A stretch of 64,000 nt of DNA. Origin: Psammoneis japonica (Eukaryota). Under the pieces are notes generated by a model, which was not told the origin of the DNA, made no database searches, and saw nothing but the letters and a program-made list of their open reading frames with translations. Both the position numbers and the translations under genes were made by a program. Positions 1 to 64,000 of this stretch are shown piece after piece; position 1 is the first letter of the stretch, and the number at the start of each line of letters is the position of its first letter. The stretch is taken from assembly GCA_008632985.1 (NCBI GenBank), contig QPGO01000019.1, positions 682,001 to 746,000 on the forward strand. The letters run 5' to 3'.

Positions 1-1580
1 ATGCAACCCAAGTGCACGAAAACTTTTTTGTGTCTCTGCCAAGGAGACGCCATTCTTTGTCGTCTTGGCATTCTGTTGGTGGAATGATCTCGCCAACCGT
101 GCACACGTTACAAGTGAGCGGACAAGCAACGAATCCTCGTTCAGCTCTGCCATTTAAGTCTCCGAATTCAATGCATTTCGAATATATCCTCTTCTTTATG
201 TCATTGGCAAAATCACTACATTTCCTGCCGCCCCGTCTTCCTTCAATCCAACTGGGATTGTCTTGGCAGTCATAATCGTCGGAGTGCTCTGGTGCGGTGA
301 CTTGGGGTGCTTCACCCTCGTTTGCGACTGATGTCCAAGAAGCCTTCAACCCTGGGCAAGAGCCACAAGTCCGTTGGCATGCCTGATACCCGCTGGATAT
401 ATTACCGTTGCCATCCAGTCCATTCAATTTGCATTTTTTTACAACGTCCGGCGCAATGGTTCTACAAAAGTTGGTGCCACCGTACGGGTCAACATGCCGC
501 CATTGCTCGTCATCTATGCATTTTGTCGCTTCGGTCGTGTCTGGTTTGCAAGTCTTGCACGAAAGCGGACAAGAATGAAAGGCTGTCGTAGTCACACCGT
601 TGGCATTTCCCTCAACATCGCAACGAAAAAAAAGTTCCCTGTAAATGTCGAAGCATGTTCTCGCTTTGTGCTCATTGGATCGGGGTGAGGGAATCATCAT
701 TTTCCAATCAGGATTGTCTCTGCAAACTCCGGAGAAACACGTGTCGCATGTTTTTCTACATGACTGGTACGCAAAGGTTGTCTTCCCATTTGCATTAATT
801 CCTTTCATTCCACACTTCCTATCTGGACTGTCCGCAACCCACGCACAAGACTTGTCTTTCGTTCCATCGTGATGCCAAAATGCATCATCCTGGCATTCAT
901 CCTTAAGTGTCTCGCCAAACTCACAGATTCCACACGTAAACGGACAATGCTTGAATGCGTGTTCAGATGCCTTGTTGGCCAATCCTGTTTTGGAGCATTC
1001 AGAGTACCTCTTGTTCCTTATATCGTGCTCAAGATCGTCGCAGGTCTGTTTACCTTGACCATAATCCCTCCAGTCGGGATTGTCTATACAAGCAGAGGCA
1101 CTCATGTATTTGGGGTCAGAAGATATTGCCGGTTGCATTGTGGGTGAGTCGCTGGGCAGGAAACTTGGGATTTCAGTGAGTTTTAGAGGCGACAATCTTG
1201 TTGGTTGGATTGTAGTTGCAATAGTAGGGCGAGAACTTGGAGTATTTTCACCATAGTTGGCGTTGGGAAGGGGGAAAATTGTTGGTCGTTTTGTAGGTGA
1301 GACACTTGGATGAGATCTTGGGGATTCGTTTTCAGCATTTTCGTAAAAAGGAGAAGGCCATGGCGTAGGTGAGACACTGGGCTGAAAACTTGGAAGTTCA
1401 TTGGGCTTTGGGGAGGGCATGCCTGTCGGTTGCGCTGATGGCTTGATCGTAGGATGAGAACTTGGCAATGTGGAAAATAAGCTAGGCGGAGACGTTGGAG
1501 ACGCAGTGGGAAACGGGCTAGGCGCAGAGGTTGGAGACGATGTTTTGACGTCACAAGCGCCACACGTTAAAGGGCAAGAT
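1..1580 (-). CDS. C-terminal continuation of the subtilisin: Pro/Ser/Thr linker and tandem six-Cys ShK-like repeats, running off the window
   Basis: Manual translation gives a stop-free frame from about 1580 to base 1: SCPLTCGAC, PST-rich linker, CIDNPDW...CPFTCGIC, CQDDAFW...CRKTCDTC, CRDNPDW...CPLSCKTC, CIDDEQW...CQRTCGSC, CQDNPSW...CPLTCNVC, CQDDKEW. Confidence 0.8.
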
Positions 1581-3486
1581 TATAGCCTCTTGAAGGTTGC
1601 CCAAACTCATCAACACCCAAAAGCTTGCAACGGATAGAGGAGTTGGTTTGCAAATATTTGCATCTCTTTTCTATCCCTTTCGAGTTCTTAAAGACCCAAT
1701 TTTTATCGTCTTGGCAAGTTTCTGACTTGCCCGTTGGTGGTTGTGGTTCCGTTGGTAAGTCGTCGGAATTTTCAGTTTGCTTCTCTTTTTTCTTGTTCTT
1801 TTCCTCACCAAACAAAACCGTCTCAGCGTCTTTAAAAACTGCTCCTTTCGACACAAGGTTCCCTTCGAAATAAACTGCGTAGCTTCCTTCGCCATACTGA
1901 CAGCAAATCCCATCCGCCCCCGAGTCTCGAAGTGTGAAGGTGTACTGACTATTAGGCAAACAGAGCCGTTCAACGTTTACAGTTGCTTTACGGTAGCCAC
2001 CACCGGAGCCCACGACAACGTTTTCGGAGTTCCTCAAATCCCATGAAGTCTCCTCGGCCCATTCGTCGGTGATCAGCTCGAGCAGAAATGCCTTATCTGC
2101 GCAATTGAATGCTGTGGGAGCCTGCGTGGGAGACGCAGTATACTGCGGATCCTGAAAACAACCTCCAATACCATCTACAGAAAGAGGCAAGTTCATCTCA
2201 TCACCAGCGACGCATCCCTCCTTCTTCAAAAGCTCATAGGCGCCCTTTGCTTGTACAACACCGTAGCCAAGCTCATGATTACAACCGGGACCACCCTCTG
2301 ACTTCGCTGTACGAATCAACACGTTACGTAGCTGGTTATTTGTGCACTCTGGAAAGTATCCCCACACCAAAGCAGCAACTCCAGCTACAAAAGGTGTAGC
2401 CATCGAGGTCCCACTCCAGCTTTCGTAGCCAAAATCCCGTCCATTATTTGTGGTGACGGTGGAATGGATGTCGACCCCCGGTCCAGCAATCTCAACTTGA
2501 TCATTGTATTGAGAAAACTCCGCAACTTTCATTGCTTTGTCTACGGCAGCTACAGACATGACGTACGGATACGAAGCTGGGTACGAGTATTCGGTGTGCC
2601 CCGCATTTCCAGCCGCGCTTACAATGAGAATGCCATCGTCATAAGCTTCCTTGCAAGCATCCCGAACAGTCTCACTGTAGTCATCAGTACCGAGACTCAT
2701 ACTTATGACATTAGCGCCGGCATCAATGCAGCTTTCAAATGCATCGATCAAATCTTCTTCAGATCCATACCCACTACTATCCAACACTTTACCAATGTGA
2801 AACCTGAATCTAGTCGGGTCACTCATGACTCCAATCACACCTACATTATTTACACCGATCGCCCCGATAACACCAGCGCAATGGCTCCCGTGGCCATATT
2901 CGTCTTTTCGCCAGTCTCCGGTCCGAGATGAACTACCATTTACTTGTTTGTTTGGTAAATCTGGGTGTCCTAAGCCATACCCGCTGTCGAGGATACATAT
3001 CGTCATATTCGATTTGGGCCGTTCTCCCCAGAGACTAGGCGACGCCTGCACCATGTCGATTCCATAAGGAATAGATTCCGCTACTCGACGAGTGTGGTGA
3101 AATTGTTTTACATTGCCTTTGCCCTCCCGCAAAGAAAGAGCGCGTATTTCGTGGATGGGTTCCACATATTCGATGTTGGGATTCTTTAAAAGTTTTTTGA
3201 GCGCCTGGCTGCTTTTGGGCCGAATGACAAGAACTCTCTGCTTTGGAAGATGCTTCTCAATAACTCTATTCTTTGACCAGCGTCTCGCGACTCGTTTCCC
3301 TTTGCTGTCCTTGTATTTCACAAAGAGTCTCATTTCTTCAGGTATAGCTTGTTTCCCGCTTATAATGCTTTCCAGTATTGTTTTGTCTTTTTCGCCCATG
3401 CCACTTGGCCAACCGGAAGCAACTAATGTTGCACGGCAAACAATCGTTACAACCACTGTGAACGAGGAAATGGAAGCAATCTGCAT
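1567..3486 (-). CDS. Secreted subtilisin-like serine protease (S8), N-terminal part: signal peptide, prodomain, catalytic domain, beta-rich C-terminal module, first Cys-rich repeat
   Basis: Catalytic triad motifs ICILDSG, HGSHCAG and GTSMATP, plus oxyanion SAAGN. Hydrophobic N-terminus from the ATG at 3486. The ORF stops at 1567 mid-repeat because of a 1-nt frameshift near 1580. Confidence 0.92.
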   Translation of the reverse strand: MQIASISSFTVVVTIVCRATLVASGWPSGMGEKDKTILESIISGKQAIPEEMRLFVKYKDSKGKRVARRWSKNRVIEKHLPKQRVLVIRPKSSQALKKLLKNPNIEYVEPIHEIRALSLREGKGNVKQFHHTRRVAESIPYGIDMVQASPSLWGERPKSNMTICILDSGYGLGHPDLPNKQVNGSSSRTGDWRKDEYGHGSHCAGVIGAIGVNNVGVIGVMSDPTRFRFHIGKVLDSSGYGSEEDLIDAFESCIDAGANVISMSLGTDDYSETVRDACKEAYDDGILIVSAAGNAGHTEYSYPASYPYVMSVAAVDKAMKVAEFSQYNDQVEIAGPGVDIHSTVTTNNGRDFGYESWSGTSMATPFVAGVAALVWGYFPECTNNQLRNVLIRTAKSEGGPGCNHELGYGVVQAKGAYELLKKEGCVAGDEMNLPLSVDGIGGCFQDPQYTASPTQAPTAFNCADKAFLLELITDEWAEETSWDLRNSENVVVGSGGGYRKATVNVERLCLPNSQYTFTLRDSGADGICCQYGEGSYAVYFEGNLVSKGAVFKDAETVLFGEEKNKKKEKQTENSDDLPTEPQPPTGKSETCQDDKNWVFKNSKGIEKRCKYLQTNSSIRCKLLGVDEFGQPSRGYNLAL

Positions 3487-4647
3487 GGTTGATAGCGTGT
3501 GAAGATGTGACAAAGGTAAAGGTCGTACCTAGCATGATCGGTATAGATGCCGATCGCAAAACTGAAAACCAATGAATGTGGTGAGATGTTGAAAAAGAGG
3601 AAATTCAAAATGACACTGACATTGTGAGGGGCTTAGGTATTTTCATCGAACAGTCATAAAATAATGTCATTATTGGACATAATTTTAAGTGTTTTGGTGG
3701 CGTTTGCATTCCCGAAACAAGACTGCAACTTACTGAGGAGTCGGGAGTTACTGTAATCTAGACCTATACTGGACACTCTTCCTCGCAACTCGCCCCTAAC
3801 TAGCTAGAAGTAATTATCCATAAATGTAATGGAGCTCGCTATTCGACTCTTATGTATGGAGTCACGACTAGCACAATGTGAACTGTAAAAAACGTCCCGA
3901 ACACACGTATCGCATTTTTGTACACCGATATTTAACGATAACGGCATTTAGCAAATAATTAGGGCATTTTTACAGATGTAACCCATACAATTTGTACTCA
4001 AAAATCTATACTTGTAACACAATTAGAAGATTTTTTAAATGTTTCCTATTCAAATTGACACTCAAATTTTGATATTACTTTATCAACTCCGACTGCTTCA
4101 TAATCAATAAACAAGTTCGTATATTTTATTAAAAGACGTGGCCGGCGTTTCGGTCCATTTTGGCGGCTCCGACATTTGAGTTTACTTAACACCAGACATT
4201 TCTATAGGACTTCAGTTCGTAGAGCAATAAATACGTAGACTGGTACAAATTCTACAGCAGGAGTCATGTGCAGTCATTTTACATACCAATCATCCAGACA
4301 TTTACTATATATTTAAATACAAAGTATGCAGTTTGTTATAGTCTATTTTGCACATTGTGCTAGTCGTAGCCTCATACTTACAAATCGAACCCTTTCGAGA
4401 GTAATCATGGAGTGACACGCTCTAGTGTACGGTAACGGAGGATTAGATTTACCCACTGACTGTACCAGGTTTTGTGTCGGCATCGAATGCGTTGGCCATC
4501 AACGACACAGCAATGGATGCAAGCTTACGGTGCGTTGAGCGAGTCCCACCAAGGTATATGTTTCATTATTCGCTAACGCATGCGTTTTCCATTTGAGACC
4601 ATATTGTTGACTATAAAGAATCAAGTGTAAATGCATACTTCACACAA

Positions 4648-5370
4648 ATGTTTTGGGAACAGCTACGCTCAGCACAACTCAAAACTCTCATAAAAAAAAA
4701 GAGGCAGAAAAGCATGGTCCGTTTTCAATTTGACGGCGACGAGCTCATGTGGGATGCAGTCCTCAGCGATCCGGTTCTTGTCCTGGAGGACATGGTTTCC
4801 AAAGGTCGTACACTGGAACAGCTCCAAGAGGCATTGACGATGCTCCAAGATGCAGAATCGAATGAATCCTGCGTTTGGGTTTTGTGCTGTGGCCACAGCG
4901 GTTACAAGGACGCAGAGATTTCTGGCTCTGTGCACGGTGTATTCCGAAATGAACAAGATGGGCGCAAGGTAATGGCGTCATTGGTGAAAAAGGATTGCAA
5001 CGCGGAAAATTCTCACATGGAAGAAATACATGTCACTGACGATGAGAACGTTGTTCATATCTCAGAGACAGAATGCAGCAACTACCGAGCCGAGTGGAAG
5101 ACCTACACCTTAAAGCGGTGTGTCTACAATGGCAAAGGACATGACGTGTTTGTTGCCTTGTGTCAGTCCTCTTCCTATTTTCGTGGCGATTTTAGCTGGG
5201 TAAACCATGTTACTGTCCAAGCTTTCGACAAGGAAGAAGGAGCATTGAAATTCTGTAAGCATGTTAAGCAGAACAACCGCTGGTACTCCTACGAATGGGA
5301 AGACGACGGCGAACACAACTTCCTTTCAACCGGTGTTTATGAATCATCTGTTGATCCTATTGTCGAGTAA
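4648..5370 (+). CDS. Hypothetical protein (up to 240 aa; start may be the later Met of MVRFQF)
   Basis: Isolated long ORF with normal amino-acid composition in an otherwise ORF-poor, AT-rich region. No family recognised. Confidence 0.6.
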   Translation: MFWEQLRSAQLKTLIKKKRQKSMVRFQFDGDELMWDAVLSDPVLVLEDMVSKGRTLEQLQEALTMLQDAESNESCVWVLCCGHSGYKDAEISGSVHGVFRNEQDGRKVMASLVKKDCNAENSHMEEIHVTDDENVVHISETECSNYRAEWKTYTLKRCVYNGKGHDVFVALCQSSSYFRGDFSWVNHVTVQAFDKEEGALKFCKHVKQNNRWYSYEWEDDGEHNFLSTGVYESSVDPIVE

Positions 5371-5578
5371 GACATGGTTCGCACTTGCAACTGCTCACGA
5401 TTACGTCTCACAACGCCACCAGAACTTGCAACGAAAAGGCTGTTATATTTGAACGGCTTCCAACAGAAACAAAAGTCCATTAGTTAGTTCAACATATATA
5501 GGAATGGAACTTGACAGATGCTGGTGGATTATAATGCTTCTCCTTTCTACTCGCCCGACCAACAGTCATTGTTTTTTA

Positions 5579-6095
5579 TTACAACGAATTCATTACGTTT
5601 TGAAATTCCTCGCGACTCCACGTTTTCGGTTCCATGACGGCCGCGATTTGACTTGCTGGTAGTGGCTCATTGCATTCTCGAGACAATTGTTCCAAATCTT
5701 GTGCGGTTATACACGTCCCATTGGTTGAAATCGCATCAAAGGTGGCGGATAGTTCGGCGTCTCGATCTTTTCGTGGTAACTAAATACACGAAATTGAAAA
5801 TGATAATGTGCCAGTTTGAGAAAACATAACTTTTCATAGAGACACACAAGTCATAACCATACCACTGTTAACACACCTTGCTGACAATCTTCAAAACCTC
5901 ATTCACCGTAATGCCGGTTGTTTTGTTGTTTGTTTTCTGAAGCAGCTCGTCTCGAGTCGTTTTCGGAAATCCCAATCCCAAAATCAAAACTACAAAGTTG
6001 TCTAGAGTTATCACTCCCGTTCGATCCTCATCCAAAGCACGAAAACAGGAACGAATTTCCTCCTCCTCTTGACGATGATCTCTTCTTCCTGACAT
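5579..6095 (-). CDS. EF-hand (centrin/calmodulin-like) protein, 2 exons (6095-5877, 5779-5579)
   Basis: EF-hand FRALDEDRTGVITLDNF. GT-AG intron 5780-5876 joins in frame to LPRKDRDAELSATFDAISTNGTCITAQDL...NSL*. Confidence 0.8.
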
Positions 6096-6479
6096 TGTGT
6101 TGGGAGTTGGAATGCTATTATGAGTACATCCGCACGTCGTTGTTGTGATGTGGATAGGATGTGCCGTTGCATTTTTTGGCTTTTGTTGTTGTTGGCTTTA
6201 GGTCTGAAAACACCAAAAATCTGAAAACTGCCTATTTCTTCCAGCTTTCTGCGAAAACGTCAAAACGAGACTGCCCGTCGTCCGCTTTAGGCCGATTCTC
6301 GCATAGGCGTGCGCGCTGCGCGCATTGGCCCAAAATCGATCGAATCGATCGCATCGCGCCATGATGTCGCAAAAACAAAGCGAAGACACACAACACACGA
6401 AAACATCAACCCCATTGCAACCGCATTGCAACAGCAACAACAACAGCGACATTGAATCATTCTTTCTTTCGTTTGAACC

Positions 6480-8521
6480 ATGACACAAGAAGTCGGAGCA
6501 TCCCTTGCAAGCGCTTCTGTTGATACTACGGAATCAAACGACATGGAAACGATTAGTCTGTCGACGGACGTGCCGACGCAACGCAACGAGGCGGCTGCTG
6601 CTGCAGCGTCGGACTTAGTATCCGCCAGCAAGCGTCATTCTCTTCCGTCCTTGATGGATAGTATGGAGGAAGAAGAAGAAGTGGAGGAAAGTAGCAGTAG
6701 TAATGAAAAAGAAAAAGAAGAACAAGACAAGAGTTCTGAGGAAAACAACAACAGTTCTGAAAACAACAAGAACGCAAGCACGGACGGCGATACCGCGACG
6801 CTACTCCACATGGAGCAAGAAGATGAACAAGTGGGTCAAAAACGTCCACGCCGCCGTCATACGATATCATCTGATACGTCGGATTGGAATGGCTTTGTAC
6901 GAAAGGGTGCTAAAATCAAGACGCTCGTTGATCATGCCCTGGCCAAAGTGGGGCTTTCCGCGAAAAAGCAAAAGCGTAGCCATACACAAGAAGCATCGCC
7001 GCCGCCACAACCCAAGCAACCACGAAATGAGGCGGCCGAAAAGATTGCCAAGGAGCAAACGGCTCAAGTCATGATGCTCAAAATGGTAAGCAGCGTAGTA
7101 TTTTTGAGATATTGTTTACGAATTTCATCAGAATTTCTAATTCCATATTCTATTTCTTTTCTATAGAAACTCAAAGAGGCCGAGGCAGAAGCGGCAGCCA
7201 TGTCTGCCACGAATGCCACGCTTCGAGAAGCGGCGTCCGCGTCGTCGGAACGAATGGAACGCACGGTGGAAGCACTCAAGATTGCAGGAGTGAGTTGAAC
7301 TATTTGGAGTTGGAGTTGATTTTGAAATTTTCCAACTGTACTCATACCGTGTCTACCGTTCCATCTCTCTCTCCTCTCTCCTCTATTCCTTCCACACTTG
7401 CATAACCACAGACCAACGCTGCCAATGCCCGCGCCGACGCAGACTCGGCCGAGGCCAATGCGGCTGCTCTCTCGACGCAGCTACAAGCCCTCAAGAGTGT
7501 TGTAGACGAAACGAAGCGGGCCTCCCAGATTTTGCATACCGAACACGAGCAAGTCACACAAGCCACACGCTCTCTCGAGGTTCAAATCCAAACGACGCAA
7601 ACGGAAAATGCTTCCCTCAAGCAACAGTGCCGACGATTGGAGGAGGAACAAACGGAATTGCAAAGGGACCACGAAACCGCAATATCCGAACGCAAGTCGC
7701 TCGAGACGCGTGTCGAGAATGTGACGCAAGAGTTGACTCGCTTGCAGCACACGTTGCAAGAACGCGAAGCGGTCGATCAGGCTCGTTTGGACCGCACCCA
7801 CGTGATTGAAAAGGAACTCCGCGAAACCCGTGCCCTCTTGGTGGAAGCGTCGGCGGCATCGGCCGATACGGAAACCACCACGGCCTTGCTCAACAACACC
7901 ATTGACGGGTTGCGCAAGGAAAATCTCGAACTGCACGAGAAAATCAAGGCGCTCTTGGAACAACAGCGCAAGGACCAAGACGGTCTGCAAGAGCAACTCG
8001 CCAAGACGGAGAGCGAGGCGCAGCAGTTGCGCATCAAGGCGGCGGCCGACAAGGATGAAATGGATCGTTTGGTGCTGGACAAGGCGTCTCATGAAGAAAC
8101 GATTGCGCAGCTCAAACTACAAATTACGCAACTCAAGCGTGGCAACAGCACGACTACGGCAGTATTGGGAGATGTCCATTCTGAAAACAAGACACCGGAC
8201 GTGTCGTCCTTGAACAACAAGTCAGCGAAAAAGAGTGTTACAACGCCAAAGACTCTCTCCATTCCCACTCTTGGAGGCAGCGGCAAGGAGAATCGCGCTG
8301 GCAACAAAAACACTATTTGCTGCATTTGCTACAAGGAAGCCTTTGGACTCATGAAGTCATGTCAATGTGGCAAGAAGGATTGTAACAAGCGTGCGCATTC
8401 CGTCTGCTTGACTAGCGGCAAGAATGTCACACCGAGTGTCAGTCATCCCGGAACGCCGGCGCCGCGACTGCCGGTTGTACTATGCAGCAACACCACTACC
8501 CCCAACAACAATAGCGCATGA
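6480..8521 (+). CDS. Acidic N-terminus, long coiled coil and C-terminal Cys/His zinc finger (PHD/RING-variant-like), 3 exons
   Basis: GT-AG introns 7086-7166 and 7290-7411 join ORFs 6480 and 7532 in frame. C-terminal CCICYK...CQCGKKDCNKRAHSVC. Confidence 0.8.
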
Positions 8522-9140
8522 GATTGTGCTTGTAGACGTGTTTGTAGTGTTGAGCCAATGAGGAAACTAGACGAATGGAGTGGAGTCTTTGGAAGGCTCT
8601 TCTATTCGATTCGTACTGTATAACAAATAGCTCGTTTCGAGTTTGTAGAACGACCCATGGCGTGCTTGTAAATGAATACCGTAGTAGGTGAATCAAGCTA
8701 CACTACTGATGCTGAAGAGATTGCTGGTGTAGACAAAACCTAGCTCTCTCGAACAGTTCTATGGACACATCATGTGGAAATAGGAAAAGTAGGGACGCAA
8801 ATGACGCGCGCCGCAGACCAAGAGTTAGTTTGTAATATTATACGGCATGGTGATGCAAACGACGCTGCGGACCAAGTGTTAGATGCCGGGGAAGAATCAT
8901 GGAGAAAGGAGCGATTGGTGCTAACCCTACTTGTACCGGTACGAAAATTAGAGTTCCGCACAGTGCGCTTTTTTTGAAATTTTGGTCATTGATTGAGTCG
9001 TTTCCAAGACCAAACAAATAACTACATACCGCCACCAACATCAACAAGAAATGACAGCACGACTAAAAACCCAGAACAAAAGACAAAAGACCCGGAATCA
9101 GAATCGAAACAACAACAACAACAAAAAACACAGCATCTCC

Positions 9141-10805
9141 ATGTGCAACTCTCCAAGCATTGCATTTGCGTGGGTCGGCGCTATTCTGGTGAATGTTGGA
9201 TTCATTTCGTTGATTACTTGGGGCGCAGCAACCGCGTGGCCCCTTGGCTTTGTCCTTGCAGGTCTTTACACCTTACTTTTGTTTTGCCTTGCTCGTTACC
9301 TGGAGCGGCGAAACGTCGCCACGACTCAAAATGAGCACCGCGTGCTCAATCAAGAGGAAGAGATAGAGAATGAAGAGCGTGACACTAGTGAGGAAGACGA
9401 ACCGAGGGTTGCTCCCAAAACACCTGTTCTCGTCAGTTTGGTGTATGGACTGGCGGTGCTTTCCCTTGGTGTCACCGGCTTTATCCTACCCATGAATATG
9501 TTTCCCGATTGCAATTCATCCGACTATTGGAAGCCACAGTGGAAGTGGACCGTCAACGCTACTAGCATTCCTACTTCACTTCGATCGTGGGCAAAGGGGA
9601 TTAACACGGATCGAGGCGCTTCATTTGCCTACGTTGCAGACACGAATACGACTCTCTTTTGTGGAAACTACGAGAAGACTCCCTATGGAAAATATCTTTT
9701 GAGCACCAGGCATGTTGGTGAACCACCGAAGCAAATTCCAGATGTGTCTTTCCCCGACTCTTTCACAACGTTGTCTTCTGATACGGTGTGCTTCCAACAT
9801 GCCATTGCACACAAATCTTATAAACAGGCGATTACATGCTCAGATGGAGACAACTTTCGATCCGTAGAATCTCAAGATGGAAAAGACTTTGTCGCGCATG
9901 ACGGAATTTTGTGGTTCAAACAGTATCCCAAGAGCAACACAGCATCGGGGATTATGATATTCTCGCTGGATCCCGACACCATGTTAATTACGCCCCATAG
10001 CCATCGCGAGAAGATTCATAGTAAGGGCAGTAACGATTGCAACGGGACCCGACAAGTTCGGCTTCAAGCCATTGTTACGCTCCTTGTTGTTGGACTACCA
10101 ATCGTAGTGACATCGATTGGTTTGTGGCTTCACAAGGGAATTCCGTCCATGATAGTCACGGCCTTTGTTGGGTTGACGATTATCTTTGCGTCAATAGTGA
10201 CGGCCATTACTCCAACAAACCCGCCTCGAGATCCATTCAACTGGTGGTTCGCCGTCACGGGTCTACTTCTGCTTTCAATCTTGCCCATTATCATCTTGAA
10301 GGGTGACTTGGCTCCGCCAAAGTATACCGATTCCTTGCGTTGGGGTCTTGTCATTGGAGGTATCTCTTTCTTTAGTGGAATGATGGCGTTAATTTTCAAG
10401 GACAGCAGGGACGAACTGCTGAGTTGGATTCTAGCGAATCTTCTAGTCTTTATCCCACTCATTGTTTTTGGCGCAGCCACGGATGCACTGTTTCTCGTAG
10501 TGTTGGGTGGGATTGGGTTCCTTATGGATTCTTGGAGGTTTGCAGACTTTGTTGCTGATCATGTTCATGGTCAATTGCAAGCCCCAATTCGGTTTCTGGT
10601 CTTTTCGATTACCGGTCTTGTAGTGGGAGCAATAGGTAAGTGTCTATCCTATTTTCAACCCCAAGTCAAGGCGTCGGCAGAACGCATCGTGAAAGAAAGC
10701 CATTTCGTTGGTAGGATGTGTACAGGCACGGACCACTCTGAAAACGAGAATGATCCTCTTCTTTCTTTGAATGACAGCTCTGGTCCGTCTCTTACATGTG
10801 CTTGA
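9141..10805 (+). CDS. Multi-pass membrane protein of unknown family
   Basis: Long ORF (9051-10805) with about 3 N-terminal and about 7 C-terminal hydrophobic segments around a soluble loop. Likely start is MCNSPS at 9141. Confidence 0.8.
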   Translation: MCNSPSIAFAWVGAILVNVGFISLITWGAATAWPLGFVLAGLYTLLLFCLARYLERRNVATTQNEHRVLNQEEEIENEERDTSEEDEPRVAPKTPVLVSLVYGLAVLSLGVTGFILPMNMFPDCNSSDYWKPQWKWTVNATSIPTSLRSWAKGINTDRGASFAYVADTNTTLFCGNYEKTPYGKYLLSTRHVGEPPKQIPDVSFPDSFTTLSSDTVCFQHAIAHKSYKQAITCSDGDNFRSVESQDGKDFVAHDGILWFKQYPKSNTASGIMIFSLDPDTMLITPHSHREKIHSKGSNDCNGTRQVRLQAIVTLLVVGLPIVVTSIGLWLHKGIPSMIVTAFVGLTIIFASIVTAITPTNPPRDPFNWWFAVTGLLLLSILPIIILKGDLAPPKYTDSLRWGLVIGGISFFSGMMALIFKDSRDELLSWILANLLVFIPLIVFGAATDALFLVVLGGIGFLMDSWRFADFVADHVHGQLQAPIRFLVFSITGLVVGAIGKCLSYFQPQVKASAERIVKESHFVGRMCTGTDHSENENDPLLSLNDSSGPSLTCA

Positions 10806-11450
10806 AATTCAGAGAAAATGCCAGCACCTCATAGTCTACATCGGAACTCGTTACAAGACAGTGTACATACCTAAACAACAATCTTGTACGTGAGTGCCGC
10901 TACTTTGTAAAGTTAAAAATATAAAGCCACAAAAGTGGATCAGAAGCAACGACTCTAGAGTAGAGGCTCTCGTAAAGTGCTTAGACTAACTGCACTCTAC
11001 TAGCTAGATAGTCGAGTGGAGGTTGTTTCCAAAGAACCAATTCAGTTTCTGGTCTTTTCGATTGGCGGTCTGTAGTGGGTAAAATTGGAAAGTGTCTATC
11101 CATTTTGAACCCCGATCCAAGGTGTCGGCAGAACGCATCGTGAAAGAAAGCCCTTTTGTTGGTAGGGTGTGTACAGGCATGGACCACTCTAGAAACCGAG
11201 GATGATCCTCTTGTTGCTTAGAACGACAGCTCTCTGGTCCCTCTCTTCCGTGGAACGCGTGACAAGACACTGTACACACCTAATTAACATATGGCGATCT
11301 TGTAGAAAGTTTTATGAGTAATGCGGTTGAATTTAAAATAAATGGCCACAAAAGTGGATCAGAAGCAAAAACTCTAGAAACTAGAGAATAGGCTACCGTA
11401 TCGTAAAGTGGTCAGTCTAGCTACTCTAGAGAGCCGAGAGGAGGTGTTTT
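10584..11450 (+). repeat. Tandem duplication (about 450-bp unit) of the 3' end and downstream region of the membrane-protein gene; second copy degenerate
   Basis: 10584-11030 aligns with 11037-11450. Shared stretches include gtcggcagaacgcatcgtgaaagaaagcc and gccacaaaagtggatcagaagcaa. Confidence 0.9.
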
Positions 11451-11887
11451 CTACTCTCTAGCCGTTATCATCGTGAGGGTTTCAATCGTTTTCACTACTA
11501 GTGTGTTGTGTGAATGAAGTATGCTAAGGCACGAACAATTCCTTGCTACTTGCTACTGCCGATATTATGTAGCGGGTGTTGGGATTCTAGGTAGTGGCTC
11601 AATCCCTGTTGATCCACCACAGGTCCTCTCATCCTCTCAATGATTCCTTCCTTGATTATACTCTGTCGATCCAAATGACATTTTCTTTTATCCCTGTTGT
11701 GAAATCGACCCGAATTGGCTAAAAGCCTACCTTGTGCTCCTTCGCTTTAACACAGTACGAAGAATGTGACTCAATATATCTCAATAGATTACTCAAAAAA
11801 GGAATCTAACGTTTTCTTGACCACTTGACGTGTACAATCTATTCACCACTCAGATTACTCCAGAACCCGAGAAACAACTTCTTTTCG

Positions 11888-14800
11888 TTACTCGTATGTA
11901 TGAAAAAGAGAGCTTCTCTTTGCGTCTTCTATTTCGTCATCTTGTGGAACACCGAGCTCCGGAACGATGGACTCGAACGTGTCATAGGCCATTGCAATTT
12001 CATCGGAGAACATCGCTAGAACAACTGGTTTGCAATGAAGTTGAAACCTGTATCCCAGCCCGTTGGCTACGAACCAGTGCCTGACACTCTTCACCTCATT
12101 GTTATCATGAAAAATTTTGATTTCTTGGCCTCTTTTCCAGAGCTTTTCTTTGCTATCAGGGACTGTACCGATTCGTAATTTCCTGTTGTCAATGACAAAT
12201 AAACCATTGTTGTCAGGAACAACTGCCTCGTGCGGTCGTACAGCTTTGCTATTGTTCTCCATTCCGGAAATACTGTCACTAGAACGTAGAAGAATGTTCT
12301 CGGTCAACTGCAGTGCTTCAGAGAAAGAGAGTACGCGTTCCACAAGAAAAAGTCTGTACCCTATATCTAGCGACTGCCGGTTTAAATGACTCACAAGACT
12401 TTCCAAGTGCGTCCGCAAACTTTCAAATTCATCCATCCGCGAACCTTGTAATGAGTGTGAATGCAAATTGCTTTTATCGGAAATGAGAGCTTGTTGTAGC
12501 CCACAGCCATCGCCAACGCCCACATTGAATCCTTCATTGTCATCAGGAATTAGTTTCTCCATTTGTTTGATCTTTTCCCTATTCCTTTTGTTTTCGGAAG
12601 CTAGAAGCCTAACTTCGGCACGAAGCTGCTCAAGCTCAGACAGTTTTGCTGCTTCTTCTGGCATCCTGTCGTACTGCTCCACAGCCGGTTTCGAAGTTAC
12701 TTCCTTGGTACGGCGACCTTGCTCTCTGGGAAGATCAACCGTTTGGACCCCAGCTGAGTTGCACGTCTGCAAATCTACGCCGACAGCATCCGAACACGAA
12801 CCAGTTGCAACAATGCCAAGACACTCCAAGACGAAAGCTGCCTTTTCACTTTCTTCCGCTTGTTTCAAATGGTTGTATCTATCACGATCTTCCTCCCATA
12901 GCTGAAGAACACCAAGCGTGATGGTGTGTAGGTCACTGATCACCTTGAGACCGATCGGGTCCATTTCTTCCAATGACATCAAATGATTGCCCCGAAGATG
13001 ACGAGACACAACCTCATTCAGAGGCTCGAGAATCAACTTCTTTATCTTTCGTCGAATCATCGTTGACACATTATTGTTCTCGTCCATACCTATCTGGAAG
13101 TAAGAAAAATCATCAACCATGCAAATTTTCTTAGCTATGCATCGATAGGTGAGCATATAGCCATCCCTACTTTCGCTATTGAAAAAATCTTGAAAGACCC
13201 ACAGAAAATTATTCTGTTTCGTTTTCAGGTGATAGGTGTACAATGAAATGATGATAGACGCGCATCCCAAGAATGGAACGTTACTGCATTCGAGGCCCTT
13301 GCCGACAACGCCGAGGACTGCAGCGATTGTTCCTTGAAACTTCGAACTCACTGAAACCTCCACCGCGCCACTGGAAATGACTTCAGCTGCGAGATAGGTC
13401 CGTTGAAACGCTTGACAAAAAGCGAAGAAGTAAGCCTGAACGTGCTTTGGCATTGCTTTTATTTCCTCTGGGAGGCCTTGTACAGATTCCAGCGAGCGAT
13501 CGAAGTCCTTGATCTTTGACGTGAGTTTCTGCAACGCGTCGAACTGTTCGGGTGTTAGACGTTCCATATCCAAACGATACTTCAGTTCCTGGAGTTCATT
13601 CGCAGAACTGACAGAGTGAGCTCCAACGTCAATCGAACGTAACCGAGCCTCTAAGGACGCAATTTGCTTCTCTAGCTCGGACACCGAAGCCCACTGAGGC
13701 AAGCTACGAAGAGGAACAAGGGCTTCGTATTCCGCTTTGGCTCTTGCAACGGCAGACTTTACATCGGGATCTGTCACACCACTGGCCGCCTCAACAAAGT
13801 CTTGCAATCTCTGCAATTCTTGGTCAAGGGCTGCCCTTGTTCTGGACCTGTCAGCACAATCCTTTTGAAATTGCCCTTGTTTGCTATCTTGTCTCGTCTC
13901 TTCTTTGAGTAGTCCATGTCTCGCTGTTCCTTCCTGTTCAAGCGGCAACATTTCCGCCTCTTGTTCAGGGCGTGTCTGCTCTGACGCATCGTTTTCAAGC
14001 CGGGTGTCGTCCTCCCGACGTTCTTGCTGTCTTGCTGTCACTTCTTCAGCTCGCTGCCGTTTAGCCGCTCCGTCTTGTACTCGCTCTCGGTTTATCTTTT
14101 GGCTTGGACTCTTCTGTGGGGAAGCCTGGGCCTCGGGAATCTTGATTAGGGGGGTGTCCAGTTCTTCTTGTCGCTCTTTGTGCGCTTTCAAAACTGAAAT
14201 TACATGCGAATGTCCTTTCTGTTCGGCCATATCAAGTGCACTCAGTTTGCGAAAACGGCCAACTCTGAGTTCGGCATTAGCTCCTTTGATCAAAAGGAGT
14301 TGGACGACATCGCCATGTCCATTCTTTGATGCAACCATGAGTGGCGTCTTCCCTCCTTTACACACGACATTTACGTTTGCGCCGCGATCCATCAGGAGCC
14401 TCGCGGCATCCACTTGTCCATGATAACAAGCATGGTAAAGTGCCGTGGAACCATCATTGTCGAGCGCATCCACATTTACGGCATGATCAAGGAGTCCAAC
14501 GAGCATTTTCCACCTTCCCTTGTGAGCAGCATCCGGCAAATTCTTTTCTGCATCTCTTTGTCGCTGTGCTTCGACTTTGTGACGTTGTTGCTCTACTTTA
14601 TGCGCAAGTCGTTGTCTATTAGCTTCCGCTTCTTTCCCTGCAAAAAGAAAATGTTGTCAGAATGCCTGTGAGAAACAATGTTACTTGCTTTATTTTTTCG
14701 ATGTAGAATCGTACGATCAAAATCGAAAAGTCACGTACAAGTCAACGGCCGAGGCACGAGAGTTCGAGTTCTGCTCTTGTTTTGTTCCACCAATGCCTCG

Positions 14801-15258
14801 ATCTCGCTTTCCAAATAGGAAATGCCCGAATTGCCGAGCAAGTACAAGTATGCCAAACTTCCATTGTGAAGTCGCGTGGTTCGTAACAACGCTTTTGCGC
14901 CAATTATACCAATTTGGTTGTGTTGAAGATCAAGCTTTGTCAGTGTGGTGTTGGTGTCGAGTGCTATTGAGAGCACTTCTGCACCGGCGTCACCAATGCG
15001 GTTGTTGCCAAGATGGAGCCATGACAACGTAGTGTTTCTGAAAAGTGCCTCTGCGAGCAAATCTGCACCGTCGTCACCAACACGATTGTGTTGAAGATTG
15101 ATTCCTTTCAATGTGGTGTTTTTCTTTAGTGCATTTGCGAGCGCCTCAACATCCTTGTCATCGATTCCGCGGTAGCGAAGATCGAGCTCTCGCAATGTTG
15201 GATCATTTTGCGCAAGACGGCGGCAGGCTTCGAGGAGTGGGATCTTTGTTCCCAGCAT
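11888..15258 (-). CDS. LRR (RNI-like) + ankyrin repeats + coiled coil + unknown helical domain, about 1090 aa, 2 exons
   Basis: Exon 1 has LRRs (NTTLKGINLQHNRVGDDGA). Phase-1 GT-AG intron 14638-14738 joins it to an ORF with ankyrin repeats (GSTALYHAC, GKTPLMVAS). Confidence 0.85.
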
Positions 15259-15401
15259 GATTGAAAGTTATGTGCTCCTCTCGAGCATGAAAACCAAATC
15301 AAGCAGCGGACGGATGTAGAAAATAAAGTGTTCTCTGATGGCACAATGTCATGTGTTTTTTGTGAATGCGAATCCGCAATCTGGAATCCGCATCAGCTCC
15401 G

Positions 15402-15436
15402 AGTCGTGGATCGTCTGTCCAGCGATCCAGATTGTG
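15402..15436 (+). repeat. First 35 bp of a Copia LTR (probable disrupted 5' LTR of the element ending near 20.4k)
   Basis: agtcgtggatcgtctgtccagcgatccagattgtg matches 20138-20172 at 33/35. Both differences are CG versus CA. Confidence 0.75.
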
Positions 15437-15459
15437 GCAGGTCGTCAAATGGTGTGGGT

Positions 15460-15617
15460 TAGCGTACATAACGACGTTGCTGACGCAGACGGTCATCCTT
15501 TAAGTAAGTAGCCCTATGTACGCTATAAAGTTTATAGCGTACATAAAGAGCTGCTGACGTTATAGGGTCATTCTGCTTCTATGTACGCTACAAATCTCCC
15601 CTATGTACGCTATAAAG
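15460..15617. repeat. Cluster of five TATGTACGCTA motifs, including a perfect 15-bp-arm palindrome
   Basis: Copies at 15460 (rc), 15515, 15535 (rc), 15580 and 15602. 15515-15545 reads tatgtacgctataaa-g-tttatagcgtacata. Confidence 0.9.
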
Positions 15618-16377
15618 TGACATCCACAATTATGAAGAAAGACAGAAAGGTAATGGGTCAATTTTCAGTTTGGATTACCGACATACATCGATGAATATGT
15701 ATGCTTCGCAGGCACCACGCAACAAACTGCAGCACCACAATGATGCGTGCCGCCGGTGTCTCACTTTACGGCATGATGTCTCAATGACGCTTTCGCCGAT
15801 TTTCCTGTTTGTTTTTGATTTCTTAACAAAAATTGTGCAATTCATCTGAAAAGCTTGGCGCTGTGGCTTCTTGACTTTGCTCATGCCATCCTCACAAAAG
15901 CAAGCCTTTGTTTCCTTGCCCTGCTTCTGCTTTCTGCTGCTGCTCACCTTGGGCTTTGGCATGTGCTGGAGATCATTTCTGGCCACCTCAGATGCTGCAT
16001 GCCTGTGAACTTGTCTGTGCTTTTTGTCTTTTTCTTTTTGTTGTTGCTCTGGCTTCTTGCTGCTCCAACACACAGAGCACTGCTTTTTTGCTGCTGCTGC
16101 TGCTGCTTTTGTTCATGATCATCATGCTGGGGAGCTCCTTGCCAAAGCTGCAAAGAGATGATTTTCCAGATCTGCAACAAGCATCAAAGCAGCAGTTCTT
16201 TGTGAGGCAGCTCTCAACAACAACTGGGCCAAACCCCAAAGTGGTGCTGAGAACACTTTGCAGTTTGCAAGGTGTTGCTTGGTCATGGACAACATGCAGA
16301 GTTTCTCAGCTGGCTTGCTGTGGTGGCAATGAGCTCTTGCTGGGTTGTGCTGTGTAGAGAATCTCAGCTGCTTGTAC

Positions 16378-17060
16378 TTTTGGCACCCAAAGCCGTCTCA
16401 CCAGTTTCTCTTTTGGCATCTTGTTCATCCCTTCCACCTGTTTCTTCAAGATGCAGCATGCAGCAGGGCTCTCTGTGAGAGCTGGCATGTGGTGCCATCC
16501 TGGCTTCTTTTGCTTTGCCTCTTGCAGCCATCAGAGCTGTAGCTGGACACACTGGTTCTGCACAAACTCTCCTTGTCTGCACGCCACACTTTGTTTCACA
16601 CCAAAATGTGAGGCAAATCTCAACTGGCGCAGCTGTCACACACCCCAAAATGGCATTGAAAACACTTTGTGGGGTGCTGCTTGGCTGCGGACAACCTTCG
16701 GCCTTCTTGGCTGGGGCCAGCTGGGGGGCAGCAGCCAGCAGCTCTCTTGCTGCTGGGTCACAGCACAACACGCTGCAGAGCATCTCTCAACTGCTGCTTG
16801 CTTTTGGTGCCCAAAACAGTCTCACAATTTTCCCTTTTTGGCATTTTGTTCACCCCTTCCACCCAGTTCTTCAGTGCACAGCACACACCACTCTCCTCTC
16901 TGCACCCCGGCTCTTGCCCCTCTTCCTCTGGCTCTCTGTGCATCTTTTTTGCTTCTTGCTGCTTTGCCTTTTGTTGCAGCCACTGGTGCTGTGGCCAGAC
17001 ACTCTGTTTTGGCACAAGCTCCTTGTCTGCATGTTGCACTTTGCTTCAAATGTTGTTCCT
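16378..17060. repeat. Degenerate direct repeat (about 425-bp spacing) within a mutated unidentified element
   Basis: ttttggcacccaaagccgtctcacc...cccttccacc at about 16378 versus ttttggtgcccaaaacagtctcaca...cccttccacc at about 16802. Confidence 0.7.
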
Positions 17061-17216
17061 TGTCCTTTTGAGAGGAGATGCCTTTGGTGATGGGTGCTTG
17101 TGCAGAGTTGTTTGTTCTCCCCACTTTAACATCCGGAATGCTTTTGCGAGTTGACTCTCACTTCGCTCGAGTCGAGTCAATCAAAACCTGCTGCCCACAC
17201 CAGGTAAAAAAATGCC

Positions 17217-20200
17217 CCATGTTGGACCATGTTGTTGGAGCTCATGGCTCAACAGTGGTGGCGCCTTTACCTCGGCCAATTGCAATGCCCATCTTGAAGC
17301 ATTCAGTCAAGCAACAAAGTTTGCAGGCATTGGGGCCCACCACCACAACGGAACCATCACATGCACCCACATTTCGTGCTCCACCATGTTGCACACTGCT
17401 GTGCATTGGCCAGATGTCGCGGACGCTGCATTCTGGCCTTTCACTGTGAATCATGCCGTTGCCTTGCACAATGCAGTGCCTGATCCCTCTGCTGGTTTGA
17501 GCCCCAGGATGTCTTTACAAAGACTTGTCAACCGCACTCTTGGTTCAAAGACTGTCATGTTTGGGGTTGTCCAATTTGTGCTCTTGACAAGAAAAGCACT
17601 GATGGAAAGAAACTGCCGAGGTGGCAATCCCACGCCAGCCGCCACATCTACATGGGACTCAGTGCACAGCATGCCTCCCTGGTCACATTGGCGCTGAGCC
17701 TTGACTGAGGCATCACCCCACAATTTCATGTTGTTTTCGATGACTGGTTCCCTGCTGCTGCCGGATTGGACCAAGATGCTTTGCCAGCCTTGGATGTTCC
17801 AGAATGGCAGTCTCCATTTAGAGACAGCATCTTCCAATGTGGCATGGACAAGGATGACAACATGGAGGCCAATGCTGGACAAGAACATGATGAATGTCAA
17901 CGCTGACTGCACAAATTTCGAACCACCACTGAGTCACAACTGCCTCCAGCTCCGCTGAACGTGGCTCCTCCAGCTGTCCAGACCCCAGATCCCCTGCCTG
18001 CATCTCCCTTGACTCCTCCAGTTGACGTTCTGTCCCCAGAAAAGCAACCACTTGCTCCACAAGAGTCTCCCACTGGTCCTGCCATTCCAGACTTGCCTCA
18101 GAGGGAGATGACCCAGCCGTCGCCACCAAGTGTTGCTGCTGCTCCTCAATGGGAACCTCCAACACCCCAAAATTTGTCTTCTGAGCTAAGTCAAGAGAGG
18201 GAGCCTGCCCCAGCACCTCAACAGAGGGAGTCAACTCCTCCTGCTGCCTCCATCAGGTGCTCCACTTGCACTTGAGCTCCACCCAAGTGCCATGGATGTG
18301 ATGGCTCCCAAGGATGTGGCTGCTCAGCTCATTTTGCTGATCTCCTTCATGCCTGCGAGCTGAACCATGGATGTCCTGTCACTGTGATCACTCCCTTGGT
18401 GCATGAGGCATTGCAAGAGCAAAGACCCAGACACTCTGTCATGGGACAAAGCCATGCGCTCCACAGATTGCAACAAATGGTTGGAAACAGCAGAAGTGGA
18501 GATCACCACCCTTGTCAAGCTGGGTGCTTGGACTGAAGTGCCAATGTCTGATGCAAAGTCAAGGACACTCCCTGGTGCCTGGGTGTTCCATCGCAAATGG
18601 TCTCCATCTGGAGAGATCAAGAAATGCAAGGCTCTCTGCTGTTGTCGTGGAGACTTGCAAGATGGTGTCTTTGACACCTGTGCTCTGGTCACAGCTTGGA
18701 GTGCCATCCGATTGTTCCTTGCATTCATTCTGATCATGGGCTGGATCACTGCATTGGCAGATTTCCAGCCCGCATTTGTTCAAGCTGCTCTTCCAAAGGA
18801 TGAGCCGGTTTGGATCCACTCACCTTGGGGATGTGGGTCTTCTCTTGTGTCTGAAGCTCAACAAGAGTCTGTGCAGACTCTCCTCTGCTCCAAAATTGTG
18901 GTGTGAACACTGCCTTCAAGCCTTCTTGGATCTCAGATTCATCCAAAGCAAATTTGATCCTTGTCTCCTGCTCCATCATGACTGCATGGTCTGCCTGCAT
19001 GTCAACGATTGCAGAATCAGCACAGCACATGAATCTGCCATTGATCAGGTCATCAAGGGACTTTGCAAGAAAGGATTTGGATTGACCAAGGAAGGCAGTT
19101 TCGCTGAGTTCTTGGGTGTCAAGTTTGAGAAGTTGGGAAATGGTGCCATCAAACTGTCGCAGTCTGGGCTGATTGACAAGATCCTCATTGCCACCGGCAC
19201 ACAGGATTGCAAGCCTGACATTTTGACTGTGGCGACCCAAGCTCTTCGCAGTGATCCTGATGGTGAACCCATGGATGAGGCTTGGAGCTGCCCCTCCATT
19301 GTTGGCATGCTCTTGCATCTGTCCACCAATGCTTGTCCTGACATTGCTTTGGCTGTGAGCCAAGTTGCGCGCTTCAATTCAGCTCCCAAGCAGTCTCATG
19401 CCACTGCCATCAAGACCCTCATCTGCTGCCTCAAAAAACTTGTGCCGGCAGCATGTTCTTGACTCCAACGGGCACTTTGGATCTTGACTTGTTGGTGGAC
19501 GCCAATTTCGCTGGTCTCTTCCATCAGGAGCTGGACTCTGATCCGAGTTTGGTCCGATCTTGTGCTGGACACCTTTGTCACCCTCAACACGTGCCCTCTG
19601 GTCTTGAAATCTCAACTCCAGATGGCTTTGTCCTGCTCCACCCTTGAAGCCAAGCACCAAGCCGCCTCCCATGCCCTGAGGACCCTCCCACCCTTGAGGA
19701 GGATCCTGCAGGAAATTGTGTCAATGCTCAACCCTCACCGTGACCTGTTGACTTCGATTTGTGCACGCATGTTTGAGGACAACCAAGGTGCCTTCTTCCT
19801 TGCAACCAATCATCATGTTGCCAACCGCACTGAGCATTTTCTGGTCAAGTGACATTGGTTCTGGTCCCATGGCCACAAGTTTGTTGTCATCAAGGTTGAG
19901 GTGGTGGATCAGCTCACGGATTTTCTCACCAAGCCTTTGACAAGAGAGCTCTTCCTTGCCAACAGAAAGAAGGTTCAGGGTTGGTGAATTGTTGGGACAT
20001 TTGTTTGTTTGTTGCATGTTGTGGCTCTGTCAAGAAGATGCGGGAGTGTTGCTCTGAACTTGTGCTAGTTGTGTGAACATTGGCTCGTCTTTGATGATTT
20101 TGGTTTCTTGATGATCAAATCTGCAAATGAGAGGGAGAGTCGTGGATCATCTGTCCAGCAATCCAGATTGTGTCTGTCTGTCTGCATGTCCTTGTGGAAT

Positions 20201-20440
20201 CTTCCCGCCACGTTGGACCACATTGTTGGAGCTTGTGGCTCAATGATGGTTGTGTGCTGTGAGCATTGCAAGGCCCAACTTGGTTCTTGTAAGAGCAGGA
20301 TTGATTGTTGAGAACTTGATGACTTCTCAGGTGTGCCAGATGGCATGGATTCCCATGCAGTGAGTTGTCTGGTCGCACTCACCAGATTTTGGTCTAGACA
20401 GCTCACACTTTAGTCAGTTGTGTTTCCGTGAAAGGCTTTT
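17217..20440 (+). mobile_element. Degenerate, internally deleted Ty1/Copia retrotransposon (IN C-terminus, RT, RNase H, PPT, 3' LTR from 20138)
   Basis: Motifs DPDTLSWDKAM, LPGAWVF, CRGDLQ, HVND (= YVDD, codon 18998-19000), SIVGMLLHLS and FEDNQGA. PPT GAGAGGGAG precedes AGTC at 20138. 17217-17259 matches LTR sequence at about 20208-20250. The right end is approximate. Confidence 0.9.
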
Positions 20441-20573
20441 GACTGAATGCCGATTGCTGCTTCACAGCACTGGGCCATTGCTCACTCTTTGGTCTGAGGT
20501 GTCATCTTGGAGTGGACATCCAAGTGATGTGTTGGAAGACCCGCAAAGCGCGCACGCACACGAGCCTTGACTC

Positions 20574-20720
20574 TCTGCCTGCTCCCTTTGCGCTGCCAGG
20601 CCCTCCTGTGCATGAATGTTGACACTGCCCAACATCATTTGCCTCATTGGACACTGGCGCTGAGGTGAAATGCTCTGCCACCTTCACATCCAAACCAAAT
20701 CTGTCATGCAAAATTTGTCC
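20574..20720 (+). pseudogene. Tyrosine recombinase C-terminal relic (DIRS/Ngaro-type retroelement)
   Basis: Reads SACSLCA...ALLCMNVD...IICLIGHWR*GEMLCHLHIQ. This fits the YR pattern SARSLRA...GRWRSDEMLRYLH after reverting CG and TA mutations. The putative catalytic Tyr is now CAC (20679-20681). Confidence 0.65.
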
Positions 20721-21733
20721 TCCCGAACGTTTTCTAGAGTGGCTCTTGCACTCTCCTCCCCAATCATGAAGTCCCACTCCATTGAACGCATCCTTCCCCC
20801 ACTTTGCTCCTGCCCAATGTCGATGGCCCAGCCACCTGCTGCTCCACTGAAGTGGTCCAGGAGCTGGCACGTGGAGCCAGTTCCTGGTGAGTGGGGCAAA
20901 TGGACCTCTGTCACCATCCAACCATGATGGCACTGGAGCCAGCTGCACTGTTTGAAGTGGCAGCAGCCACTGCAGAATGGGGGGGGAAGATGATGCAAGG
21001 AGGAGGGAGGCTGTTGATCAGCTCAAGTCTCTCCCTGCCACAGACAGACAATCCATGATCCTGCCCACACCAGAGACTGCTCAATGCACACAACAGCAAT
21101 TGAGACATTGCAGTTGTTCTTTGTTGTTGTTGCAACAACACCCTCAGACAGTTCCAGGCAAAGACTTGGAGGATTGGAACAGGATCTTTGAGCTCTTGCA
21201 GGGCAGAAGGATCCAAGGAGTGGGCACCGCAGAGCAGGACCCAGGTGAGCCAGTGGCTCAATTGGCTGGGCCTGCTGGCAACTCTGCCAGGATTCATCCC
21301 ATGCCCCCCATGTCAGTTGAGGGTGCAGGTCTCTTTGTGGACAACAACTGCATGGTTGTCAGGGCTCATCTCCCATGGCCTCCATTTTTGGTGGGGTGCA
21401 GCCGGTGGTTGTGTTTGCAGTTGGTTGGGCCTGCAGCATCAGAGTGCACGAAATGTTAAAAATGTGTAGATTTGCATGATGACAATTTGTCAAAACATTG
21501 CAAAACATCATTGTCACACAATGAAAGGCCAACCTCTGGTTGCAAGTTTGCCATGCCAATGTTGCAATGACTTGTTGAGAATTGTGCATGCCATTTTTCA
21601 CTGTGTCCACATCACTGCATCTGCCTCCACCTTGTTGCCACATGCCAATGTGTGATTGCATTTCCACACAATCCTTGGTTTGTTGATTTTCGCAAACATT
21701 GTGTTAAACGAGAAGAGCATTTCATTGGTTGGG

Positions 21734-23002
21734 TCAATCCCTTGTTACATCTGCAGTGCAATGACCAAGTGCTGTGTAAACTGTGTGCACATTTTCTTGC
21801 TGCAACTCTCTTAAACTAAGCTGACGATCATCATCGGACTCATCTCCATCGGACTCGTTTCCTCCGTCGTCCGTTTTGCCTTTTGTGCCTTCCTCCTGCT
21901 CATCGTCGTCACTGTTGTCGTCCCTGCTGCTCTCCGCCATTGGGCTGTTCATTGCCTTCACCTTGTCTGTGTCACCAGTCGGTGCTTTGTTTTTCTTCTT
22001 TTTTGCTTCTCCGGACTCTTGCACTTGCTTTTCTTGATCTCCGCATGCCACTTTTCAAACTCCTTGCCCTCCTTGGAGTCTCTGTCTTTCGTCACCTCTT
22101 CACACAAATCGTTGAACCGATTGATTCCATCGTCTCCCCAAGACACTCGTTGTTTCTTTGGCTTCGTGTGCCAAGGGGCAGGCCTTGTTTCTTCGGGCTC
22201 CATTTCCTCACCCAATTCTTCCACCGCCTCCTCCTTGTTCCTGTGTGCCCACACCTGCCAACAATTCTCCATGGCCAATGGCGCCAAAGCTTTGTCACCG
22301 ACCGCAAACAACTGTGAGACCTGTGCGTTCCCAGTTTTGACGGTGCTGCTCCATGCCTGCTTTTGCTTGGTTTGAGGCAGGATGTGATCACAGAACCACT
22401 TGCATGCCTGCTTGTTCCTTTGTTTACCGCCGGTGATGGTGTCCAGGCCAAACGGATCCCATGTTGGCACAAACGGGACATCATTCTCTTCATTCTTGTC
22501 ACGGCTTGACTCATTCCTCTTTTTCCTCCTGTCTGCCACCTTGAGTTTCTTTTCTTTTTCCTTTCCCTCTTCCTTGGTGACAACGCCCACATGGACAAAG
22601 CATCACCGTCATCTTCTTGTGAGATGCACGCAACTCTCGAATCACACACATTGGTCACTTGGCCGAACACACCGTGTTTCTGTGATTGTTGATTTGCCTT
22701 TTTGCCGCCTTTTTTGCCCATTCCTCCCAAGTTCCTGACCAATTTGAAGTGTCCATGTTGCCACCAGCAATCTGTTTCTTGACAAACATTGAGACGCTCC
22801 CATTGCTTGCCAATTCTGACGGACTGAGAAACTTCACCTGTGGAAAGAGATCATTTCTGGCCACCTTCTCTGCTTCTGATTTCAATGCACCATGCGCTGC
22901 CTGCGTGCCTGTTCTCTTCAACACTGCCTGAAGTCTTGGGCTCATTGGCTTGACAGTCTCATTTTTCTTTCTCTTCTTTGCCGGTTGTGCTGGAGACGAC
23001 AT
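21734..23002 (-). pseudogene. Transposon accessory ORF relic
   Basis: Disrupted frames 22655-23002, 21958-22590 and 21734-22051 (LFPQVKFL; DKALAPLAMENCWQVW; WGDDGINRFNDLC). Divergent from the transposase and essentially Tyr-free. Confidence 0.6.
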
Positions 23003-23455
23003 CTTGATCTTTTCACGGCAACAATGAGAGGAGTGGCACTGTTCGACAGTGCAACCGTTGTTTGGGTCGTGTTGAGACAGCCAGGCACTCTATTTTCTCT
23101 GTGACATTGCACAAACCATTGTCAGCAACATTGAAATTTGAAAACATGTTTGCACATGACAACGAACAGTCCAACTTGCTTTTTGATGTGGCTGTCATTG
23201 CGTTTCAACGGAGACAATGTCCTGCATTTTGACAGCAAATAAAAAGTGCAACATTCACTGTGGATGCCAGATAAAAAATCAAAGTGCAGATGCGTCACAC
23301 CTGTGAGAATCATCTCAATCTGGAAGACAATGTAATGTTTGCCAATTTCCCGCCATTTTTTGCGTGTTGTTCTTTTTTTCCCTTCTCATCCACAAGACAA
23401 GGAGACGACGAGCATGAGTCTTGATGAAGGCCCTGTCAACATTGTCTGATTTACA

Positions 23456-26400
23456 ATGGACAGAAACCCTCTTCTCTGTCCCGGTTGTGGCCAAAGTTTT
23501 TTGCGAACAGCCTGCCATTGGAGACACTTGCTGACGTGTTGCTCAGTTGCCCAAGAGTTGCAAACCCAAGATCCAATCCCAGATCAAAGCGACATTCCTG
23601 CCACAACAGAGGGGCCACCCGAAGAAAGTGGCAGCTCTTCCTCTTCGTCCTCTGATGATGACGAATCCCATCCGAGGTGATCAACTTGCAGCAGATTCCC
23701 AAGATCTTCAATGAGTGATCCGAGCAGCAGCCCCTTGTTCCCCTCCCCGGATGATGCGCTGCACGGAATGGACGACATGTCCTCTGTTTCATCAAACCAC
23801 AGCATGCAAGGAGTTGAGCTTTTGGCAATGAACGATTTGGATGTTGGTGGTGGTCAATCCTTTGCTGCAGTGTTGGACGTGACAATGGAGGAGGAAGAGG
23901 ACATTGACGATGAGGATCAACGTTTGGGGATCAGGTGTGATGCTCCTGCAGAAGAGGCCTTGGCTTCTGCTCCCTCTTTGACAAATCTTGACGGAGCTTG
24001 CGCAGAGTTGTGCAAGAAGCTCATGGACACACGTGGTGCTCCCCTGGAATTGCACGACTGCATTGTTGATTTCATTGAGAGGCACACTGGCAACAGCAAC
24101 ATTGAGCTTGGCACAGTTCTGCCAAGGAGAAAAGAGTTGATGTGTGCCTCAACCAAGCATTTCCCTCTTCCACCCAGTGAGTCTGTTCCTGTCACTCTAG
24201 AAACCAAAAATTTCAAAACCGGTTTGCCAAAACGAGTGTCAGTGCCAAGATGGGATTTCACAAAGGTTTGGGAACAGTTTTTGCTTGATCCTCACCTGTG
24301 GTGCAGCAGAGAGAATGTGGCCAATCCAGACAATCCTTTTGGGAAGCACAAAGCGAAGGGACCAGATGACAAGTGCCTTTTGGCGGGTGAGTGGCTCAGG
24401 CGCAGTTACAAAGAACGGATGACTGACCCGGAGAAACAATTTCTCGAGTGCAATGTCATTTACCTTGACAAGACTGGCAGGACACAAGGGATGGGATCAC
24501 ACTGCGGAGAACCAGTGATCATGACCTCTGCGCATGTTGCCTTCAACAAATGGTCGGACAAGAGTGTCTGGAAACCAATTGGTCATCTCCCGGATTTGGA
24601 AAAGATGTCGTCATCTGCGGCAAAGAATCTCTCAAACAATCACAAGGCAGAGAAGGGACGCTCGTCAAGAGACTGCCACACTTGCTTGCATGTTGTTTTG
24701 GAGCCACTTTTGGAAGTCATGAGAAAAGGAGGCATGAAAACACATGTGCGACGAGGGGATGAGATGCAACACCTCCACATGATCCCACTGATCGCTCTCA
24801 TCACAGGAGATGCAAAAAGCGGCGACTGTCTCGTCAGACGATGCGGAGGTCACAACTGTCGTCAATGTTGCTGTCGTTTTTGCCCAACTGGCTTCAACAA
24901 ACTGGACGACCCACATGGATTGAATGCGAGTTCATCCGAGGACTGGATCTCCACCAAGTGCAAACTAAGGCCAATGACGACAACAGATCAGACCAAGAAA
25001 GGAAGCACTGGTTGGGCATCTTGCATTGACTCAAGCAACACAACGCACCCACCAACTGTCTTTTTGAGGCAGACTTTGGCGCACAACCATGCGGCGTTGC
25101 CCTTGCGACAGCAAGCGACATGATGCATCTCTTTGAAAACAGCACCTTGAAAAGGGCAATCAATTCATTTGTAGACAGCATGACACCTGTGGTCGCAAGT
25201 GAGGTGGACAGCACAGTGGAAAGGATTTTCAGCAATCACCGGTCAACTTGCAAAGCATCCTTTTTGTGAACAAACTTCAAAGGAGGAGCAACATCGCTTG
25301 CCTTCCTCAACTCTCACCACTGGGCTGGAATGACTTTTGTTTTCTACCTTCTCCTGTCAACCAGCGAGGGACGAAACGCATGTGAGTCATGCTTCCTTGA
25401 TGAGGACGCAGACGAACCCCATTGTTCCAGAGAATTGCAAGATGCCCAAAGTGAACTTTGAGAGTCACTGCCAACCTAGTGAGTGCTTGGACGACTCTGA
25501 CGATGAAAGGTCGGAGGAGTCCGAAGAGGGTGACTGGGATGAAAATGAGGATGAGAAAGAGGAGAGTGAGGCTGAGGATGGTGACGACAACCAAAAAAAG
25601 AAAACATGCAAGGGAAAAAGACTCAACTGCAGCATCCGGCAATTCATTCAATTGCTTGAGGACCTTCTTGTCTTCCACGCATGGTGCAGGCCAGGCGATC
25701 CACCCATCACAAGCGTGACTCCCAGTTCATCTGTTCAGAAAACAAACAAGAAAATCCGTCTCCTCATTGACGGGATGGTGCAATTCGTCCCGCAAACAGA
25801 AGGATGCGGGTGGAAGCTTCAAAAGCTTCATGAAACACTCCATCTCCCAGTGTTTCTTCATTGTTGCCGACATGCGATGAACTTTGATGCAGGCTTGGGG
25901 GAGTGTCTCTTGAAAGACTTTTTCAAGCTGCTGTCATCTGCCGCACAACAACGCAACCTCGACAGTTTTCTGAAGCAGGTCGTGTCGCGCATGGAGGACC
26001 AAATGAGGCTCAATGCCGCAATTTCAGCCAACAGTTGGATTTTGCCAACTGGGAAAAAGGAATCATCAAGAGTCAGGATGGACAATCACACACTGGGAGG
26101 AAGTGCGTTCACTCTCACCTACAACCGAGGGATCAGCGCTGTGACGTTTGAGTGGAACAGTGAGCATGCTCGTTGCCAAGTTCATCCTGTGTTGGCAAAC
26201 TTCATGTCGGAAAAGTGGGAGGATTGTGTTGGTGAAGACAGTGAAAACACACACCTGACTTGCAAGACAGAGTTTTACAATGCAAACGGGAGGGATGCAC
26301 CCCGATTTCAAAAGCAAAGGACCATGGTGTGACTTTGCCTGTGTGACCTTTGGCACACGAAAGGGCGATCAACAGTTTCCCTCCTGTTTGCCATGTTTCT

Positions 26401-26718
26401 TCAAACAGGAAGACACAGGATCAATTTTTGCAGTTGTCCATCCAACTGCTTGTCAAGCTGACCAGAGAACTGTGAGGCAACGGCATCAGCACGCAGACTT
26501 GGTCAGTCGCTGGCAGCTTGATCACAAATGAAACAACTGGCTTTCAACGCCTGAGAAGACTCAGCACTCACCTGAGTTACGTGTTGTCCCTGTCAAAGCA
26601 ATTGGGGACAATGTTTTGGTTTATGAAGAATGTCCAGGAGCAGCAGAAGCACAAGAAAAGGCCCCATTTGTTTGGGCTGCACAGGACAGAAGGAAGTGTT
26701 GGTCAGATTTGTTTCTAA
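23456..26718 (+). pseudogene. Plavaka-like transposase, mutated and frameshifted
   Basis: Motifs VIYLDKT, WKPIGHLP, RDCHTCL, ITGDAKSGD, MMHLFE, WKLQKLHE, NFDAGLGE and HPDFKSKGPWCDF. The family is assigned from recalled motif pattern, not from a search. Confidence 0.7.
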
Positions 26719-26745
26719 AATAGGATGCGCGCATCAATCTGTCAT

Positions 26746-27710
26746 TCACTCACAGTGTGTGCATTTTTGGAGCAATTGCTTCCTCATGGGTTCTATGCAG
26801 TGTCCACTCACACGGTCCATTTGGTCATCCTGCACCATGAAATGTTCCCTGGCAGCCACAATCGCCTGCTGAAAGTCGGCTCTGTGGTCAGGCTGGTTGA
26901 CAGCCACCAATTGTGCCTTGATTTGCAATGCCAACTGCAGGACCCTTTCTCTTGCCACGGCTTCTTCGTCCACAGCCCGGATCGCGGTCCATGTCCCTCC
27001 CCGCATTTGATCTGTGCCTGGCCTCAGATCATACAAAGCTTGCCACTGTCGCTGCAAGGCAACGTCTTTCCTTCTCAAATCGTTGCAGCCTTCAGGATGC
27101 GCAGCAGCTGAGATAGATGTTGCCTTCAAAGGAGTGGCACGGCATGGCGGTGGATGGATTTGTTGATGCTGTTAATCGCAGATTGCTCCCTCTCCACTGC
27201 TCTGTTGGCATCTGTGTCAGAATTTGCCCCGAGGCTTCTCAGAAGCAACGTTGAGTCACAGCTGTGCAGCATGTGCAGCCTCAATTCTGATTTTTGATGT
27301 CCCGCAACAGAGATTGGGAGCCCCAATTCTTTTGCGTCAAATGCGTCACCGTGAAGAAAGCATTGGAAACTCATTTCCGCTTTGCTGCAATTTTCCACTG
27401 CAACAACACAGTCGTTGTCTGAACAGTGTGTCTCGATTGATGACTTGATCAACTGTGCATGGATGTGCTTAAATTCGCGAGTGGTTGTTGCTGGATTTAA
27501 CAAAGCACTGTCAAGTGCGGTCGTTGCAGCCACAGCGGCACAACGGGCTTCTGCCATTGCTTCTGCCGATCTTGACACAGCAGCCTTTGCATCCTTTGCT
27601 CTCTGTTCCTCTGAACAATGAGCAGCATCAGCGTGAACAAAACCATCAACTGTCCCCATCATCCGGCGACGGAAATCCTCAGCAGTGGACAGACGGAGTT
27701 CATCTGACAT
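26746..27710 (-). pseudogene. Second accessory ORF relic (helical, Ala-rich) inside the TIR element
   Basis: Overlapping ORFs 27126-27710 and 26746-27129 with protein-like composition and few Tyr. Confidence 0.45.
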
Positions 27711-30700
27711 GGTTTTCTTCTAATGCTCTGATTGTTGTGGTCGTGGGTCTGCCATTGCATTCACCAGATTGGTCGTGCGTCAGTCACAAAATTCTGGTTT
27801 CTGTGGAAACACACCAGAGTGGTGTGTGGGAGAAGTTGCATGCGCACCTGGTGGGATTTGGAGTTTTACACACAAAAACCTGCCAGACGCATGTGTGACT
27901 TCTCCCAGAGAAATCCTGCATGAGATCATGCCGGGAAAGGGCAATGCGGAGTGTAGAATTGACAGAAGAAAATGTTGTGCAGAACAGCATCAGGAGAAAG
28001 GGTGCATGCACTGGAAAACAACATGGATTTCTACATGCGCGTTAAGGCACGTGAAGAACACGTGGGTGCCTTCAAGTGACGCATGCAAACAATCACAAAG
28101 AAACATTCGGAAATGGGGACAGCACAGAGAGAAGTCAGAAGTGTGGATCCAAAACAAAGTGACACACGATGAAGGCAACGGCAACGGGATCGATGAAAAA
28201 GAAGGATTCGGACGGAAAGACGCCGGAGACGGTGAAAACAGGCGGCGCCAAGACAAAGAAGGAAGAGAAAAACAGGACGGGAAAAATGAAGAACGAGAAA
28301 AAGAAGCAGACGACACGACGTCAAGAGGGGAGCAGCGACACGACTCTGCGTTTCGAGGGACCTCTTCCTCTCGATGAAGAAATGCAGTGTGGCTTTTTTG
28401 GAACGGTGACAAGGAAACATCCAACGCGGCAGCGGCACACACATTTGAAATTCTTGCAAGAGAGCGGACAAGACATGTGGAATGAAGAGGACGATGTGGA
28501 CGAACAGGCCAATTGGAGCACAGTTGTTGACCAAATAATTGGTGCACACTTTACATGATGAAAATTTCATTGCATGTGATTGCAATGTTTGGCTTGTCGT
28601 TAAAGATCGTTGGCAGTTGTGAAAAAGGCTGAGCACAAAAGTTGAAAAGCATCTATGTTCAAACATGAAGAACAGCAGGAGATTGGCAATTGACTGAACA
28701 ACAAAAACCATCATGTGTGGACAAGTAGATTTTGTGATGTGGCAACACATTTTTGTCATGTGTGCAGACATTACGACATCGTGCACTCTGATGAGATGAT
28801 GCTGCAAGGGTTCATCCCATGGCCTTTACATTGGTCAGGGGTGCAGCTCACTTGCTGCAGTTGCCCTTGAATGGCAGAACCTCATGCTTGGTTCCTTGTC
28901 CCGCTTTCTTTTCTTGGGTTGGGCCCAGAGCTTGATTTCTTTCATTTTGGGGTGTGCATCCTCTCTGCCCTTCCACCTGGCATTCCAACCACATTTCCCA
29001 ATGTGTCTGGTCTGCCAATGTCTTTGTCACTCCCCTCCACTGTGGCATTGGCTCTGAGTCAAGTTCTGGTTCCTGTGCATCTCATTTCATCTGCATCACA
29101 TCCTTCTGATTCTTCTGCACTGTTGCCCCTGCTGCCCCCACAACTGGCATCAACCAACAAGTGGCAACCGGTCCAAGTCTGTGCCTGAATCTTCCACAGC
29201 AGCTGCCCCCCCCCCCCAAGACTCAAGACTTGTGCCTTTGTTCCCAAAGCAGTGCCCAGAAAATGAAGAGGACTTGAGAATGTTGGCATGGTTTGTGAGA
29301 AACCCAAAGACACTCACTTGAAGAGTGCCTCAAAATTGTGCAATCTGGGGAAGGCAAGTCTTGAGCAATGATGGAGTGCCCTTTGTCACATGCTCACTTT
29401 GCATTGCCAGGTCTTGATGTTGGTTGGGCTTCCATTTGCATTGGCAGGAGGCACTGTTGCTGCATGATGGCTCACTGAAAAATGGAAAAGTCCATTGCCT
29501 CTTTCCATTGCACACTGGCACTGCCCTTGGTTTTGAAGCACACTTGCCCAACAGAAACCACAGCAATGATTGTCTCCATGTTGTCAATGTTGGTCATCCT
29601 GTTCTTCATCATTTGGATTTCAAGGCTCTTTCCAAGAAAGCTGGCAAAACACCCACCAACAATGTGGTTGAGTTGGGTGGCATGTGTTTGGCATTTTGGT
29701 GGCATTTTTTGTCTTGCTCACAGTGGTTCATCCACATTCTTGTTTTGTCTTGTGGGGGCTGTTGTTCAATTGACCTTCAGCATTGGCTGGCATGCAGCCC
29801 TTGTTGTGCAGAAGGTTTCCAAACTTTGTGCAGACATTTGACTGCAATGGTGGTTTGGCAAGAACACCCAAACAAAATCATTTCAGCATCCAAAGTGCTC
29901 ACAAAATGACAGATTTGTTCCTTTGCCGGGTCTGAATGTCATGACTGGTGTGCAGCAATGACTGGCATTGATTTGCTTTTGTTCTCCAAAACCAGCAATC
30001 TGGTTAGATGGAGTTGGTGCAGCAGTTTTTTGTCATTGTGGCACTGTGCTAATTTCCCTTGATCTTGCACAAGCTGTGTGGGTGTTTGCAAAAAAAAAAA
30101 AAACAACGGGCTTCACCATGTGTCAAAAGAAAGACAGCAACAACAAACACTGAGACTTGTTCATCGCAGTGAGAAAAACTTTGTCAGAGTTGCAGAGATG
30201 GAGACTTTTTGTGTGGTTTTGACACAAAACAGATGACAACACAGCTGATGATGCACACATTGCACAGTGCACTTGTGTGTGTTCATGCCAAATGAGAGCC
30301 AAGAAATGACACAGCATTTGCCCTCATTTCTTTTCACTGCACTTGTCAATGATGAAGCAGAGAGAGGTTGAATTGTTCCATTCCCAGGTGATGCACAAAA
30401 CAACACTTCCTTTTGAGCACAATTTGCACAACAAGCTCTGTGTGTTCAGTCTGTTTGTCAAACACACTTGCACACTCTGCCTTTTGCATTTGATGAGAGT
30501 GTGAACATTTAAACATTTTTTTTCATTGGCGCTCAAATCTTCGTGGGGTGTTTCTGCAGAAACAACGCCAACTCTGTGCCAGCACTCACATTGTGGAGAC
30601 TTTTGTGCAAGCACACTGCTGCCACAAAATGCACACAGAAATGTTTTGTGTCAACCTCCAAACAGCAATGGCACATGAATCTTTTGTTGGTGTTTGTCAC

Positions 30701-32925
30701 AAAGAAAAAACATTGATTGTGCAAAACAATGACATTCTTGCAACCCTGACACAAGTCTTGTCAGTGTTGCAAAACATTGAAATTTGGGTGAATCTGCACT
30801 TTCAGTGGTTCTGAGCAGCTTGCCCCCAGCAAACAAATCTGATGCACTGTGGTGCAACACACAACCAATGGGTGAACATGTTGCAAGGCCACAGCTTGTG
30901 CCAGGGCCAAGGACACTGATGGAGGAGGAGAATGGCAAAAGTTCTGATGGTGAGAGGGGCACCCTTGTGCCTTGTGTTTTGCTTTGTTGAAGCTGGGCTT
31001 GCTGCGGTGAGATGCAAGGACCCCCAGCAATGAAGTGTGGGCATGTTGGCAAACCAAAAGGCAGGGATGCTGCAAATTGCTTTTGGCTTTTGGACATCAT
31101 TTTTTTGCAACAGCTTGCAGACAAGAAACGGCATTCCTGCACCCTCATTCCAGCAGATGAGAGTGAGAAAAAATTGAGTGCAATGTGAGCACATTGAAAT
31201 GTTCTGAGGAGGCGCCGAGCTGCAGTGATTTCAAGAATGAGAGCACACACAGCTGCAAATGACAGCCAAGGACAGACTGGGATGCTTCATTGGAATGATG
31301 CCAAAATGCCACCCAGAAACAGCAGCAGCAGGCACTGCACTTGGGGGTGCAGAAAACTGTGCTTTCTTCAAAAGGAATTCAATGATGCCATTGCTGCTCA
31401 TCTGAACGATGACATGGCAAAATCACTTGCACCGTGCACACCACTTGCAACCACCCAAGTTTGCAAGTTTGCGTGCAAGGCATGTGTGAGCACAAGCTCG
31501 CTCACAAATTCTTGATTGAAGACAGTGGGGAGGCCAAGAGAATGGACCAAGAGTGCATTGAATGCATTGCCAAGCTTGTGAAGGCTCGTCACAGCACAAA
31601 ATCTCAGCACCAAATCCATGCAGAAATCATGCAGAAAAATGCGGCCAATTTTTCATCACTCCCCAATGAAGAAAAGGTGAAAGCGGTGTTCATGTTCAAA
31701 ATTGGATGTTCACAAAGGTGAAACCACGATGAACTCAACTGTCTGTGGACCCTCCTTGTCTAGAAACAGCCAGAAAAGCTCAAATTTGAACTTCTGGATG
31801 GCCCCAAAACTCAAAAATGGCATTTCTGGACATTTCTGGACAAAGATCTGCAGAAAGATAAAAAAACATTGTGATTTAGTTGGTGAAATGTGCTCAGATT
31901 TTGGAGCTGCTGACCATTTTTGAACCCCAAACAAGACATGGCAGTTGAAGCAGTTTTGCGAGCAACACAGAGCATCTGGACTTTGGTTGCACAACTGCAC
32001 ATTTGCTCAAATGAAAAGCGGGTGCTCGTGGGGTTCCTGCACCTCAACAGCTGTTGTTTGCGTGACTGTCTGTCTCACTTCAACTTCAGTTGAACAAAAA
32101 CTGTTGGTGAGTTTCGCTTGCCTTGTGCACTTTGTTTTGTGTCAAGATGCTGCAGTTCACCAAGCCCCCTTTTTTAGAATTGCTGGGGCACTGCATTGAC
32201 AATTTGCAAGAGTGTCAAAATTGTTTGGGGCACTTTTCAAGAAGCAGCCAGAGGAAAAAGTTGGAAATGCCCAGATCAACCACGGCTCTCATGCAAAGCA
32301 AACCACACAGCTCTCATCCTTTTTTGTCAGGCCAATGTGTCCTGGATGACTGGGCCAGCTGTGCCATGTGTTGCCCACCCCCTCCAAGAATGGCTGATGT
32401 TTTGTCAATGGCAGCTCTCCATCCCGCACAACAAGCAAGCACTTGCACCATCAGCACGTGCAGCAAGCTGGCTTTTTTTGTTGGTGCTCTGCCAATCTGT
32501 GCTGCTTTTTGGTGCAGGAAAAGAAAGTTGCCAGCACCATGCAAACACGACCCCCTGGAGGGAGTCCCAGAGGGGGGGGGGTGGCGCAGCATGCAGGAGA
32601 TTGCTCCAACTCTCTGTTGTTGCTGGCAACAGCTTCTCATGCAGCGGCACTGTGTGCTGCAAGAGCAGCTGGACACCATGATCTGCCCATTGTCTTTTGA
32701 GTCACTGTTCCATGAGAGTCTCAAGCAGAATCATTGCATCAACTTGAGACCATGCTCTGCACCTCAAATCTCACTGTGTTGCCAGATGACGCTCGGGGTT
32801 GGACCGCACACAACGACGAAGCTCTCGAGAGTCCTGGAGAGTCTTCAGCAGCCAAACAATTCAAAAATGACACAATCCCAAAGAGCTTGCTTTCGGGGCA
32901 TGTGAATGTACATGGCAACCTCTGT

Positions 32926-33005
32926 GGGCCCTCTCTCTAGAGAGAGAGAGCCACTAGCTAGCTAGAGAGCAGCTCTGCTAGCTACTGCTAGACTAGCTAG
33001 AGAGC
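32926..33005. repeat. CTAG/GAGA-rich palindromic low-complexity patch at the right edge of block A
   Basis: Palindrome ctctctctagagagag (32931-32946) followed by repeated ctag/gctagc. Confidence 0.8.
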
Positions 33006-33478
33006 TGATGACAGCACAGAGCAGGGCTCGCGATTTTGCGAAGGTCGGAAGTGGAAAAGAACCCGGAAACCTGGATTAGATAGGTGTAAAAGGAATGTGG
33101 AATTAAAATATGAATGACATGTTCCTTTTTTCAACACTTTCTGCGAAGTGAAATCTGAAAATGTAGCAATCAAGATTCCGCCATTTTTCGTGTCGTTGCG
33201 ATCCTCTCGTGTCAACGCCACGCATCACTTACCGGTATCACTTCCAAGCAGAGCAAAATCACAGGCACATCAGGACAACAAACAAACAACACCTGCCGTA
33301 TTTATTATAAGCTACTTTTGAGTGGAAAGAATAATTTCAATCTGCGGTTAGAGAGTGCGAGACGCTGGAGACAGCCGCTGATAAGAGTCTGTTTTATCAC
33401 ACAAGCGCACGAAAAAATTCAGGCGCGAGCAGGCGGCTGCACAGTGGAGGTTAACTACTTTTGTATCAGACTTATACA

Positions 33479-34085
33479 ATGTGGAATCAATCAGCAATAC
33501 AATCGGTTCTTATATGCATAGTACTTTGCTTCTGTGGTACTATAACAGATGGCTTGCTGTGTCAGAAATCTTCGGTAGCATTTCGACCATACACAACACA
33601 ACATCGACAACAAACGGCATTAAGCATGGTGGCAAAAAGCGGTGGAAAAATCATTGCGACAAGCGAAGACTTTACAGAATTGGTGTTATCGACAGAACTT
33701 TCCCGTCCCGTCATGGTTTTCTTTTCGGCACCATGGTGCGTGAAAAAACAAAATTGAAAATGAATGAAAACCATAAGCTGTGCTCACCTTTTGTTGTTGT
33801 TTTTCTCATTTTAGGTGCGGACCCTGCCGACTGAGCGTTCCAGTGATTCGAGAGATTATGAAACAATTTTCAGGTCAAATCGATGTAGTCGAGGTATGCA
33901 CAGATGACTTGCCCGATATAGCGGCGGAAGCCGGTGTGGTGAGTATTCCCACTATCCAAATGTATTATAGAACCGAGCTGCTGGATACCATTGTGGGTTG
34001 TGTGGCAAGAAACGTACTAGCCAGTGCGGTTGAAAAAGTGCTGGAAGATACATTGGGAACTACACCCAATGGGAGTTCACCGTGA
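33479..34085 (+). CDS. Thioredoxin, probably plastid-targeted, 2 exons
   Basis: Intron 33736-33814 splits the Trp codon and restores WCGPC. Also VVSIPTI and an N-terminal signal/transit-like extension. Confidence 0.92.
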
Positions 34086-34262
34086 AACGAAAAATCTAAA
34101 ATGCATAAAACACAGTAAAACGCAAACTACAGACATAAATTCAAGGTGTATGCATGACGTGTTGCGATCCTTTCCTTCGTCGTCTCTCCATGCCCTTGGC
34201 AATGATAAAACTAACAATACCATACAGAGTGTATGCCGTGTATGGGTCTCTTTGTAGTCACT

Positions 34263-36011
34263 CTACTGCTGGACTTGATCTCTCCACGCCCTTGGCACCA
34301 ACATTTCGGGCAATCCAATCCAGTGTCGAAAGACACCCGTGGAAAACATGTCGCTCTGGTATGGCTTGTCCATCAGGGATATCGCAGAGTGTGGCACCTG
34401 CTTCACCGTTACTGGTTGATCGGACGATGACAACTCCTCGACAAGTACCGTGTACAGGTATCCAAACTCGTCATGTTCGATTCTATCTTGGACACTGCAC
34501 AAGTGCAATTTCTTACCAAATTCGCCGTTTGGTTGAGAGAGTGGAACGCCGTCTGGTCCGGTCTCGACATGACACAATGTCGCAATGCCCTCGGGATAGT
34601 CATTTTCCTCCCTTTCCACTCTTGTTTTATAGGGCTCGGTCTTGTAGGAGTCTTGCAAGTCCACGGCCTTGGTTGGCAATTTCGTTGCGTCTTCTTGTTG
34701 AGATTTGTACTCGTCCACATGAGCATTCCATGCCTCGGTCCATTCCGAGCCATAATCTAGAAAGACTTCCTCGCCAGGCTCAATATCGCGCGTCGCCACC
34801 ACTTCCATGACGATTCCCACACGCTTGTGCTTGAATAGAACGTTTGGAGCCGTGCTTAGCCAATTAAACGAATCATCCTTGAGTTTCAACACCTTGGACC
34901 ACTGCAATCGAGCATTGGCTTGTTTACCGGGTTTATGATTGATAAGCGACACCATGGAACCCACTGGAAACAAGAGCATGTTAGATTCGGCGTGACCAAA
35001 ACAATAATTGACAAGCAGCTGTTGCTGCTTATTTTCCAACAACAATTCCGATTTTGGAAGGTGCAACATGGGTGCCGGTGCAATCATTTCATTTCGAGCA
35101 ACGGCACGGGTCACAAAGGCACCCCGTCCCGCTTGTGGGATTGTGGATGGTTTCGAAACCAAATTATCCATGCATCGACCGTGCTTCTTGAACCACTTGG
35201 TCGTCTTGGCGAGGTTTGGATTGCGATAGACAAAGGTCCCTCCCATATCTCGGACGGCTTGGAGTTTGCCAGACTGAGCGGGGAGAATGGACTTTAATTC
35301 TTCAGTCCGTTCTCCTCCCGCTGTTTCCAGGACATTGTCCATGATGAAATCCATAACGTTGGCTTTCTTTTCAGGTGTCATGGCCTCGTCGTGTTTTTCC
35401 ATAAAGCGGAGAATCCTATCCATGAGCTCGTCGGCATCCTTATAATCATCAAGACTGTGTTTGGGTTGTTGGATGGGTTTTGCTACATTGTCATTGTCGT
35501 CCATACCATAATTGATGAATAGCTCCATACCTGCTTGTATCGGCTTTGTACTGTACAGGGTAAAGTTGTTGTATTCCGATACCGCACCTCGGGCTGGGTG
35601 CGCTTGACCGGTTTCAAACAGTAATGCTTCTCGTGACGATGATGATTCCATGCTGCTCCAATCGACATTGACCATGGACGGAAGAGTCGTTGTTGCTAAA
35701 CTACCCAGTCCCGGTATCAACATGTATTTGCTGTCCTTGCCGTCCCACGCATTCCCAATGATATAATTGGAGGGCCACAGAAAATCCTCCAAGACGGAAA
35801 ACAATTGTTCTGAATGTTTTTCAACATCTACCAGAGGAATTCCCGTTTCAGCGGGACCCACCATTTCATTTTCATCATAGGCAACACCCGCAAAAACACC
35901 CAACAGTGGTTTTTGATCCGTAGACGTTGTCGACGGTGCCAACCAGAGACTGCATTCTTGCGCATTGGCGAGGGCTGCAGAAATTGCGATCGCAAAAAAT
36001 GACTTGTTCAT
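34263..36011 (-). CDS. Signal-peptide-bearing tandem SET-domain protein (putative secretory-pathway methyltransferase)
   Basis: Signal peptide MNKSFFAIAISAALANA. SET motifs AGMELFINYG, GRGAF, LINH and PGEEVFLDYG. Confidence 0.85.
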   Translation of the reverse strand: MNKSFFAIAISAALANAQECSLWLAPSTTSTDQKPLLGVFAGVAYDENEMVGPAETGIPLVDVEKHSEQLFSVLEDFLWPSNYIIGNAWDGKDSKYMLIPGLGSLATTTLPSMVNVDWSSMESSSSREALLFETGQAHPARGAVSEYNNFTLYSTKPIQAGMELFINYGMDDNDNVAKPIQQPKHSLDDYKDADELMDRILRFMEKHDEAMTPEKKANVMDFIMDNVLETAGGERTEELKSILPAQSGKLQAVRDMGGTFVYRNPNLAKTTKWFKKHGRCMDNLVSKPSTIPQAGRGAFVTRAVARNEMIAPAPMLHLPKSELLLENKQQQLLVNYCFGHAESNMLLFPVGSMVSLINHKPGKQANARLQWSKVLKLKDDSFNWLSTAPNVLFKHKRVGIVMEVVATRDIEPGEEVFLDYGSEWTEAWNAHVDEYKSQQEDATKLPTKAVDLQDSYKTEPYKTRVEREENDYPEGIATLCHVETGPDGVPLSQPNGEFGKKLHLCSVQDRIEHDEFGYLYTVLVEELSSSDQPVTVKQVPHSAISLMDKPYQSDMFSTGVFRHWIGLPEMLVPRAWRDQVQQ

Positions 36012-36396
36012 TTTTCTTTATAGCCTCTCTGTGTAAAACGGCGTACGTGCTATTCGTAAGTCAATGGCGGGTACTGTACAATCGTTTCTTGTGCTATTGT
36101 AACGCCAGACTCCGCTCTAATAAAACAACGGTGCGCGACGGTCGGTAGGCTTCGTCTTTGTCTCGATCTATCGCCTCTCGCCAGATTTTTGTCAACGGAA
36201 GATCGGCTTTTGAACAGTTTAGGCTATCGTGCTTTATAAGGATTTTTCTCCCTAAAAAATTCAGATTCCACATTCCATCCGCTGTTGTTTGTGCGGCGGC
36301 TGACGCGGCGCGGAACCCCGTAGAATCCTACGACGTTTCAGTACCAATCGCGGTGATTTGGAGTTCAACTTGCGTCACTTTTTTGAAACGGCCACC

Positions 36397-36726
36397 ATGA
36401 TGAAGCTTGCCGTCGTTGTTGCCGCCGCCATGTTTATGGCATCCACAGCCAATGCCTTTGCACCCGCGTGTACTCGTGGAAGTAGCACGACAAGATTGTT
36501 TTCAGAACCGGAAGAAAACGAGGAAGGACTTGATTTGGATTTAGGGGGAAATGTTTGAAATGTACGTGAAACAAATGCGATTGAGTAGTCGATGGAGAGA
36601 TTTACGGTGTTGTTTGTTGCTAATCTTTTTGACCATCACTTTTTCTTTAGGTTTGACGCTGCAGAAAAGGGTGAAGATTTTGAAGAAGCTGCCAAAAAGA
36701 TCAAGGGAGGTGAAAAAGAGGACTAA
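36397..36726 (+). CDS. Small acidic plastid-targeted protein, 2 exons, with an apparent +1 G in a G-run at 36544-36548
   Basis: Signal peptide ending ANA-FAP. Removing one G and splicing 36562-36650 gives DLDLGEMFEMFDAAEKGEDFEEAAKKIKGGEKED*. Confidence 0.7.
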
Positions 36727-37227
36727 ACAAAAATTTTCTCGCGACGACTCGCTACTTATTCATGAACACACAAGGGAACGCAATTACTGTACTTGAAATC
36801 CACCCACACATTCATTTGTATCGTGAGCTAAAGATGATAGAAAAATTGATTTGAGACTTTTGTGTGCTGCGATCCTTCGAATCAATCACCTTGCCCAGTA
36901 ATGATGTTTTGCGCCCCCCTCTTTGTTGCCAAGCGTCATGGGTCTCGTCTTTCCATAAAACGTGACAAATATGCGGCCATCGACTACTACATAGTGGAAT
37001 ATTATTCATGTCATACATACTCTCTTATATGTTAGCTTTGGCAATGTACACGTCGTTACATTCGAGTCATCACGTAAAACAAGGGCCTCGCGTATAAGAA
37101 GCAAGTGTTTGAAAGTCGTCCCCATGATGTCTGTGCGTATTGTTTCCTCCATGGCTGGCTCGTTCCGACAATCTCAAACACCAACCAAAAGGAGAAAAGC
37201 CATGATGCAAAAAACATTGAAATGTGT

Positions 37228-37653
37228 TTACAAATCAACCGGAGGAAGACTGTCGAGTGGAATCAAATCTCGTGAACCCAGCATGAGTGGAACCAAAAAG
37301 AGCACGGGAATCAACGAAATGATAATGTAAATAATCACCCGCGTTTGCTTTGGATCCGACAAGTCAGGATTGAGAGACTCTTCCAAGATTTCTCCTTGAC
37401 TCAAAAAGGGAGCTGCGGCTGACGATTCTTCCTCCTTGGTTTCGACCTCGTCGTCGGCCAGCTCCACAACTCCGTCATTCTCGGTATTATCCGTCATGTA
37501 AAGGTCAAACGCTTTTCGAGAGAATTCGACTGAAGGGCTTGAGAAATAATGAGAATTGGAGCGTAATATGGGAGAAAACGCATAGGATTGCTGGCTTTGC
37601 AATAGAGAAACGATTGCGGCCATGGCCAATGTTGCAAGCAAGAGAAACGTCAT
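37228..37653 (-). CDS. Small plastid-targeted single-TM protein
   Basis: Signal peptide ending SYA-FSP, Ser-rich transit peptide, acidic region and C-terminal TM VIIYIIISLIPVLFLVPLML. Confidence 0.8.
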   Translation of the reverse strand: MTFLLLATLAMAAIVSLLQSQQSYAFSPILRSNSHYFSSPSVEFSRKAFDLYMTDNTENDGVVELADDEVETKEEESSAAAPFLSQGEILEESLNPDLSDPKQTRVIIYIIISLIPVLFLVPLMLGSRDLIPLDSLPPVDL

Positions 37654-37879
37654 GGGTTTTCAAAATTCCTTTTCAAAAATCACAAATAAATGACCCTTCT
37701 TTCTAATGCTTGCAGAGAGAAGGCGTGTTAATAAGATGGTTTGGTATCCTCAGCGGCTTGAAGAACACACCAGCAATACAAACAACATCGTGTGAAAACA
37801 AAGACACGTACTTCAAATTTCCGGGTGTCTTTGGCCCTTGTCTTTGGCGCGAAGCACACGCATTGTCAGTCTACTGCCA

Positions 37880-38030
37880 CTGCACTCTAGGGCTACTCTC
37901 TAGCTCTAGAGCAGCTAGCTAGCTACAGCAGTAGAGGGCCCTCTACTAGAGCAGAGAGTAGCTACTAGCAGGAGCAGCTAGCAGCTTAGCAGCGGCAGTG
38001 GTCAACTCTCTAGAGAGTGGCTCTAGAGCA
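37880..38030. repeat. CTAG-rich palindromic low-complexity patch at the left edge of block B
   Basis: 18-bp palindrome agtagagggccctctact (37930-37947) among many ctag/agct units. Confidence 0.8.
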
Positions 38031-38286
38031 TGCAGACAGGCACCACGAATTGTTTTCAGTGCTGAGTTCAACAGCTCAAAATCCCTTCAATTCGAAAAAG
38101 AGATGCCAAGGGCCCACATTGAAGATTTGGTTCACAATGGCCAAAGAGAGAAACACATCAACAAAAGAGATCAACCATGGGAAAAAAACCTGCTGCACAA
38201 CCAAGCCAAGGGCAAGCTGCACAAATGTTCCTGCTTGGCCGCAAGGTGGAAGCCTGGTGCACAGAAAGGCACACAGTCTTGGGACA

Positions 38287-39330
38287 CCTCTTTGCTTTCA
38301 ACAGCAGCTGCAAGAGTTTGATTCATGCTTGGAAGAGGACACATGCCAGCACTTGTTGGCTTGACATTTTGTGACCTCTTGGTGTGAGTGCAAGTCACTT
38401 TGGCTTCTCACAGCTTGTGGCGCTGCTGGTGCACAAAGCAATGCATGGCACACAAAGACATTGTGCACTTCTCTCTTGGGCCACAGCTCTGAAGATGCCA
38501 TGTGGGCTCAAGCCACACATTTTCTGGATTGCCATTCATTGAAGCACCAGCTCTTGCAATTTGTTTGCATCATCAGAGCAGGTGCAACATCATTGCCAGA
38601 CACGTCAGAAGGGCACAACAGCAGAAAAACCTTGCTGGATGGCACAAAATGGGTTTCTTGCTGCTTTTTCATTGCTGTCTCCATGGCATTGCAGAGGTTG
38701 TGTTGCTCACATGATTTTGATTCTTGCCAGATTTTGCCCTGCTCACATCCAGTTTCATTGCACAAACACCCCGAACAAGTCTCAGAAGGTGGCAGCATGC
38801 AGGACATCTTGTGCACTTGGCCCCGTGTCCTCTCTTCTCTGCAGTTTTCAACTTTTTTGTGCCACAGCAATGCTGGGAGCTTGGAAGCTCTTGGAGTCAG
38901 GCACAAAAGCTGGGCACATTGCACAAAGTGATGCAAGTGCCACAAAGAGGTGCTTCTCTGCACATGGGCCACACAGCTGCTCATGTCTCAAAGCTCCTCT
39001 GTGCAGCATGTGCAAGCTGTGCAGCTGGATGTTTTGTCGTTGGCAGTCTTGTGAAAAAAAAAATCAAAACAGATGCCCAAAGCACTTGCACTGCAATGGC
39101 ATTTCCTTGCTCTGAGCAAGCAAAAAGAAACCAATGAAAGCATTGGATGCACCTGAGAAAGAGCTTGAAAAAACTTTCCAAAAGCAGCACGCAAGCATCT
39201 CAAAAGAGCACAAGCACTGTTGCAGGGCTTCCAGCGAGCACTGTCACAAGCCCTGCTGTGATTCTGCCACCCCTTTTGTGTTGCAGTTGCTGCTGCAACA
39301 CCAAACAAGCACCACAATGACTGTGCAACA
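38287..39330 (-). pseudogene. Mutated paralog of 48890-49900: MYND-finger 3' end plus about 900 bp downstream of the ARM-MYND gene
   Basis: Colinear shared blocks ctctttgctttcaacagca, aagtctcagaaggtggc, ggaagctcttgga and aaaaaactttccaaa. MYND WYC reads WCC here. Confidence 0.8.
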
Positions 39331-39596
39331 TCCTGCAACCCCTCTCTGTGACCATTGGTGCACCTCAGGACAAAGTGCACATGGAGAGGGGGCTGTGTTG
39401 ATTGTGCATGTCTGGGCACTGCTGTGCTTTCCTGTGTGGGGTGCCAACACCAAACAAGCATTGCAATGACTGCATGTCATCCTGCAACCTCTCTCAGTGA
39501 CTGTTGCACCTGGAGACAAAGTGCCCATGGAGAGGGGCCATGTTGACCGTGCTTGTCTGAGCGCTGTTGTGCACTTTCCTGTGTGGGGTGCCAGAG
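39320..39596. repeat. Two degenerate direct copies, about 148-bp period
   Basis: catcctgcaacc...gacaaagtgc.catggagagggg...tttcctgtgtggggtgcca occurs at about 39320-39447 and about 39468-39593. Confidence 0.8.
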
Positions 39597-40082
39597 CTTC
39601 CTGACACAGCAGAGCCCCTTCCCACAGCAAGGGCTGCAGACAAATGACTGCCAACTTCCGGACTGACAAGCACTTCCACGATGGCATGCCCTGCTTTGTG
39701 CAACAAAGAAGGGTGGAAGGCTCTGCCGCAGTGCTGGCCTTGCCGGTTGTCGCCGCAAGAAGCACAAGCAGCAGAGCGCCAACAGCGTGCTGGTGGCAAA
39801 TGTGGTCTAGACTGGGAAACAAATGGTGCTGCAGTGCATGTGCCACTTTATTTCTTCATCTGTGAAAGGATGATGCAGGGCTTCAACCATGGCTTGAGCG
39901 CCTCTGGAGCTTCCTGCAGCAGCCAGCTGCGCTGACGACGCTTGCCAACTCTCTCACACAAGAGACCTGCACTCCCAATCTCATGCATTTCACATGGGTG
40001 GCTTCCATGTCCTTTGGAACTCCAAACTTGATCACAAATCACAAGATGCGGTGGATGGATGGCTTCAACAACAGTTGGGATT

Positions 40083-40316
40083 AGTCGAGATGCAGTCCTG
40101 CAGCTGAGCAGGATGGATGAGACCTCGGAGGTTGGCAGCAATGTGAACAGCGACAGAGGCAAACAGACGCTTGTTGAAAGTCGTTGTCTGGAAATTGTGA
40201 CGAATGTCGTTGCTTCTGTTTGAATCGATTTTGTGATGAGCCAATCATTTCGAAGAGAAAATCTGAGTCTGGGTTGCAGTCGTGAGATGCGACCAGAATG
40301 ACGTTGAGTCGTGACT
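40083..40316 (-). repeat. 3' LTR (234 bp), zero TpA
   Basis: Gapless match to 47091-47324 except at 12 dinucleotide sites. Confidence 0.97.
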
Positions 40317-40337
40317 CTCCCTCTCAACCGAGAGAGC

Positions 40338-43300
40338 TCACCAGCCCATAAGAGCCTTTCTAGCCGTGCGGAACGCATCGGTCCGTAGTCCCTTCGTGAA
40401 CTGATCGGCCAGTTGCTCTAGAGTGCTGACAGGTTGGACATCGATCTCCAATTGTTCGACTTCAGTCCTAAACCAGTGGTGCGGGATGCCGATGTGTTTG
40501 GTTCGCGGAGACAACTTGGGCATGCGTGCGAACTTGAGGCACGCGGAGTTATCTTCGCACACAACGGACGTAGGTGGGACATTCTGTGCTACAGGCGAGT
40601 CATCGGTGCCTTGGGTTGCGAGCTCAAAAGCCTTGGAGTGAGTCGTGACAGGGTTTTGGCGGTCAGACTTTCCGAATGCGTGGTGGTTGAGCTCCTTGAG
40701 AACTTCACGAATGGGGATGAGATCGCGCATGGCTTGAGAAAGTGCGACACATTCCGCTTCCACAGTCGACAATGCTGCAAGAGTCTGCAGCTTGGACACC
40801 CAGATGAGCGGGCAGCCGGCATGGCAGACAAGGTGTCCAGTCCTGGACTTGACAGAAACTGGGTCTTGACCATCTTCCACACCAAATAACCCCGCGAAGT
40901 CAGAATCGACGTAACAATCAACTCAATGATCTTGCGCAGGCTTGAGAATGAGACCTTCAGTGGCAGTTGCTTTGAGGCATCGGAGTGTCCGCTTCACTGC
41001 AGCAGCGTGGGACGCTCGGGGCACAAACGAGAATCGAGCTGCTTGATGTGTGGCACATGCAATGTCTGGCCGGCTGTTCGCTGCCAAGCACATCAACATT
41101 CCAACAACTGAGCGACAATCGCAGGGTTCATCAAAAGGTGGGCCGTCCGTGTCGGCACCAACAGCCGCAGGTAGAGCTGGAGTAGATGCTCCATTGCAAT
41201 CCTGCATCTGTGCGGTGCGTAGGACCTTGTCAATTAGACCGGGTTGAGTGAGTAGAAATCGACCCTCGGAGAGCTTTTCGATCTTGACACCGAGAAAGTT
41301 GCCGACTTCTCCTTCGTCTCTAAGTTCAAATGCGTGGCGATGTTCGTCGTCGGAGACTCCTAACTTGCGAATTTCGGCTTCTAGAGCTTCAGCTGAAGCT
41401 CCAGCAAAAACGGTGTCGTCGACGTGCACCACACACATCATGCCCTCTTTGAAATACAAACAGGGATCTATGGCTGAAGGCACCCATCCGCGCTCGGTTA
41501 AACCAGCTCGTAACTTCTCGTAGAAGCCCTTGGGAGACTGTTTTAGGCCGTGTGGTCCTTTCAAAAGTTTGAGAACCACATTGAGTCCCGACCTTGGCGC
41601 AAATCCCTTCGGCGGTGTTGCACAAACTTCCTCGGCGATGTCAGCTTGGCAAAAGGCTGTGGCACAGTCCACCTGTCGTGCAGTCCATCCCTCCTTTAAT
41701 GCCGCAGTGAGCATGAGTCGGGTGCTGGACCATTGCACAACCGGCGCGCAGGTTTCGAAGCAGTCGACTCCTTCTTTCTGCAAATCACCGCGGACGCAGT
41801 GTCGGGCCTTGTGCTTGAGAGGGGTTCCATCTGGGAGTCTCTTGAGCTTTGGTGCCCATGTGCCTGGAAGCACATTCATGTGCGGCTGACGCTCGACTGC
41901 TTTCCAGGCTCGACGATGCATAAGTGCGTTGACTTCAATTTTCATCGCCTTGGTCCATTCGTCGGCGTCCGGACCTTTCAGAGCATTGTGTGACGAAGGC
42001 ATGTCAGGGTCCTTGGTTTTCTTGCTAGCTGCGCAGGCTCGTGGATCGCCGATGTTGATGGCGCCACTGTCCAAATCCGTCTCGAGAGTCGCCAGATGCG
42101 CCAGTTGAGCCTCGTGTCCAATCGGCAGCGGCACTTCCTCGACGGAGCTGAAGCAGACCTCATCTACAAACTTGGCAGAGTTGAACTGTCCCTTGGTTGA
42201 CCGTGAAGACCGTCGCAGCCCTGGCACTCCCTCTGGATTCGTCACAGGAGGTGTCTCGACTGGGGGAGGAGCTGTTGGTTCCGTCGGCGCTTCGGGTGGC
42301 GGAAGTCCGTCACTGTCTTGAGGTTCAGGTGGCTGAATTGGCGTAGAGTCCGCAGAGTCTGCAGGAGTTTGAGTCGCAGGTGGGACTGGTGGCGTTGGCT
42401 GCTGAGTCGCAGGTGCGACTCGATCGGCAACGTCGTCGCGAGAAGTGGGTGAATCCGGCACAGTGATCGATGGAGCAGGCTCAAAATGCCCGTGAATGCG
42501 TGTTGCTCTGGCCAGTTCTCGTTCTTTACGTTGACGCTCTGGAGGGGTAAGCCACTCATCGTGTGAATGAACTGCCTGATCCTTCTCCAGAGGGATGCAT
42601 GTCGATTGGTTGAGGCACAAGTGTTCCCAGTGATCAGGTGGATCCGTCTCCCTCTCAATTGATGGTGCGGCAGTGAAGAGATCGTCAAAGACCACATGAC
42701 ACTGAGGTGTGACACTTCCAGTTTGAAGATTGAGGACCAAAGGAACCTCACTGGAATGGATGGTGCTGAGTCCCACGAACAAAGCGCGACGAGTGCAAGG
42801 CTCCCAATGCGGGAGCTTCTTCCCGGAAGCGAGGGTTGGGTCAAGTGCGTACGCTGGACATCCCCATGTGTGAATGTCGCGCAACCGATGTCTTGGCACT
42901 GTTGAACCGGTGAAAATGTCCGCTGGGCAATGTCCTTTGGAATTTGGGGTGACATTGTAGACACACGTGGCACAAGAAACTGCCATGGGCCACAGGGAGC
43001 TGTCAATTCCCCCCTTCCAGTGGATTGATGCATGAAGCAACATCGCTCTCGCCATGTTGGAGATGCTGCGGATGCCCCGCTCTGCGACGCCGTTCTGATG
43101 ATGGGCGTTGGTTCCACAAAAACGGAGACGTTGTTCATGTTCTCGCACATGTTGTACAAAAGCGTTGGCCTTGAAAGCGCCACTGTCGGCAAGAAATTCT
43201 TGGACGATGACCCCGTGGTCCAAAGCATGTTTCTCAAACGCTTGCTTCGCGCGCATCGTCTCAACAGCGGAGAAACCCAGTTGGTGCCCGACCTGGACAT

Positions 43301-46300
43301 GGCCAGAGGCGTGGTCGACAAAGATGCAACCGCCCTTGAATTGCTTGGACGTGGCTTTGCCATAAGAGTCGAAGGTGCGGCCTAAAAGGCGCGACTCAAA
43401 ATGATCAACGCTGACAGCCTGACCCGGTCGAAGATGGTCAGCTCGAAGGGCCCCATCGCGTTCAGGGACTGTCGACTTGTGAGTAGATCCAAGAGAGCGT
43501 CTGTGACCTTTAGCATGTTCGCATGCCTCGCATCTTGGGTGGTCACACTTCGCTGCGGACTTGAAACGGTTCGAAAGGAACGGAACTGCGCGGAGAAGTG
43601 CTTGGACGCGACCAAAGTTCAAATGGCCAAAACGGGCGTGCATTTCGAGAAGAAGCTTTTGGCCTGCCGTGAGGTTTTGATTCTCCTCGTTGAGGATCTG
43701 AAGGTTCACTTGAGGAGCGGCAGATGCGCCCTTGGTCATCGACGCAACAGGCAAGTGGCTTGATGGATGACACGGCACGACCAACTTGCCCATCCCGTCA
43801 ATGTGTGAACGGAAAGTGGTTTCATCGCCCTCATGCTTCCCACGCACCCCCTTCTCTTCGTTGAAGAGGCGTTGAGGCGACAGCAGGCGCTGACGGGCTC
43901 CAGGGACGTAGTGTGCCATGGTGTTCAGGTGGATGGCAGCCCCACTCGGCGTTGTGAACACCCACGCAACCGGACCGGTGCCCTGGATGGTGAGACCGTT
44001 GGCAATCCCATTGATCTGCAAGGGTTTCTTGGGAACAGTCACAGGCCCCGTAAAATCATCTTTGTCGGGGGCAATGGCTGACGTGGCACCAGCATCCATG
44101 ACGACCGTGAGAGCCTCGTCCGACAGACCGATGAGTGCCTGCGGATCGGATGCAAGGAGGTCGGCTTGTGATTGTCCGGTGAGCAGTTGGATGGTGGAGG
44201 CACCACAGACGACTGGTCTAACACTTGCTTCCTCCAATGGTTCCACAGGATCTTGAAAATGGGTGGTGTCCACGATGTGATGCGGCAGACAGAGCTCGTC
44301 AAACCGGAAGAAATCCGGGCTGAAGTCCTCAAGAGCGTCAAAGAAACACTTCTGGTCGTCGAGAGATTCCAGTTCCTCACAGGTGTCAAAGAAGGCTGAT
44401 TCGTCTATCGCATCAGACCATTCAGCTACTTCTGGGCTCTCCCAGCAGGCCTTGAGACGAGTGCTCAGTGCGTGTGACGGATGGCGCGCGACAAACTCGG
44501 TGAGTGCTTGCGTGCCTTTGATCCTGTGACATTCGAACAGTGACCCCGCATCTAACACTATCCGGTCATCTAGCTCTTCCACAATGTGGTAGACTTGAGA
44601 GCTGGCGGTCGAAAAACGACTTGGCACGTTCGAGAATGGACACTCGGGCTGTTGACCGGCGTAAACTGCTGACCACACCATCACTGCAACGGATGGGACC
44701 ATCCAGGAGGCTGGAAACCCGTGCAAAGTTGGGAGTTTGCGCTGGCGGCGTAGAGCTCGAGGGATGCATGGGATCGGAGCAAAGCAAAGATGCAGTGCCG
44801 TTTCCCAAAACATGGCGGCGAGCCAGAATGTGAACAGCTTGACTCAACCCAAGAGTGAGCGACGCGAAGTGGGCTCGTCTTCGACGTCCTCGTGACAATC
44901 ATCCGTGTCCAGGACCTCTGGATCGTAGAAATCGAAGCCACGACACGCAACACACGGAGGTGAGTCGCAGTGTGCGTCTTCAAAGTGTACGTCGTGTTCA
45001 AGGATGAGATCTAACTTGGTGTCGTCTGACAGCACATCCGTCAAATGTGCGGGAGCATCAAAGAACTCATCTGGATGCTTGACAGAGTACAGCTTCGAGG
45101 CCGGAAACAACTCAATAGCCGGTGGTTCGTTTTCAAAGGTAGAGAAAGCGTCGGAGTGTTCGTAGAAGTCATCGGCGTCTTCGGGAGTGACAGTCTCAAC
45201 CACGATGGGAGACACGACTGGATCCACGACTGAGGTGAGTGCAGGTGGGCTCGTTTTGATGCAAACCACCTCAGTGCTGACGACTGCATCGCTCTCCCTC
45301 TCGGCCGAAGAAGCCGGAGTAACAACAATTGCAGCAGCAACAGGGGCGGAACAGAAATCCGGGTCGGTGACGGGATCCGTAGCCGCGCACCACATTCCCG
45401 TGAAAACCAACTCGTTGGGGTCGGATTCGTCTCCCTCTGGTGCCTTGGCAGTCTGAGCGGGCGGACCCATGGGCACGCCACTGTCCGGATCAGCAACGGA
45501 AGACAAATTCCCGGCTGGGGTCTCCTTGGGAGGTTGCCTGCGGTCGTCAGCATGTTCCGCGGTAGAGTGCTTCTGGTGGATTCCAGGTTTGTCGGCACCC
45601 TTCGCCGTGCACGTGGCACACCACTTCCATTCCTTGCCATTCTTATCCTTCTTCGTTTCTCCGTCAAATTTAGCATGCCAGGCAGCGATGGGTCACCTCT
45701 TCTTCTTGGAAGGGTCGTCTGCAGGCGGCGGATTGGGAGGAGGATCGTCGCGCGGCGGTTTGGCGTTGCACTTCGGACACGTCTTCTTGGTGCACCCCTC
45801 GAGACCGCAACCACAACAGTGCTTCGTCTTCCCAGGGTCATCCGTAGTCGAAAGATTACTCTCGGGTAGCTTGGCGACTAATGCAGGCCATTCCCCGTCC
45901 TTCACGAGTTCGTTGTGTTGCTCTTGAATCCACGCAATGATGCCGACCGGTCCGAGCGTTTTGCAATCGCTGTCGGACACGATGTCAGCAGGATTCTTGA
46001 GGCGGCACTTGCGTTCCACAGCCTTGACATCGTCGAGCTTGTTGTAGACTCGGCGATTGAAGTGTTCAGAGGACGTAGAGGAGATCTTGTGGAGCAGCTT
46101 GGAGCTTGTGTTCGCCGGAAGCGCGTGGTCGGTCTGCACAATTTTCACGATGCGAAGAGCTTCGGTGGCAAAGTCCGTGCAATCCTCGCCGGGATGGTCA
46201 ACCAAACTGAGGTCTTCTAGCTGCTTCTTGGCCGTCTCAACATCCGTTAGAGCGCTGGCATTGCAAGTGTCGAGAGCCATCATGAATAGAACAGATCCAG

Positions 46301-46928
46301 GGCAGTCTTGGTAGTCCGAAAGATGGTTGAACTTGGTCTCGATTTTCTCGCGAAAGGTGTCAGTGATTCTTGAGTGAACGAGAAGTTGAGAGAGCCCGAC
46401 ATCGTCGAGCTCGATCTCGTCGTACTTGGCATCATCGGTGGCTGCTTTCCCAACCGTGTACTCGTTCACGAGATCGGTCACAGTAAACTCGTGAAGATGG
46501 TCGAAGACATGTTGAACCTTGTCGTCGCTGTCCTTGACATGGCAGAACGTCTGCTGACCGTGGGCTTCTGCTGGATCTCGAACAGTCTTGACGAAGTGGT
46601 CCTTGTCAAGCTCGTTGATGGGACTGTCCGAAATCTCAAGTCGACCGTTGAACTTGGAAGTCATTGCGGAAGCTTGTTGATCGCGGAGAGATCGTTCTGT
46701 CGAGTCGAGAGCCTTGGGATGACGGCGCTGAGAGGCGAGTCGGCAGGTTCTGTCGTTGGATTGTTCGCAGTTGTTGTTGAGTTTGGAACCACCAATGTAA
46801 ACCCCGTGGGTTGGGTGAATTCCACCACGTAACGGCTTGGTTGGAGCCGGAGGAGCGGTCGCCGCGGCGTTGGCGGCCATTGCATCGGCAAACGCCTTCG
46901 CCAGAACATCTGGATCGATGGCAGCCAT
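40338..46928 (-). pseudogene. Single-frame gag-pol (2197 codons) with three internal TGA stops and many Tyr to His/Cys changes
   Basis: ORFs 45693-46928, 44844-45506, 40923-44813 and 40338-40880 share one frame. Motifs MDAGA, HARFGH...CEAC, HHQNGVAER, KARHCVRG, PHGLKQ, HVDD, YVDSDFAG and EAECVALS. Confidence 0.93.
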
Positions 46929-47090
46929 GACAGAGAGTGCAGTGTGGGAGGTTCTTGTTAGAGTGAAGACGAGAGAAGCGAGAGAGACTCAGCTATTTCC
47001 CGGGTTTGCTTCAAAATCAAAAACCGAAAGCGTCCGTGACGATGACTCGGTCAGGAGCTCTCGTCAACGCGCAAATTGGTCTCTGCGACC

Positions 47091-47324
47091 AGTCGAGACA
47101 CAGTCCTACAGCTGAGTAGGATGGACAAGACCTCGGAGGTTGGTAGCAATGTGAATAGCGACAGAGGTAAACAGACGCTTGTTGAAAGTCGTTGTCTAGA
47201 AATTATGACGAATGTCGTTGCTTCTGTTTGAATCGATTTTGTGATGAGCTAATTATTTCGAAGAGAAAATCTGAGTCTGGGTTGTAGTCGTGAGATGCGA
47301 CCAGAATGACGTTGAGTCGTGACT
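47091..47324 (-). repeat. 5' LTR (234 bp), retains 10 TpA
   Basis: Direct repeat of 40083-40316 at offset 7008. Confidence 0.97.
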
Positions 47325-47534
47325 GGATTCACTGATCTGCAACGCCGTCGGTGCGCAGTGCGAAGGCGGAGTAGAGCTGATTCGTGCATCGACTCGAATA
47401 AGTGGCGGTTCAATGTTCAATCGTGCATCGTGCGTGGTGCGGATCATCTCGGCGACAAATCAATAAAATGCGTGTCGAACCGTCGTGACTTTTGTGAATC
47501 ACAAAAACGAGGAAACAAGCCGCACAAATCAAAA

Positions 47535-48452
47535 ATGAACTTCAGTCACGAAGCAGTAAAACTGGTGCTCCTCGGAGAAAGCGGTGTTGGAAAGTCCACC
47601 ATCGGCAACGCCATCTTAGAAAAGGACTTTGTTGGCCCCTTTCGCACCAGCTATGGCGCAGAGTCCTGTACAGCGCTGCCTCAGGTGGCCCGAAACAAAG
47701 CCGTGGTTGTGACGGACACGCCTGGAAATCCAGACTCGTCGCCCAGAAAGACTAGGTATATCTACGATGTTATTGCTCAAGAAGTGGCAAAGGGCCACAC
47801 GGCAAAGCTCTTTGTGTACAAGGCCGGGAGAAATACACCACCCGACTATGCTCGTCTTGCTCTGCTCTGGCGCGAAATCGCGTCTGCTCCCGGTATAAAC
47901 GTTCTGTTCATCAACGACGACCGAAAATTCCTTATACCTCCAAGCACAGAAGAGTACAGGAGAGAAATAAAAAAACAGTTCAATGCGATCGTCGAATACA
48001 CGGGTATAAATTTCAGCCTGTGGACTCATTTTACGTCGGATAGCATGGTACACGAACTTGCCATACTTGTGGAAAAGCTCAAGAAATATGCAATTCCGGA
48101 AAAGACTACGTTGAGGAGCTTTCAAGATATCAAGGATTTTGTTATGAAAGTGGACGATATTCCACATCAGATCAGGAACAATAAGCGGAAGAGGGCTTGG
48201 CGTACTACTGCCGCTGTGGGAAGCGCGTGCGCTTCCGTTGCAGTTGGCGTTGCTTCAGGTTTCGTGGGTCCCGAAATACTGCCTATTCTGGCATTCACCG
48301 GGGCTGGGACGGCTAAAAATTGGAACAAGCAACGCAAGCTTGCCGCGGAAAACCGAGCTTTGGCCAGGGAATACATGTTTGCCTCGGATGAGGAAATTCA
48401 AAGCTTCCGTGAACTGGTTGATCTCGTGGAAAAAGCCGAGGCTCTCGTTTAA
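47535..48452 (+). CDS. AIG1/GIMAP-like P-loop GTPase with C-terminal hydrophobic segment
   Basis: G1 LVLLGESGVGKSTIGNAIL, G2 SCT, G3 VTDTPG. C-terminal AAVGSACASVAVGVASG. Confidence 0.8.
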   Translation: MNFSHEAVKLVLLGESGVGKSTIGNAILEKDFVGPFRTSYGAESCTALPQVARNKAVVVTDTPGNPDSSPRKTRYIYDVIAQEVAKGHTAKLFVYKAGRNTPPDYARLALLWREIASAPGINVLFINDDRKFLIPPSTEEYRREIKKQFNAIVEYTGINFSLWTHFTSDSMVHELAILVEKLKKYAIPEKTTLRSFQDIKDFVMKVDDIPHQIRNNKRKRAWRTTAAVGSACASVAVGVASGFVGPEILPILAFTGAGTAKNWNKQRKLAAENRALAREYMFASDEEIQSFRELVDLVEKAEALV

Positions 48453-49770
48453 ATTGTAGAAGATTCAGAGCCGTGGACTTCAGTCAAATTGAAGACAAGG
48501 ACTAGAGCAACTCAGTGCTCACAGGCAGAATGATATATGGCTGGAGGTGATGGCACTATATTGTCAAAGTGCAGTCAGAACGTTTGTTCATGTGTGCATC
48601 GCTATGGTAGTGCTCGTGAATGCACGTAGTTGAATTGTTGGTCCAACTGCCAATGCTGCTCTAAGCATAGCGAGATAACCTAGAGAAAACGTGCATGTTT
48701 CGGGAAGCTTGCGAATGCAAGGGAAGTGTTTCGGAAAGAACCACTTTTCTGTGTCCTCCAACGAAGAATTTCTCTCGTAGTGCTTAACGTGTCTTGTCTC
48801 CATTGAAATGTACAGTATTGGACAAACCACAAACCTTTCTGCCTGGTCGCAAGGCGGAAGCCTGACAGAAAGGCGCATGCTTGAGAAAGCTCTTTGCTTT
48901 CAACAGCAATTGCAAGAGTTTGATTTTATGATTGACACATTTGTCGTCTTTACATCGCGATCTCTAGAGTATACACAGGTGGGTACAATTCGCTTTGCTA
49001 GCTTGGCACCGGTGAAGCGACGCGCATTAGTGTAGAGAAATTGTGCATATCTCTCGGATTGCAGTTCCGACGATGTTATTGGATCCGTATATTCTCCGAA
49101 ATGCTACTGATTCGATTGCTATCTTGGAGCTGGTGCCACATCGCGAGAAACGTCTGAAACGGCATAAGAATAGAAAATCTAGCTGATTGGTGCAACATTT
49201 TACTCGTGGCTTTAGTTACTATCACTGGTGTGTTGTAGAGGTAGGATACCTTTCGATTCCTACTAGATTGAACTACTATTCCAGCTCTATTTTCATTGCA
49301 TGAACACAGAGTTAAGTCTCAGAAGGTGGCTTACTCGTACAGGATATCTTGTCAAAGTCTCAAAATATATATCTTCTTAGACTAGCGTCTGCCATTATAA
49401 CGCTGAGAGCTCGGAAGCTCTTGGAATAGGATGATGTACGAAAACTAGACACGTCACAAAGTGATACAAAAACTAATGAGCTACTTCTCCTATGTGCAAC
49501 ATGGATCACAACGGTTCATGTTTCAAAGCCCTACACGGTATGCGTAAATTACACTACTGGACGTCTCGTTGGCTACAAGCCAAGCCAGCGAATCGATTTT
49601 CAGATTGGAAAAGGCGCAGCGGCTTTTTGGAAACAGATATATCCAAAGCATGCACGCTGCAATGATGTTTCCTTGCTCCAAGCAAGTAAAACAATTCATG
49701 AAAGTGTTGGATGCATCCAAGACAGAGAGCTTGACAAAAAACTTTCCAAAGGAGCAACGCACGAGGTATC

Positions 49771-50860
49771 TCAAGAACGAGCGTTGTTGCGGGGTTTCCA
49801 ACGAGCCTTGTTGCACGCATCCTTGTGATTCGGCCAATCCTTTGTGTTGCAATCGCCATTGCAATACCATACAATGTCACAACGATTGCACACCATCATA
49901 TCCGCTGATTCCTTTCCGCAACACTTGCATTTAGGAACAACCGTGTTCATGCAGCGGATCGCATTGGTTGCAAAAATCTGAATACTGCGCTTTCCTGGGT
50001 GAGATACTAGAGCTTGCTCCATGACACAGTCACCTCCTGCAGCAAGGACTGCAGATGGATAACCACCAACTTCTTGACTGACAAGCATCGCCGTGATGGC
50101 GCATCCGGATGCTTGAATATCCGCATCGTCGGGATGCTGATTCATGCAAGAAAGTAGGGAGGGGATTCCACCACAATTGACTATCTCCGCAAACACAAGC
50201 GGAGCGTCAATGACGCTCGTGGCAAAAAGGATCGAGAGTAGCGAAAAGATGGCATTGTAATACAAGTGCTTTTTCGTCGTTTCTTCCTCTGTAAAAGGAC
50301 ACTGCAGGACTTCGACTATGGCCGGTACGCCTCCAGCGCATTGTACGTCCGTAACATTGACAGTCGCCAACTCGCCCAAAAGATCCACACCGCGACTCAT
50401 ACATTTCAGGTAGGTGGTGGTGGTTCTCCAAGCCGCTGGAATGCCAGCTTTGATTACATGGTGGACAGCTTGAACAACAGTTGGAATTCCGCCGCTCTGA
50501 GCAATCGCGGCGGCGCAGGCATAACTCGGCAAGCTATCGGCAACCCCAGAAAGAGCAGCACAGCAGAAACACATACCAGATGGGTCATTCTGATGTTTTC
50601 GCATAAAGACAAGAATACTTTCAATGCCTCCAGCCTCGACAAATGCCGAAGCTGCACGAGTCCTGTCCTTTTTGAAGGCACGAAGGAGCTCCGCCATGAT
50701 GGCCGAAGCGTTCACATTGCTCTCGTCGCTTCGCAGTTTCGCGACCACAGCCTGCATGCGGCCAACGATCTGCTCGTCCTTCTTCTTCTCGAGCTAAAGG
50801 CACATTTGCCACCGACTTGATCTTGCCTTTGACTCGGTTACGACGGCTTTTCTTTCCCAT
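49771..50860 (-). CDS. ARM-like repeats + MYND zinc finger, copy 1 (1-nt frameshift near 50780; intact ORF from 50757)
   Basis: C-terminal CKCC...CNRC...WYCNGDC...WPNHKDAC. The family start MGKKSRR at 50860 is out of frame with MQAVV by one base compared with the 63388 copy. Confidence 0.8.
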
Positions 50861-51671
50861 TGTAGCTGTGTTGTGTGTCGTGTGTGTTGTGTGTGCGTTG
50901 TGTGTCTGCGTTGCGTCCGGTCCATGTGGGCCATCGCTTTGATTGGGCGCGATTTCTTTTTCGTCTGTTCTGGTCATTTATTAGAAAAGTCAAAACCAAA
51001 ACAAAAATTCGTAAAATTGATAGAAAAAGAATCGGAACGGTTACACAGTATGCAGCAATGGGACTGTACGACTTGGAGTAGTGCAACTTCTCCACAATGT
51101 CTCTCAATGTGAACGGCGACCTCTAGTCTAGAGAGTTTACTAGTAGTACCTGATGTCGATGTCACTCCACCTGCAGTTTCGTAATTCGTAATTCAACACC
51201 TAGAGCCTAGAGGGTTAATCGTCCTAATCTGGATTGTAATGAGCAGTCTCACGCCCCGCACCTTACTGTGTTAATAGACCTAGAGATATAGAAAGCCACT
51301 TTGACGCACGTCAAGCTCAATTTCATGTTACCAGTACTGCCAGTATACCGGTATGACCATCCATGCTTGACACATAAAACTATTCCAAAGAACCCATGTA
51401 GGCCTAAATTATACTACTGTACGTTTCACTGCTCCAAACAGAACGAAACGACTTGATATTGACAAGAGACTGTGCTTCTGTTTTTTGAGAAACAGGAGTT
51501 CCAAGAGACGACAGTGAACGTCGTCATATTTGCACGCCATCGTATCAAGTTTCTCACGGCTCCAAGCAGTGGAAACGATTTGTCAACAAGAAAGCACTAT
51601 ACAATTGTCTTGAAACGCCACAAAAAACAACAGAGCTCTCACAAGGTGGACCTCTGTTGTTAGCAGAGCTC

Positions 51672-52820
51672 TCACAAGGTGGACCTTTCCCAATCTACTG
51701 CTTGGTGGAGAGTAGGTTTCCACCTCGCTTTGTTGCACGCCTTTTTGTGATTCTGCCAATCCCTCTTGAGGCAATCGTTATTGCAATACCAAGTTGTATC
51801 ACACCGGTTGCACACCATCATTTCATCCGCGGATTCCTTTCCACAACACTTGCATTTTGGGACCACTTCCATCATGGACAAGAGCGCATCGGATGCGCAC
51901 ATTTGAATGTCTTTGTTATTTTCCTCATGCAGTACAAGACTTGTCTTCATGACGCAGTCTCCTCCCGCGGCAAGGACCGCCGATGGATTGCCACCAATAT
52001 CGGGATTGGCAAGTACCGCCGTAATGGCGCATCCCGGTGCTTGAATATCCGCAACGTCCGGATACTGCGAGAGACAATCCAATAGGCACGGGATTCCGCC
52101 ACGATTCGTCATATCCGCCAGTGCACGGCCGAGCGCAACTTTTCTCATGGCCATCATTATGGATGCTAGGGAATTCACGGCACTGCGACATGTCTGCCTT
52201 TTTGTTTCTTGATTGGAAAATGGATACTGCAAAACGTCCACAAGGGCCTCGACGCCACCGGAGCGTTGTACACATGATACGTGATGGTTGCCCGCCAATG
52301 CCGCCAAAAGCTCCATGGCACGGCTCATACAATTCATATTGATGCGTTCCATGTCGGTCGGGATTCCAACTTGAAGAATCACGGTACGAATGACTTGAAT
52401 GAGAATTGGGATTCCGCCGTTCCGAACCATGGCGGTGTGAGTGATAGTGTTTGGTACGGCGGGGCATGCTGCGACGGCAGCAAGAGTGGCACAGCATGCG
52501 CACAAGTATGATAGGCCATGTGGATGATTCTTGCGCATAAAGACAAGCATACTGTCAATACCACGAGCCTCGACAAAGTCACAAACGGCACGATCCATAT
52601 TATGATTGTTTTGGGTGTTGTTGAACACTTGACCGAGCTCGTTCAAGACATCAGTCGCAGAATCGACGTCTTCAAAGTCGCCTCGCAATTTTGCAAGCAG
52701 TTGCTGCATGCGGCTCGCATTGTTGTCTTTTTCCTCTTTTTGAACAGCATTTGGAGTGGTGCTGTTTGTCACCGACTTGACTTTTCGGCCGACTTTGGTG
52801 CGGCGGCTTTTCTTTCCCAT
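51672..52820 (-). CDS. ARM-like repeats + MYND zinc finger, copy 2
   Basis: MGKKSRR start at 52820, GGIP repeats, and CKCC...CNRC...WYCNNDC...WQNHKKAC. Confidence 0.88.
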   Translation of the reverse strand: MGKKSRRTKVGRKVKSVTNSTTPNAVQKEEKDNNASRMQQLLAKLRGDFEDVDSATDVLNELGQVFNNTQNNHNMDRAVCDFVEARGIDSMLVFMRKNHPHGLSYLCACCATLAAVAACPAVPNTITHTAMVRNGGIPILIQVIRTVILQVGIPTDMERINMNCMSRAMELLAALAGNHHVSCVQRSGGVEALVDVLQYPFSNQETKRQTCRSAVNSLASIMMAMRKVALGRALADMTNRGGIPCLLDCLSQYPDVADIQAPGCAITAVLANPDIGGNPSAVLAAGGDCVMKTSLVLHEENNKDIQMCASDALLSMMEVVPKCKCCGKESADEMMVCNRCDTTWYCNNDCLKRDWQNHKKACNKARWKPTLHQAVDWERSTL

Positions 52821-53089
52821 GGTGTATGATGATGATGGATTAGTGCTGTGGTGCATTTGAATGTGCTGGTGTCGCTGTGCGATGGTCGGTTTGCGCCTTT
52901 GGTCCAGATGACCCATGGTAGGTTTGGCGCGCTTTCTTTTTCGTCTTTTAGGGTTATTTATGGGATTGTTCATGACGTCAAAACGCAAATTGGTGTCATT
53001 TTCGTAATTTTCCGTCCAAACAGAAGAAAAAGAAATCGTTCTTGAACGCTTTTTTTTTTTCCCGTCAGAGCAACAAACGCTTTCTCAAA

Positions 53090-56000
53090 AATCACAAACA
53101 ATTGATCCAGCTTTGTTTTCTGGCACAAAAAAACAGCATGGGCGATCGAAGAGAAGCGGCGTGCTTTTGATGAGATCATGGTCCTTTGCTATCATCTCCT
53201 CAGTGCACAGAAGAAAGGGGCACAGCAGAAGGGAAGTCCGCCACCACTGCCACTCTACATGACTCCAGCCACCACCATCACCTGGCACTGGTGGTGGCAC
53301 AGCCACTGTGTGCTTCTTTTTCTCAATCAATTCAGTGGAAAGCAGTTGTTGCTCAGCCAAGGCAAGTTTTGCCAACTCTTCTTTGTCACATGGCTTGAAG
53401 AGGCACAGCACATTGTTGATTCATTGTTGGAGAGACATGCCTGCAACTTGCTTGTGAATTTTTCCACCTCAAGCTCCTGCTTGCAGCAGCAGAGATCATG
53501 AGCTGTGCAGCAGAGGGGACATTGTCAAATTTTGTTTTTCAGCTTCTCACAGCAGCAGCACTTTTTTGGTGTGGGGTTGGCAAAGCCCACACACAAGCAT
53601 TTCAGAAGAGGGGCTTGGCTTGTGGCTGGGAGCTGGCTCCTGGCTTTTTAGCTGAAAACCTTCTTGTGGCTCCACAAAGACTGTCCTCTCCTTGAGCTGG
53701 CTCAGCTTGTGTGGCAGCAGAAGGCAGCACCAGCAGAATCAAGCCAGCATGTCATCTAACCTGCCTCAAGCACAATGGTGACAAGCAGCAGCAAAAAGCA
53801 AGCACATGGGCCATCACATTGCAAGAGATTGTGGCTGGAGAAATGCTGCCAACTTTGAAGACTTGGCAGCTGTTGACTTCATGATGCTCTTTGCTTGGGG
53901 AGTGACGATGGTGATGTCAAGTGGTCTGCAATGACTCATGACAATGGCAACAATTCATGAGTCATTTGTCAAACAGGATGAACAAGATTGCAATTGGTTG
54001 GCTTGGGGGATCATTGCAGGAGTTGCAAAAACAAGTTCACAGCCTGACATTGCAATCACAGGCACCAGTGCAACTTTTCCATTTTCAATGTGTTGCACAG
54101 AGCTTGAGCAACTTTCTGATGTGTGCCATTGGTCTGAAGATGCCTCCCAGTTCCCCTCTGTGGGGTGTCAGATCTGACATGTCACCTGCAATTTGGTTGA
54201 CGCGTCTGCATCTGTGAGTGCGGCCTTTGCTTGGAAGGAGTGTGGGAGCCATCCGTGATGCACACAGCAATGCCATCTAGAGAACTTCTTTTGCTGGGGC
54301 CTCCAAAGTTGGTTGAAACCATGGGAAATGAAGCATCACTCTGTGTTGCTGAGTGGTCTCTTTAGGGTGGCTGGAGTCAAGACAGGGGAGCTCCTGTTGA
54401 CAAAATCTTGATTCCTTGCCTTTGAGTGTGGGTTGGGAGGGTGTCGTGAGGGGCCACATCAATGAATCATCCATTAAATTGACAACATGCTCTGCAGCTC
54501 CTGCATTGTTGAGGCAGTCATGTGCATGACTCAATCTAAGTCTTGGTCCTCTGAAACACACCATCCTCCTGAGTTGAGTGCAACCATGGTGTGTTGGGCT
54601 GTTCTTTCCATGTTCCCACTGCTCTCCTCAATCTGAGTTGATCATTCCATCTGATGGGACAAGGTGGCAAGTTGTGAGCACTTCTTGCCAAAGTCTGCAG
54701 CAGGGCTGCTGTCCATTCTTGTCCATTGTCCTTTGTGATCCAGCAGGGTGACATCTCCCACAGGTGTGTTTCTGCTGCAGAGTTGTGTTTCCAGTTGTCG
54801 TTGACCCACCTGAAGGATGCCAAGGACCAGCATCTTTTCTGGAACTGGTGCACCTCCATGTGACAGGATGCCACCCTTTCCAGCAGTTGAGCATTTCTTG
54901 AATGCTCTCCAATGCATCTTTGCAGGTTGTGCCCAGGTTTTCTGGAGCGCGGGGGAGATCATCTGCATCATCCACAAAGGTGGTGCAGCACACAGAATGA
55001 TGTGCTTGTTTGGAGACAAGGGTTGCTTCTGCCCTGATTCCAAATCCTTCAGCACCCTCAGTGTGTTGACAACAGGAAAGCTTGCTGCTGACCATGTTGC
55101 TCTTGTGCCACTCCATGTCCTTGGAAAATGCCTTGCAGTGGAATCTCCAGGGCCATGTGCAGTTCTTTGGAATCCCTGTGTGCAGCTCAAACACAAGGTT
55201 CATTGCCTTGTTGTCTTTGGGCACTGCTCCTGCTCCAAATCTTCTCATGCATGGAGCTGCAATGCAGTGCAGGATCCAATCACAGCATGACTTGGCATCT
55301 GTGCTGTTGGTTGCTCCTGGTCTGTGAGATTGTCAAAACACATCACCCATCAGCACTTTGTTGAGCACACACAATGTGGCTCTGTGCCACCATTTTCCAT
55401 TGCCACGTGCTTCCCTGGGGATTGCCTTGTGAGTCTCCATGTGATTCGCCAGCACTCATGCACAACACTTGTTCATCTTGTCACACATTGCATCAAACAA
55501 GACAGTGATTCATGATTTCTTGATGTGAGAAGATTTGGTCTTTTGTTGGAATCATTTCATCTCTTCCACCTTGGTCCAGCATTTGGGTGCACAGCCATGT
55601 TTTGACAGTGTGGCAGACACACATGAGGCTTGCTCGACCGGCTCACAAAACAAACAAATCAAAAAAAGGAAAGCGCTTGGCGCAGAGTTCTGTGGCGTGA
55701 CACAAGGCCACAACCTGACAGAGTGCCAAAGGTCAATGATGACAGAGGCATGAAAGACTCCCCAAGCACTGGGACTGTGATGCCACAAGCACCAGCAGAA
55801 GAGAATGAGAGAAGATCTCAGAGAGATCTGATCGTCCATCCAGAAGGTCTGTCCATCATCCATGTGCAGAGTCTGTCCATTGCAGAACAGGCACCAGACT
55901 GACATTGCCTTGCCTGCTGGGTTGCCAAGCAGCAGACCTGGACCATCACCTTTGAGAAAGAACAGCAGCTGTTCCTGCAAAAAGCAAGGAATGCCAATGG

Positions 56001-56440
56001 GAGTGCATCAAGTCTTGTCTCCTCCCCCCAAAGCCAGCCAGTGGAGCTCTTTTGGACCCCCAGCACCAGATCACAAACAAGACAAAGACAGCCATCATCG
56101 CTGGCAACTTGTGTCAATTTTTGCATGGCTTTGCACACAACATGCCTCTGTCACCCCACCAAGCAAATTGGTCTTGACAAACCACAAAATGCCGGGCCAA
56201 AAGCAAGCCGCCAAACATTTTGGAGATGGCACTCATGAGATCACTCTCCTTTCTGAGAGTGTTGTTGCTGCTCGATTGTCGATTGTCAAACACAAAGATG
56301 GTGTCACTGGCAATGGTGCCAGTGATGACAGACAGCATTGATGTGCTCTTGTTGTTGCTGCCAATGTTGTCACACTGGATGATGATGGAATTGTGAGAAA
56401 AGCAGAGAAGATTGCTTCAAAGTGAAGGCTGGAAACACTG
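53090..56440 (-). mobile_element. Heavily mutated non-LTR retrotransposon relic (TpA/CpG-depleted block C)
   Basis: RT motifs DAKSCCDWI (55273-55299, compare DAKSCYDRI) and TTFVDD. Many frameshifts. TA is almost absent. Confidence 0.72.
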
Positions 56441-56841
56441 CACATGCGCACGGGCGGGCGGGCGCGAATCGCGCATGAGTTCGCACTGTGGCTGACAACC
56501 AGCCTCGATCAAAACGGGCGGGTTTGTCGAGCGAGGTTGGACAACATTATTTTTTCATTTTTCTCGGATTTGTAACTTGCAGGTTAGAGTCTGCCTTTTA
56601 ATCGAAAAACTGGGTGACTTGTGTGTTTCAAGATGCTTGTCAACCAACGGCCACAACATTTACGTCTGTGAACAGGGCTGATCGTGGGATACGATGCGGG
56701 GGAAGTTTTGGATCGCGGCAATGCCACGAATAAAATCCGCGATGGTCATTCCCACCGCCGGATGGGGATGTCAGAATTTCGTTCTCACAACAAGCAAAAG
56801 GAGCAACAAACGAGCGCATTTGATTCCTAAAGCCAGCAACT

Positions 56842-58059
56842 ATGCCCACTACTACTAACAATAATAATAAAAGAAAGCAAGACGATGCAGAACCAGACGT
56901 CATTCTCTTTGCCACGTCCCGCGACCTGAAGAACAAATATCGAATGGACGGTGACATCAAGCAGGTCCTTTCCACTCATCTGACAAAAGATGCTAGGGAT
57001 TCATTTGTGGAAGATAGGAAAGAAAGAACCGAAAACCTGTTCTTTGGGGAGGCGCGGAATGACTCGAGAAAGAAAACGGCAGCCGAAAGTGAGAATTGGA
57101 AATGCCACATCTTGAACAAGAACCAGACTGTAGGAAGCCCGACAAGCGATACAGTTAGGGACGCATACGAGCAACTTGTTGATCGGGCGAGACGCGAGGA
57201 TAAGCCTATCCTGTTGTTCGTACATGGTTACAACAACACCGCAGTTGACCCTCTGCAGACAGCAGCACTCATGCGCTCAAAGTATGATTGCGAGGTGATT
57301 GCTTTTATTTGGCCAACAGAAGGAACGCAGGGGCAAGGTCTCTGGGACTACGGGGAGGATCTCAGAGATGCAATCCTAACGGCCAGACCATTTCTGAGAT
57401 TCATCCAAAAAACAGGTGACTACCTGAGAGAGTTAGGAAACCGTCAGCCGGTTAGTCTTCTTTGCCACAGCATGGGTTGCTACGTCCTTCAACGCGTCCT
57501 ACAGGAAACACGGGTGGACGACAATGTTCCCGATCTTCAAAAAGGATGGCAATATCTCTGCGGTGACACGCGTTCGCAACCATCGTTGTTTACAAACATT
57601 ATCATCACGGCGGCAGATGTTGATTCCCAAGGCCACGTGGCTTGGGTCAAAAAGTTGAAACCTCGAGGAAAGGTCTTTGTTTTCATCAACACGGGCGACG
57701 ACGTGCTACGGCTGTCCAACTGGTTTGCGGGGCGAGTTCTACTAGCCAAATCTTTACCAGAAATGCTGATGTTCCGTGGTCCAGACCATCCAATTCGATT
57801 GGGTCAGACGCTGGATCATATCGAACCTTCCACTCGTCGAGTCTATGTCAACGTGAATGTAACCAAGAAGAATCGACTGGACTGGTTTCAGTTTTTGCAA
57901 CTTGAGCATTGGTACCACAAGAACGGTCAGGGTGAAATCGCCGACTTTTATCGTCTTGTCATTCACGGACATTCCTCGGAACGGTCCTACCGGAGCTACA
58001 CGCGAGACACGGGCCGACGCTATTACATGGTGAGCGGATATTCTGAAGGCCACATTTGA
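56842..58059 (+). CDS. Alpha/beta-hydrolase, DUF900-like
   Basis: LLFVHGYNN, FIWP, nucleophile elbow CHSMG and ITAADVD. Confidence 0.85.
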   Translation: MPTTTNNNNKRKQDDAEPDVILFATSRDLKNKYRMDGDIKQVLSTHLTKDARDSFVEDRKERTENLFFGEARNDSRKKTAAESENWKCHILNKNQTVGSPTSDTVRDAYEQLVDRARREDKPILLFVHGYNNTAVDPLQTAALMRSKYDCEVIAFIWPTEGTQGQGLWDYGEDLRDAILTARPFLRFIQKTGDYLRELGNRQPVSLLCHSMGCYVLQRVLQETRVDDNVPDLQKGWQYLCGDTRSQPSLFTNIIITAADVDSQGHVAWVKKLKPRGKVFVFINTGDDVLRLSNWFAGRVLLAKSLPEMLMFRGPDHPIRLGQTLDHIEPSTRRVYVNVNVTKKNRLDWFQFLQLEHWYHKNGQGEIADFYRLVIHGHSSERSYRSYTRDTGRRYYMVSGYSEGHI

Positions 58060-58390
58060 GTGCCTCTAGAGGAACAGTGGTAACTCGCCGTGGGAGCTGA
58101 TTCCGTCAAATTGAATTCCGAAAATATACACATGATGCGATTCTCGATTTAATGCATAGTTTCAGGTGATTCAACCCCGCAAGATAGATGAGTTACCGTA
58201 TGTATGTCACCTCCCTCCCCTCTCCCGCCGCTAGTCACGTCCCACGCTTCGTTTTCGTTAATCCATATTCTCTGAAACCAACAAAACAACAGTAAGATGA
58301 GTCATGTTAGCCTCCGAATATATATAACGATGAATGAAAATGCAAGCTGCAAATCTAGACAACTCAGGCACACGAGTCGTCAAGGCAGAG

Positions 58391-58422
58391 AGTCGTGGTT
58401 CGTCTGTCCACCGATCCAGATT
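58391..58422 (+). repeat. LTR-start-like fragment related to 15402 and 20138
   Basis: agtcgtggttcgtctgtccaccgatccagatt matches 15402-15433 at 30/32. No TSD or right end identified. Confidence 0.6.
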
Positions 58423-58920
58423 CTCTGTTGTGTCTGTACTTCCGTCAGTCGGAATTCAGAGCGTATTTATGACAGAAACAATGTGCTTTCCACGCACCGG
58501 GTCTGTCACGCCTTGCGTTTGCCACATAGCGATTGCTAATGTTGTCATCATTCTCTGTGGCTGAATGGTTGCTTGCTACAGTATAGCTTGCTTTTTTCTC
58601 AGTTACAATGGTCTTTCTTTTCGCCATGGTCGACTGTCGCTGTTTTTTCTGCGTTTTCCGCTTGAAAGGCGGTCCAGATGGGCAAGTTTCTCAATTTGGC
58701 GTTTTTTCTTTTCTTTTTTTTTGTTCTCCTGTCCGAAAGTTCAAAAATACCAAAAACGATGGCAGAAACGATGAAAAAGTGCGCTCTCAAAAGCGCAGAA
58801 CCGGCCCATCTGGACCGGTGGTCCTTGATACGCGATGATCCGCGGAAGCTCGTTTCTCGCTTGAGTTTGATCATGATCAAAAAAAGCAAAAGAACCTCCT
58901 CCCAGCATACACAGCCGACC

Positions 58921-60006
58921 ATGGGAAAGAAAAGCCGTCGCAACCGCGTCAAAGGCAAGCTCAAGGCGTCGTCAGAGGACAATATGAATGATGCTATTCA
59001 TGGGAACATCCAGGACCTTGTCGACACTTTGCGGACCAAATGTGCAGAAGAATCCGATGATGATAAATCGGCGTGGGATGCCCTTGCAAACCTGCACATT
59101 GCAATGGGCAAGAATGCGGATCGTGCGTCTCGGGCCATTTTCCACGCTGGAGGCATTCGTGCAATCATTGTCTTGATGAGAAAGTCACAACAACATGAAT
59201 TGCCATTTCACTGCTTGAGCTTTGAAATCCTTTGCGAAATTGCAAACAGATTGTCGACGACAGGAGCACCCATGGCGATTGTCAAGAGCGGCGGAATTCC
59301 AACGACTGTTGCGACCATTCGCGGTTTTATTGGAGCTGGAGTTCCGGAGTATGCAGAAAAGACTGTTATGGGATCTGTAGCCTGTGCTCTTGAGCTTTTG
59401 GGGATTTTGACGCGGGTCAATGTCAATGGTGTTCTACATGCCGGAGCTGTTGAAACCATCTTTTCAGTTTTGCAGTATGATTTCAAAGTTCAAGAGTGCA
59501 AGAAATCGACGTGTTGCAGTGCCATAGATGCACTAGCATCAATCATCAAGGCTACGAGTGACGTTCAACTCCCGCATGTACTTGCGGAAACGATCCGTTT
59601 CGGTGGAATTCCTTCCATACTTTATTTCCTCAAGAAGCATCCTGATGATTCTGACATTCAAGCCCCCGGATGCGCCATCGTGTCGATGCTCTCTGACCCC
59701 GATATTGGTGGTAATCCATCTGCAGTCCTAGCTGCAGGAGGTGATGGTGTCATGAAGACTGCTCTTGAACGCCACGAAGGAGATTTCGGCATTCAGGTGT
59801 GCGCTGCCGAGGCACTTTCCGCTTTGAAAGAGGTTGTTCCGAAATGCCACGGTTGTGGACGGAAATCAGAATCGTTGATGGTGTGTACGCGTTGCGAAAC
59901 TACTTGGTATTGCAATGATGGTTGCCTTGCGATGGATTGGGAGAAGCACAAGGAGGGGTGCAACAAGATTCGGTGGAAATCCTGCTGCAACGACGCCCAT
60001 GCCTGA
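58921..60006 (+). CDS. ARM-like repeats + MYND zinc finger, copy 3
   Basis: MGKKSRR start, DIQAPGCAI, and CHGC...CTRC...WYCNDGC...WEKHKEGC. Confidence 0.88.
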   Translation: MGKKSRRNRVKGKLKASSEDNMNDAIHGNIQDLVDTLRTKCAEESDDDKSAWDALANLHIAMGKNADRASRAIFHAGGIRAIIVLMRKSQQHELPFHCLSFEILCEIANRLSTTGAPMAIVKSGGIPTTVATIRGFIGAGVPEYAEKTVMGSVACALELLGILTRVNVNGVLHAGAVETIFSVLQYDFKVQECKKSTCCSAIDALASIIKATSDVQLPHVLAETIRFGGIPSILYFLKKHPDDSDIQAPGCAIVSMLSDPDIGGNPSAVLAAGGDGVMKTALERHEGDFGIQVCAAEALSALKEVVPKCHGCGRKSESLMVCTRCETTWYCNDGCLAMDWEKHKEGCNKIRWKSCCNDAHA

Positions 60007-60524
60007 GACGAGATTGATGGAGTTCGAGATTGAAAGACACGGGGCCCCGGGGAACATCACGACTGTGTATAGGCTTTAGACAACAGCTTTTGCATTAACA
60101 TTTTTCAATGCCAAAAGCAGAAAATACTCTCTAGAGTCGATCTTATACTGTACGTGGCACTCATATCTACTGCCTTTGATAGATTGATTCTAGTCGCTCC
60201 TAATGAATAGTTCCAAAATCCCTGTTCGACCAGAACAATGTTACACTCTCAGATAAAAGGAAAGAAATAGGCAAGCAAAGCTACAGCATGCAGAAGTCTG
60301 TCCCATGATTGAGTCACTGCATCCTCTTCAATCTTGAGGTTTGCTTCATCTGGCGAGTGTGCCGAAAGAGTCGTGTAACGTTTCATTTAGTAGCTAATTT
60401 TTTACGCTGTACTAACGGAGGCCATGGTTCTTACAGGGTAGTTCAGCAGGCACGACATCGTAAGCTAAGCTGGTATAACATAACATGGAGCGTCGAAGAT
60501 GCAGCAAAAATGAGCAGATGTTGC

Positions 60525-61331
60525 TTATTTATCAAATTGTAAAATTCCATCAATATCAGGATTGTATGTCCCTTCTGCAATCTTCTTTTCATATTCAGTA
60601 ACTGCTACAAAGTAACCGTAATACTTCTCCTTCTCTCGTTCCGGAAGGTATTCGTAGAGTTGGTTGAGATTGATTCGTACGAGTTGGTACATGTCGGCAA
60701 GCTGGACCATTTCGATGGTTTCAAAATCGCGTTGGATGGAAGCTGCATATTTTTCAATCTCCTGTAGAGTATTCATGGCATTTGCTGCATTTTTCGCCGC
60801 CTTTTTCCGTTCCTTGCGAGGGATTTCTTCGGCAATCATGAGTCGCATATTCCCGTCCAAATTGGAGTTTCGGAGCAAGATTTGGGTGCCAAACACAAAC
60901 TGCATCGGAGAAACTTTGACTCCTTCGAGTTCTCCGTTGGCAACAGATCTCAAAATCTTTTCCTGGAATTGGGCAACCTCCGCCACCCTCAAGACCACCA
61001 ATCCGCTTCGTTCCTCGGGAGCCTGTGGAACGGCAGGATTCTCGTACAGTTCCTTGACTTCGGGATCGTCAAAAAAGTCTCCTTCGTCCGCCCGAGAAGC
61101 CGGCGCTCCAGTGAAGAGACTTGCCATTGAAAACGCGATGCATGACGATTCTGCCTGTCGTTGAATCCAATTTCGTCGACTCAATCCCTGATCTCGTTCA
61201 CTGTCGACGGAAGCTGCCTGTAAATTCCTCAGATTGGATTGAGAAACGCCATTCGCCGAGAGAGCAGTGGTGGCAAGCCATTCAGAGCACACAAAAAGCA
61301 GCAGGAAGATACATCGTCTAGTAGGGAACAT
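60525..61331 (-). CDS. Probable plastid (thylakoid lumen) protein of unknown function
   Basis: Signal peptide, then twin-Arg LSRRNW, a hydrophobic stretch and an AxA-type site (ASRA), followed by a helical mature domain. Confidence 0.75.
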   Translation of the reverse strand: MFPTRRCIFLLLFVCSEWLATTALSANGVSQSNLRNLQAASVDSERDQGLSRRNWIQRQAESSCIAFSMASLFTGAPASRADEGDFFDDPEVKELYENPAVPQAPEERSGLVVLRVAEVAQFQEKILRSVANGELEGVKVSPMQFVFGTQILLRNSNLDGNMRLMIAEEIPRKERKKAAKNAANAMNTLQEIEKYAASIQRDFETIEMVQLADMYQLVRINLNQLYEYLPEREKEKYYGYFVAVTEYEKKIAEGTYNPDIDGILQFDK

Positions 61332-61689
61332 ACTTGACTCTCAACCTTCCGTCTGCATTGACAGCAGTGCTGTGGCTGTCATTTTGCATGCCACATCAAC
61401 ACGGAAACCGGAAACCACATCATCTCTCCCCTTTTTGCCTGAGCGTATTCTGAGTCCCGTCATGACGTCAGTGAATCGTGAAGCACGACTGACGTGTGTA
61501 AGCTGCTGGTAATCCGGTCACATCATTGCGGGGCCGGGGGTACAGCAGGCGGAGGGGGGAAGATTATTTGTCGTCTCCATTACATGCATCTTCTGCGGCC
61601 ACCCTCGCTCGCGCCCCTCGGCGGGTGTCCCCATTGTCGTTGTGTACGACCCGCTTCGAACCCCCCCTTTTCCCCCCATCGCACCTCAT

Positions 61690-63040
61690 TGACAGATTTG
61701 GAGATTGATGATTGTGATGCCACCCAAAAGCTTCCAAACTTCACCTCTCTGCCTGAACGTGTGACGTTGATGCAATCTTTGCTTGTTGATGGGAATGATT
61801 GCGGAAACAATGTTTTGTGTCGTCATTGCAATTGAACTGCTGTTTTTTGGGTTCAGCGGCGGAGTCAATGCTGCTGCTTCCACCGCTGTCGGATTTGGTT
61901 GCAACCCCTTTTCGGACATGACAAGATTCCCCTTGCAGGACTTTCCCCAAACTCTGTTGAAAGCGGTGGAATCTGGATGGAAAGAAACTGGTGTCGTGAC
62001 TGCGGACGGTGGCATTGAAGTGACAAGCGGCAGTCTTGGCAACTTTGTCCTGTGCTGCGGAAACAACAATTTTTCCAACAGTGCCGTCATGATGGCATTG
62101 GCCGTGAGCAAACGGGCCACAGTGGATGACACCGGAGCAACCATTCTTCCTCCTGGTGCTGCTGCCAGAGAGAAAGATGGAACAATGTGTTGCATGCTTT
62201 GGTTCCATGCCAACGGCACTGTCAGCTTGGGAAATCTCATCATGCCAGCAACGTCACATCCGATTTGCAAGGTTGGAAGGAAATTGGTTGTTTGGAACTC
62301 ATGGGTGGCAGTCACTGTTGAATTGAGGAACCCGGCAGTGTGACAGGAACCAATCAAGAGAATTGTGACATGCGCTGCTTTGTGGCACCCATTTGCAACG
62401 CCTGCGACACGGGAGGACTGAACTTTCCTTTCAGCTGGGATTTGGAACGGATGGAGTTCAAAACCTGCTCTTTGATGCGGGTGGCACAATTTTTCCGGGA
62501 ACAATGGTTTGTCCCATCAACAGTTGTGATGTGGAAGCCTGTGTGAATTCACACCCTCGTCTTGGAATGGTCACTCACATTTGTCTCAAAGAAACCAAAG
62601 TGGTGGATCAGGTGACGGGCCGTGTTTTTTTTGGGAGTGACTTGTCAAAAGGGACCCGATCTTCCATGCCATGCCACCAAGGGACCTCGTCTTTGCGGCT
62701 GTTGTGGGAGTCCTTCGGATTCGTTGGAATTTCTTTTGCGCAATTGTGTCTTTCCCAGTGGTGAAGAAGAAGTCACTGGCTCTCCCACGAAACAACCCAC
62801 ATCCTCCGCCTCCTTTTTGCCAACTTGGACAATGCATCTCATGGTGGTGACCCTGTTGGTGACTCTCATGTCGGCAAAACAATGACACCACACATCTCTG
62901 TTGCAATAAATTCATGGGGATTGCAAAAACTCTCAACAATGAGTCCAGATGAGAAGAGTGCAGTGACCATCCAGATTTGAACGGAGAAACCAGCACAGAG
63001 GTGTTGCATTGCGAAACTGCAGGTAGAATGATGCTGGCAG
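61690..63040. other. TpA-depleted block D, unidentified probable transposon fragment
   Basis: Near-absence of TA with overlapping Tyr-poor ORFs. A G-run/C-run-rich segment (61530-61680) lies at its left edge. Confidence 0.65.
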
Positions 63041-63387
63041 CAGGTAGTAAAGTAGAGGACGCGATTCACATCATTTGAGATAGCTAATGTGAAGCAGAAG
63101 CTCTGCTCAAGTTGAAAGGAATCGAATGTTGCAACATGGAAACAGTCTTACACAAAACTTTTAACTTGGGCGCGCAGGACCGTTTTGACACTTTTTTTGC
63201 CAATTTTACGAATTTTTATTTTTGATGTGACATTCCGATAAACAACCCAAAAAGACGAAAAATAAAGCGCGCCAAAACGTTGGCCCACATGGACTGCGCA
63301 TTTTTTTTTTCCAACACACATTGAACATCATAACGCAGACACAACACACAACACACAATACAGGCATCAAAAGGTCGACAACACATC

Positions 63388-64000
63388 ATGGGAAAGAAAA
63401 GCCGTCGCAACCGCATCAAGGGCAAGATCAAGTCAGCGGTAAATGTGCCTTTAGCTCAAGAAGAAGACAATCATGAGATCGTGGGCAGCATGCAGGCTGT
63501 GGTCTTGAAATTGCGAGGCGACTTTGTGAAGAACGCTTCGGCCATCATGGTGGAGCTCCTTCGTGCCTTGAACAAGGACACGACTCGTGCCGTTTGGGCG
63601 TTTGTCAAGGCTGGAGGGATTGATGGTATTCTTGTCTTTATGCTAAAGATTCGCAATGACCCACTTTGCATGTGTGTCTGCTGCACGGCTCTTTCTGTAG
63701 TTGCAAATAGCTTGCCCAAAAACGCCTGTGCCGCCGCGATTGCTCAGAGCGGCGGAATACCAACTATTGTTCAAGCTATCCGCCTTGTAATCATGTTTGG
63801 AATTCCAAAGGACATGGAAACGACCTACATGAAATGTATGAGTCGCGGTGTGGGCCTCGTGGGAGAGTTGGCGAATGAAGACGTGACGGCCGTACAACGC
63901 GCTGGTGGCATTGCGGCTATTGTCGAAGTCCTGCAGTATCCTTTTACAGATGAAGAAACGAAAAGGATGATGCATCACAGTGCTGTACACTCGCTAGTCT
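63388..64000 (+). CDS. ARM-like (+ presumably MYND) family copy 4, truncated by the window end
   Basis: Open frame MGKKSRRNRIKGKIKS...MQAVVLKLRG...AAIAQSGGIPT...VEVLQYPF, closely similar to copy 1. Confidence 0.85.
   Translation, partial: MGKKSRRNRIKGKIKSAVNVPLAQEEDNHEIVGSMQAVVLKLRGDFVKNASAIMVELLRALNKDTTRAVWAFVKAGGIDGILVFMLKIRNDPLCMCVCCTALSVVANSLPKNACAAAIAQSGGIPTIVQAIRLVIMFGIPKDMETTYMKCMSRGVGLVGELANEDVTAVQRAGGIAAIVEVLQYPFTDEETKRMMHHSAVHSLV

Follow-up and report, generated by a model that had tools for sequence, protein, structure and literature searches.

The window (the whole 64,000-bp stretch of DNA analysed) contains gene-bearing DNA interrupted by blocks in which the dinucleotide TpA (TA) is almost absent. 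The largest block, at positions 15701-32900, is a nest of dead mobile elements with 68 TAs in 17,200 bp, compared with 1109 predicted from base composition (observed/expected ratio, o/e, 0.061). Using the ratio of the flanking DNA (0.562), 623 would be predicted (Poisson P ~1e-177). In 1-kb bins, TA o/e is 0.00-0.18 within the nest and 0.34-0.77 in the gene-bearing DNA outside. The edges of the nest are abrupt: dense TA stops at 15700 and resumes at 32909. Throughout the window, the edges of erased blocks are sharp to within tens of base pairs.

An initial annotation of this DNA had proposed that TA is nearly absent over 15700..32900, that neighbouring genes have normal TA and that 28830-30003 contains none. 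These observations are borne out: o/e is 0.06 against 0.56 in the flanking DNA, the neighbouring genes lie at 0.34-0.77 per kb and the TAs bounding the empty run are at 28827 and 30005. Two TA-free runs are longer, at 18187-20066 (1879 bp) and 54537-56548 (2011 bp). Control for base composition leaves the depletion in place (o/e 0.05 against 0.56). Neither is the depletion limited to one class of transposable element; Copia, a Plavaka-like transposase and a host-gene pseudogene are all erased.

When the erased blocks are pooled (76 TAs in 23.8 kb), TA o/e is 0.050, compared with 0.562 in the remaining window (1314 TAs in 33.0 kb) and 0.237 in a young Copia element. The corresponding values for CG are 0.335, 0.993 and 0.958. 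TG and CA rise together in the erased blocks (o/e 1.73 and 1.71, against 1.19 and 1.20 outside). The GC content of these blocks remains steady near 0.49, because CpG loss cancels the gain from A:T to G:C.

Table 1. Features of the window, with the evidence for each. Positions are counted from the first letter of the window.
Feature	Position	Strand	Evidence and remarks
TA-erased nest of dead mobile elements, 17.2 kb	15701..32900		TA counts (see text); CG o/e 0.0-0.77 per 400 bp (one bin 1.21); TG+CA o/e 1.5-2.0
Old Copia pol relic: integrase C-terminal part, RT, RNase H	17239..19984	+	Pfam RVT_2; tblastn to diatom Copia polyproteins P0001, P0002, P0008
Sub-block with milder CpG decay (approximate limits)	21700..28827		CG o/e mostly 0.34-0.77, set in DNA with CG o/e 0.0-0.4
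Plavaka/KDZ-like DNA transposase relic, near full length	23924..26717	+	tblastn; residues 197-1151 of 1154-aa relative P0122
TA-free run, also nearly without CpG	28828..30004		TA positions and CG bins
CTAG-rich palindromic cluster, unerased, right edge of nest	32937..32997		Sequence inspection
CTAG-rich cluster, unerased, left edge of erased pseudogene block	37887..38023		Sequence inspection
Erased pseudogene block	38025..40082		Colinear with normal Arm/MYND gene region 48828-50333
Young Copia element	40083..47324	-	RVT_2 109.8 bits; target-site duplication GGATT at 40078-40082 and 47325-47329
3' LTR of young Copia	40083..40316	-	LTR alignment; 0 TA, 13 CG
5' LTR of young Copia	47091..47324	-	LTR alignment; 10 TA, 13 CG; abuts AIG1-like ORF 47316-48449
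Erased block, element class unassigned, with 2011-bp TA-free run	about 53260..56547		TA counts; no Pfam match
Erased block, element class unassigned	61646..62906		TA counts

Contents of the erased blocks

Two of the elements named in the initial annotation can be recognised in the nest. The Copia assignment is confirmed by the Pfam and tblastn matches in Table 1; this older relic consists of pol only and its former YVDD motif reads HVND. The Plavaka-like transposon is a probable assignment, with 519 homologues at E<=0.001 (best 9e-62) in addition to the tblastn match and a Pfam Plavaka score (24.0 bits) under the 26.3 cut-off. A search for its terminal inverted repeats gave no convincing candidates, only weak 25-29-nt pairs. 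The relic lies in a sub-block of milder CpG decay, which is probably a younger Plavaka-type insert within older DNA. A pair of 52-nt direct repeats, 71% identical, is located at 21284-21335 and 28802-28853. The named best protein matches are all from diatoms, which at 42-55% identity lends indirect support to a diatom source.

The positions of the motifs were verified (HVND 18998, MLLHLS 19307, CHLH 20676, GPWCD 26319). A tyrosine-recombinase (DIRS or Crypton) relic had also been proposed, from the four letters CHLH. This was rejected: the ORF carrying them has no Pfam match at E<=5, ORFs of at least 90 aa in that part of the nest have no such match at E<=0.01 and the translation contains no domain-like stretch. 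About half of the nest carries no element identification, and a Pfam scan at E<=5 of 11 ORFs from unassigned erased DNA gave no credible match.

The erased pseudogene can be compared directly with its normal paralogue. Over 588 aligned columns there are seven TA>TG and six TA>CA changes with none in reverse, and 16 CG>TG/CA changes with two in reverse. Of the 149 differences, 86 lie outside the TpA and CpG categories, so the old blocks bear ordinary divergence as well. Erasure is absent from four Arm/MYND paralogues that share 67-77% identity with one another.

A young Copia element and the direction of change

Unlike the nest, the young Copia element is only partly erased. It has the features of a Copia element (RVT_2, an upstream integrase, 234-bp LTRs and a 5-bp target-site duplication), and its polyprotein frame, interrupted only by TGA stops, gives a full polyprotein match by tblastn.

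The two LTRs differ at 14 columns, which correspond to 12 sites, and every site is either TA versus TG/CA or TG versus CA. At ten of them the 5' LTR has TA and the 3' LTR reads TG (three) or CA (seven); at the other two, TG in one LTR is matched by CA in its partner. The remaining 220 columns are identical and all 13 CpGs are common to both LTRs. In the 3' LTR, 12 of 12 TA sites are altered compared with none of 220 other columns. The spared 5' LTR is on the promoter side, beside the AIG1-like ORF.

The GGATT duplication is intact, so the LTRs were identical at integration. As they now differ at 12 TpA sites, the changes arose in the chromosome; this evidence comes from one element. TA loss is mutational, it occurred after insertion and it took place on chromosomal DNA. 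The substitutions are confined to TpA and outpace all others, including CpG decay. Gene conversion biased towards GC, or ordinary decay in heterochromatin left unrepaired, would also give a net change from A:T to G:C in domains that hold repeats, but both are very improbable here, with all 12 LTR sites at TpA, no other A or T changed and overall GC still near 0.49.

By themselves, the LTR differences give no polarity. They could be read in reverse if a RIP-like cytosine mutator (RIP has been described as a repeat-targeted mutator acting at CpA) had converted CpA/TpG to TpA in the unerased copies, TA-poor sequence being ancestral. However, the two TG-versus-CA sites require a TA ancestor, near-zero TA occurs exactly in dead elements together with an excess of TG/CA, and Tyr codons conserved in relatives are Cys or His here, with the catalytic YVDD now HVND. 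We give this reversal hardly any credence.

Polarity was assessed at columns where relatives keep Tyr, by comparison with the translations of the window. In the young Copia, 26 of 36 such columns are now Cys (15) or His (11) and five are still Tyr. The old Copia has no Tyr left at 21 columns, 11 of which are Cys (five) or His (six), while the seven columns of the Plavaka-like relic include three Cys and one Tyr. For most other conserved residue types in the young Copia, the share of columns retained is about 76-98%. Retention is lower for Ile, which is kept at 15 of 29 columns and has become Val at ten, for Thr (21 of 30 kept) and for Met (10 of 14 kept), losses that are predicted by removal of TA across codon borders. 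The same effect can be seen at first codon positions: a T stands directly before 11 of 15 A>G changes in the old Copia and 11 of 18 in the young (22 of 33 pooled), but before only 1 of 41 and 11 of 109 unchanged A-first codons, respectively.

It might be supposed that there is no mutator and that these elements are TA-poor by nature, through foreign composition or selection against TA. Some viruses and genomes are TA-poor, and low TA extends even to the young Copia, whose frame is open. This has a very low probability. The Tyr content of relatives is normal (2.95% for Copia and 3.60% for the Plavaka-like element, against 0.61% and 0.42% here), conserved residues have been destroyed by the changes, the LTR pair carries ten TAs versus none, and unrelated classes of element share their state with a host pseudogene.

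Modified bases can cause systematic miscalls on some sequencing platforms, and an artefact of base calling at modified bases of methylated repeats might replace both TA and CG by TG/CA. We regard this as extremely improbable. The young Copia has lost TA and yet kept CG, and the Tyr>Cys/His pattern recurs in proteins of other public assemblies. In addition, a separate set of contigs from a public read run (X1) includes one, at depth 60.5, that spans 38000-40112 with three differing letters, although this run is possibly the sample behind the assembly of the window and is not biologically independent. Almost none of the stretch is present in two further runs (X2 and X3). A scan of metagenome contigs with one Tyr-free relative protein matched 21 stretches, none of which was confirmed.

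Strands, flanking bases and CpG decay

Both strands are hit. Conserved Tyr codons of the young Copia have become both Cys and His, whereas editing of a sense transcript gives Tyr>Cys only. The nest contains 1862 TG and 1708 CA, evenly spread along its length (heterogeneity chi2 p=0.49). No strand-coordinated runs of TG-type or CA-type change were detected in the nest, the pseudogene block or the young Copia (p values of 0.49, 0.29 and 0.39, respectively). The test was weakly positive in the block at 53260-56547 (p=0.026), but no more so than in unerased DNA, where p was 0.0056 and 0.054.

These results bear on the idea that an ADAR-like enzyme edited element RNA (A to I) and that reverse transcription carried the edits into DNA that was then integrated. 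In its favour, the targets include retroelements, and ADAR prefers to change A to G after a 5' U, as is also noted in a preprint Discussion (Mettrop et al., bioRxiv 10.64898/2026.01.13.699255, 2026). Such editing is nevertheless scarcely conceivable as the source: LTRs that were the same at integration now differ at TpA only, erasure extends to a pseudogene and to the relic of a DNA transposase, and the antisense outcome (Tyr>His) is almost as frequent as Tyr>Cys (11 versus 15 in the young Copia, 6 versus 5 in the old). Erasure of Copia, DNA transposase relic and pseudogene alike, together with LTR divergence and change on both strands, supports a process acting at the DNA level. The initial annotation had reasoned that the process is host-driven, acts on chromosomal DNA and is not RNA editing; the same observations and the control for base composition support that reasoning, more strongly than its own argument that a DNA transposon is hit as hard as retroelements.

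The TAs that survive are not a random sample with respect to their flanking bases. Four are in RTAY, 48 in RTAR or YTAY and 40 in YTAR, compared with 26.6, 50.0 and 15.4 for equal survival (chi2 58.7, p=2e-13). RTAY thus appears to be the most erased context and YTAR the least, in a comparison where the unerased background partly stands in for ancestral sequence and some surviving TAs may be new. By context, YTGY has gained most (+15.3 per kb), followed by RCAR (+8.9 per kb). Informative LTR outcomes agree with the flank rule by eight to two, which is borderline, as is the outcome at Tyr codons (14 Cys and 5 His after a pyrimidine, 9 Cys and 12 His after a purine; Fisher p=0.06). TA is palindromic and A>G is therefore indistinguishable from T>C.

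The older blocks have also lost CpG, to TG/CA, by a process that is separate from TpA erasure and slower. Its signature is present both in the composition of these blocks (CG o/e 0.335) and in the pseudogene comparison. Deamination of 5-methylcytosine in methylated transposons is the standard cause of CpG decay and is presumably responsible here.

In run X1 the Copia family is present in many copies. When its other copies are compared with the window copy, transitions are found at 281 of 329 listed places. Among the best-supported 40 of 330 differing places, eight are adjacent TG/CA swaps and six are TA-versus-TG/CA sites, and none is in an LTR. The TG/CA swaps among copies could stem from ancestral CpG. 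Such an origin is unlikely for the LTR pair only, because none of the 13 LTR CpGs is singly changed.

Possible agents and known systems

Most likely, a targeted mutator acts on chromosomal DNA in sharply bounded domains of mobile elements and one dead gene copy, converting TpA to TpG or CpA on both strands by A:T to G:C transitions until TA has all but disappeared. It would change T-A-pyrimidine to T-G-pyrimidine, read as purine-T-A to purine-C-A for the opposite strand, and a preference of this kind would leave RTAY erased most and YTAR least. The agent may be a host enzyme. We infer that the simplest candidate is an adenine deaminase acting on DNA, which would produce inosine, read as G. Its relatives could be the tRNA A34 deaminases, which naturally act on an A preceded by U. 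The process may serve as genome defence, and its targeting would be governed by silent chromatin, or by the region of the element that is transcribed, and not by sequence repetition. We know of no natural adenine deaminase of chromosomal DNA for which a role in genome defence is firmly established.

A targeted process at TpA could also use chemistry on the thymine side, either through a modified T (for example, 5-hydroxymethyluracil made by a TET/JBP-type enzyme) or through excision and misrepair, giving T>C. TA being palindromic, the LTR and Tyr data fit T>C equally, and the flank rule can equally be written as purine-T-A to purine-C-A. In dinoflagellates, 5-hydroxymethyluracil preferentially replaces T at TpA; paired with A, it is weakly mutagenic. 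An origin in UV-induced TA photoproducts was set aside, as neither sharp domain borders nor pure transitions are expected from these lesions. The thymine-side route seems rather unlikely; the sole paper on the signature favours adenine deamination, which its text proposes without a test (bioRxiv 10.64898/2026.01.13.699255).

That paper concerns the rhizarian Bigelowiella natans and is the only report of the TpA-erasure signature found in our literature search, which gave none from diatoms. According to its text, the TpA-only spectrum was recorded as it arose in mutation-accumulation lines, with de novo TpA mutations in some lines only; hypermutation is regional, about 1000-fold over background, and integrated giant-virus and virophage DNA is hypermutated at TpA (bioRxiv 10.64898/2026.01.13.699255). 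Low-TpA genes are enriched in reverse transcriptase and DDE domains, the target is single copy, and the authors propose a defence role for an ADAT2-like DNA adenine deaminase (same preprint). The likeness to the present case is close as far as that text describes it: TpA alone is changed, to TpG or CpA, on either strand and in confined regions, and the targets are selfish or foreign (here Copia and Plavaka-like elements, with a host-gene pseudogene in addition). There are also differences. The named best matches here are all diatom proteins, the B. natans viral integrations are partly depleted (Rho TpA 0.45) whereas transposons and a pseudogene are at o/e 0.05 here, and the B. natans rate was measured directly whereas the present evidence is a comparison of sequences. 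The main text of the preprint contains none of the words 'diatom', 'flank', 'context' or 'trinucleotide'.

Other systems share some of these features. Like RIP in ascomycete fungi, this would be a host process producing one dinucleotide-specific transition in sharp, skewed blocks of mobile DNA. RIP, however, changes C to T at CpA and raises TpA and AT, whereas here TpA is destroyed and A:T becomes G:C; the RIP spectrum is absent from the erased blocks (TA o/e 0.050, GC 0.49, polarity TA>TG/CA). RIP also needs duplicated sequence, whereas the four diverged Arm/MYND paralogues are unerased here, though the Copia family is repeated in X1. The old blocks resemble 5-methylcytosine decay in their CG>TG/CA changes and low CG, but this does not explain TpA loss, which is far ahead of it in the young Copia (CG 0.958, TA 0.237). 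The proposed mutator would resemble APOBEC/AID in the enzymatic deamination of DNA against mobile elements and AID in hitting both strands of a transcribed region from a start downstream of the promoter, which the spared 5' LTR would fit. Those enzymes give C to U whereas A:T pairs are altered here, and APOBEC acts on minus-strand cDNA before integration whereas the present changes come after it.

The signature has been driven to saturation in diatom-like stramenopile transposons, which suggests that the system is old and widespread among these algae. More tentatively, diatoms and chlorarachniophytes may share an old defence by a DNA adenine deaminase, perhaps an ADAT2/3 offshoot, that would erase TpA (best in RTAY) on both strands of silenced or aberrantly transcribed mobile DNA within a few generations, reaching as far as the transcription unit or a chromatin border allows. 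If so, elements would be killed without stop codons ever being created, and both the spared promoter-side 5' LTR near an active gene and the CTAG-rich clusters at two borders would be explained. The question also moves to a group with genetic tools, in which knockouts of candidate deaminases are feasible, and young LTR pairs that differ only at TpA offer a natural experiment on rate and targeting.

There is a practical consequence for annotation. Conversion of TA to TG or CA eliminates TAA and TAG and never introduces a new stop, and long ORFs therefore persist in all six frames of dead elements. The translations of these very long ORFs are without tyrosine and score under the cut-offs of domain models, so that gene prediction may accept them as genes and repeat annotation may pass over the elements.

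TA depletion and the contents of the erased blocks

Dinucleotides were counted per kb and also in 300-bp steps. The nest, the TA-erased block of 17,200 bp, contains 68 TA, where base composition predicts 1109 and where 623 would be expected at the observed/expected ratio (o/e) of the remaining window (0.562). TA o/e per kb is 0.00-0.18 within the nest and 0.34-0.77 in the gene-bearing DNA outside. The depletion is real and well beyond chance. The initial annotation had described TA as almost absent here and normal in neighbouring genes, and in this window this holds when base composition is controlled for. The TA-free stretch it gave, 28830-30003, is exact (the bounding TAs are at 28827 and 30005), and there are TA-free runs that exceed 28828-30004, of 1879, 1784 and 2011 bp.

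The nest edges are sharp, with dense TA until 15700 and again from 32909. Just beyond the left edge (15515-15625) there are three or four occurrences of a motif close to CTATGTACGCTATAAAG. This is rich in RTAY-type TAs, every one of which is intact, so that erasure stops abruptly at this border. Three further blocks are in a nest-like state. Taken together, the erased blocks show equally elevated TG and CA (o/e 1.73 and 1.71 versus 1.19 and 1.20 in the unerased background) and reduced CG (0.335 versus 0.993).

Features of the window
Feature	Position	Strand	Remarks
Nest	15701-32900		TA-erased
Old Copia pol relic	17239-19984		placed by tblastn with relatives of the young Copia polyprotein
Plavaka-like transposase relic	23924-26717		widened by tblastn
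Erased block	38025-40082		nest-like state
Erased Arm/MYND pseudogene	38220-40037		dead fifth copy
Erased block	about 53260-56547		nest-like state
Erased block	61646-62906		nest-like state
Young Copia	40083-47324	-	intermediate TA o/e (0.237), normal CG o/e (0.958)
Young Copia 3' LTR	40083-40316	-	
Young Copia 5' LTR	47091-47324	-	
Stops bounding or interrupting the young Copia long frame	40923-40925, 44844-44846, 45693-45695, 46989-46991	-	all TGA
AIG1-like ORF	47316-48449		adjoins the 5' LTR
Arm-repeat/MYND-finger gene	49774-50793	-	
Arm-repeat/MYND-finger gene	51675-53084	-	
Arm-repeat/MYND-finger gene	58666-60003	+	
Arm-repeat/MYND-finger gene	63334-63999	+	
CTAG-rich cluster	11374-11498		
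CTAG-rich cluster	32937-32997		on an erased-block border
CTAG-rich cluster	37887-38023		on an erased-block border

All motifs quoted in the initial annotation were found. Copia was recognised by a Pfam RVT_2 match (18388-19459) as well as by the polyprotein relatives, which are about 50% identical to the young element (those named are from Fragilaria crotonensis). The Plavaka-like transposon is supported by a sub-threshold Pfam match (23681-25120), by 519 homologues of its ORF at E<=0.001 (best 9e-62) and by a relic that spans almost the whole of a 1154-aa relative. A proposed tyrosine-recombinase relic was rejected, as only the four letters CHLH, within a short frame, speak for it and Pfam gives no domain match. 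Elements assigned to a class make up about half of the nest. The host is apparently a diatom: the named best hits of Copia and of a subtilase gene all come from this group (Skeletonema, Proboscia, Fragilaria), with identities of only 42-55%.

TA is lost throughout the nest, while CG o/e is about 0.34-0.77 across 21.7-28.8 kb and 0.0-0.4 on both flanks. This contrast in CpG decay fits a true nest of insertions differing in age. The nest also includes a tandem duplication (16411-17048, unit about 430-450 bp) whose two copies differ mostly by transitions, TG/CA swaps among them.

Direction and timing of the change

The direction of change was examined at conserved tyrosine columns, defined as those with Tyr (codons TAY) in at least 60-70% of relatives. 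The 36 columns in the young Copia now include 15 Cys, 11 His and 5 Tyr; the 21 in the old Copia, 5 Cys, 6 His and no Tyr; and the 7 in the Plavaka-like relic, 3 Cys, no His and 1 Tyr. Most other conserved residue types in the young Copia are retained in about 76-98% of columns, the less retained being Ile (15/29, with 10 now Val), Thr (21/30) and Met (10/14). An alignment-based count on its 1306-aa ORF agrees (26 Tyr columns: 11 Cys, 5 His, 3 Tyr). At codon boundaries, T precedes first-position A>G changes (for example, Ile>Val, Thr>Ala) in 11/15 cases in the old and 11/18 in the young Copia, but unchanged A-first codons in just 1/41 and 11/109, respectively.

A pseudogene gives the same direction. 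The erased block at 38 kb is colinear with a normal Arm/MYND gene region (48828-50333), from which it differs at 149 of 588 aligned columns: TA>TG/CA 13 times with no reverse change, and CG>TG/CA 16 times with 2 reverse. TG/CA swaps take up 32 further columns, and the rest are 46 transitions of other kinds and 40 transversions. On these comparisons, Tyr columns, codon-boundary TA and the pseudogene agree in indicating that the loss is mutational, from TA to TG or CA. A single contig (depth 60.5) of run X1, a public sequencing run which may be the assembly's own sample, spans this single-copy block (38000-40112) with 3 differing letters, which speaks against an artefact of assembly or base calling. 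These differences (39190, 39968 and 39988; two of the three at CpG/TpG sites) may be allelic or strain variation.

The change TA>TG/CA never yields a stop codon and eliminates TAA and TAG. Counted over both strands, stops in the erased blocks comprise 1081 TGA, 63 TAA and 46 TAG, compared with 1157, 543 and 616 in the background. This explains both the 73 crowded ORFs of at least 100 aa in 15000-33500 and the persistence of the 1306-aa ORF of the young Copia, interrupted only by TGA although 31/36 conserved tyrosines are lost.

The young Copia also records when the change occurred. Its LTRs are 234 bp long, and its 5-bp target-site duplication (GGATT) is intact. Between the two LTRs 14 columns differ, representing 12 sites. 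At 10 of these the 5' LTR has TA and the 3' LTR TG (3) or CA (7); at the other 2, TG in one LTR faces CA in its partner, for which the simplest history is an ancestral TA that changed in different ways in the two LTRs. The remaining columns are identical, including all 13 CpGs, and TA numbers 10 in the 5' LTR and 0 in the 3' LTR. Since LTRs are identical at integration, the differences record a chromosomal process, restricted to TpA and far outpacing both CpG decay and background mutation. RNA editing fixed through reverse transcription is ruled out by this post-integration record, by erasure of a DNA transposase relic and a pseudogene, and by near-equal use of both strands, seen in Tyr>Cys versus Tyr>His and across the nest in TG (1862) versus CA (1708), the balance of which does not vary locally (p=0.49). 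The earlier proposal of a host-driven process acting on chromosomal DNA is thus supported, and erasure extends beyond a single element class.

In run X1, 2927 contigs were placed on the young Copia (at least 85% likeness), with a summed depth 60-190x that of the adjacent single-copy block, a figure that should not be read as copy number. By type, the differences are A>G 71, T>C 76, C>T 69, G>A 65 and 48 transversions. Context was read for 30 events among 40 of 330 places: 8 adjacent TG/CA swaps, 8 with TG/CA in the window and CG in others, 3 with TA versus TG/CA, 3 with TG versus TA, 2 with CG versus TG, and 6 other single changes. These fit independent erasure of separate copies, but TG/CA swaps could also derive from CpG.

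Flanking nucleotides and borders

TAs surviving in the erased blocks were compared with those of the background.

TA density and survival according to flanking nucleotides
Context	Erased (per kb)	Background (per kb)	Surviving
RTAY	0.16	11.7	1.4%
RTAR	0.81	10.5	7.7%
YTAY	1.13	11.5	9.8%
YTAR	1.62	6.77	24%

Surviving RTAY, RTAR+YTAY and YTAR number 4, 48 and 40, versus 26.6, 50.0 and 15.4 under equal survival (chi2 58.7, p=2e-13). Among the TG/CA classes, YTGY (+15.3 per kb) and RCAR (+8.9 per kb) increase most, compared with 5-8.5 per kb for each of the remaining six. The simplest rule is T-A-pyrimidine to T-G-pyrimidine on either strand offering it. Polarised sites, though few, point in this direction too: 8 informative LTR outcomes fit and 2 do not, and Tyr codons gave 14 Cys and 5 His after a pyrimidine and 9 Cys and 12 His after a purine (Fisher p=0.06).

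Erased blocks lie between members of the Arm/MYND family, whose four paralogues (mutual DNA identity 67-77%) have normal TA while the dead fifth is erased. This argues that erasure is not simply repeat-induced. In the young Copia, change has reached 12/12 TA sites in the 3' LTR, 31/36 conserved Tyr codons in the interior and 2/12 sites in the 5' LTR. Numbered in element orientation, these two fall near positions 198 and 225 (LTR length 234); the intact sites are eight, all at 39-180, and two at about 207 and 216. The spared portion is the promoter side, which also adjoins the AIG1-like ORF. Judging from this one element, the limit of erasure could be a transcribed unit or a chromatin border beside an active gene.

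Only three CTAG-rich, partly palindromic clusters occur in the window, including the sequences CTCTCTCTAGAGAGAGAG and GCTAGCTAGC, with GGGCCCTCT in common. The two exactly on erased-block borders flank a normal island with a SET-domain gene. The clusters could be border elements or merely a common intergenic motif.

Related systems

A full-text literature search found no diatom report of such TpA hypermutation or transposon erasure, and for DNA adenine deaminases as transposon defence it returned mainly base-editor and genome-editing work. APOBEC and ADAR models were rejected as wrong on base, strand or timing. RIP acts in the opposite direction, creating TpA, and CpG decay accounts only for the CG part of the signature.

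The signature is shared with Bigelowiella natans. In a preprint on its mutation-accumulation lines (bioRxiv 10.64898/2026.01.13.699255), two integrated viral regions contain 231 of 302 nuclear single-nucleotide mutations, almost all A>G or T>C. Every one of these GC-biased changes affects a TpA, and the rate is about 6e-7 per site and generation. Reverse transcriptase and DDE domains are over-represented among its genes low in TpA, and its authors suggest a DNA adenine deaminase of ADAT2-like type. In its main text the words 'diatom', 'flank', 'context' and 'trinucleotide' are absent. The window differs in host lineage, targets and saturation, and adds the LTR and flank evidence. This is the second instance, independent of the first and more extreme, of a mutator that was not described until 2026, and then in another lineage.

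Tyr-free relatives of the transposase and the Copia polyprotein (P0214, P0231, P0255 and P0106) occur in public metagenome assemblies. Among public relatives, Tyr makes up at most 0.09% of residues in 3/150 Plavaka-like proteins and 0.33% in 1/120 Copia proteins. At conserved Tyr columns of the Plavaka-like proteins, P0214 has 7 His and no Cys, P0231 7 Cys and no His, and P0255 4 His and 3 Cys; four intact control proteins retain Tyr in 7-11 of 9-11 columns. The one-sided outcomes in P0214 and P0231, unlike the even mix in the window, tentatively suggest that individual events may favour one strand.

Follow-up and report, generated by a model that had tools for sequence, protein, structure and literature searches.

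In a stretch of 64,000 nucleotides of the Psammoneis japonica genome (contig QPGO01000019.1, positions 682,001 to 746,000; hereafter the window), TpA has been almost eliminated from sharply bounded blocks of DNA, and very unequally from the two LTRs of one retrotransposon, by A:T to G:C changes on either strand. Read from the end states of mutation in a single pair of LTRs and this 64-kb window, locally targeted hypermutation of TpA at the level of DNA probably operates in this diatom-like genome; its cause is presumably enzymatic and its function presumably defensive.

Unequal loss of TpA from the LTRs of a copia element

The LTR pair belongs to a Ty1/copia retrotransposon in minus-strand orientation, as indicated by its domain order (gag, integrase, reverse transcriptase of the RVT_2 family, RNase H), its polypurine tract and its 5-bp target-site duplication (Table 1). 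The perfect duplication on both sides implies a single insertion and makes exact the LTR limits of the preliminary description, which had been made from the sequence alone. A recombinant element was considered with limits of 40076 and 47084, which gave no target-site duplication and a TTA/CCA difference, and was discarded once GGATT and the 234-bp limits had been recognized; repeat detection had run 7 nt past the LTR limits because the left flank happens to resemble the primer-binding side. A single TA spans the junction of the left duplication and the LTR (40082-40083). The reading frame contains three in-frame TGA stops (45693-45695, 44844-44846, 40923-40925), and its reverse transcriptase motif is HVDD versus YVDD in homologues.

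Table 1. Positions in the window of the copia element, the TA-free blocks and associated features.
Feature	Positions	Strand	Remarks
TA-free block 1	15825..32909		17.1 kb; TA 66 vs 1102 expected from base composition; CpG 370 vs 1031
Old copia pol relic within block 1	17077..19982	+	Conserved Tyr kept 0/22
Plavaka-type DNA-transposon transposase relic within block 1	23681..25123	+	Aligned members matching PF18759: 27/30
TA-free block 2	38025..40082		TA 2 vs 126 expected; single-copy (one contig, depth 60)
Target-site duplication GGATT, left copy	40078..40082		Read directly; same as 47325..47329
3' LTR (left)	40083..40316	-	No TA; 13 CpG; ancestral TpA converted 12/12
Polypurine tract GAGAGGGAG (minus-strand sequence)	40317..40325	-	Abuts the 3' LTR
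gag-protease-integrase-RT-RNase H reading frame	40341..46988	-	RVT_2 E 2e-31
Primer-binding-site side of internal region	47061..47090	-	Directly after the 5' LTR; other copies differ in sequence there
5' LTR (right)	47091..47324	-	10 TA kept
Target-site duplication GGATT, right copy	47325..47329		
Unmutated paralogue of block 2	48828..50100		Served as polarity reference
TA-free block 3	53100..56548		TA 8 vs 218 expected
TA-free block 4	61646..62907		TA 0 vs 78 expected; CpG half lost, 46 vs 79

Both LTRs are 234 bp long and align without gaps, and the 14 nucleotides at which they differ are transitions in every case, spread over 12 dinucleotide sites that are all YR. Ten of these sites are TA in the right LTR versus CA (7) or TG (3) in the left, and the remaining two are TG in the left and CA in the right; on the sense strand, the converted sites of the left LTR comprise 7 TG and 3 CA, plus the 2 swap sites. 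The left LTR contains no TA and 13 CG, the right LTR 10 TA and 13 CG. All ten TA of the right LTR are changed in the left, a result matched in none of 200,000 trials in which 14 changes were placed at random, and no change is found at the approximately 184 other positions or at the 13 CpG. Realignment and recounting thus returned every LTR count of the preliminary description, and the unchanged CpG and other positions bear out its view that saturation was reached ahead of ordinary mutations. Loss of ancestral TpA amounts to 12/12 sites in the 3' LTR versus 2/12 in the 5' LTR (Fisher p 6.7e-5). In the left LTR, the contrast of 12/12 TA changed with none of the approximately 184 other positions is an arithmetic excess of more than 100-fold, from counts in one LTR.

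The direction of change was established from codons and from a host paralogue. At 23 columns with Tyr (TAY) conserved in diatom homologues (which retain 71-100%, median 90%, n = 29), the element keeps Tyr in 2 and has Cys (TGY) in 10 and His (CAY) in 5. Single-step codon changes at conserved columns (n = 80) include 40 that are A>G or T>C and 6 that are G>A or C>T; TpA is the site of 33 of the 40, which on the sense strand are 20 A>G and 13 T>C, and sense-strand A>G at AA numbers only 2 versus the 20 at TA. Where the host paralogue has 13 aligned TA, block 2 has 6 TG, 6 CA and 1 AA. Because TGY or CAY has replaced conserved Tyr codons and TA of the host paralogue reads CA or TG in the mutated copy, the data support TA as the ancestral state and A:T>G:C at TpA, on either strand, as the change. 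The direction proposed in the preliminary description is thereby upheld, and the possibility that it raised against itself, derivation of TA from TG or CA, is contradicted by the destruction of Tyr codons.

Copies of the copia element in a public sequencing run vary at only 129 places, fewer than expected for approximately 100 independently mutated copies; thus, some of the TA of the internal region may already have been missing from the ancestors of these copies rather than lost by independent mutation of each copy.

TA-free blocks, sequence context and choice of targets

The same signature, which the preliminary description did not report beyond the LTR pair, fills 37% of the window in sharp-edged tracts. 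The four sharply bounded blocks (about 23.8-23.9 kb) have a TpA observed/expected ratio (o/e) of 0.05, with 76 TA versus 1524 expected, a CpG o/e of 0.33 and a CpA/TpG o/e of 1.72; their GC content is 0.49 versus 0.47 in normal DNA. As an example of a block edge, TA occurs every 4-70 bp through position 15824 and is then absent for 531 bp. Block 1 is a mosaic of sub-blocks that differ in CpG decay. In its copia relic, the replacements at the 22 conserved Tyr are H (6), C (5), L (4), W (3), F (2) and 2 others, and Arg is kept at 9 of 36 positions (R>C/W/H), matching the prediction from CpG decay. The Plavaka transposase relic has 0.42% Tyr versus 3.0% in homologues, and depletion of Tyr and TA in a DNA-transposase relic indicates that reverse transcription is not required. 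Block 2, whose right edge is the insertion point of the copia element, is a decayed paralogue of the host segment at 48828-50100, which consists of the 3' end of a MYND/Arm gene and downstream DNA. A Pfam search with the ORFs of blocks 2, 3 and 4 found no family, and tblastn found no paralogues of blocks 3 and 4 inside the window. The affected DNA that could be named is the copia element, the copia relic, the Plavaka transposase relic and the one decayed host-segment paralogue.

The mutator prefers 5'-TAY-3'. Survival of TA in the copia element was lowest in RTAY (14 of approximately 160 expected), intermediate in mixed contexts (49 of approximately 152) and highest in YTAR (46 of approximately 95), and the order of contexts is the same in the blocks. 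Fitted rates by the +1 base follow the order T>C>G~A, with TAT as the best context. Of the informative sites, 7 of 8 in the LTRs and 12 of 16 in codons have a +1 pyrimidine on the strand actually changed. At 11 CA/TG swap sites between copies, of which the ancestor could be TA or CG, the +1 rule was correct for 5 of 8 informative sites. Strand-coordinated (processive) action is unsupported in this element by a runs test on 33 inferred events (p 0.60).

The targets appear to be picked by position rather than by homology, a reading supported by two comparisons within the window: identical LTRs 7 kb apart were changed so unequally, and one of two paralogous segments was changed and the other was not. 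Alternatively, the asymmetry of the LTRs could stem from ectopic gene conversion, with a further copy of the element as donor to one of them. The only two converted sites of the 5' LTR lie in its last 37 nt, adjoining the internal region (2/4, versus 0/8 in the first 197 nt). A transcription-coupled model, in which the U3 of the 5' LTR is untranscribed and thus spared, was only suggestive and was not adopted; the TATA-like AAATAATTAG at LTR positions 67-76 would place several intact TA within the transcript.

Across 79 metagenome loci with related copia pols, the TA o/e was 0.23-0.88, the longest gap between TA was 448 bp and TA-free blocks were absent, in a scan whose peptide patterns contained Y/F and were therefore biased toward intact copies and against mutated ones. 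Environmental assemblies contained nearly Tyr-free transposase ORFs in 3 of 150 representatives, which would be the footprint of the same process in other marine protists if the adenine-editor reading set out below is true.

A precedent in Bigelowiella natans and the candidate chemistries

The preliminary description knew of no eukaryotic system with this signature; one is described in a preprint on Bigelowiella natans (Mettrop et al., bioRxiv 10.64898/2026.01.13.699255), and this was the only report of the signature found in a literature search, which returned nothing on TpA loss in diatom transposable elements. According to this preprint, 230 of 231 mutations in B. natans were A>G/T>C, all on TpA, the rate in integrated NCLDV and virophage DNA was approximately 1000 times background, and hypermutation was seen de novo and episodically in mutation-accumulation lines; the words diatom, CpG, flanking and trinucleotide are absent from its text. 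Both cases share restriction to A>G/T>C and to TpA on either strand, confinement to discrete foreign or silent regions, the possibility of single-copy targets and a long-term trace of clusters depleted of TpA and enriched in CpA plus TpG, including RT and DDE domains. They differ in host (a rhizarian there, a diatom-like stramenopile here), in targets (here transposable elements and a decayed host paralogue) and in extent (near-total depletion here, o/e 0.05, versus 0.45 in the NCLDV region); coupled CpG decay, the +1 pyrimidine preference and base-sharp edges belong to the window, where the rate is deduced from sequence alone.

The leading, though tentative, reading of the chemistry is that a protein with the deaminase fold, TadA/ADAT2-like or other, deaminates adenine in DNA to hypoxanthine. 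The natural target of TadA and ADAT2, A34, follows the invariant U33, such that the T/U-A context is intrinsic to these enzymes, and the natural context of TadA is UAC; the tRNA contexts of eukaryotic ADAT2/3 are UAA, UAG and UAC, whereas the best context here is TAT. Among the 57 ORFs in the unmutated zones of the window, no deaminase or polymerase domain was detected, in agreement with the earlier remark that no mutator gene is evident there.

A thymine-directed process is an unlikely source of the same signature. The T of TpA (best in 5'-RTA-3') would be modified, for example by TET/JBP-type oxidation to 5hmU or 5fU, and would mispair with G or be misrepaired to yield T>C, which in sequence data is indistinguishable from A>G on the other strand. 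In keeping with such a route, dinoflagellates have their 5hmU preferentially at TpA, and G is the mispairing partner of 5-formyluracil, but thymine modification of this type is not known to us from diatoms, and the window yielded no TET/JBP domain. The sole published discussion of the signature favours adenine deamination (10.64898/2026.01.13.699255).

Collateral damage from repair has a lower probability still. Here T:G mismatches left by deamination of 5mC would be repaired by long-patch synthesis with a Pol eta-like polymerase (WA>WG), mutating nearby TpA and restoring CpG. This would accommodate the restriction of TA loss to domains with later CpG decay and its occurrence before CpG loss, together with a mild sense-strand excess of A>G (27 vs 16), and the errors of Pol eta do favour WA, with A>G; however, AA is nearly spared, the LTRs have no changes outside TA, and the sense-strand excess is not significant (p 0.13). 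In B. natans, moreover, mutations are exclusively on TpA (10.64898/2026.01.13.699255). CpG decay by itself, which accounts for CG>TG/CA in the same blocks and their low CpG o/e, is slower and later, since the young copia element (40076-47324) has a CpG o/e of 0.95 while its TA o/e is already 0.24; A:T>G:C is impossible by deamination of 5mC.

An artefact of sequencing or assembly, in which modified bases of transposable-element DNA are miscalled and TA is written as CA or TG, is very improbable. Heavily modified repeats can cause systematic errors on some platforms, but one of the TA-free blocks is reproduced by public-run contigs, among them one of 2,935 nt at word depth 60 that departs from 38001-40112 at only 3 places in 2.1 kb, from a run that is possibly of the assembly's own sample and whose platform is not on record; runs X2 and X3 had almost no coverage of the stretch. 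The blocks also have graded CpG decay and amino acid replacements as in real evolution, and the three environmental transposase ORFs with the same Tyr loss are unrelated.

Classical RIP-like C>T change, in which TA would have arisen from CA/TG in the right LTR and the left would be the pristine one, retains hardly any probability. Pairwise comparison of LTRs has no polarity by itself, and diatoms encode the RID-related DNMT4 according to one study (PMC9998398); however, the polarity tests contradict this direction, with Tyr codons destroyed and not created, the element and blocks are TA-poor with GC not lowered, and the TA o/e of the right LTR (0.55) is at the level of host DNA (0.56). Like the process here, fungal RIP is a hypermutation by transitions in one kind of dinucleotide that leaves mobile DNA permanently inactive in sharp-edged blocks, but it is guided by homology, so that every copy of a duplicated sequence is changed, and it turns CpA into TpA; the opposite direction is seen here, with no AT enrichment, no stop codons created, identical repeats unequally changed and one of two paralogues untouched. 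The label 'reverse RIP' given in the preliminary description therefore holds for the chemistry and fails for the targeting.

Equally remote is editing of transcripts by ADAR- or TAD-like A>I activity before reverse transcription and integration: RNA adenosine deaminases also prefer U/T before the edited A, but such a route would give each new copy two identical LTRs, which is contradicted at this locus, both strands are changed, the DNA-transposase relic and host-segment paralogue are changed as well, and the +1 preference is for a pyrimidine, not the 3' G that ADAR prefers. APOBEC3, acting on retroelement cDNA, and ADAR, acting on repeat RNA, do resemble the process proposed here, as context-dependent hypermutation of retroelements of a deaminase type and with a role in defence; the changes made by APOBEC3 are C>T/G>A and the substrate of ADAR is RNA, whereas action here appears to follow integration, affects both strands, includes a DNA-transposon relic and favours a 3' pyrimidine.

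Proposed process and its significance

The process that probably accounts for these results, a reading more secure than the deaminase chemistry, is one in which TpA becomes TpG or CpA via A>G on either strand, preferably in 5'-TAY-3', within inserted or silent DNA, here LTR retrotransposons, relics of DNA transposons and one decayed duplicate of a gene. Action would follow integration, with targets chosen via chromatin domain or transcription unit rather than sequence homology, and at the limits of a domain it would end over a few tens of bases. The predicted rate, at least two orders of magnitude above that at other positions, would lead to saturation ahead of CpG decay (CG>TG/CA, presumably by deamination of 5mC), which would proceed more slowly and later in the same domains. 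Inactivation would be achieved without new stop codons, by changes such as Tyr>Cys/His and Ile>Val/Thr and by loss of TATA-like and AATAAA-like signals. The process would be of the same kind as the TpA-only hypermutation of the B. natans mutation-accumulation lines.

Irreversible defence by point mutation in eukaryotes has so far been essentially C>T (RIP, APOBEC), and a TpA-specific A:T>G:C counterpart has one prior report, the 2026 preprint on a rhizarian alga (10.64898/2026.01.13.699255). The present results extend it to a major, ecologically dominant group of phytoplankton, with saturation seen on ordinary transposons, and constrain which enzyme to look for: one that prefers a 3' pyrimidine, acts after integration and ahead of CpG decay, and is targeted by position with base-sharp edges. 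In annotation, dead mobile DNA is simply recognized by blocks free of TA and rich in CA/TG, and transgenes in such algae may be silenced through mutation. If the adenine-editor reading is true, the enzyme is a natural A>G editor of DNA in a double-strand context. An adenine editor of DNA that is directed to TpA and occurs in nature would be of interest for genome engineering. Slightly more tentative than the deamination chemistry is the broader proposal that a 5'-TAY-3' DNA adenine editor, addressed by chromatin or transcription, may be the first-line means by which diatoms irreversibly kill transposons, preceding the mark left by cytosine methylation; it would be common to diatoms and chlorarachniophytes, and so either ancient or repeatedly acquired in the SAR supergroup.

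The copia element and its LTR pair

The window comes from the nuclear genome of a diatom-like stramenopile, with genes that are long uninterrupted ORFs; a subtilase has its best named relatives in Skeletonema and Proboscia (about 43-45% identity), and the retroelement pol has its own in Fragilaria crotonensis (54-55%). The interval that was flagged in the preliminary description is one Ty1/copia element, and the target-site duplication at its ends implies one insertion event, with both LTRs identical at integration, and sets the LTR limits at exactly the 234 bp given there. The single coding frame is interrupted by three in-frame stops, the last of which aligns with an Arg conserved in homologues, which suggests a change of CGA to TGA as an early sign of CpG decay. 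The insertion point is the exact border between the older TA-free block 2 and the upstream region of the AIG1-like GTPase gene; the element and the gene are divergently oriented, and TA is kept only in the gene-side LTR.

Features of the copia element, the TA-free blocks and the neighboring DNA
Feature	Position	Strand	Description
Young copia element	40083-47324	-	Ty1/copia
3' (left) LTR	40083-40316	-	
5' (right) LTR	47091-47324	-	
Coding frame	46988 to 40341	-	gag, pre-integrase motif, integrase-type regions, RVT_2 (E 2e-31), RNase H
In-frame stops	45693-45695, 44844-44846, 40923-40925	-	all TGA
Target-site duplication	40078-40082 and 47325-47329		GGATT, perfect 5 bp, flanking the element
Polypurine tract			abutting the 3' LTR
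TA-free block 1	15825-32909		
TA-free block 2	38025-40082		
TA-free block 3	53100-56548		
TA-free block 4	61646-62907		
Host gene	47316-48452	+	AIG1-like GTPase
Tandem host genes	49771-50793 (-), 51672-53084 (-), 58666-60006 (+), 63334-63996 (+)		Armadillo-repeat + MYND-finger, 36-63% protein identity
Homopolymers in block 1	29205-29215 and 30091-30103		C11, A13
Direct repeat in block 2	39296-39357 / 39445-39506		62 nt, 81% identity, spacing 149; blastn extension to about 150 nt
Intergenic direct repeat	10584-10793 / 11037-11247		210 nt, 86% identity; normal TA content, not converted

Comparison of the LTRs confirms what had been described: 14 nucleotides differ, all by transition (14/14), on 12 dinucleotide sites, of which ten have TA in the right LTR and CA (7) or TG (3) in the left, and two have TG in the left and CA in the right, with 13 CpG intact in each LTR and no further differences. 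Every TA of the right LTR is changed in the left (10/10); when 14 changes were placed at random 200,000 times, no trial gave this outcome. For the two TG/CA sites the best reading is an ancestral TA, with a different strand struck in each LTR, because the alternative, an ancestral CpG, would have had to be hit two times, although 13 other CpG stayed untouched in both LTRs.

Direction and sequence context of the change

The LTR pair alone gives no direction, and polarity was tested in three ways. In an alignment of the young copia pol with 29 diatom homologues, 23 columns were classed as conserved Tyr (Tyr, codon TAY, in at least 70% of homologues). Young copia has Tyr at 2 of these columns; 10 are Cys (TGY), 5 His (CAY), 4 Phe, 1 Ser and 1 Trp. 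In a leave-one-out control, the homologues themselves retain 71-100% of their conserved Tyr (median 90%). The catalytic YVDD has become HVDD. Other conserved residues are 67-94% kept, except Ile (40%, mostly replaced by Val) and Thr (50%, mostly by Ala), losses that A>G at an A preceded by T would be expected to cause. At the codon level, the 80 replacements at conserved columns that one nucleotide can explain include 25 A>G (20 at TpA) and 15 T>C (13 at TpA), and only 6 G>A or C>T. The third test compares block 2 with host segment 48828-50100, an unmutated stretch of which the block is a decayed copy: 13 aligned TA of the normal segment are 6 TG, 6 CA and 1 AA in the block, and 19 aligned CG are represented there by 8 CA, 4 TG, 3 CG and 4 others. 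As judged from these alignments, TA is the ancestral state and CA/TG the derived one, which supports the earlier inference on direction and specificity (A>G in TpA on either strand); the RIP direction, C>T making TA, is excluded by the same three tests.

Sites of the form RTAY, with a pyrimidine 3' of A on both strands, are nearly gone (14 in the element and 4 in the blocks, both strands counted), whereas YTAR sites persist (46 and 68) and mixed sites are intermediate. A two-strand rate model orders the +1 base as T>C>G~A in both data sets; TA survival by itself leaves a +1 and a -2 effect indistinguishable, but mutation outcomes tell them apart. The mutated strand has the +1 pyrimidine at 7/8 informative LTR sites (p 0.035) and at 12/16 informative codon sites, a set biased by Tyr codons. 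The motif is 5'-TAY-3'. Strand runs of conversions were not seen in young copia.

In the public run X1, for which the platform is not on record and which may derive from the same sample as the assembly, a contig 2,935 nt long, at a word depth of 60, spans 38001-40112, comprising block 2, the target-site duplication and the LTR start, with no gaps and three single-base differences, which suggest another haplotype or strain. Block 2 is single-copy at 90% likeness or more, and the copia family has a word depth of 2,600-7,800 compared to 46-68 in the flanks, or about 45-130 times. Variation among these copy-equivalents amounts to only 129 reported places (108 transitions and 21 transversions), with many CA/TG double swaps at single dinucleotides, and at several swap sites the dinucleotide opposite to that of the window's copy makes up 61-100% of the depth. 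Thus, some of the TA loss may have been passed on by source copies that were mutated before and continued to amplify.

TA-free blocks and targeting

The four TA-free blocks are a wider pattern that the preliminary description missed, and make the phenomenon much larger than the LTR pair. Together they contain 76 TA, compared to 1,524 predicted from base composition, and have TA-free runs of up to 2,011 bp. The observed/expected ratios of TpA, CpG and CpA/TpG are 0.05, 0.33 and 1.72 in the blocks, 0.56, 1.00 and 1.19 in the remaining host DNA (AT-rich intergenic parts included), and 0.24, 0.95 and 1.26 in young copia. The edges are abrupt: TA occurs each 4-70 bp up to 15824, followed by 531 bp without TA, and 2,011 bp without TA end at 56548, with TA at that position and at +25, +37 and +51. 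The decayed fragment in block 2 belongs to the 3' end of one member of the Armadillo/MYND tandem family. An old copia pol relic in block 1 keeps conserved Tyr at 0/22 and Arg at 9/36 columns, with Cys, Trp and His in place of Arg, the replacements to be expected from CpG decay, and a relic of a Plavaka-type DNA transposase (PF18759 is matched by 27/30 aligned members of its family) has 0.42% Tyr compared to 3.0% in homologues. Low-CpG windows are all low in TA but low-TA windows are not all low in CpG, so TpA is lost before CpG decays in these same domains. Conversion of TpA to TpG/CpA creates no stop codon and removes TAA and TAG, which accounts for the blocks' long spurious ORFs.

The identical LTRs were converted unequally, at 12/12 sites (3') and 2/12 sites (5'; Fisher p 6.7e-5). 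In the 5' LTR, both converted sites fall within the last 37 nt, adjoining the heavily converted interior, and the spared part of this LTR abuts the AIG1-like gene. A mutator guided by homology, whether by DNA pairing or small RNA, would be unable to distinguish identical LTRs, so the targeting address would be positional.

Precedent and occurrence elsewhere

Of 150 representatives of the Plavaka-type transposase family, three are long ORFs of environmental origin (P0270, P0311 and P0287; 1,127-1,290 aa) that contain no more than one Tyr each. At their conserved-Tyr columns, one has His only (6/9), one Cys only (6/8) and one a mix of three His and two Cys (of 9), and Arg is kept at 12-13 of 16-17. 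The His-only and Cys-only ORFs hint at strand-coordinated TpA conversion in other organisms. By contrast, none of 79 metagenome loci that carry a related copia pol, scanned with patterns that required Y/F peptides, shows a TA-free block.

The preliminary description knew of no described eukaryotic genome-defence system with this signature; full-text searches found one description, in Bigelowiella natans (Mettrop et al., bioRxiv 2026, 10.64898/2026.01.13.699255). According to the preprint text, 231/302 mutations in mutation-accumulation lines fell inside two integrated viral regions, 230/231 of them A>G or T>C and each of these on TpA, at a rate about 1000-fold that of the background and only in some lines; 124 clusters show depletion of TpA together with enrichment of CpA+TpG, TpA-poor CDS are enriched for RT and DDE domains, and an ADAT2-like DNA adenine deaminase is proposed. 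That text makes no mention of diatoms, CpG, or flanking or trinucleotide context. Adenine deamination is the leading candidate for the chemistry here, at slightly under an even chance; a thymine-directed route is improbable and error-prone repair somewhat more so, the remainder falling to unknown routes. Diatoms encode the RID-related DNMT4, of unknown function (PMC9998398), which may bear on the CpG part but not on the TpA part. The signature is thus not unprecedented; what is new here is the lineage, the targets and the saturation stage of a kind of process described once, in 2026.

Follow-up and report, generated by a model that had tools for sequence, protein, structure and literature searches.

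Probable TpA-to-CpA/TpG hypermutation of a Ty1/Copia retrotransposon and a neighbouring host pseudogene in a diatom-like genome

Several conserved motifs of a Ty1/Copia polyprotein encoded in a 64-kb stretch of DNA (here called the window, meaning the whole stretch analysed) are altered in the manner that replacement of TA by CA or TG would predict. This raises the question of whether TA was the ancestral state, on which molecule and at which stage the changes arose, and how the element came to be disabled. The original prediction held that TA was ancestral and that the element had been inactivated by missense changes while its frame stayed open, such that it would look intact to ORF-based annotation.

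The region at positions 40083–47324 of the window, on the minus strand, is a full-length Ty1/Copia LTR retrotransposon in a diatom-like genome. It is flanked by a perfect 5-bp target-site duplication, AATCC in sense orientation, of which the upstream copy (47325–47329) and the identical downstream copy (40078–40082) can be read directly. The two LTRs, each 234 bp long and 94.0% identical to each other, are located at 47091–47324 (5′ LTR) and 40083–40316 (3′ LTR, termini AGTC...GACT). A TGGT...CAGAG-like stretch abuts the 5′ LTR and a purine run abuts the 3′ LTR. The former, (T)GGTCGCAGAGACC at 47078–47091, is a putative primer-binding-site-like stretch that we take to resemble the initiator-Met-tRNA type of Copia primer-binding site. 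The latter, GGTTGAGAGGGAG at 40317–40329, directly upstream of the 3′ LTR, is a putative polypurine tract by its position and purine content only. Between the LTRs, profile and Pfam searches identified a Gag-protease-integrase-RT-RNase H polyprotein at 40338–46928, which runs on the minus strand from an ATG at 46926–46928 to a terminal TGA at 40338–40340 in one frame with three internal TGA codons. A profile built from 60 relatives aligns to 40341–46751 with a score of 2407, and these 60 diatom-type Copia polyproteins can be aligned colinearly with the element from end to end. The protease active-site triplet is found at 44088–44096, the integrase region (zinc finger, DDE core and SH3-like; Pfam gag_pre-integrs and SH3_retrovirus; invariant alignment columns 1103–1454) at 42639–43682, the reverse transcriptase (Pfam RVT_2, E 2.2e-31) at 41172–41909, and the RNase H region, assigned by alignment to the relatives, at 40341–40922. 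The integrase-associated Pfam domains thus lie upstream of RVT_2, and the order protease, integrase, RT, RNase H is that of the Copia type.

All seven motif readings of the original prediction are present in the minus-strand frame. In the reverse transcriptase, the YVDD box reads HVDD (41415–41426), with His encoded by CAC at 41424–41426 where 60 of 60 relatives have Tyr, and LYGLKQ reads PHGLKQ (PHGL at 41544–41555), with CCA CAC at 41550–41555 in place of a Leu and a Tyr that are each found in 60/60 relatives. In the RNase H region, EAEY has become EAEC (TGT at 40749–40751; Tyr in 57/60 relatives) and PYHWF has become PHHWF (CAC at 40479–40481; Tyr in 55/55). The protease triplet is D-A-G instead of D-T/S-G: its codons are GAT GCT GGT, the first two at 44091–44096, and the T|A codon junction has turned into T|G at a position occupied by Thr in 33 and Ser in 21 of 54 relatives. 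The relatives do not generally carry His or Cys at these positions, with two motifs as exceptions to a clear reading. At KARY, which reads KARH (CAC at 41799–41801), the relatives have Phe (31) or Tyr (29), and the motif is ambiguous; at YEDN, which reads CEDN (TGC at 40557–40559), they have Tyr (36), His (12 of 56) or Phe (8), such that His occurs naturally there and Cys does not.

The same pattern extends well beyond these motifs. Among 549 alignment columns conserved in at least 80% of the 60 relatives, conserved Tyr was retained at only 3 of 22 columns, compared with 466 of 527 columns for the other residues (Fisher p 1.9e-14); it was replaced by Cys at 10 columns and by His at 5. When each relative was left out in turn and scored in the same way, Tyr-to-His/Cys replacements numbered 0 in 41 relatives, 1 in 18 and 3 in a single one, against 15 in the element. 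Its overall Tyr content is 0.77%, below the minimum (1.55%) and the median (3.04%) of 120 relatives. The 80 mismatches at the 549 columns comprise 33 single TA to CA/TG changes, 4 CG to TG/CA changes, 5 other A to G or T to C changes, 17 transversions and 21 multi-step differences. A:T to G:C changes thus fall within TpA in 33 of 38 cases and outside it in 5 of 38; the null share within TpA is 0.28 from the present composition of the element (p 8e-14) and 0.15 from that of host DNA (p 2e-22). The tabulated substitutions are of the predicted classes, namely Tyr to His (5) and Cys (10), Ile to Val (8), Met (1) and Thr (1), Leu to Ser (3) and Pro (1), Val to Ala (4) and Thr to Ala (4), nearly all of them at TA-containing codons or at T|A codon junctions.

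The composition of the element is shifted accordingly. Its TA observed/expected ratio (o/e) is 0.22–0.23, while that of host DNA in the window is 0.56; in the relatives' coding DNA, sampled at 37 metagenome loci, the median is 0.66 and no value is below 0.38. By codon phase, TA o/e in the element is 0.16/0.35/0.23, whereas 15 relatives have medians of 0.52/0.62/0.73; phase 1–2, which contains the Tyr codons, is the most depleted. GC content is 55% in the element and 47% in host DNA. The TA dinucleotides that survive are enriched in the context YTAR and depleted in RTAY: from host DNA through the element to the TA-poor blocks of the window, the share of YTAR rises from 17% to 29% and 47%, and that of RTAY falls from 29% to 9% and 4%. 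The TpA-loss signature was present in 0 of 117 public relatives, a sample in which match retrieval favours unmutated proteins; it is therefore not general among the sampled diatom Copia elements.

The state of the reading frame departs from what had been predicted. An enumeration of all sense codon pairs found no single TA to CA/TG change that makes a stop from a sense codon, as had been claimed, but the frame of this copy has not stayed open. In-frame TGA codons at 45693–45695 (codon 432 of the stop-to-stop frame, where the relatives align poorly), 44844–44846 (codon 715) and 40923–40925 (codon 2022), all on the minus strand, cut the polyprotein into 431, 282, 1306 and 194 codons, and with them this copy would not look intact to ORF-based annotation. 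At least the stop at 40923–40925 arose from CGA by a CpG transition; the relatives have Arg (23/60) or Gln (12/60) at this codon, and the family contigs assembled from public run X1 carry G at position 40925 in 3212 of a depth of 3246. Missense changes are present as predicted, but with three TGA codons, at least one of them from CGA, the element would have been disabled by missense and nonsense together, its loss of activity being deduced from this state. The copy fails as an intact one on all of these counts, i.e., the three TGA codons, HVDD for YVDD, DAG for DT/SG and the 80 mismatches at 549 conserved columns.

Timing can be read from the LTR pair. Both LTRs of a new LTR retrotransposon copy are produced from one template during replication and are identical at the start. 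Here, 14 bases at 12 sites are mismatched, every one of them in the TA manner, with no other difference in 234 bp; it follows that the changes arose in DNA after insertion. At 10 of the 12 sites a TA in the 5′ LTR is matched by TG or CA in the 3′ LTR, and at the remaining 2 one LTR has CA and the other TG, such that the 3′ LTR carries TG or CA at all 12. In this single LTR pair, TA was kept at 10/12 sites in the 5′ LTR and at 0/12 in the 3′ LTR (Fisher p 6.7e-5). The 3′ LTR is without any TA (TA o/e 0.0, CG o/e 1.05), while the 5′ LTR retains 10 TA and has a TA o/e of 0.55, which is the level of host DNA. Each LTR has 13 intact CpG, with 0 CpG changes between them. The 3′ LTR adjoins a TA-free block and the 5′ LTR adjoins an intact AIG1-like gene. 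TA o/e is 0.02 in that block and 0.0 in the LTR beside it, lies at 0.14–0.34 within the interior, and reaches 0.55 and 0.53 in the 5′ LTR and the adjoining gene, respectively. No strand-coordinated patches of CA versus TG were found beyond host-level noise at the 500-bp scale, and the number of same-product runs along the 3′ LTR (6, counted by eye) is near that expected of a random order.

The flanking TA-free block lies outside the element and is itself informative. At 38025–40077 on the minus strand, it is a frameshifted, truncated host pseudogene of an Arm/zf-MYND family, with a TA o/e of 0.02 and a CG o/e of 0.19, and TA depletion begins abruptly at 38024/38025. Compared with an intact paralog, the pseudogene has kept 0 of 18 TA, 13 of which are now CA/TG, and 4 of 26 CG, 13 of which are likewise now CA/TG. 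A further 70 A to G or T to C differences were counted in 671 aligned bp at places where the paralog now has no TA; these could reflect noisy alignment (~70–80% identity), a changed paralog or a specificity that is not absolute over the long term. No continuation of the pseudogene was found past the Copia element, from 47325 onwards. The paralog comparison adds to the conserved protein columns and the LTR pair as a third independent polarisation, and all three agree with the prediction that TA is ancestral. The intact paralogs of the mutated pseudogene are unaffected. As they are spared and two identical LTRs have fared differently, duplication alone is not the trigger.

TA-poor blocks occupy about 24 kb of the window in total, with a TA o/e of 0.057 and a CG o/e of 0.33. 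One of them, with a Plavaka-like DNA transposase ORF, is equally TA- and CpG-poor. The window also contains a second Copia element at 17242–19984, which has kept 0 of 16 conserved Tyr (5 are now His, 5 Cys and 4 Trp) and for which no clear LTR pair was found. Pfam searches with 19 further ORFs of TA-free blocks returned just two sub-threshold matches, both to one ORF, and no tandem repeats were found. Contigs of run X1 aligned at 80% likeness or higher contain 519 variable places, 438 of them transitions; among the best 40 of the 519, 34 lie inside the element, and these are skewed to CpG sites private to this copy.

These observations are probably explained by a complete and recent Ty1/Copia insertion that was subsequently subjected to position-guided TA to CA/TG hypermutation of its DNA, together with slower CpG decay. 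After integration, 5′-TA-3′ would be changed to 5′-CA-3′ or 5′-TG-3′, an A:T to G:C transition that can occur on either strand but only at TpA and that favours TA before a pyrimidine; about three quarters of the TpA in the element, if not more, would have been removed in this way. Without creating stops, the process would convert Tyr to His or Cys, Ile to Val, Met or Thr, Leu to Ser or Pro, and both Val and Thr to Ala. Many conserved sites, the YVDD box of the RT and the DTG triplet of the protease among them, would thereby have been lost. Alongside the TpA process, a second and much slower one, CpG to TpG/CpA as from cytosine methylation, has produced one or more of the three TGA codons. Targeting would depend on position or chromatin state and not on sequence identity, given that the LTR beside a saturated silent block is fully converted and the identical LTR beside an intact gene is nearly untouched. 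Of this account, the data directly show which changes occurred and in which direction, that they took place in DNA once the element had inserted, that they depend on position, and that a host pseudogene and other blocks of the window carry the same signature. Because TA is palindromic, the attacked base, A or T, is indistinguishable. The chemistry that we would favour, if at somewhat short of even chances, is deamination of adenine in DNA by an enzyme resembling TadA/ADAT2; thymine oxidation by a TET/JBP-type enzyme is conceivable but rather doubtful, and the remaining probability falls to some other or unknown chemistry.

Error-prone repair in methylated chromatin, in which polymerase-eta-like patch synthesis at mismatches would produce A to G changes at WA without a dedicated enzyme, would account for the coincidence of TA and CpG loss in the old blocks. 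In somatic hypermutation, polymerase eta is known to introduce A:T to G:C changes where a WA motif occurs. However, WA includes AA, and just 1 of the 5 A:T to G:C changes outside TpA is preceded by A. The LTR pair combines 12 TA-type sites with no CpG change, and TA loss therefore does not require CpG deamination close by; the absence of strand-coordinated patches at the 500-bp scale also speaks against this explanation, which we consider unlikely. ADAR-like editing of double-stranded element RNA, with its 5′-U preference, followed by reverse transcription and insertion, would fit the context of A to G after U or T on either strand, and some internal changes could already have been present in a parent copy that had been edited or mutated, the internal region being one that cannot be timed. 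A preprint on the chlorarachniophyte Bigelowiella natans points to the same likeness (bioRxiv 10.64898/2026.01.13.699255). As a sole cause, RNA editing is contradicted by LTRs that should start identical and yet differ at 12 TA-type sites, and the signature also saturates a host pseudogene without sign of retrotransposition and, to an equal degree in TA and CpG, the block with the Plavaka-like DNA transposase; it is very unlikely to be the answer. To our knowledge, ADARs are found only in animals.

More improbable again is a sequencing artefact, whereby a modified base at TpA in silent chromatin would be miscalled as CA/TG. Some long-read basecallers are known to misread modified motifs systematically, and the sequencing platforms of the assembly and of run X1 are not on record. 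A contig (2935 letters, mean word depth 60) from run X1, the one DNA run in which the sequence was found (no RNA run being listed), differs from 39000–40112 at only 3 of 1113 bases, although this agreement with the TA-free block is not independent if run X1 is the assembly's own source data, as it may be. The run has records of up to 315 kb in length built from exact 31-letter words, which raw error-prone reads would not yield; the blocks also carry CpG loss and frameshifts, and the family copies differ at the 438 transition places, as real mutations would. The least probable alternative is that the direction is reversed, from CA/TG to TA as in RIP, or that the element is natively poor in TA, be it by codon choice, by selection or because it was transferred from a genome with little TA; the data already contradict this. 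The LTR differences taken alone are symmetric in direction, and three relatives (L038, L001 and L061) are TA-poor at silent codon phases. Against this stand the His residues of the element at YVDD and LYGL, where Tyr is invariant among the 60 relatives, the strongest depletion being in the Tyr-codon phase, and the contrast between a 5′ LTR with normal TA and another with none in 234 bp. Selection for function cannot account for the state of an element with three stops and a broken protease triplet.

The hypermutation proposed here has one precedent that we could find, a 2026 preprint on the unrelated alga B. natans. In it, de novo A to G and T to C mutations of integrated viral DNA are reported solely at TpA, and an ADAT2 homologue is proposed as a candidate for the enzyme (bioRxiv 10.64898/2026.01.13.699255). 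Two features of TpA hypermutation of the B. natans type are found in the window as well, namely A to G and T to C changes on TpA, giving TpG/CpA, that are regionally confined among neighbours of normal composition. As to a rate far above background, the difference between the LTRs at 12 of 12 TA sites, with 0 others in 234 bp, may be an indirect hint. TpA-poor sequences are in both cases enriched in reverse transcriptase and transposase domains, and GC is shifted upward. The hosts differ, a diatom-like stramenopile here and a rhizarian chlorarachniophyte there, as do the targets, an LTR retrotransposon and a host pseudogene as opposed to viral DNA. TA depletion attains saturation in parts of the window (o/e 0.0–0.06), the B. 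natans viral region having an o/e of 0.45, and de novo events were measured in B. natans and are inferred here. CpG loss in the older blocks, the TAY preference and the dependence on position seen between LTRs that were once identical are features of the window and not of B. natans as described in the text of the preprint, in which no mention of diatom, retrotransposon or trinucleotide was found (bioRxiv 10.64898/2026.01.13.699255). Full-text literature searches found no report of TpA hypermutation in diatoms, and term searches of Maumus et al. 2009 (PMC2806351) and of a Rhizoctonia paper (PMC7884421) yielded nothing that bears on it.

Other systems resemble the process in part. Ascomycete RIP is likewise a dinucleotide-specific transition hypermutation of repeated or foreign genomic DNA that kills transposons and distorts composition. 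RIP changes C to T at CpA, which raises TpA, lowers GC and creates many stops. Here the direction is the opposite, with TA depleted, GC raised and no stops made, and intact paralogs are unaffected while identical LTRs fare differently. ADAR hyper-editing and APOBEC3 also generate deaminase-type, context-specific clusters of transitions in retroelements, and the 5′ U preference of ADAR matches the TpA context; APOBEC yields G to A and not A to G changes. Both act on RNA or reverse-transcription intermediates, which leaves the LTRs alike, whereas those of this element diverged after insertion. The CpG decay of methylated transposons gives the same products, TpG and CpA, and takes place in the same blocks, but it is much slower here, as indicated by a CG o/e of 0.95 in the element compared with 0.22 for TA.

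We infer that the process may be an active, targeted defence of the B. natans kind. It could be, as we tentatively propose, that diatoms share the TpA to CpA/TpG DNA-editing defence of B. natans as an old system of the SAR supergroup, one that would be guided by silent chromatin and not by homology, prefer 5′-TAY-3′, act far faster per site than 5-methylcytosine decay, and spread over silent domains including host pseudogenes. Together with CpG decay, it would turn silenced DNA into sequence that lacks both TpA and CpG, abounds in CpA/TpG and has hardly any stops. As no stops come from the TpA process itself, long ORFs would persist in several frames of dead elements and pseudogenes and may be annotated as genes. 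Dating by LTR divergence would be badly distorted, this copy being 6% divergent with 0 changes outside TA sites. Tyr-rich motifs would be lost to homology searches and to the building of consensus sequences, and local GC and dinucleotide composition would be altered. The TAY preference and the contrast between initially identical LTRs may serve as signatures by which to look for the enzyme and for what guides it. If the process is that of B. natans, it would extend to a second, ecologically dominant host lineage and to a second class of targets, retrotransposons, and would be a candidate for a widespread genome defence that is the mirror image of fungal RIP.

The element is a complete Ty1/Copia LTR retrotransposon on the minus strand at 40078–47329. 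Its 3′ LTR (40083–40316) and 5′ LTR (47091–47324), each 234 bp long with termini AGTC...GACT, are 94.0% identical, and the same 5 bp target duplication, AATCC, can be read directly on both flanks of the pair. The purine run GGTTGAGAGGGAG adjoins the 3′ LTR and a primer-binding-site-like stretch adjoins the 5′ LTR, both on the minus strand. A single polyprotein frame extends from an ATG at 46928 to a TGA at 40338 and encodes a Pfam RVT_2 domain (E = 2.2e-31) together with integrase-associated domains. The polyprotein aligns colinearly with those of diatom-type Copia elements, which are 2100–2250 residues long; its best relatives share 50–58% identity with it, and the named ones come only from Fragilaria crotonensis. 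For a host subtilase at 1567–3528, the closest relatives with a name belong to Skeletonema and Proboscia and share no more than 48% identity. The window is accordingly assigned to a diatom or a near relative of diatoms, and not to Bigelowiella.

The element, with stops read as X, was aligned with 60 of the first 67 hits, the seven of partial coverage being excluded (P0003, P0030, P0034, P0039, P0054, P0063, and P0066). All seven altered motifs named in the original prediction are present as described. Relatives carry Tyr in the YVDD column (60/60), both Leu and Tyr in the LYGL columns (60/60 each), Tyr in the EAEY (57/60) and PYH (55/55) columns, and Thr (33) or Ser (21) in the protease triplet column (n = 54). 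The other two are weaker, as the KARY position is Phe in 31 relatives and Tyr in 29, while the YEDN position is Tyr in 36, His in 12 and Phe in 8. Across the 549 columns with at least 80% agreement among relatives, the element has 80 mismatches. It keeps the conserved Tyr at 3 of 22 columns (replaced by 10 Cys, 5 His, 2 Phe, 1 Trp, and 1 Val), compared with 466 of 527 for all other conserved residues (Fisher p = 1.9e-14). Run on every relative in turn, this test gave no Tyr>His/Cys change in 41, one in 18 and three in a single relative; amongst the 117 of 120 hits that were scorable, only one reached three.

For each mismatch, we sought the single base change that restores the consensus residue. 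TA>CA/TG explains 33 of the 80 (on the sense strand, 20 to TG and 13 to CA), the remainder comprising 4 CG>TG/CA, 5 other A>G or T>C, 17 transversions, and 21 needing more than one step. The TpA share of A:T>G:C changes is 33/38, against an expected 0.28 from the element's present composition (p = 8e-14) or 0.15 from host DNA (p = 2e-22). The observed/expected ratio (o/e) of TA is 0.22 in the element versus 0.56 in the window's host DNA. For the coding DNA of relatives, taken at those 37 of 68 metagenome loci where matches reach about 2.3 kb or more, the median is 0.66 and the lowest value 0.38. By codon phase, TA o/e is 0.16/0.35/0.23 in the element, whereas the medians over 15 of the 68 loci, those whose ORF spans 1200 codons or more, are 0.52/0.62/0.73. 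The loss is greatest in the Tyr phase, whereas selection on a working element would allow the reverse; this contradicts a natively TA-poor composition. Three of the metagenome relatives (L038, L001, and L061) have normal TA in Tyr codons and TA-poor silent phases (phase 3-1 o/e 0.17 in L038); a GC-rich host with biased codon use could account for this, as could the same mutation pressure if selection has filtered its effects in elements that still work.

The established mode of LTR retrotransposon replication gives a new copy two identical LTRs. Those of the element now differ by 14 bases at 12 sites. At 10 of these, TA in the 5′ LTR stands against TG (7) or CA (3) in the 3′ LTR; at the other two, one LTR has CA and the other TG. 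No further difference was found across the 234 bp, and each LTR contains 13 CpG. The TA changes thus arose in DNA after insertion, and RNA editing before reverse transcription is contradicted, since it cannot turn identical LTRs into this pattern. The pair also fixes the direction of change again, because the TA-bearing 5′ LTR has a normal TA o/e (0.55) and the 3′ LTR is without any TA; the reverse direction is contradicted by the same observation. Together with the conserved columns, this bears out the prediction that TA is ancestral. TA is kept at 0/12 sites in the 3′ LTR and 10/12 in the 5′ LTR (Fisher p = 6.7e-5). The former adjoins a block at 38025–40077 with TA o/e 0.02 and CG o/e 0.19, while the latter and an intact AIG1-like GTPase ORF (47316–48452) of normal TA o/e (0.53) stand head to head. 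That identical sequences in one element fared differently argues, from this single LTR pair, that the chromatin neighbourhood and not homology directs the targeting.

The TA-poor blocks total 24 kb (about 15825–33000, 38025–40077, 53000–56548, and 61645–62907), with TA o/e 0.057, CG o/e 0.33, CA/TG o/e 1.7 and TA-free runs of up to 2011 bp. Sharp edges bound the blocks at 15825–33000, 53000–56548, and 61645–62907, and another lies at 38024/38025. Long ORFs occur in several frames on both strands of the blocks, as only TGA stops remain; a Pfam search of 19 further block ORFs gave only two sub-threshold matches, both on one ORF, and nothing for the other 18. The ORF at 23681–25123 (+), inside the large TA/CpG-poor block, has a weak match to a Plavaka (KDZ-type) transposase (E = 2.8e-5, below the Pfam cut-off). 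A second, older, frameshifted Copia (integrase to RNase H) in the same block, at 17242–19984 (+), keeps 0/16 conserved Tyr, with 5 His, 5 Cys and 4 Trp in their place, and shows Arg>Cys/His/Trp as CpG decay predicts. The block at 38025–40077 (−) is a frameshifted, truncated pseudogene from a host family of Arm-repeat/zf-MYND genes, single copy by run depth and colinear with 48828–50333. At least four intact paralogs of this family (49771–50793, 51672–53084, 58666–60006, and 63334–63999, on both strands) form a local cluster, their proteins being 42–63% identical. Over 671 bases aligned with a paralog, the pseudogene keeps TA at 0/18 sites (13 now CA/TG) and CG at 4/26 (13 now CA/TG). The hypermutation therefore also reaches non-transposon DNA, and the intact paralogs are unaffected.

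Amongst surviving TA, the share of YTAR rises from 17% in host DNA to 29% in the element and 47% in the blocks, and that of RTAY falls from 29% to 9% and 4% (chi-square p = 1e-4 and 9e-14; whole window, element 40076–47083). Across the 14 LTR events, the mutated A is followed by C (6), T (4), A (2) or G (2). These sequence contexts point to TA followed by a pyrimidine (5′-TAY-3′) as the preferred target. No strand-coordinated patches were seen. Polymerase-eta-like repair errors, as another source of the changes, are contradicted by at least one result.

One public sequencing run, X1, contains the stretch, and its contigs were compared with the element at 80% likeness or more. Depth is 52–60 in the flanks; in the element, bins sum to 2300–7600, which reflects many related copies and is not a copy number. 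Over 39951–47558, the summed contig depth is 40–140 times that of the flanks, and stretches of the element are skipped at many joints, so the family is abundant, with deleted variants among its copies. Variable places number 519, of which 438 are transitions (A>G 111, T>C 114, C>T 112, and G>A 101). A 2935-letter contig of depth 60 matches the TA-free block over 39000–40112 with 3 differences, which counts against a basecalling artefact, although X1 may be the source sample and its agreement with the assembly is then not independent. A sequencing artefact is contradicted by at least one result.

The original prediction held that TA>CA/TG cannot create a stop, and enumeration of all sense codons and codon junctions agrees. 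Its corollary of an open frame in a copy that looks intact is wrong for this element, which has internal TGA stops at 45693–45695, 44844–44846, and 40923–40925; these must have another origin. At the column of the third, 23 of the 60 relatives carry Arg and 12 carry Gln. Other family copies in X1 read G at 40925 (depth 3212/3246), which makes this stop a CGA to TGA change by CpG transition. At least 13 of the 34 best-supported differences from the family majority are CG in the family and CA/TG in this copy. CpG decay is thus in progress, though slow; the CG o/e of the element is still 0.95.

The change of TA to CA/TG is real and well polarised. A full-text literature search found no report of TpA hypermutation in diatoms, and a single precedent, an April 2026 preprint on Bigelowiella natans (10.64898/2026.01.13.699255). 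In mutation-accumulation lines, two integrated viral regions acquired ~6e-7 mutations per site per generation, almost only A>G/T>C, with those transitions all on TpA; TpA-poor genes were enriched in reverse transcriptase and DDE domains, and an ADAT2-like DNA adenine deaminase was proposed (10.64898/2026.01.13.699255). In a term search of the available preprint text, diatoms, retrotransposons and trinucleotide context did not come up (10.64898/2026.01.13.699255). The changes in the window are of the same TpA kind, here in a diatom-like host and with a retrotransposon target.

Very probably, the changes come from a targeted process like that of B. natans, which works at the DNA level on silent chromatin. 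The chemistry would, as first choice, be deamination of adenine to hypoxanthine by a TadA/ADAT2-like enzyme. In the natural tRNA substrate of such enzymes, U33 precedes A34, so that a preference for TpA would be built in. Alternatively, thymine oxidation by a TET/JBP-type enzyme would yield the same products, since TA is palindromic. With this finding, a mutational defence described only recently would reach a further lineage and a new class of target; to the B. natans picture it adds proof that the changes follow insertion, a position effect and a TAY preference.

Follow-up and report, generated by a model that had tools for sequence, protein, structure and literature searches.

Chromosomal neighbourhood, and not repetition alone, seems to aim a TpA-removing mutator at a copia LTR family in a probable diatom

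The two long terminal repeats (LTRs) of a retrotransposon match each other in sequence, age and copy number, and any difference between such twins therefore isolates the effect of position. A copia element in the stretch of DNA analysed here (the window, 64,000 nucleotides) presents such a difference and raises the question of why one of its LTRs has lost every TA dinucleotide while the twin, beside a gene, has kept 10. The element lies at 40083-47324 on the minus strand (7242 bp, in broken frames with stops between them), and is assigned to Ty1/copia by two direct LTRs, a 5-bp target site duplication (TSD; GGATT, left copy 40078-40082, right copy 47325-47329, plus strand), and an RVT_2 domain downstream of the integrase region, with Pfam matches in the minus-strand frames ordered gag_pre-integrs (amino acids 401-445, under its cut-off), SH3_retrovirus, and RVT_2 (amino acids 979-1224, E = 2e-31). 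To the right, the ATG of an intact AIG1-type GTPase ORF (47535-48452, plus strand, 305 amino acids; Pfam AIG1, E = 7.9e-10, over its cut-off) stands at 47535, 210 bp past the 5′ LTR, the ORF having a normal TA content (TA o/e 0.65), 3.0% tyrosine, and a single match in the genome. To the left, the element adjoins an old TA- and CG-depleted block (38025-40082; HMM edge at 38024), which arose by duplication of the MYND/ARM-gene region near 48.8-50.5k and has since decayed; the MYND pseudogene was also looked for beyond the right end of the copia element, where it gave no match. The left junction is matched by an independent X1-run contig (39000-40112) with 3 differences, none of them inside the LTR, the first 30 bp of which agree, and an empty-site joint for the insertion is not listed among the X1 and X2 contigs, an absence that is uninformative. 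At least four MYND/ARM paralogs are clustered in the window (49774-50793, 51675-53084, 58789-59979, and 63196-63999), in addition to the decayed copy at 38-40k, and other TA-depleted segments with sharp edges lie at 15701-32908, 52602-56547, and 60771-63023.

The twins, a 3′ LTR at 40083-40316 and a 5′ LTR at 47091-47324 (both minus strand), are 234 bp each and 94% identical, with 14 differing positions. The TA counts of 0 for the left LTR and 10 for the right reported in a preliminary description of this locus are confirmed, with 13 CG in both, and 10 of the 14 differences consist of TA in the right LTR and CA or TG in the left. The remaining four fall in two double-hit sites, one at offsets 9-10 (47099) and the other at 36-37 (47126), where one LTR reads TG and its twin CA. 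The preliminary description placed two hits only in the spared LTR, within its innermost 40 bp; both are found there, but a third lies at offset 60 (47150), and was missed by comparison of the pair because both window LTRs read TG at this position, with TA observed in 11 of 48 family LTRs. It is probable, if not fully certain, that the TG of the window LTRs is a post-insertion hit rather than an inherited state. Scored over the 13 family TA sites (positions reading TA in at least 2 of the 48 paired LTR copies), the spared LTR is hit at three, all in its inner 61 bp, and keeps 10, with none kept by the erased LTR. The asymmetry is real (10 against 0 discordant sites, binomial p = 0.002), and its outlier is the spared LTR, not the erased one: site hazards drawn from LTRs in TA-depleted flanks predict 10.5 hits in the spared LTR, with three or fewer occurring in 0 of 1,000,000 simulations, and render the erased LTR only mildly extreme (P(13 of 13) = 0.034). 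The interior of the window copy is hit at 211 of 287 TA-derived sites.

A pattern search of the genome yielded 63 LTR copies of this family, compared as 24 pairs and 14 unpaired LTRs, with an extra LTR beside C51 left unscored. The same LTR site reads TA, CA, or TG across copies and CG in only 2 of 624 site states, which identifies TA as the starting state. The preliminary description was framed around fungal repeat-induced point mutation (RIP), a frame that fails here, with TA destroyed, not created, in a host that is probably a diatom. A protein from the window has Bacillariophyta in most of its nearest Atlas clusters (score 0.96, with recognition under the tool's threshold), which suggests a diatom without proving it. 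Three observations point to a process that removes TA, the reverse of RIP: the LTR site states, the decayed MYND/ARM duplicate, in whose aligned blocks 28 TA of the intact paralog have become CA or TG and 19 have become something else, with 0 kept, and the reverse transcriptase frame of the window element, which reads HVDD where copia elements usually carry YVDD. The process converts TA to CA or TG on either strand (A to G at TpA), and acts at the DNA level after insertion. Within the 24 pairs, 220 of 295 LTR differences fall at the 13 TA sites (122 T/C and 98 A/G), the others comprising 35 at CpG, 29 other transitions, 8 transversions, and 3 gaps, and TA-type changes also occur in four TSDs, with the altered copy on the erased side in C71, C29, and C8b; this concentration at TA sites, together with the changed TSDs, indicates that mutation acts on inserted DNA. 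No pair of subfamily-A copies exceeds expectation by much in the derived states it shares (largest excess 0.053), and sibling interiors show about 200 TA-site differences against 6-21 transversions. Beside this loss of TA, that of CG is slow, as the 35 differences at CpG against 220 at TA sites attest.

The hit rate of TA roughly doubles when the next base is a pyrimidine (0.46-0.47 against 0.21), with the hit share rising from 0.41 to 0.70 and 0.89 for sites with 0, 1, and 2 TAY strands respectively. TadA/ABE enzymes may prefer TAC-like motifs, a preference that the literature searched did not confirm. Neither strand bias nor bias by transcription strand was consistent after control for context, and strand-coordinated clusters, as expected from a processive single-strand deaminase, were not found (|z| at most 2.1); hits do cluster within about 40 bp, with weak hints only of nucleosome periodicity. 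The genome contains five uncharacterised matches to the PF14437 deaminase family, which also has matches in 12 of 14 control genomes, and 27 unclassified C5 DNA-methylase matches, among them several of full length and several broken, which is more than a few DNMT genes would be expected to give.

The main tests of what predicts sparing cover one LTR family in one genome, and use the 18 of 24 pairs with a matching TSD (C51, C201, C154, C96, C375, and C114 being dropped for mismatch), with all 24 pairs giving a similar outcome (5′ versus 3′, p = 0.27; flank rho 0.62-0.63). The 14 unpaired LTRs were reduced to nine, with C305 (an insertion identical to C112) and C494 (outer side unclear) dropped, and C42, C123b, C367, and C440 counted once. 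These last four have one flank in common (L092, L093, L098, and L099), as C201, C154, and C375 have one 3′ flank, and LTRs that share a flank in this manner are, judging by it, duplicated or allelic insertions; C42 carries one TA hit more than its three twins.

Identity as 5′ or 3′ LTR is not predictive of sparing, with the 5′ LTR retaining more TA in 10 and less in 8 of the 18 pairs (p = 0.61), and mirror pairs sparing the 3′ LTR (5′/3′ TA counts of 6/13 in C4, 2/12 in C8b, and 3/13 in C123). The state of the adjoining DNA is, with LTR TA content tracking the TA o/e of the adjacent 300 bases of flank (rho 0.67, p = 7e-6, n = 36), a relationship that extends to comparisons within pairs (rho 0.53-0.56, or 0.49, p = 0.048, omitting the window pair). 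Flank direction agrees in seven of eight strongly asymmetric pairs, the exception being C4. The nine unpaired LTRs keep 13, 12, and 7 TA in normal flanks and 1-4 in depleted flanks (two-group p = 0.027), with a rank correlation that is not significant (rho 0.50, p = 0.17). Two further exceptions are the 3′ LTRs of C208 (1 TA) and C81 (0 TA), erased beside flanks classed as normal by the HMM, despite which the 800 bp closest to the C81 LTR are TA-poor.

The preliminary description linked sparing to the proximity of a gene, and a dependence on distance is indeed seen across the family, with LTRs keeping less TA the farther away the nearest gene-like ORF lies (rho -0.70, n = 36; paired rho -0.82, n = 18; sign agreement 13/18), where gene-like ORFs are defined partly by normal TA content and gene distance and flank state are not independent. 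With a gene-like ORF no more than 1 kb away, all 12 LTRs keep 6-13 TA, against four or fewer in 20 of the 24 with none so close. Within normal flanks, the effect of gene distance does not reach significance (rho -0.41, p = 0.10, n = 17). Among the nearby ORFs, many are ordinary host genes by Pfam, with matches to UCH, EF-hand, PRMT, E1 dehydrogenase, and GDA1. LTRs facing gene 3′ ends keep 6-13 TA (seven LTRs) and those facing gene starts 9-11 (five LTRs), and the C81 5′ LTR, C294, C188, and C11b are spared beside unmutated flanks with no gene-like ORF in 1 kb. The spared end usually faces ordinary unmutated host DNA, and both gene ends and ORF-free unmutated flanks are as protective as promoters. 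As twin LTRs share sequence and repeat status, sparing follows flank state, not copy number.

Position dependence with a step near 47.1k, as first proposed for this locus, is upheld by a site-by-copy model, in which the interior at 46383-47090 is hit at 20 of 27 sites (19.8 expected) and the 5′ LTR at 3 of 13 (8.0 expected, P = 0.002). Because the neighbouring interior is mutated as expected, the drop is limited to the LTR, at ~47.10-47.16k, and the right edge of the TpA-mutated domain falls at 47099-47156, inside the 5′ LTR, with the last hit at 47150 and an unbroken run of kept TA sites from 47156. The element interior is itself non-uniform, since the bin at 40883-41682 is likewise under-hit (23/39, 28.1 expected, P = 0.002). 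Pooled outward profiles of observed/expected hits run 18/21.9, 9/25.2, 1/10.3, and 1/10.7 for seven gene-flanked 5′ LTRs, and for six 3′ ends beside genes 25/43.5 in the final 300 bp of the interior, followed in the LTR by 3/5.9, 1/7.9, 0/8.3 (mid-LTR), and 6/36.2, these groups having been assigned by hand from flank data after the LTR counts were known. In gene-flanked 5′ LTRs, 27 of 56 inner sites are hit compared with 2 of 35 outer sites (p = 2e-5), and the gradient inside LTRs has p = 0.0009 for the 16 that keep at least six TA and p = 0.14 over all 36. Overall, the mutation rate falls about tenfold within 100-300 bp of an element end facing unmutated host DNA.

Very TA-rich, CTAG-like short stretches occur at several domain edges, including window positions 37872-38024 (13 TA per 100 bp) and the flanks of the C71 and C130 3′ LTRs (21-26 and 11-22 TA per 200 bp respectively; L036 and L053 flanks), and could be boundary elements or ordinary intergenic DNA. 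At 39700-40082, CG amounts to 1-6 per 100 bp near the element and 0-1 deeper in the old block, with TA absent from both; from this gradient, the domain of the old block may have grown rightwards over time.

We favour, with a probability of about two in three, a TpA mutator targeted to domains, with the edge of a domain lying within any LTR that borders open host DNA. The mutation itself covers the whole element, can run into the flank, and ends inside an LTR facing unmutated DNA. Its target would be a silent chromatin domain nucleated on the element, which by analogy is probably the CG-methylated transposon chromatin known in diatoms, with open host chromatin, whether gene start, gene end, or intergenic, halting the domain about one to two nucleosomes inside the element. 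At the present locus, the element would have inserted at the edge of the old block, with the 3′ LTR engulfed and the 5′ LTR becoming the new border. Old blocks are CG-poor, as methylation decay would give, and TA-poor, CG-normal flanks of 0.6-1 kb beside the 3′ LTRs of C71, C81, C120, and C153 suggest spread of mutation into host DNA. The enzyme might, more speculatively, be a TadA/ADAT-type adenine deaminase, a candidate already put forward for Bigelowiella natans, discussed below. C71 appears to interrupt an ORF (L036:3622-4563 and L035:5357-5998), the 3′ side of which is TA-poor and CG-normal for ~1 kb, likely by spread into host DNA, with the 5′ side untouched and the 3′ TSD copy mutated. 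The C29 3′ flank (L039:2985-5694) is TA-poor but CG-normal over a long stretch that contains an XPG_I ORF and may be a recent insertion of viral or mobile origin.

The preliminary description also offered active promoter chromatin as the protecting agent, a reading in which the gene next door would shield a constant ~400 bp upstream of its start codon. The GTPase ATG does have the last hit (47150) 385 bp upstream of it, the left block edge at 38024 is ~370 bp upstream of an ATG at 37653, and in 6 of 10 flanks with a depleted segment and, beyond it, a gene-like ORF facing outward, the gap measures 256-506 bp; in the other four, however, it measures 1.3-3.3 kb. Moreover, spared subfamily-A 5′ LTRs have their hits in the inner 70 bp at ORF distances of 147, 207, 210, 586, 1143, and 2534 bp, gene ends are as protective as starts, and the C81 5′ LTR, C294, and C11b are spared although the nearest gene-like ORF lies beyond 2.5-3 kb. 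Protection specific to active promoters is therefore not borne out, and a fixed promoter shield is an unlikely account of the edge.

The similar edge position inside spared LTRs at any gene distance would also be expected if the mutator were targeted by homology with an end effect, the outer 150-250 bp of a repeat being under-mutated and an LTR looking engulfed only where the flank is itself repeated, and many depleted flanks are indeed repeats or duplicates. We consider this improbable, as the intact MYND/ARM paralog near 48.8-50.5k retains its TA whilst its duplicate has lost every aligned one, the 3′ LTRs of C81 and C208 are erased up to their outer ends, and the TA-poor, CG-normal flanks noted beside four 3′ LTRs suggest spread into host DNA. 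A correlation with gene distance is equally predicted by survivorship, in which domains stop at random and insertions whose domain overran a gene are purged, leaving gene-side ends that merely look protected; selection of this kind has been argued for RIP in Zymoseptoria in the accessible part of one study (PMC9970103). Random stops, however, would not be concentrated within a 234-bp LTR, short of the gene by hundreds or even thousands of bases, and ORF-free flanks protect too, which leaves survivorship decidedly improbable.

Recent gene conversion of the spared LTR from an unmutated copy, named at the outset as a finding that would overturn position dependence, has potential donors in the LTRs that keep all 13 TA sites (one in C4, one in C123, and the unpaired C294), and may still apply to the window copy alone, whose LTRs lack a diagnostic non-TA variant. 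As a family-wide cause it is disfavoured by the sequences, since it predicts neither the link to flank state nor the inner-side hits of gene-flanked LTRs, and lineage variants link spared LTRs to the erased partner in the same element (the variant at offset 91 is confined to the two C71 LTRs, and that at offset 70 occurs in C8b and C123); we regard it as very improbable. Sparing of the 5′ LTR as the element's own promoter, which five of the eight strongly asymmetric TSD-matched pairs might suggest, is refuted as the main cause by the 10 to 8 split of pairs (p = 0.61) and has scarcely any likelihood, with 5′ LTRs in depleted flanks (TA o/e < 0.2) keeping only 0-4 TA, although a small effect of 5′ identity on edge position is possible.

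An interior patch at 46543-46752 behaves in the reverse manner, its TA sites being hit where the 5′ LTR of the copy is spared and kept where that LTR is erased. Among 106 sliding windows (sd 0.13; subfamily A, six versus five copies) the difference here, 0.68, is the largest, a post hoc observation to which C71 is an exception, and over 17 copies of both subfamilies the difference is not significant (p = 0.06-0.11). LTR offset 9 (47099) is likewise reversed, with TA kept in 6 of 9 erased and 1 of 9 spared copies, again post hoc. Because retention in the patch is reversed relative to the state of the 5′ LTR, a bolder reading can be entertained, in which diatoms possess a chromatin-aimed, adenine-directed defence mutator and the LTR is a two-state boundary: facing open DNA, the LTR would be protected and the patch 340-550 bp inward exposed, and facing silent DNA the reverse would hold. 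This we hold as tentative, the odds lying against it. If true, TA loss would permanently record chromatin state at ~50-bp resolution, and the record could be read without any data beyond the sequence.

RIP generally mutates both members of a linked duplication, unlike the process described here, in which the twins hold 10 and 0 TA, and the MYND/ARM paralog is intact but its duplicate has lost all aligned TA. RIP also proceeds by C to T change and creates TA, as its CpA/TpA index reflects (PMC9970103), whereas here TA is destroyed, with CA and TG arising from one site. RIP is, in addition, a fungal process that requires RID and the sexual cycle. In the accessible portions of the fungal studies, RIP leaks into single-copy DNA (PMC3105345) and is weaker on copies near genes (PMC9970103), and to that extent resembles the present process as a defence-like mutator that ruins transposable elements (TEs) in compartments with borders, with leakage into flanks and weaker action near genes.

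A closer parallel is provided by B. natans, for which the available part of a preprint describes TpA to TpG/CpA changes on both strands of integrated NCLDV and virophage DNA in accumulation lines, with TE-derived domains enriched among TpA-poor ORFs and TEs suggested as further targets (bioRxiv 10.64898/2026.01.13.699255); mutation there is ongoing and differs between lines, with an ADAT2-like enzyme as the candidate. As far as that part extends, both systems show TpA-only transitions on both strands, far above background and confined to clustered regions; unlike the viral targets of B. natans, the targets in this probable diatom comprise a copia element and a duplicated host-gene region, and the changes are read from copies, not accumulation lines. 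The available main text of the preprint lacks the terms 'diatom', 'LTR', 'boundar', 'edge', and 'flank', and hence a positional rule, and no TAY preference is described in the part considered. In Phaeodactylum tricornutum, TEs including CoDi copia elements carry DNMT5 CG methylation, H3K9me2/3, and H3K27me3, according to the part of the study consulted (PMC9998398), a silent state that could define the domain here, where old blocks are CG-poor; unlike that account, which in the same part concerns silencing only, mutation is observed here, with CG loss slow beside TA loss. Heterochromatin also spreads from retrotransposons in maize and mouse (PMC3521669, PMC3183085; available portions), giving similarly position-dependent silent domains at LTR elements, with an epigenetic mark there and a fixed mutation record with base-level edges here. 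A literature search, with most subscription papers outside it, found no diatom report of TpA hypermutation. The TpA signature itself is already published for B. natans, and what is new here is the family-wide separation of position from 5′/3′ identity.

Repetition alone is thus insufficient to draw mutation, and the outcome depends on the neighbourhood, resolved to a step of 100-300 bp. Target choice was left open for the B. natans mutator in the available text, and LTR twins address this targeting, with dozens of mapped edges provided for tests of methylation, accessibility, and deaminases in an algal group with genetic tools. LTR-divergence dating in this family measures exposure, not age. 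Positional targeting explains how a mutator can coexist with a gene-dense genome, and a little-known genome defence seems to be aimed by chromosome position, not by repetition alone.
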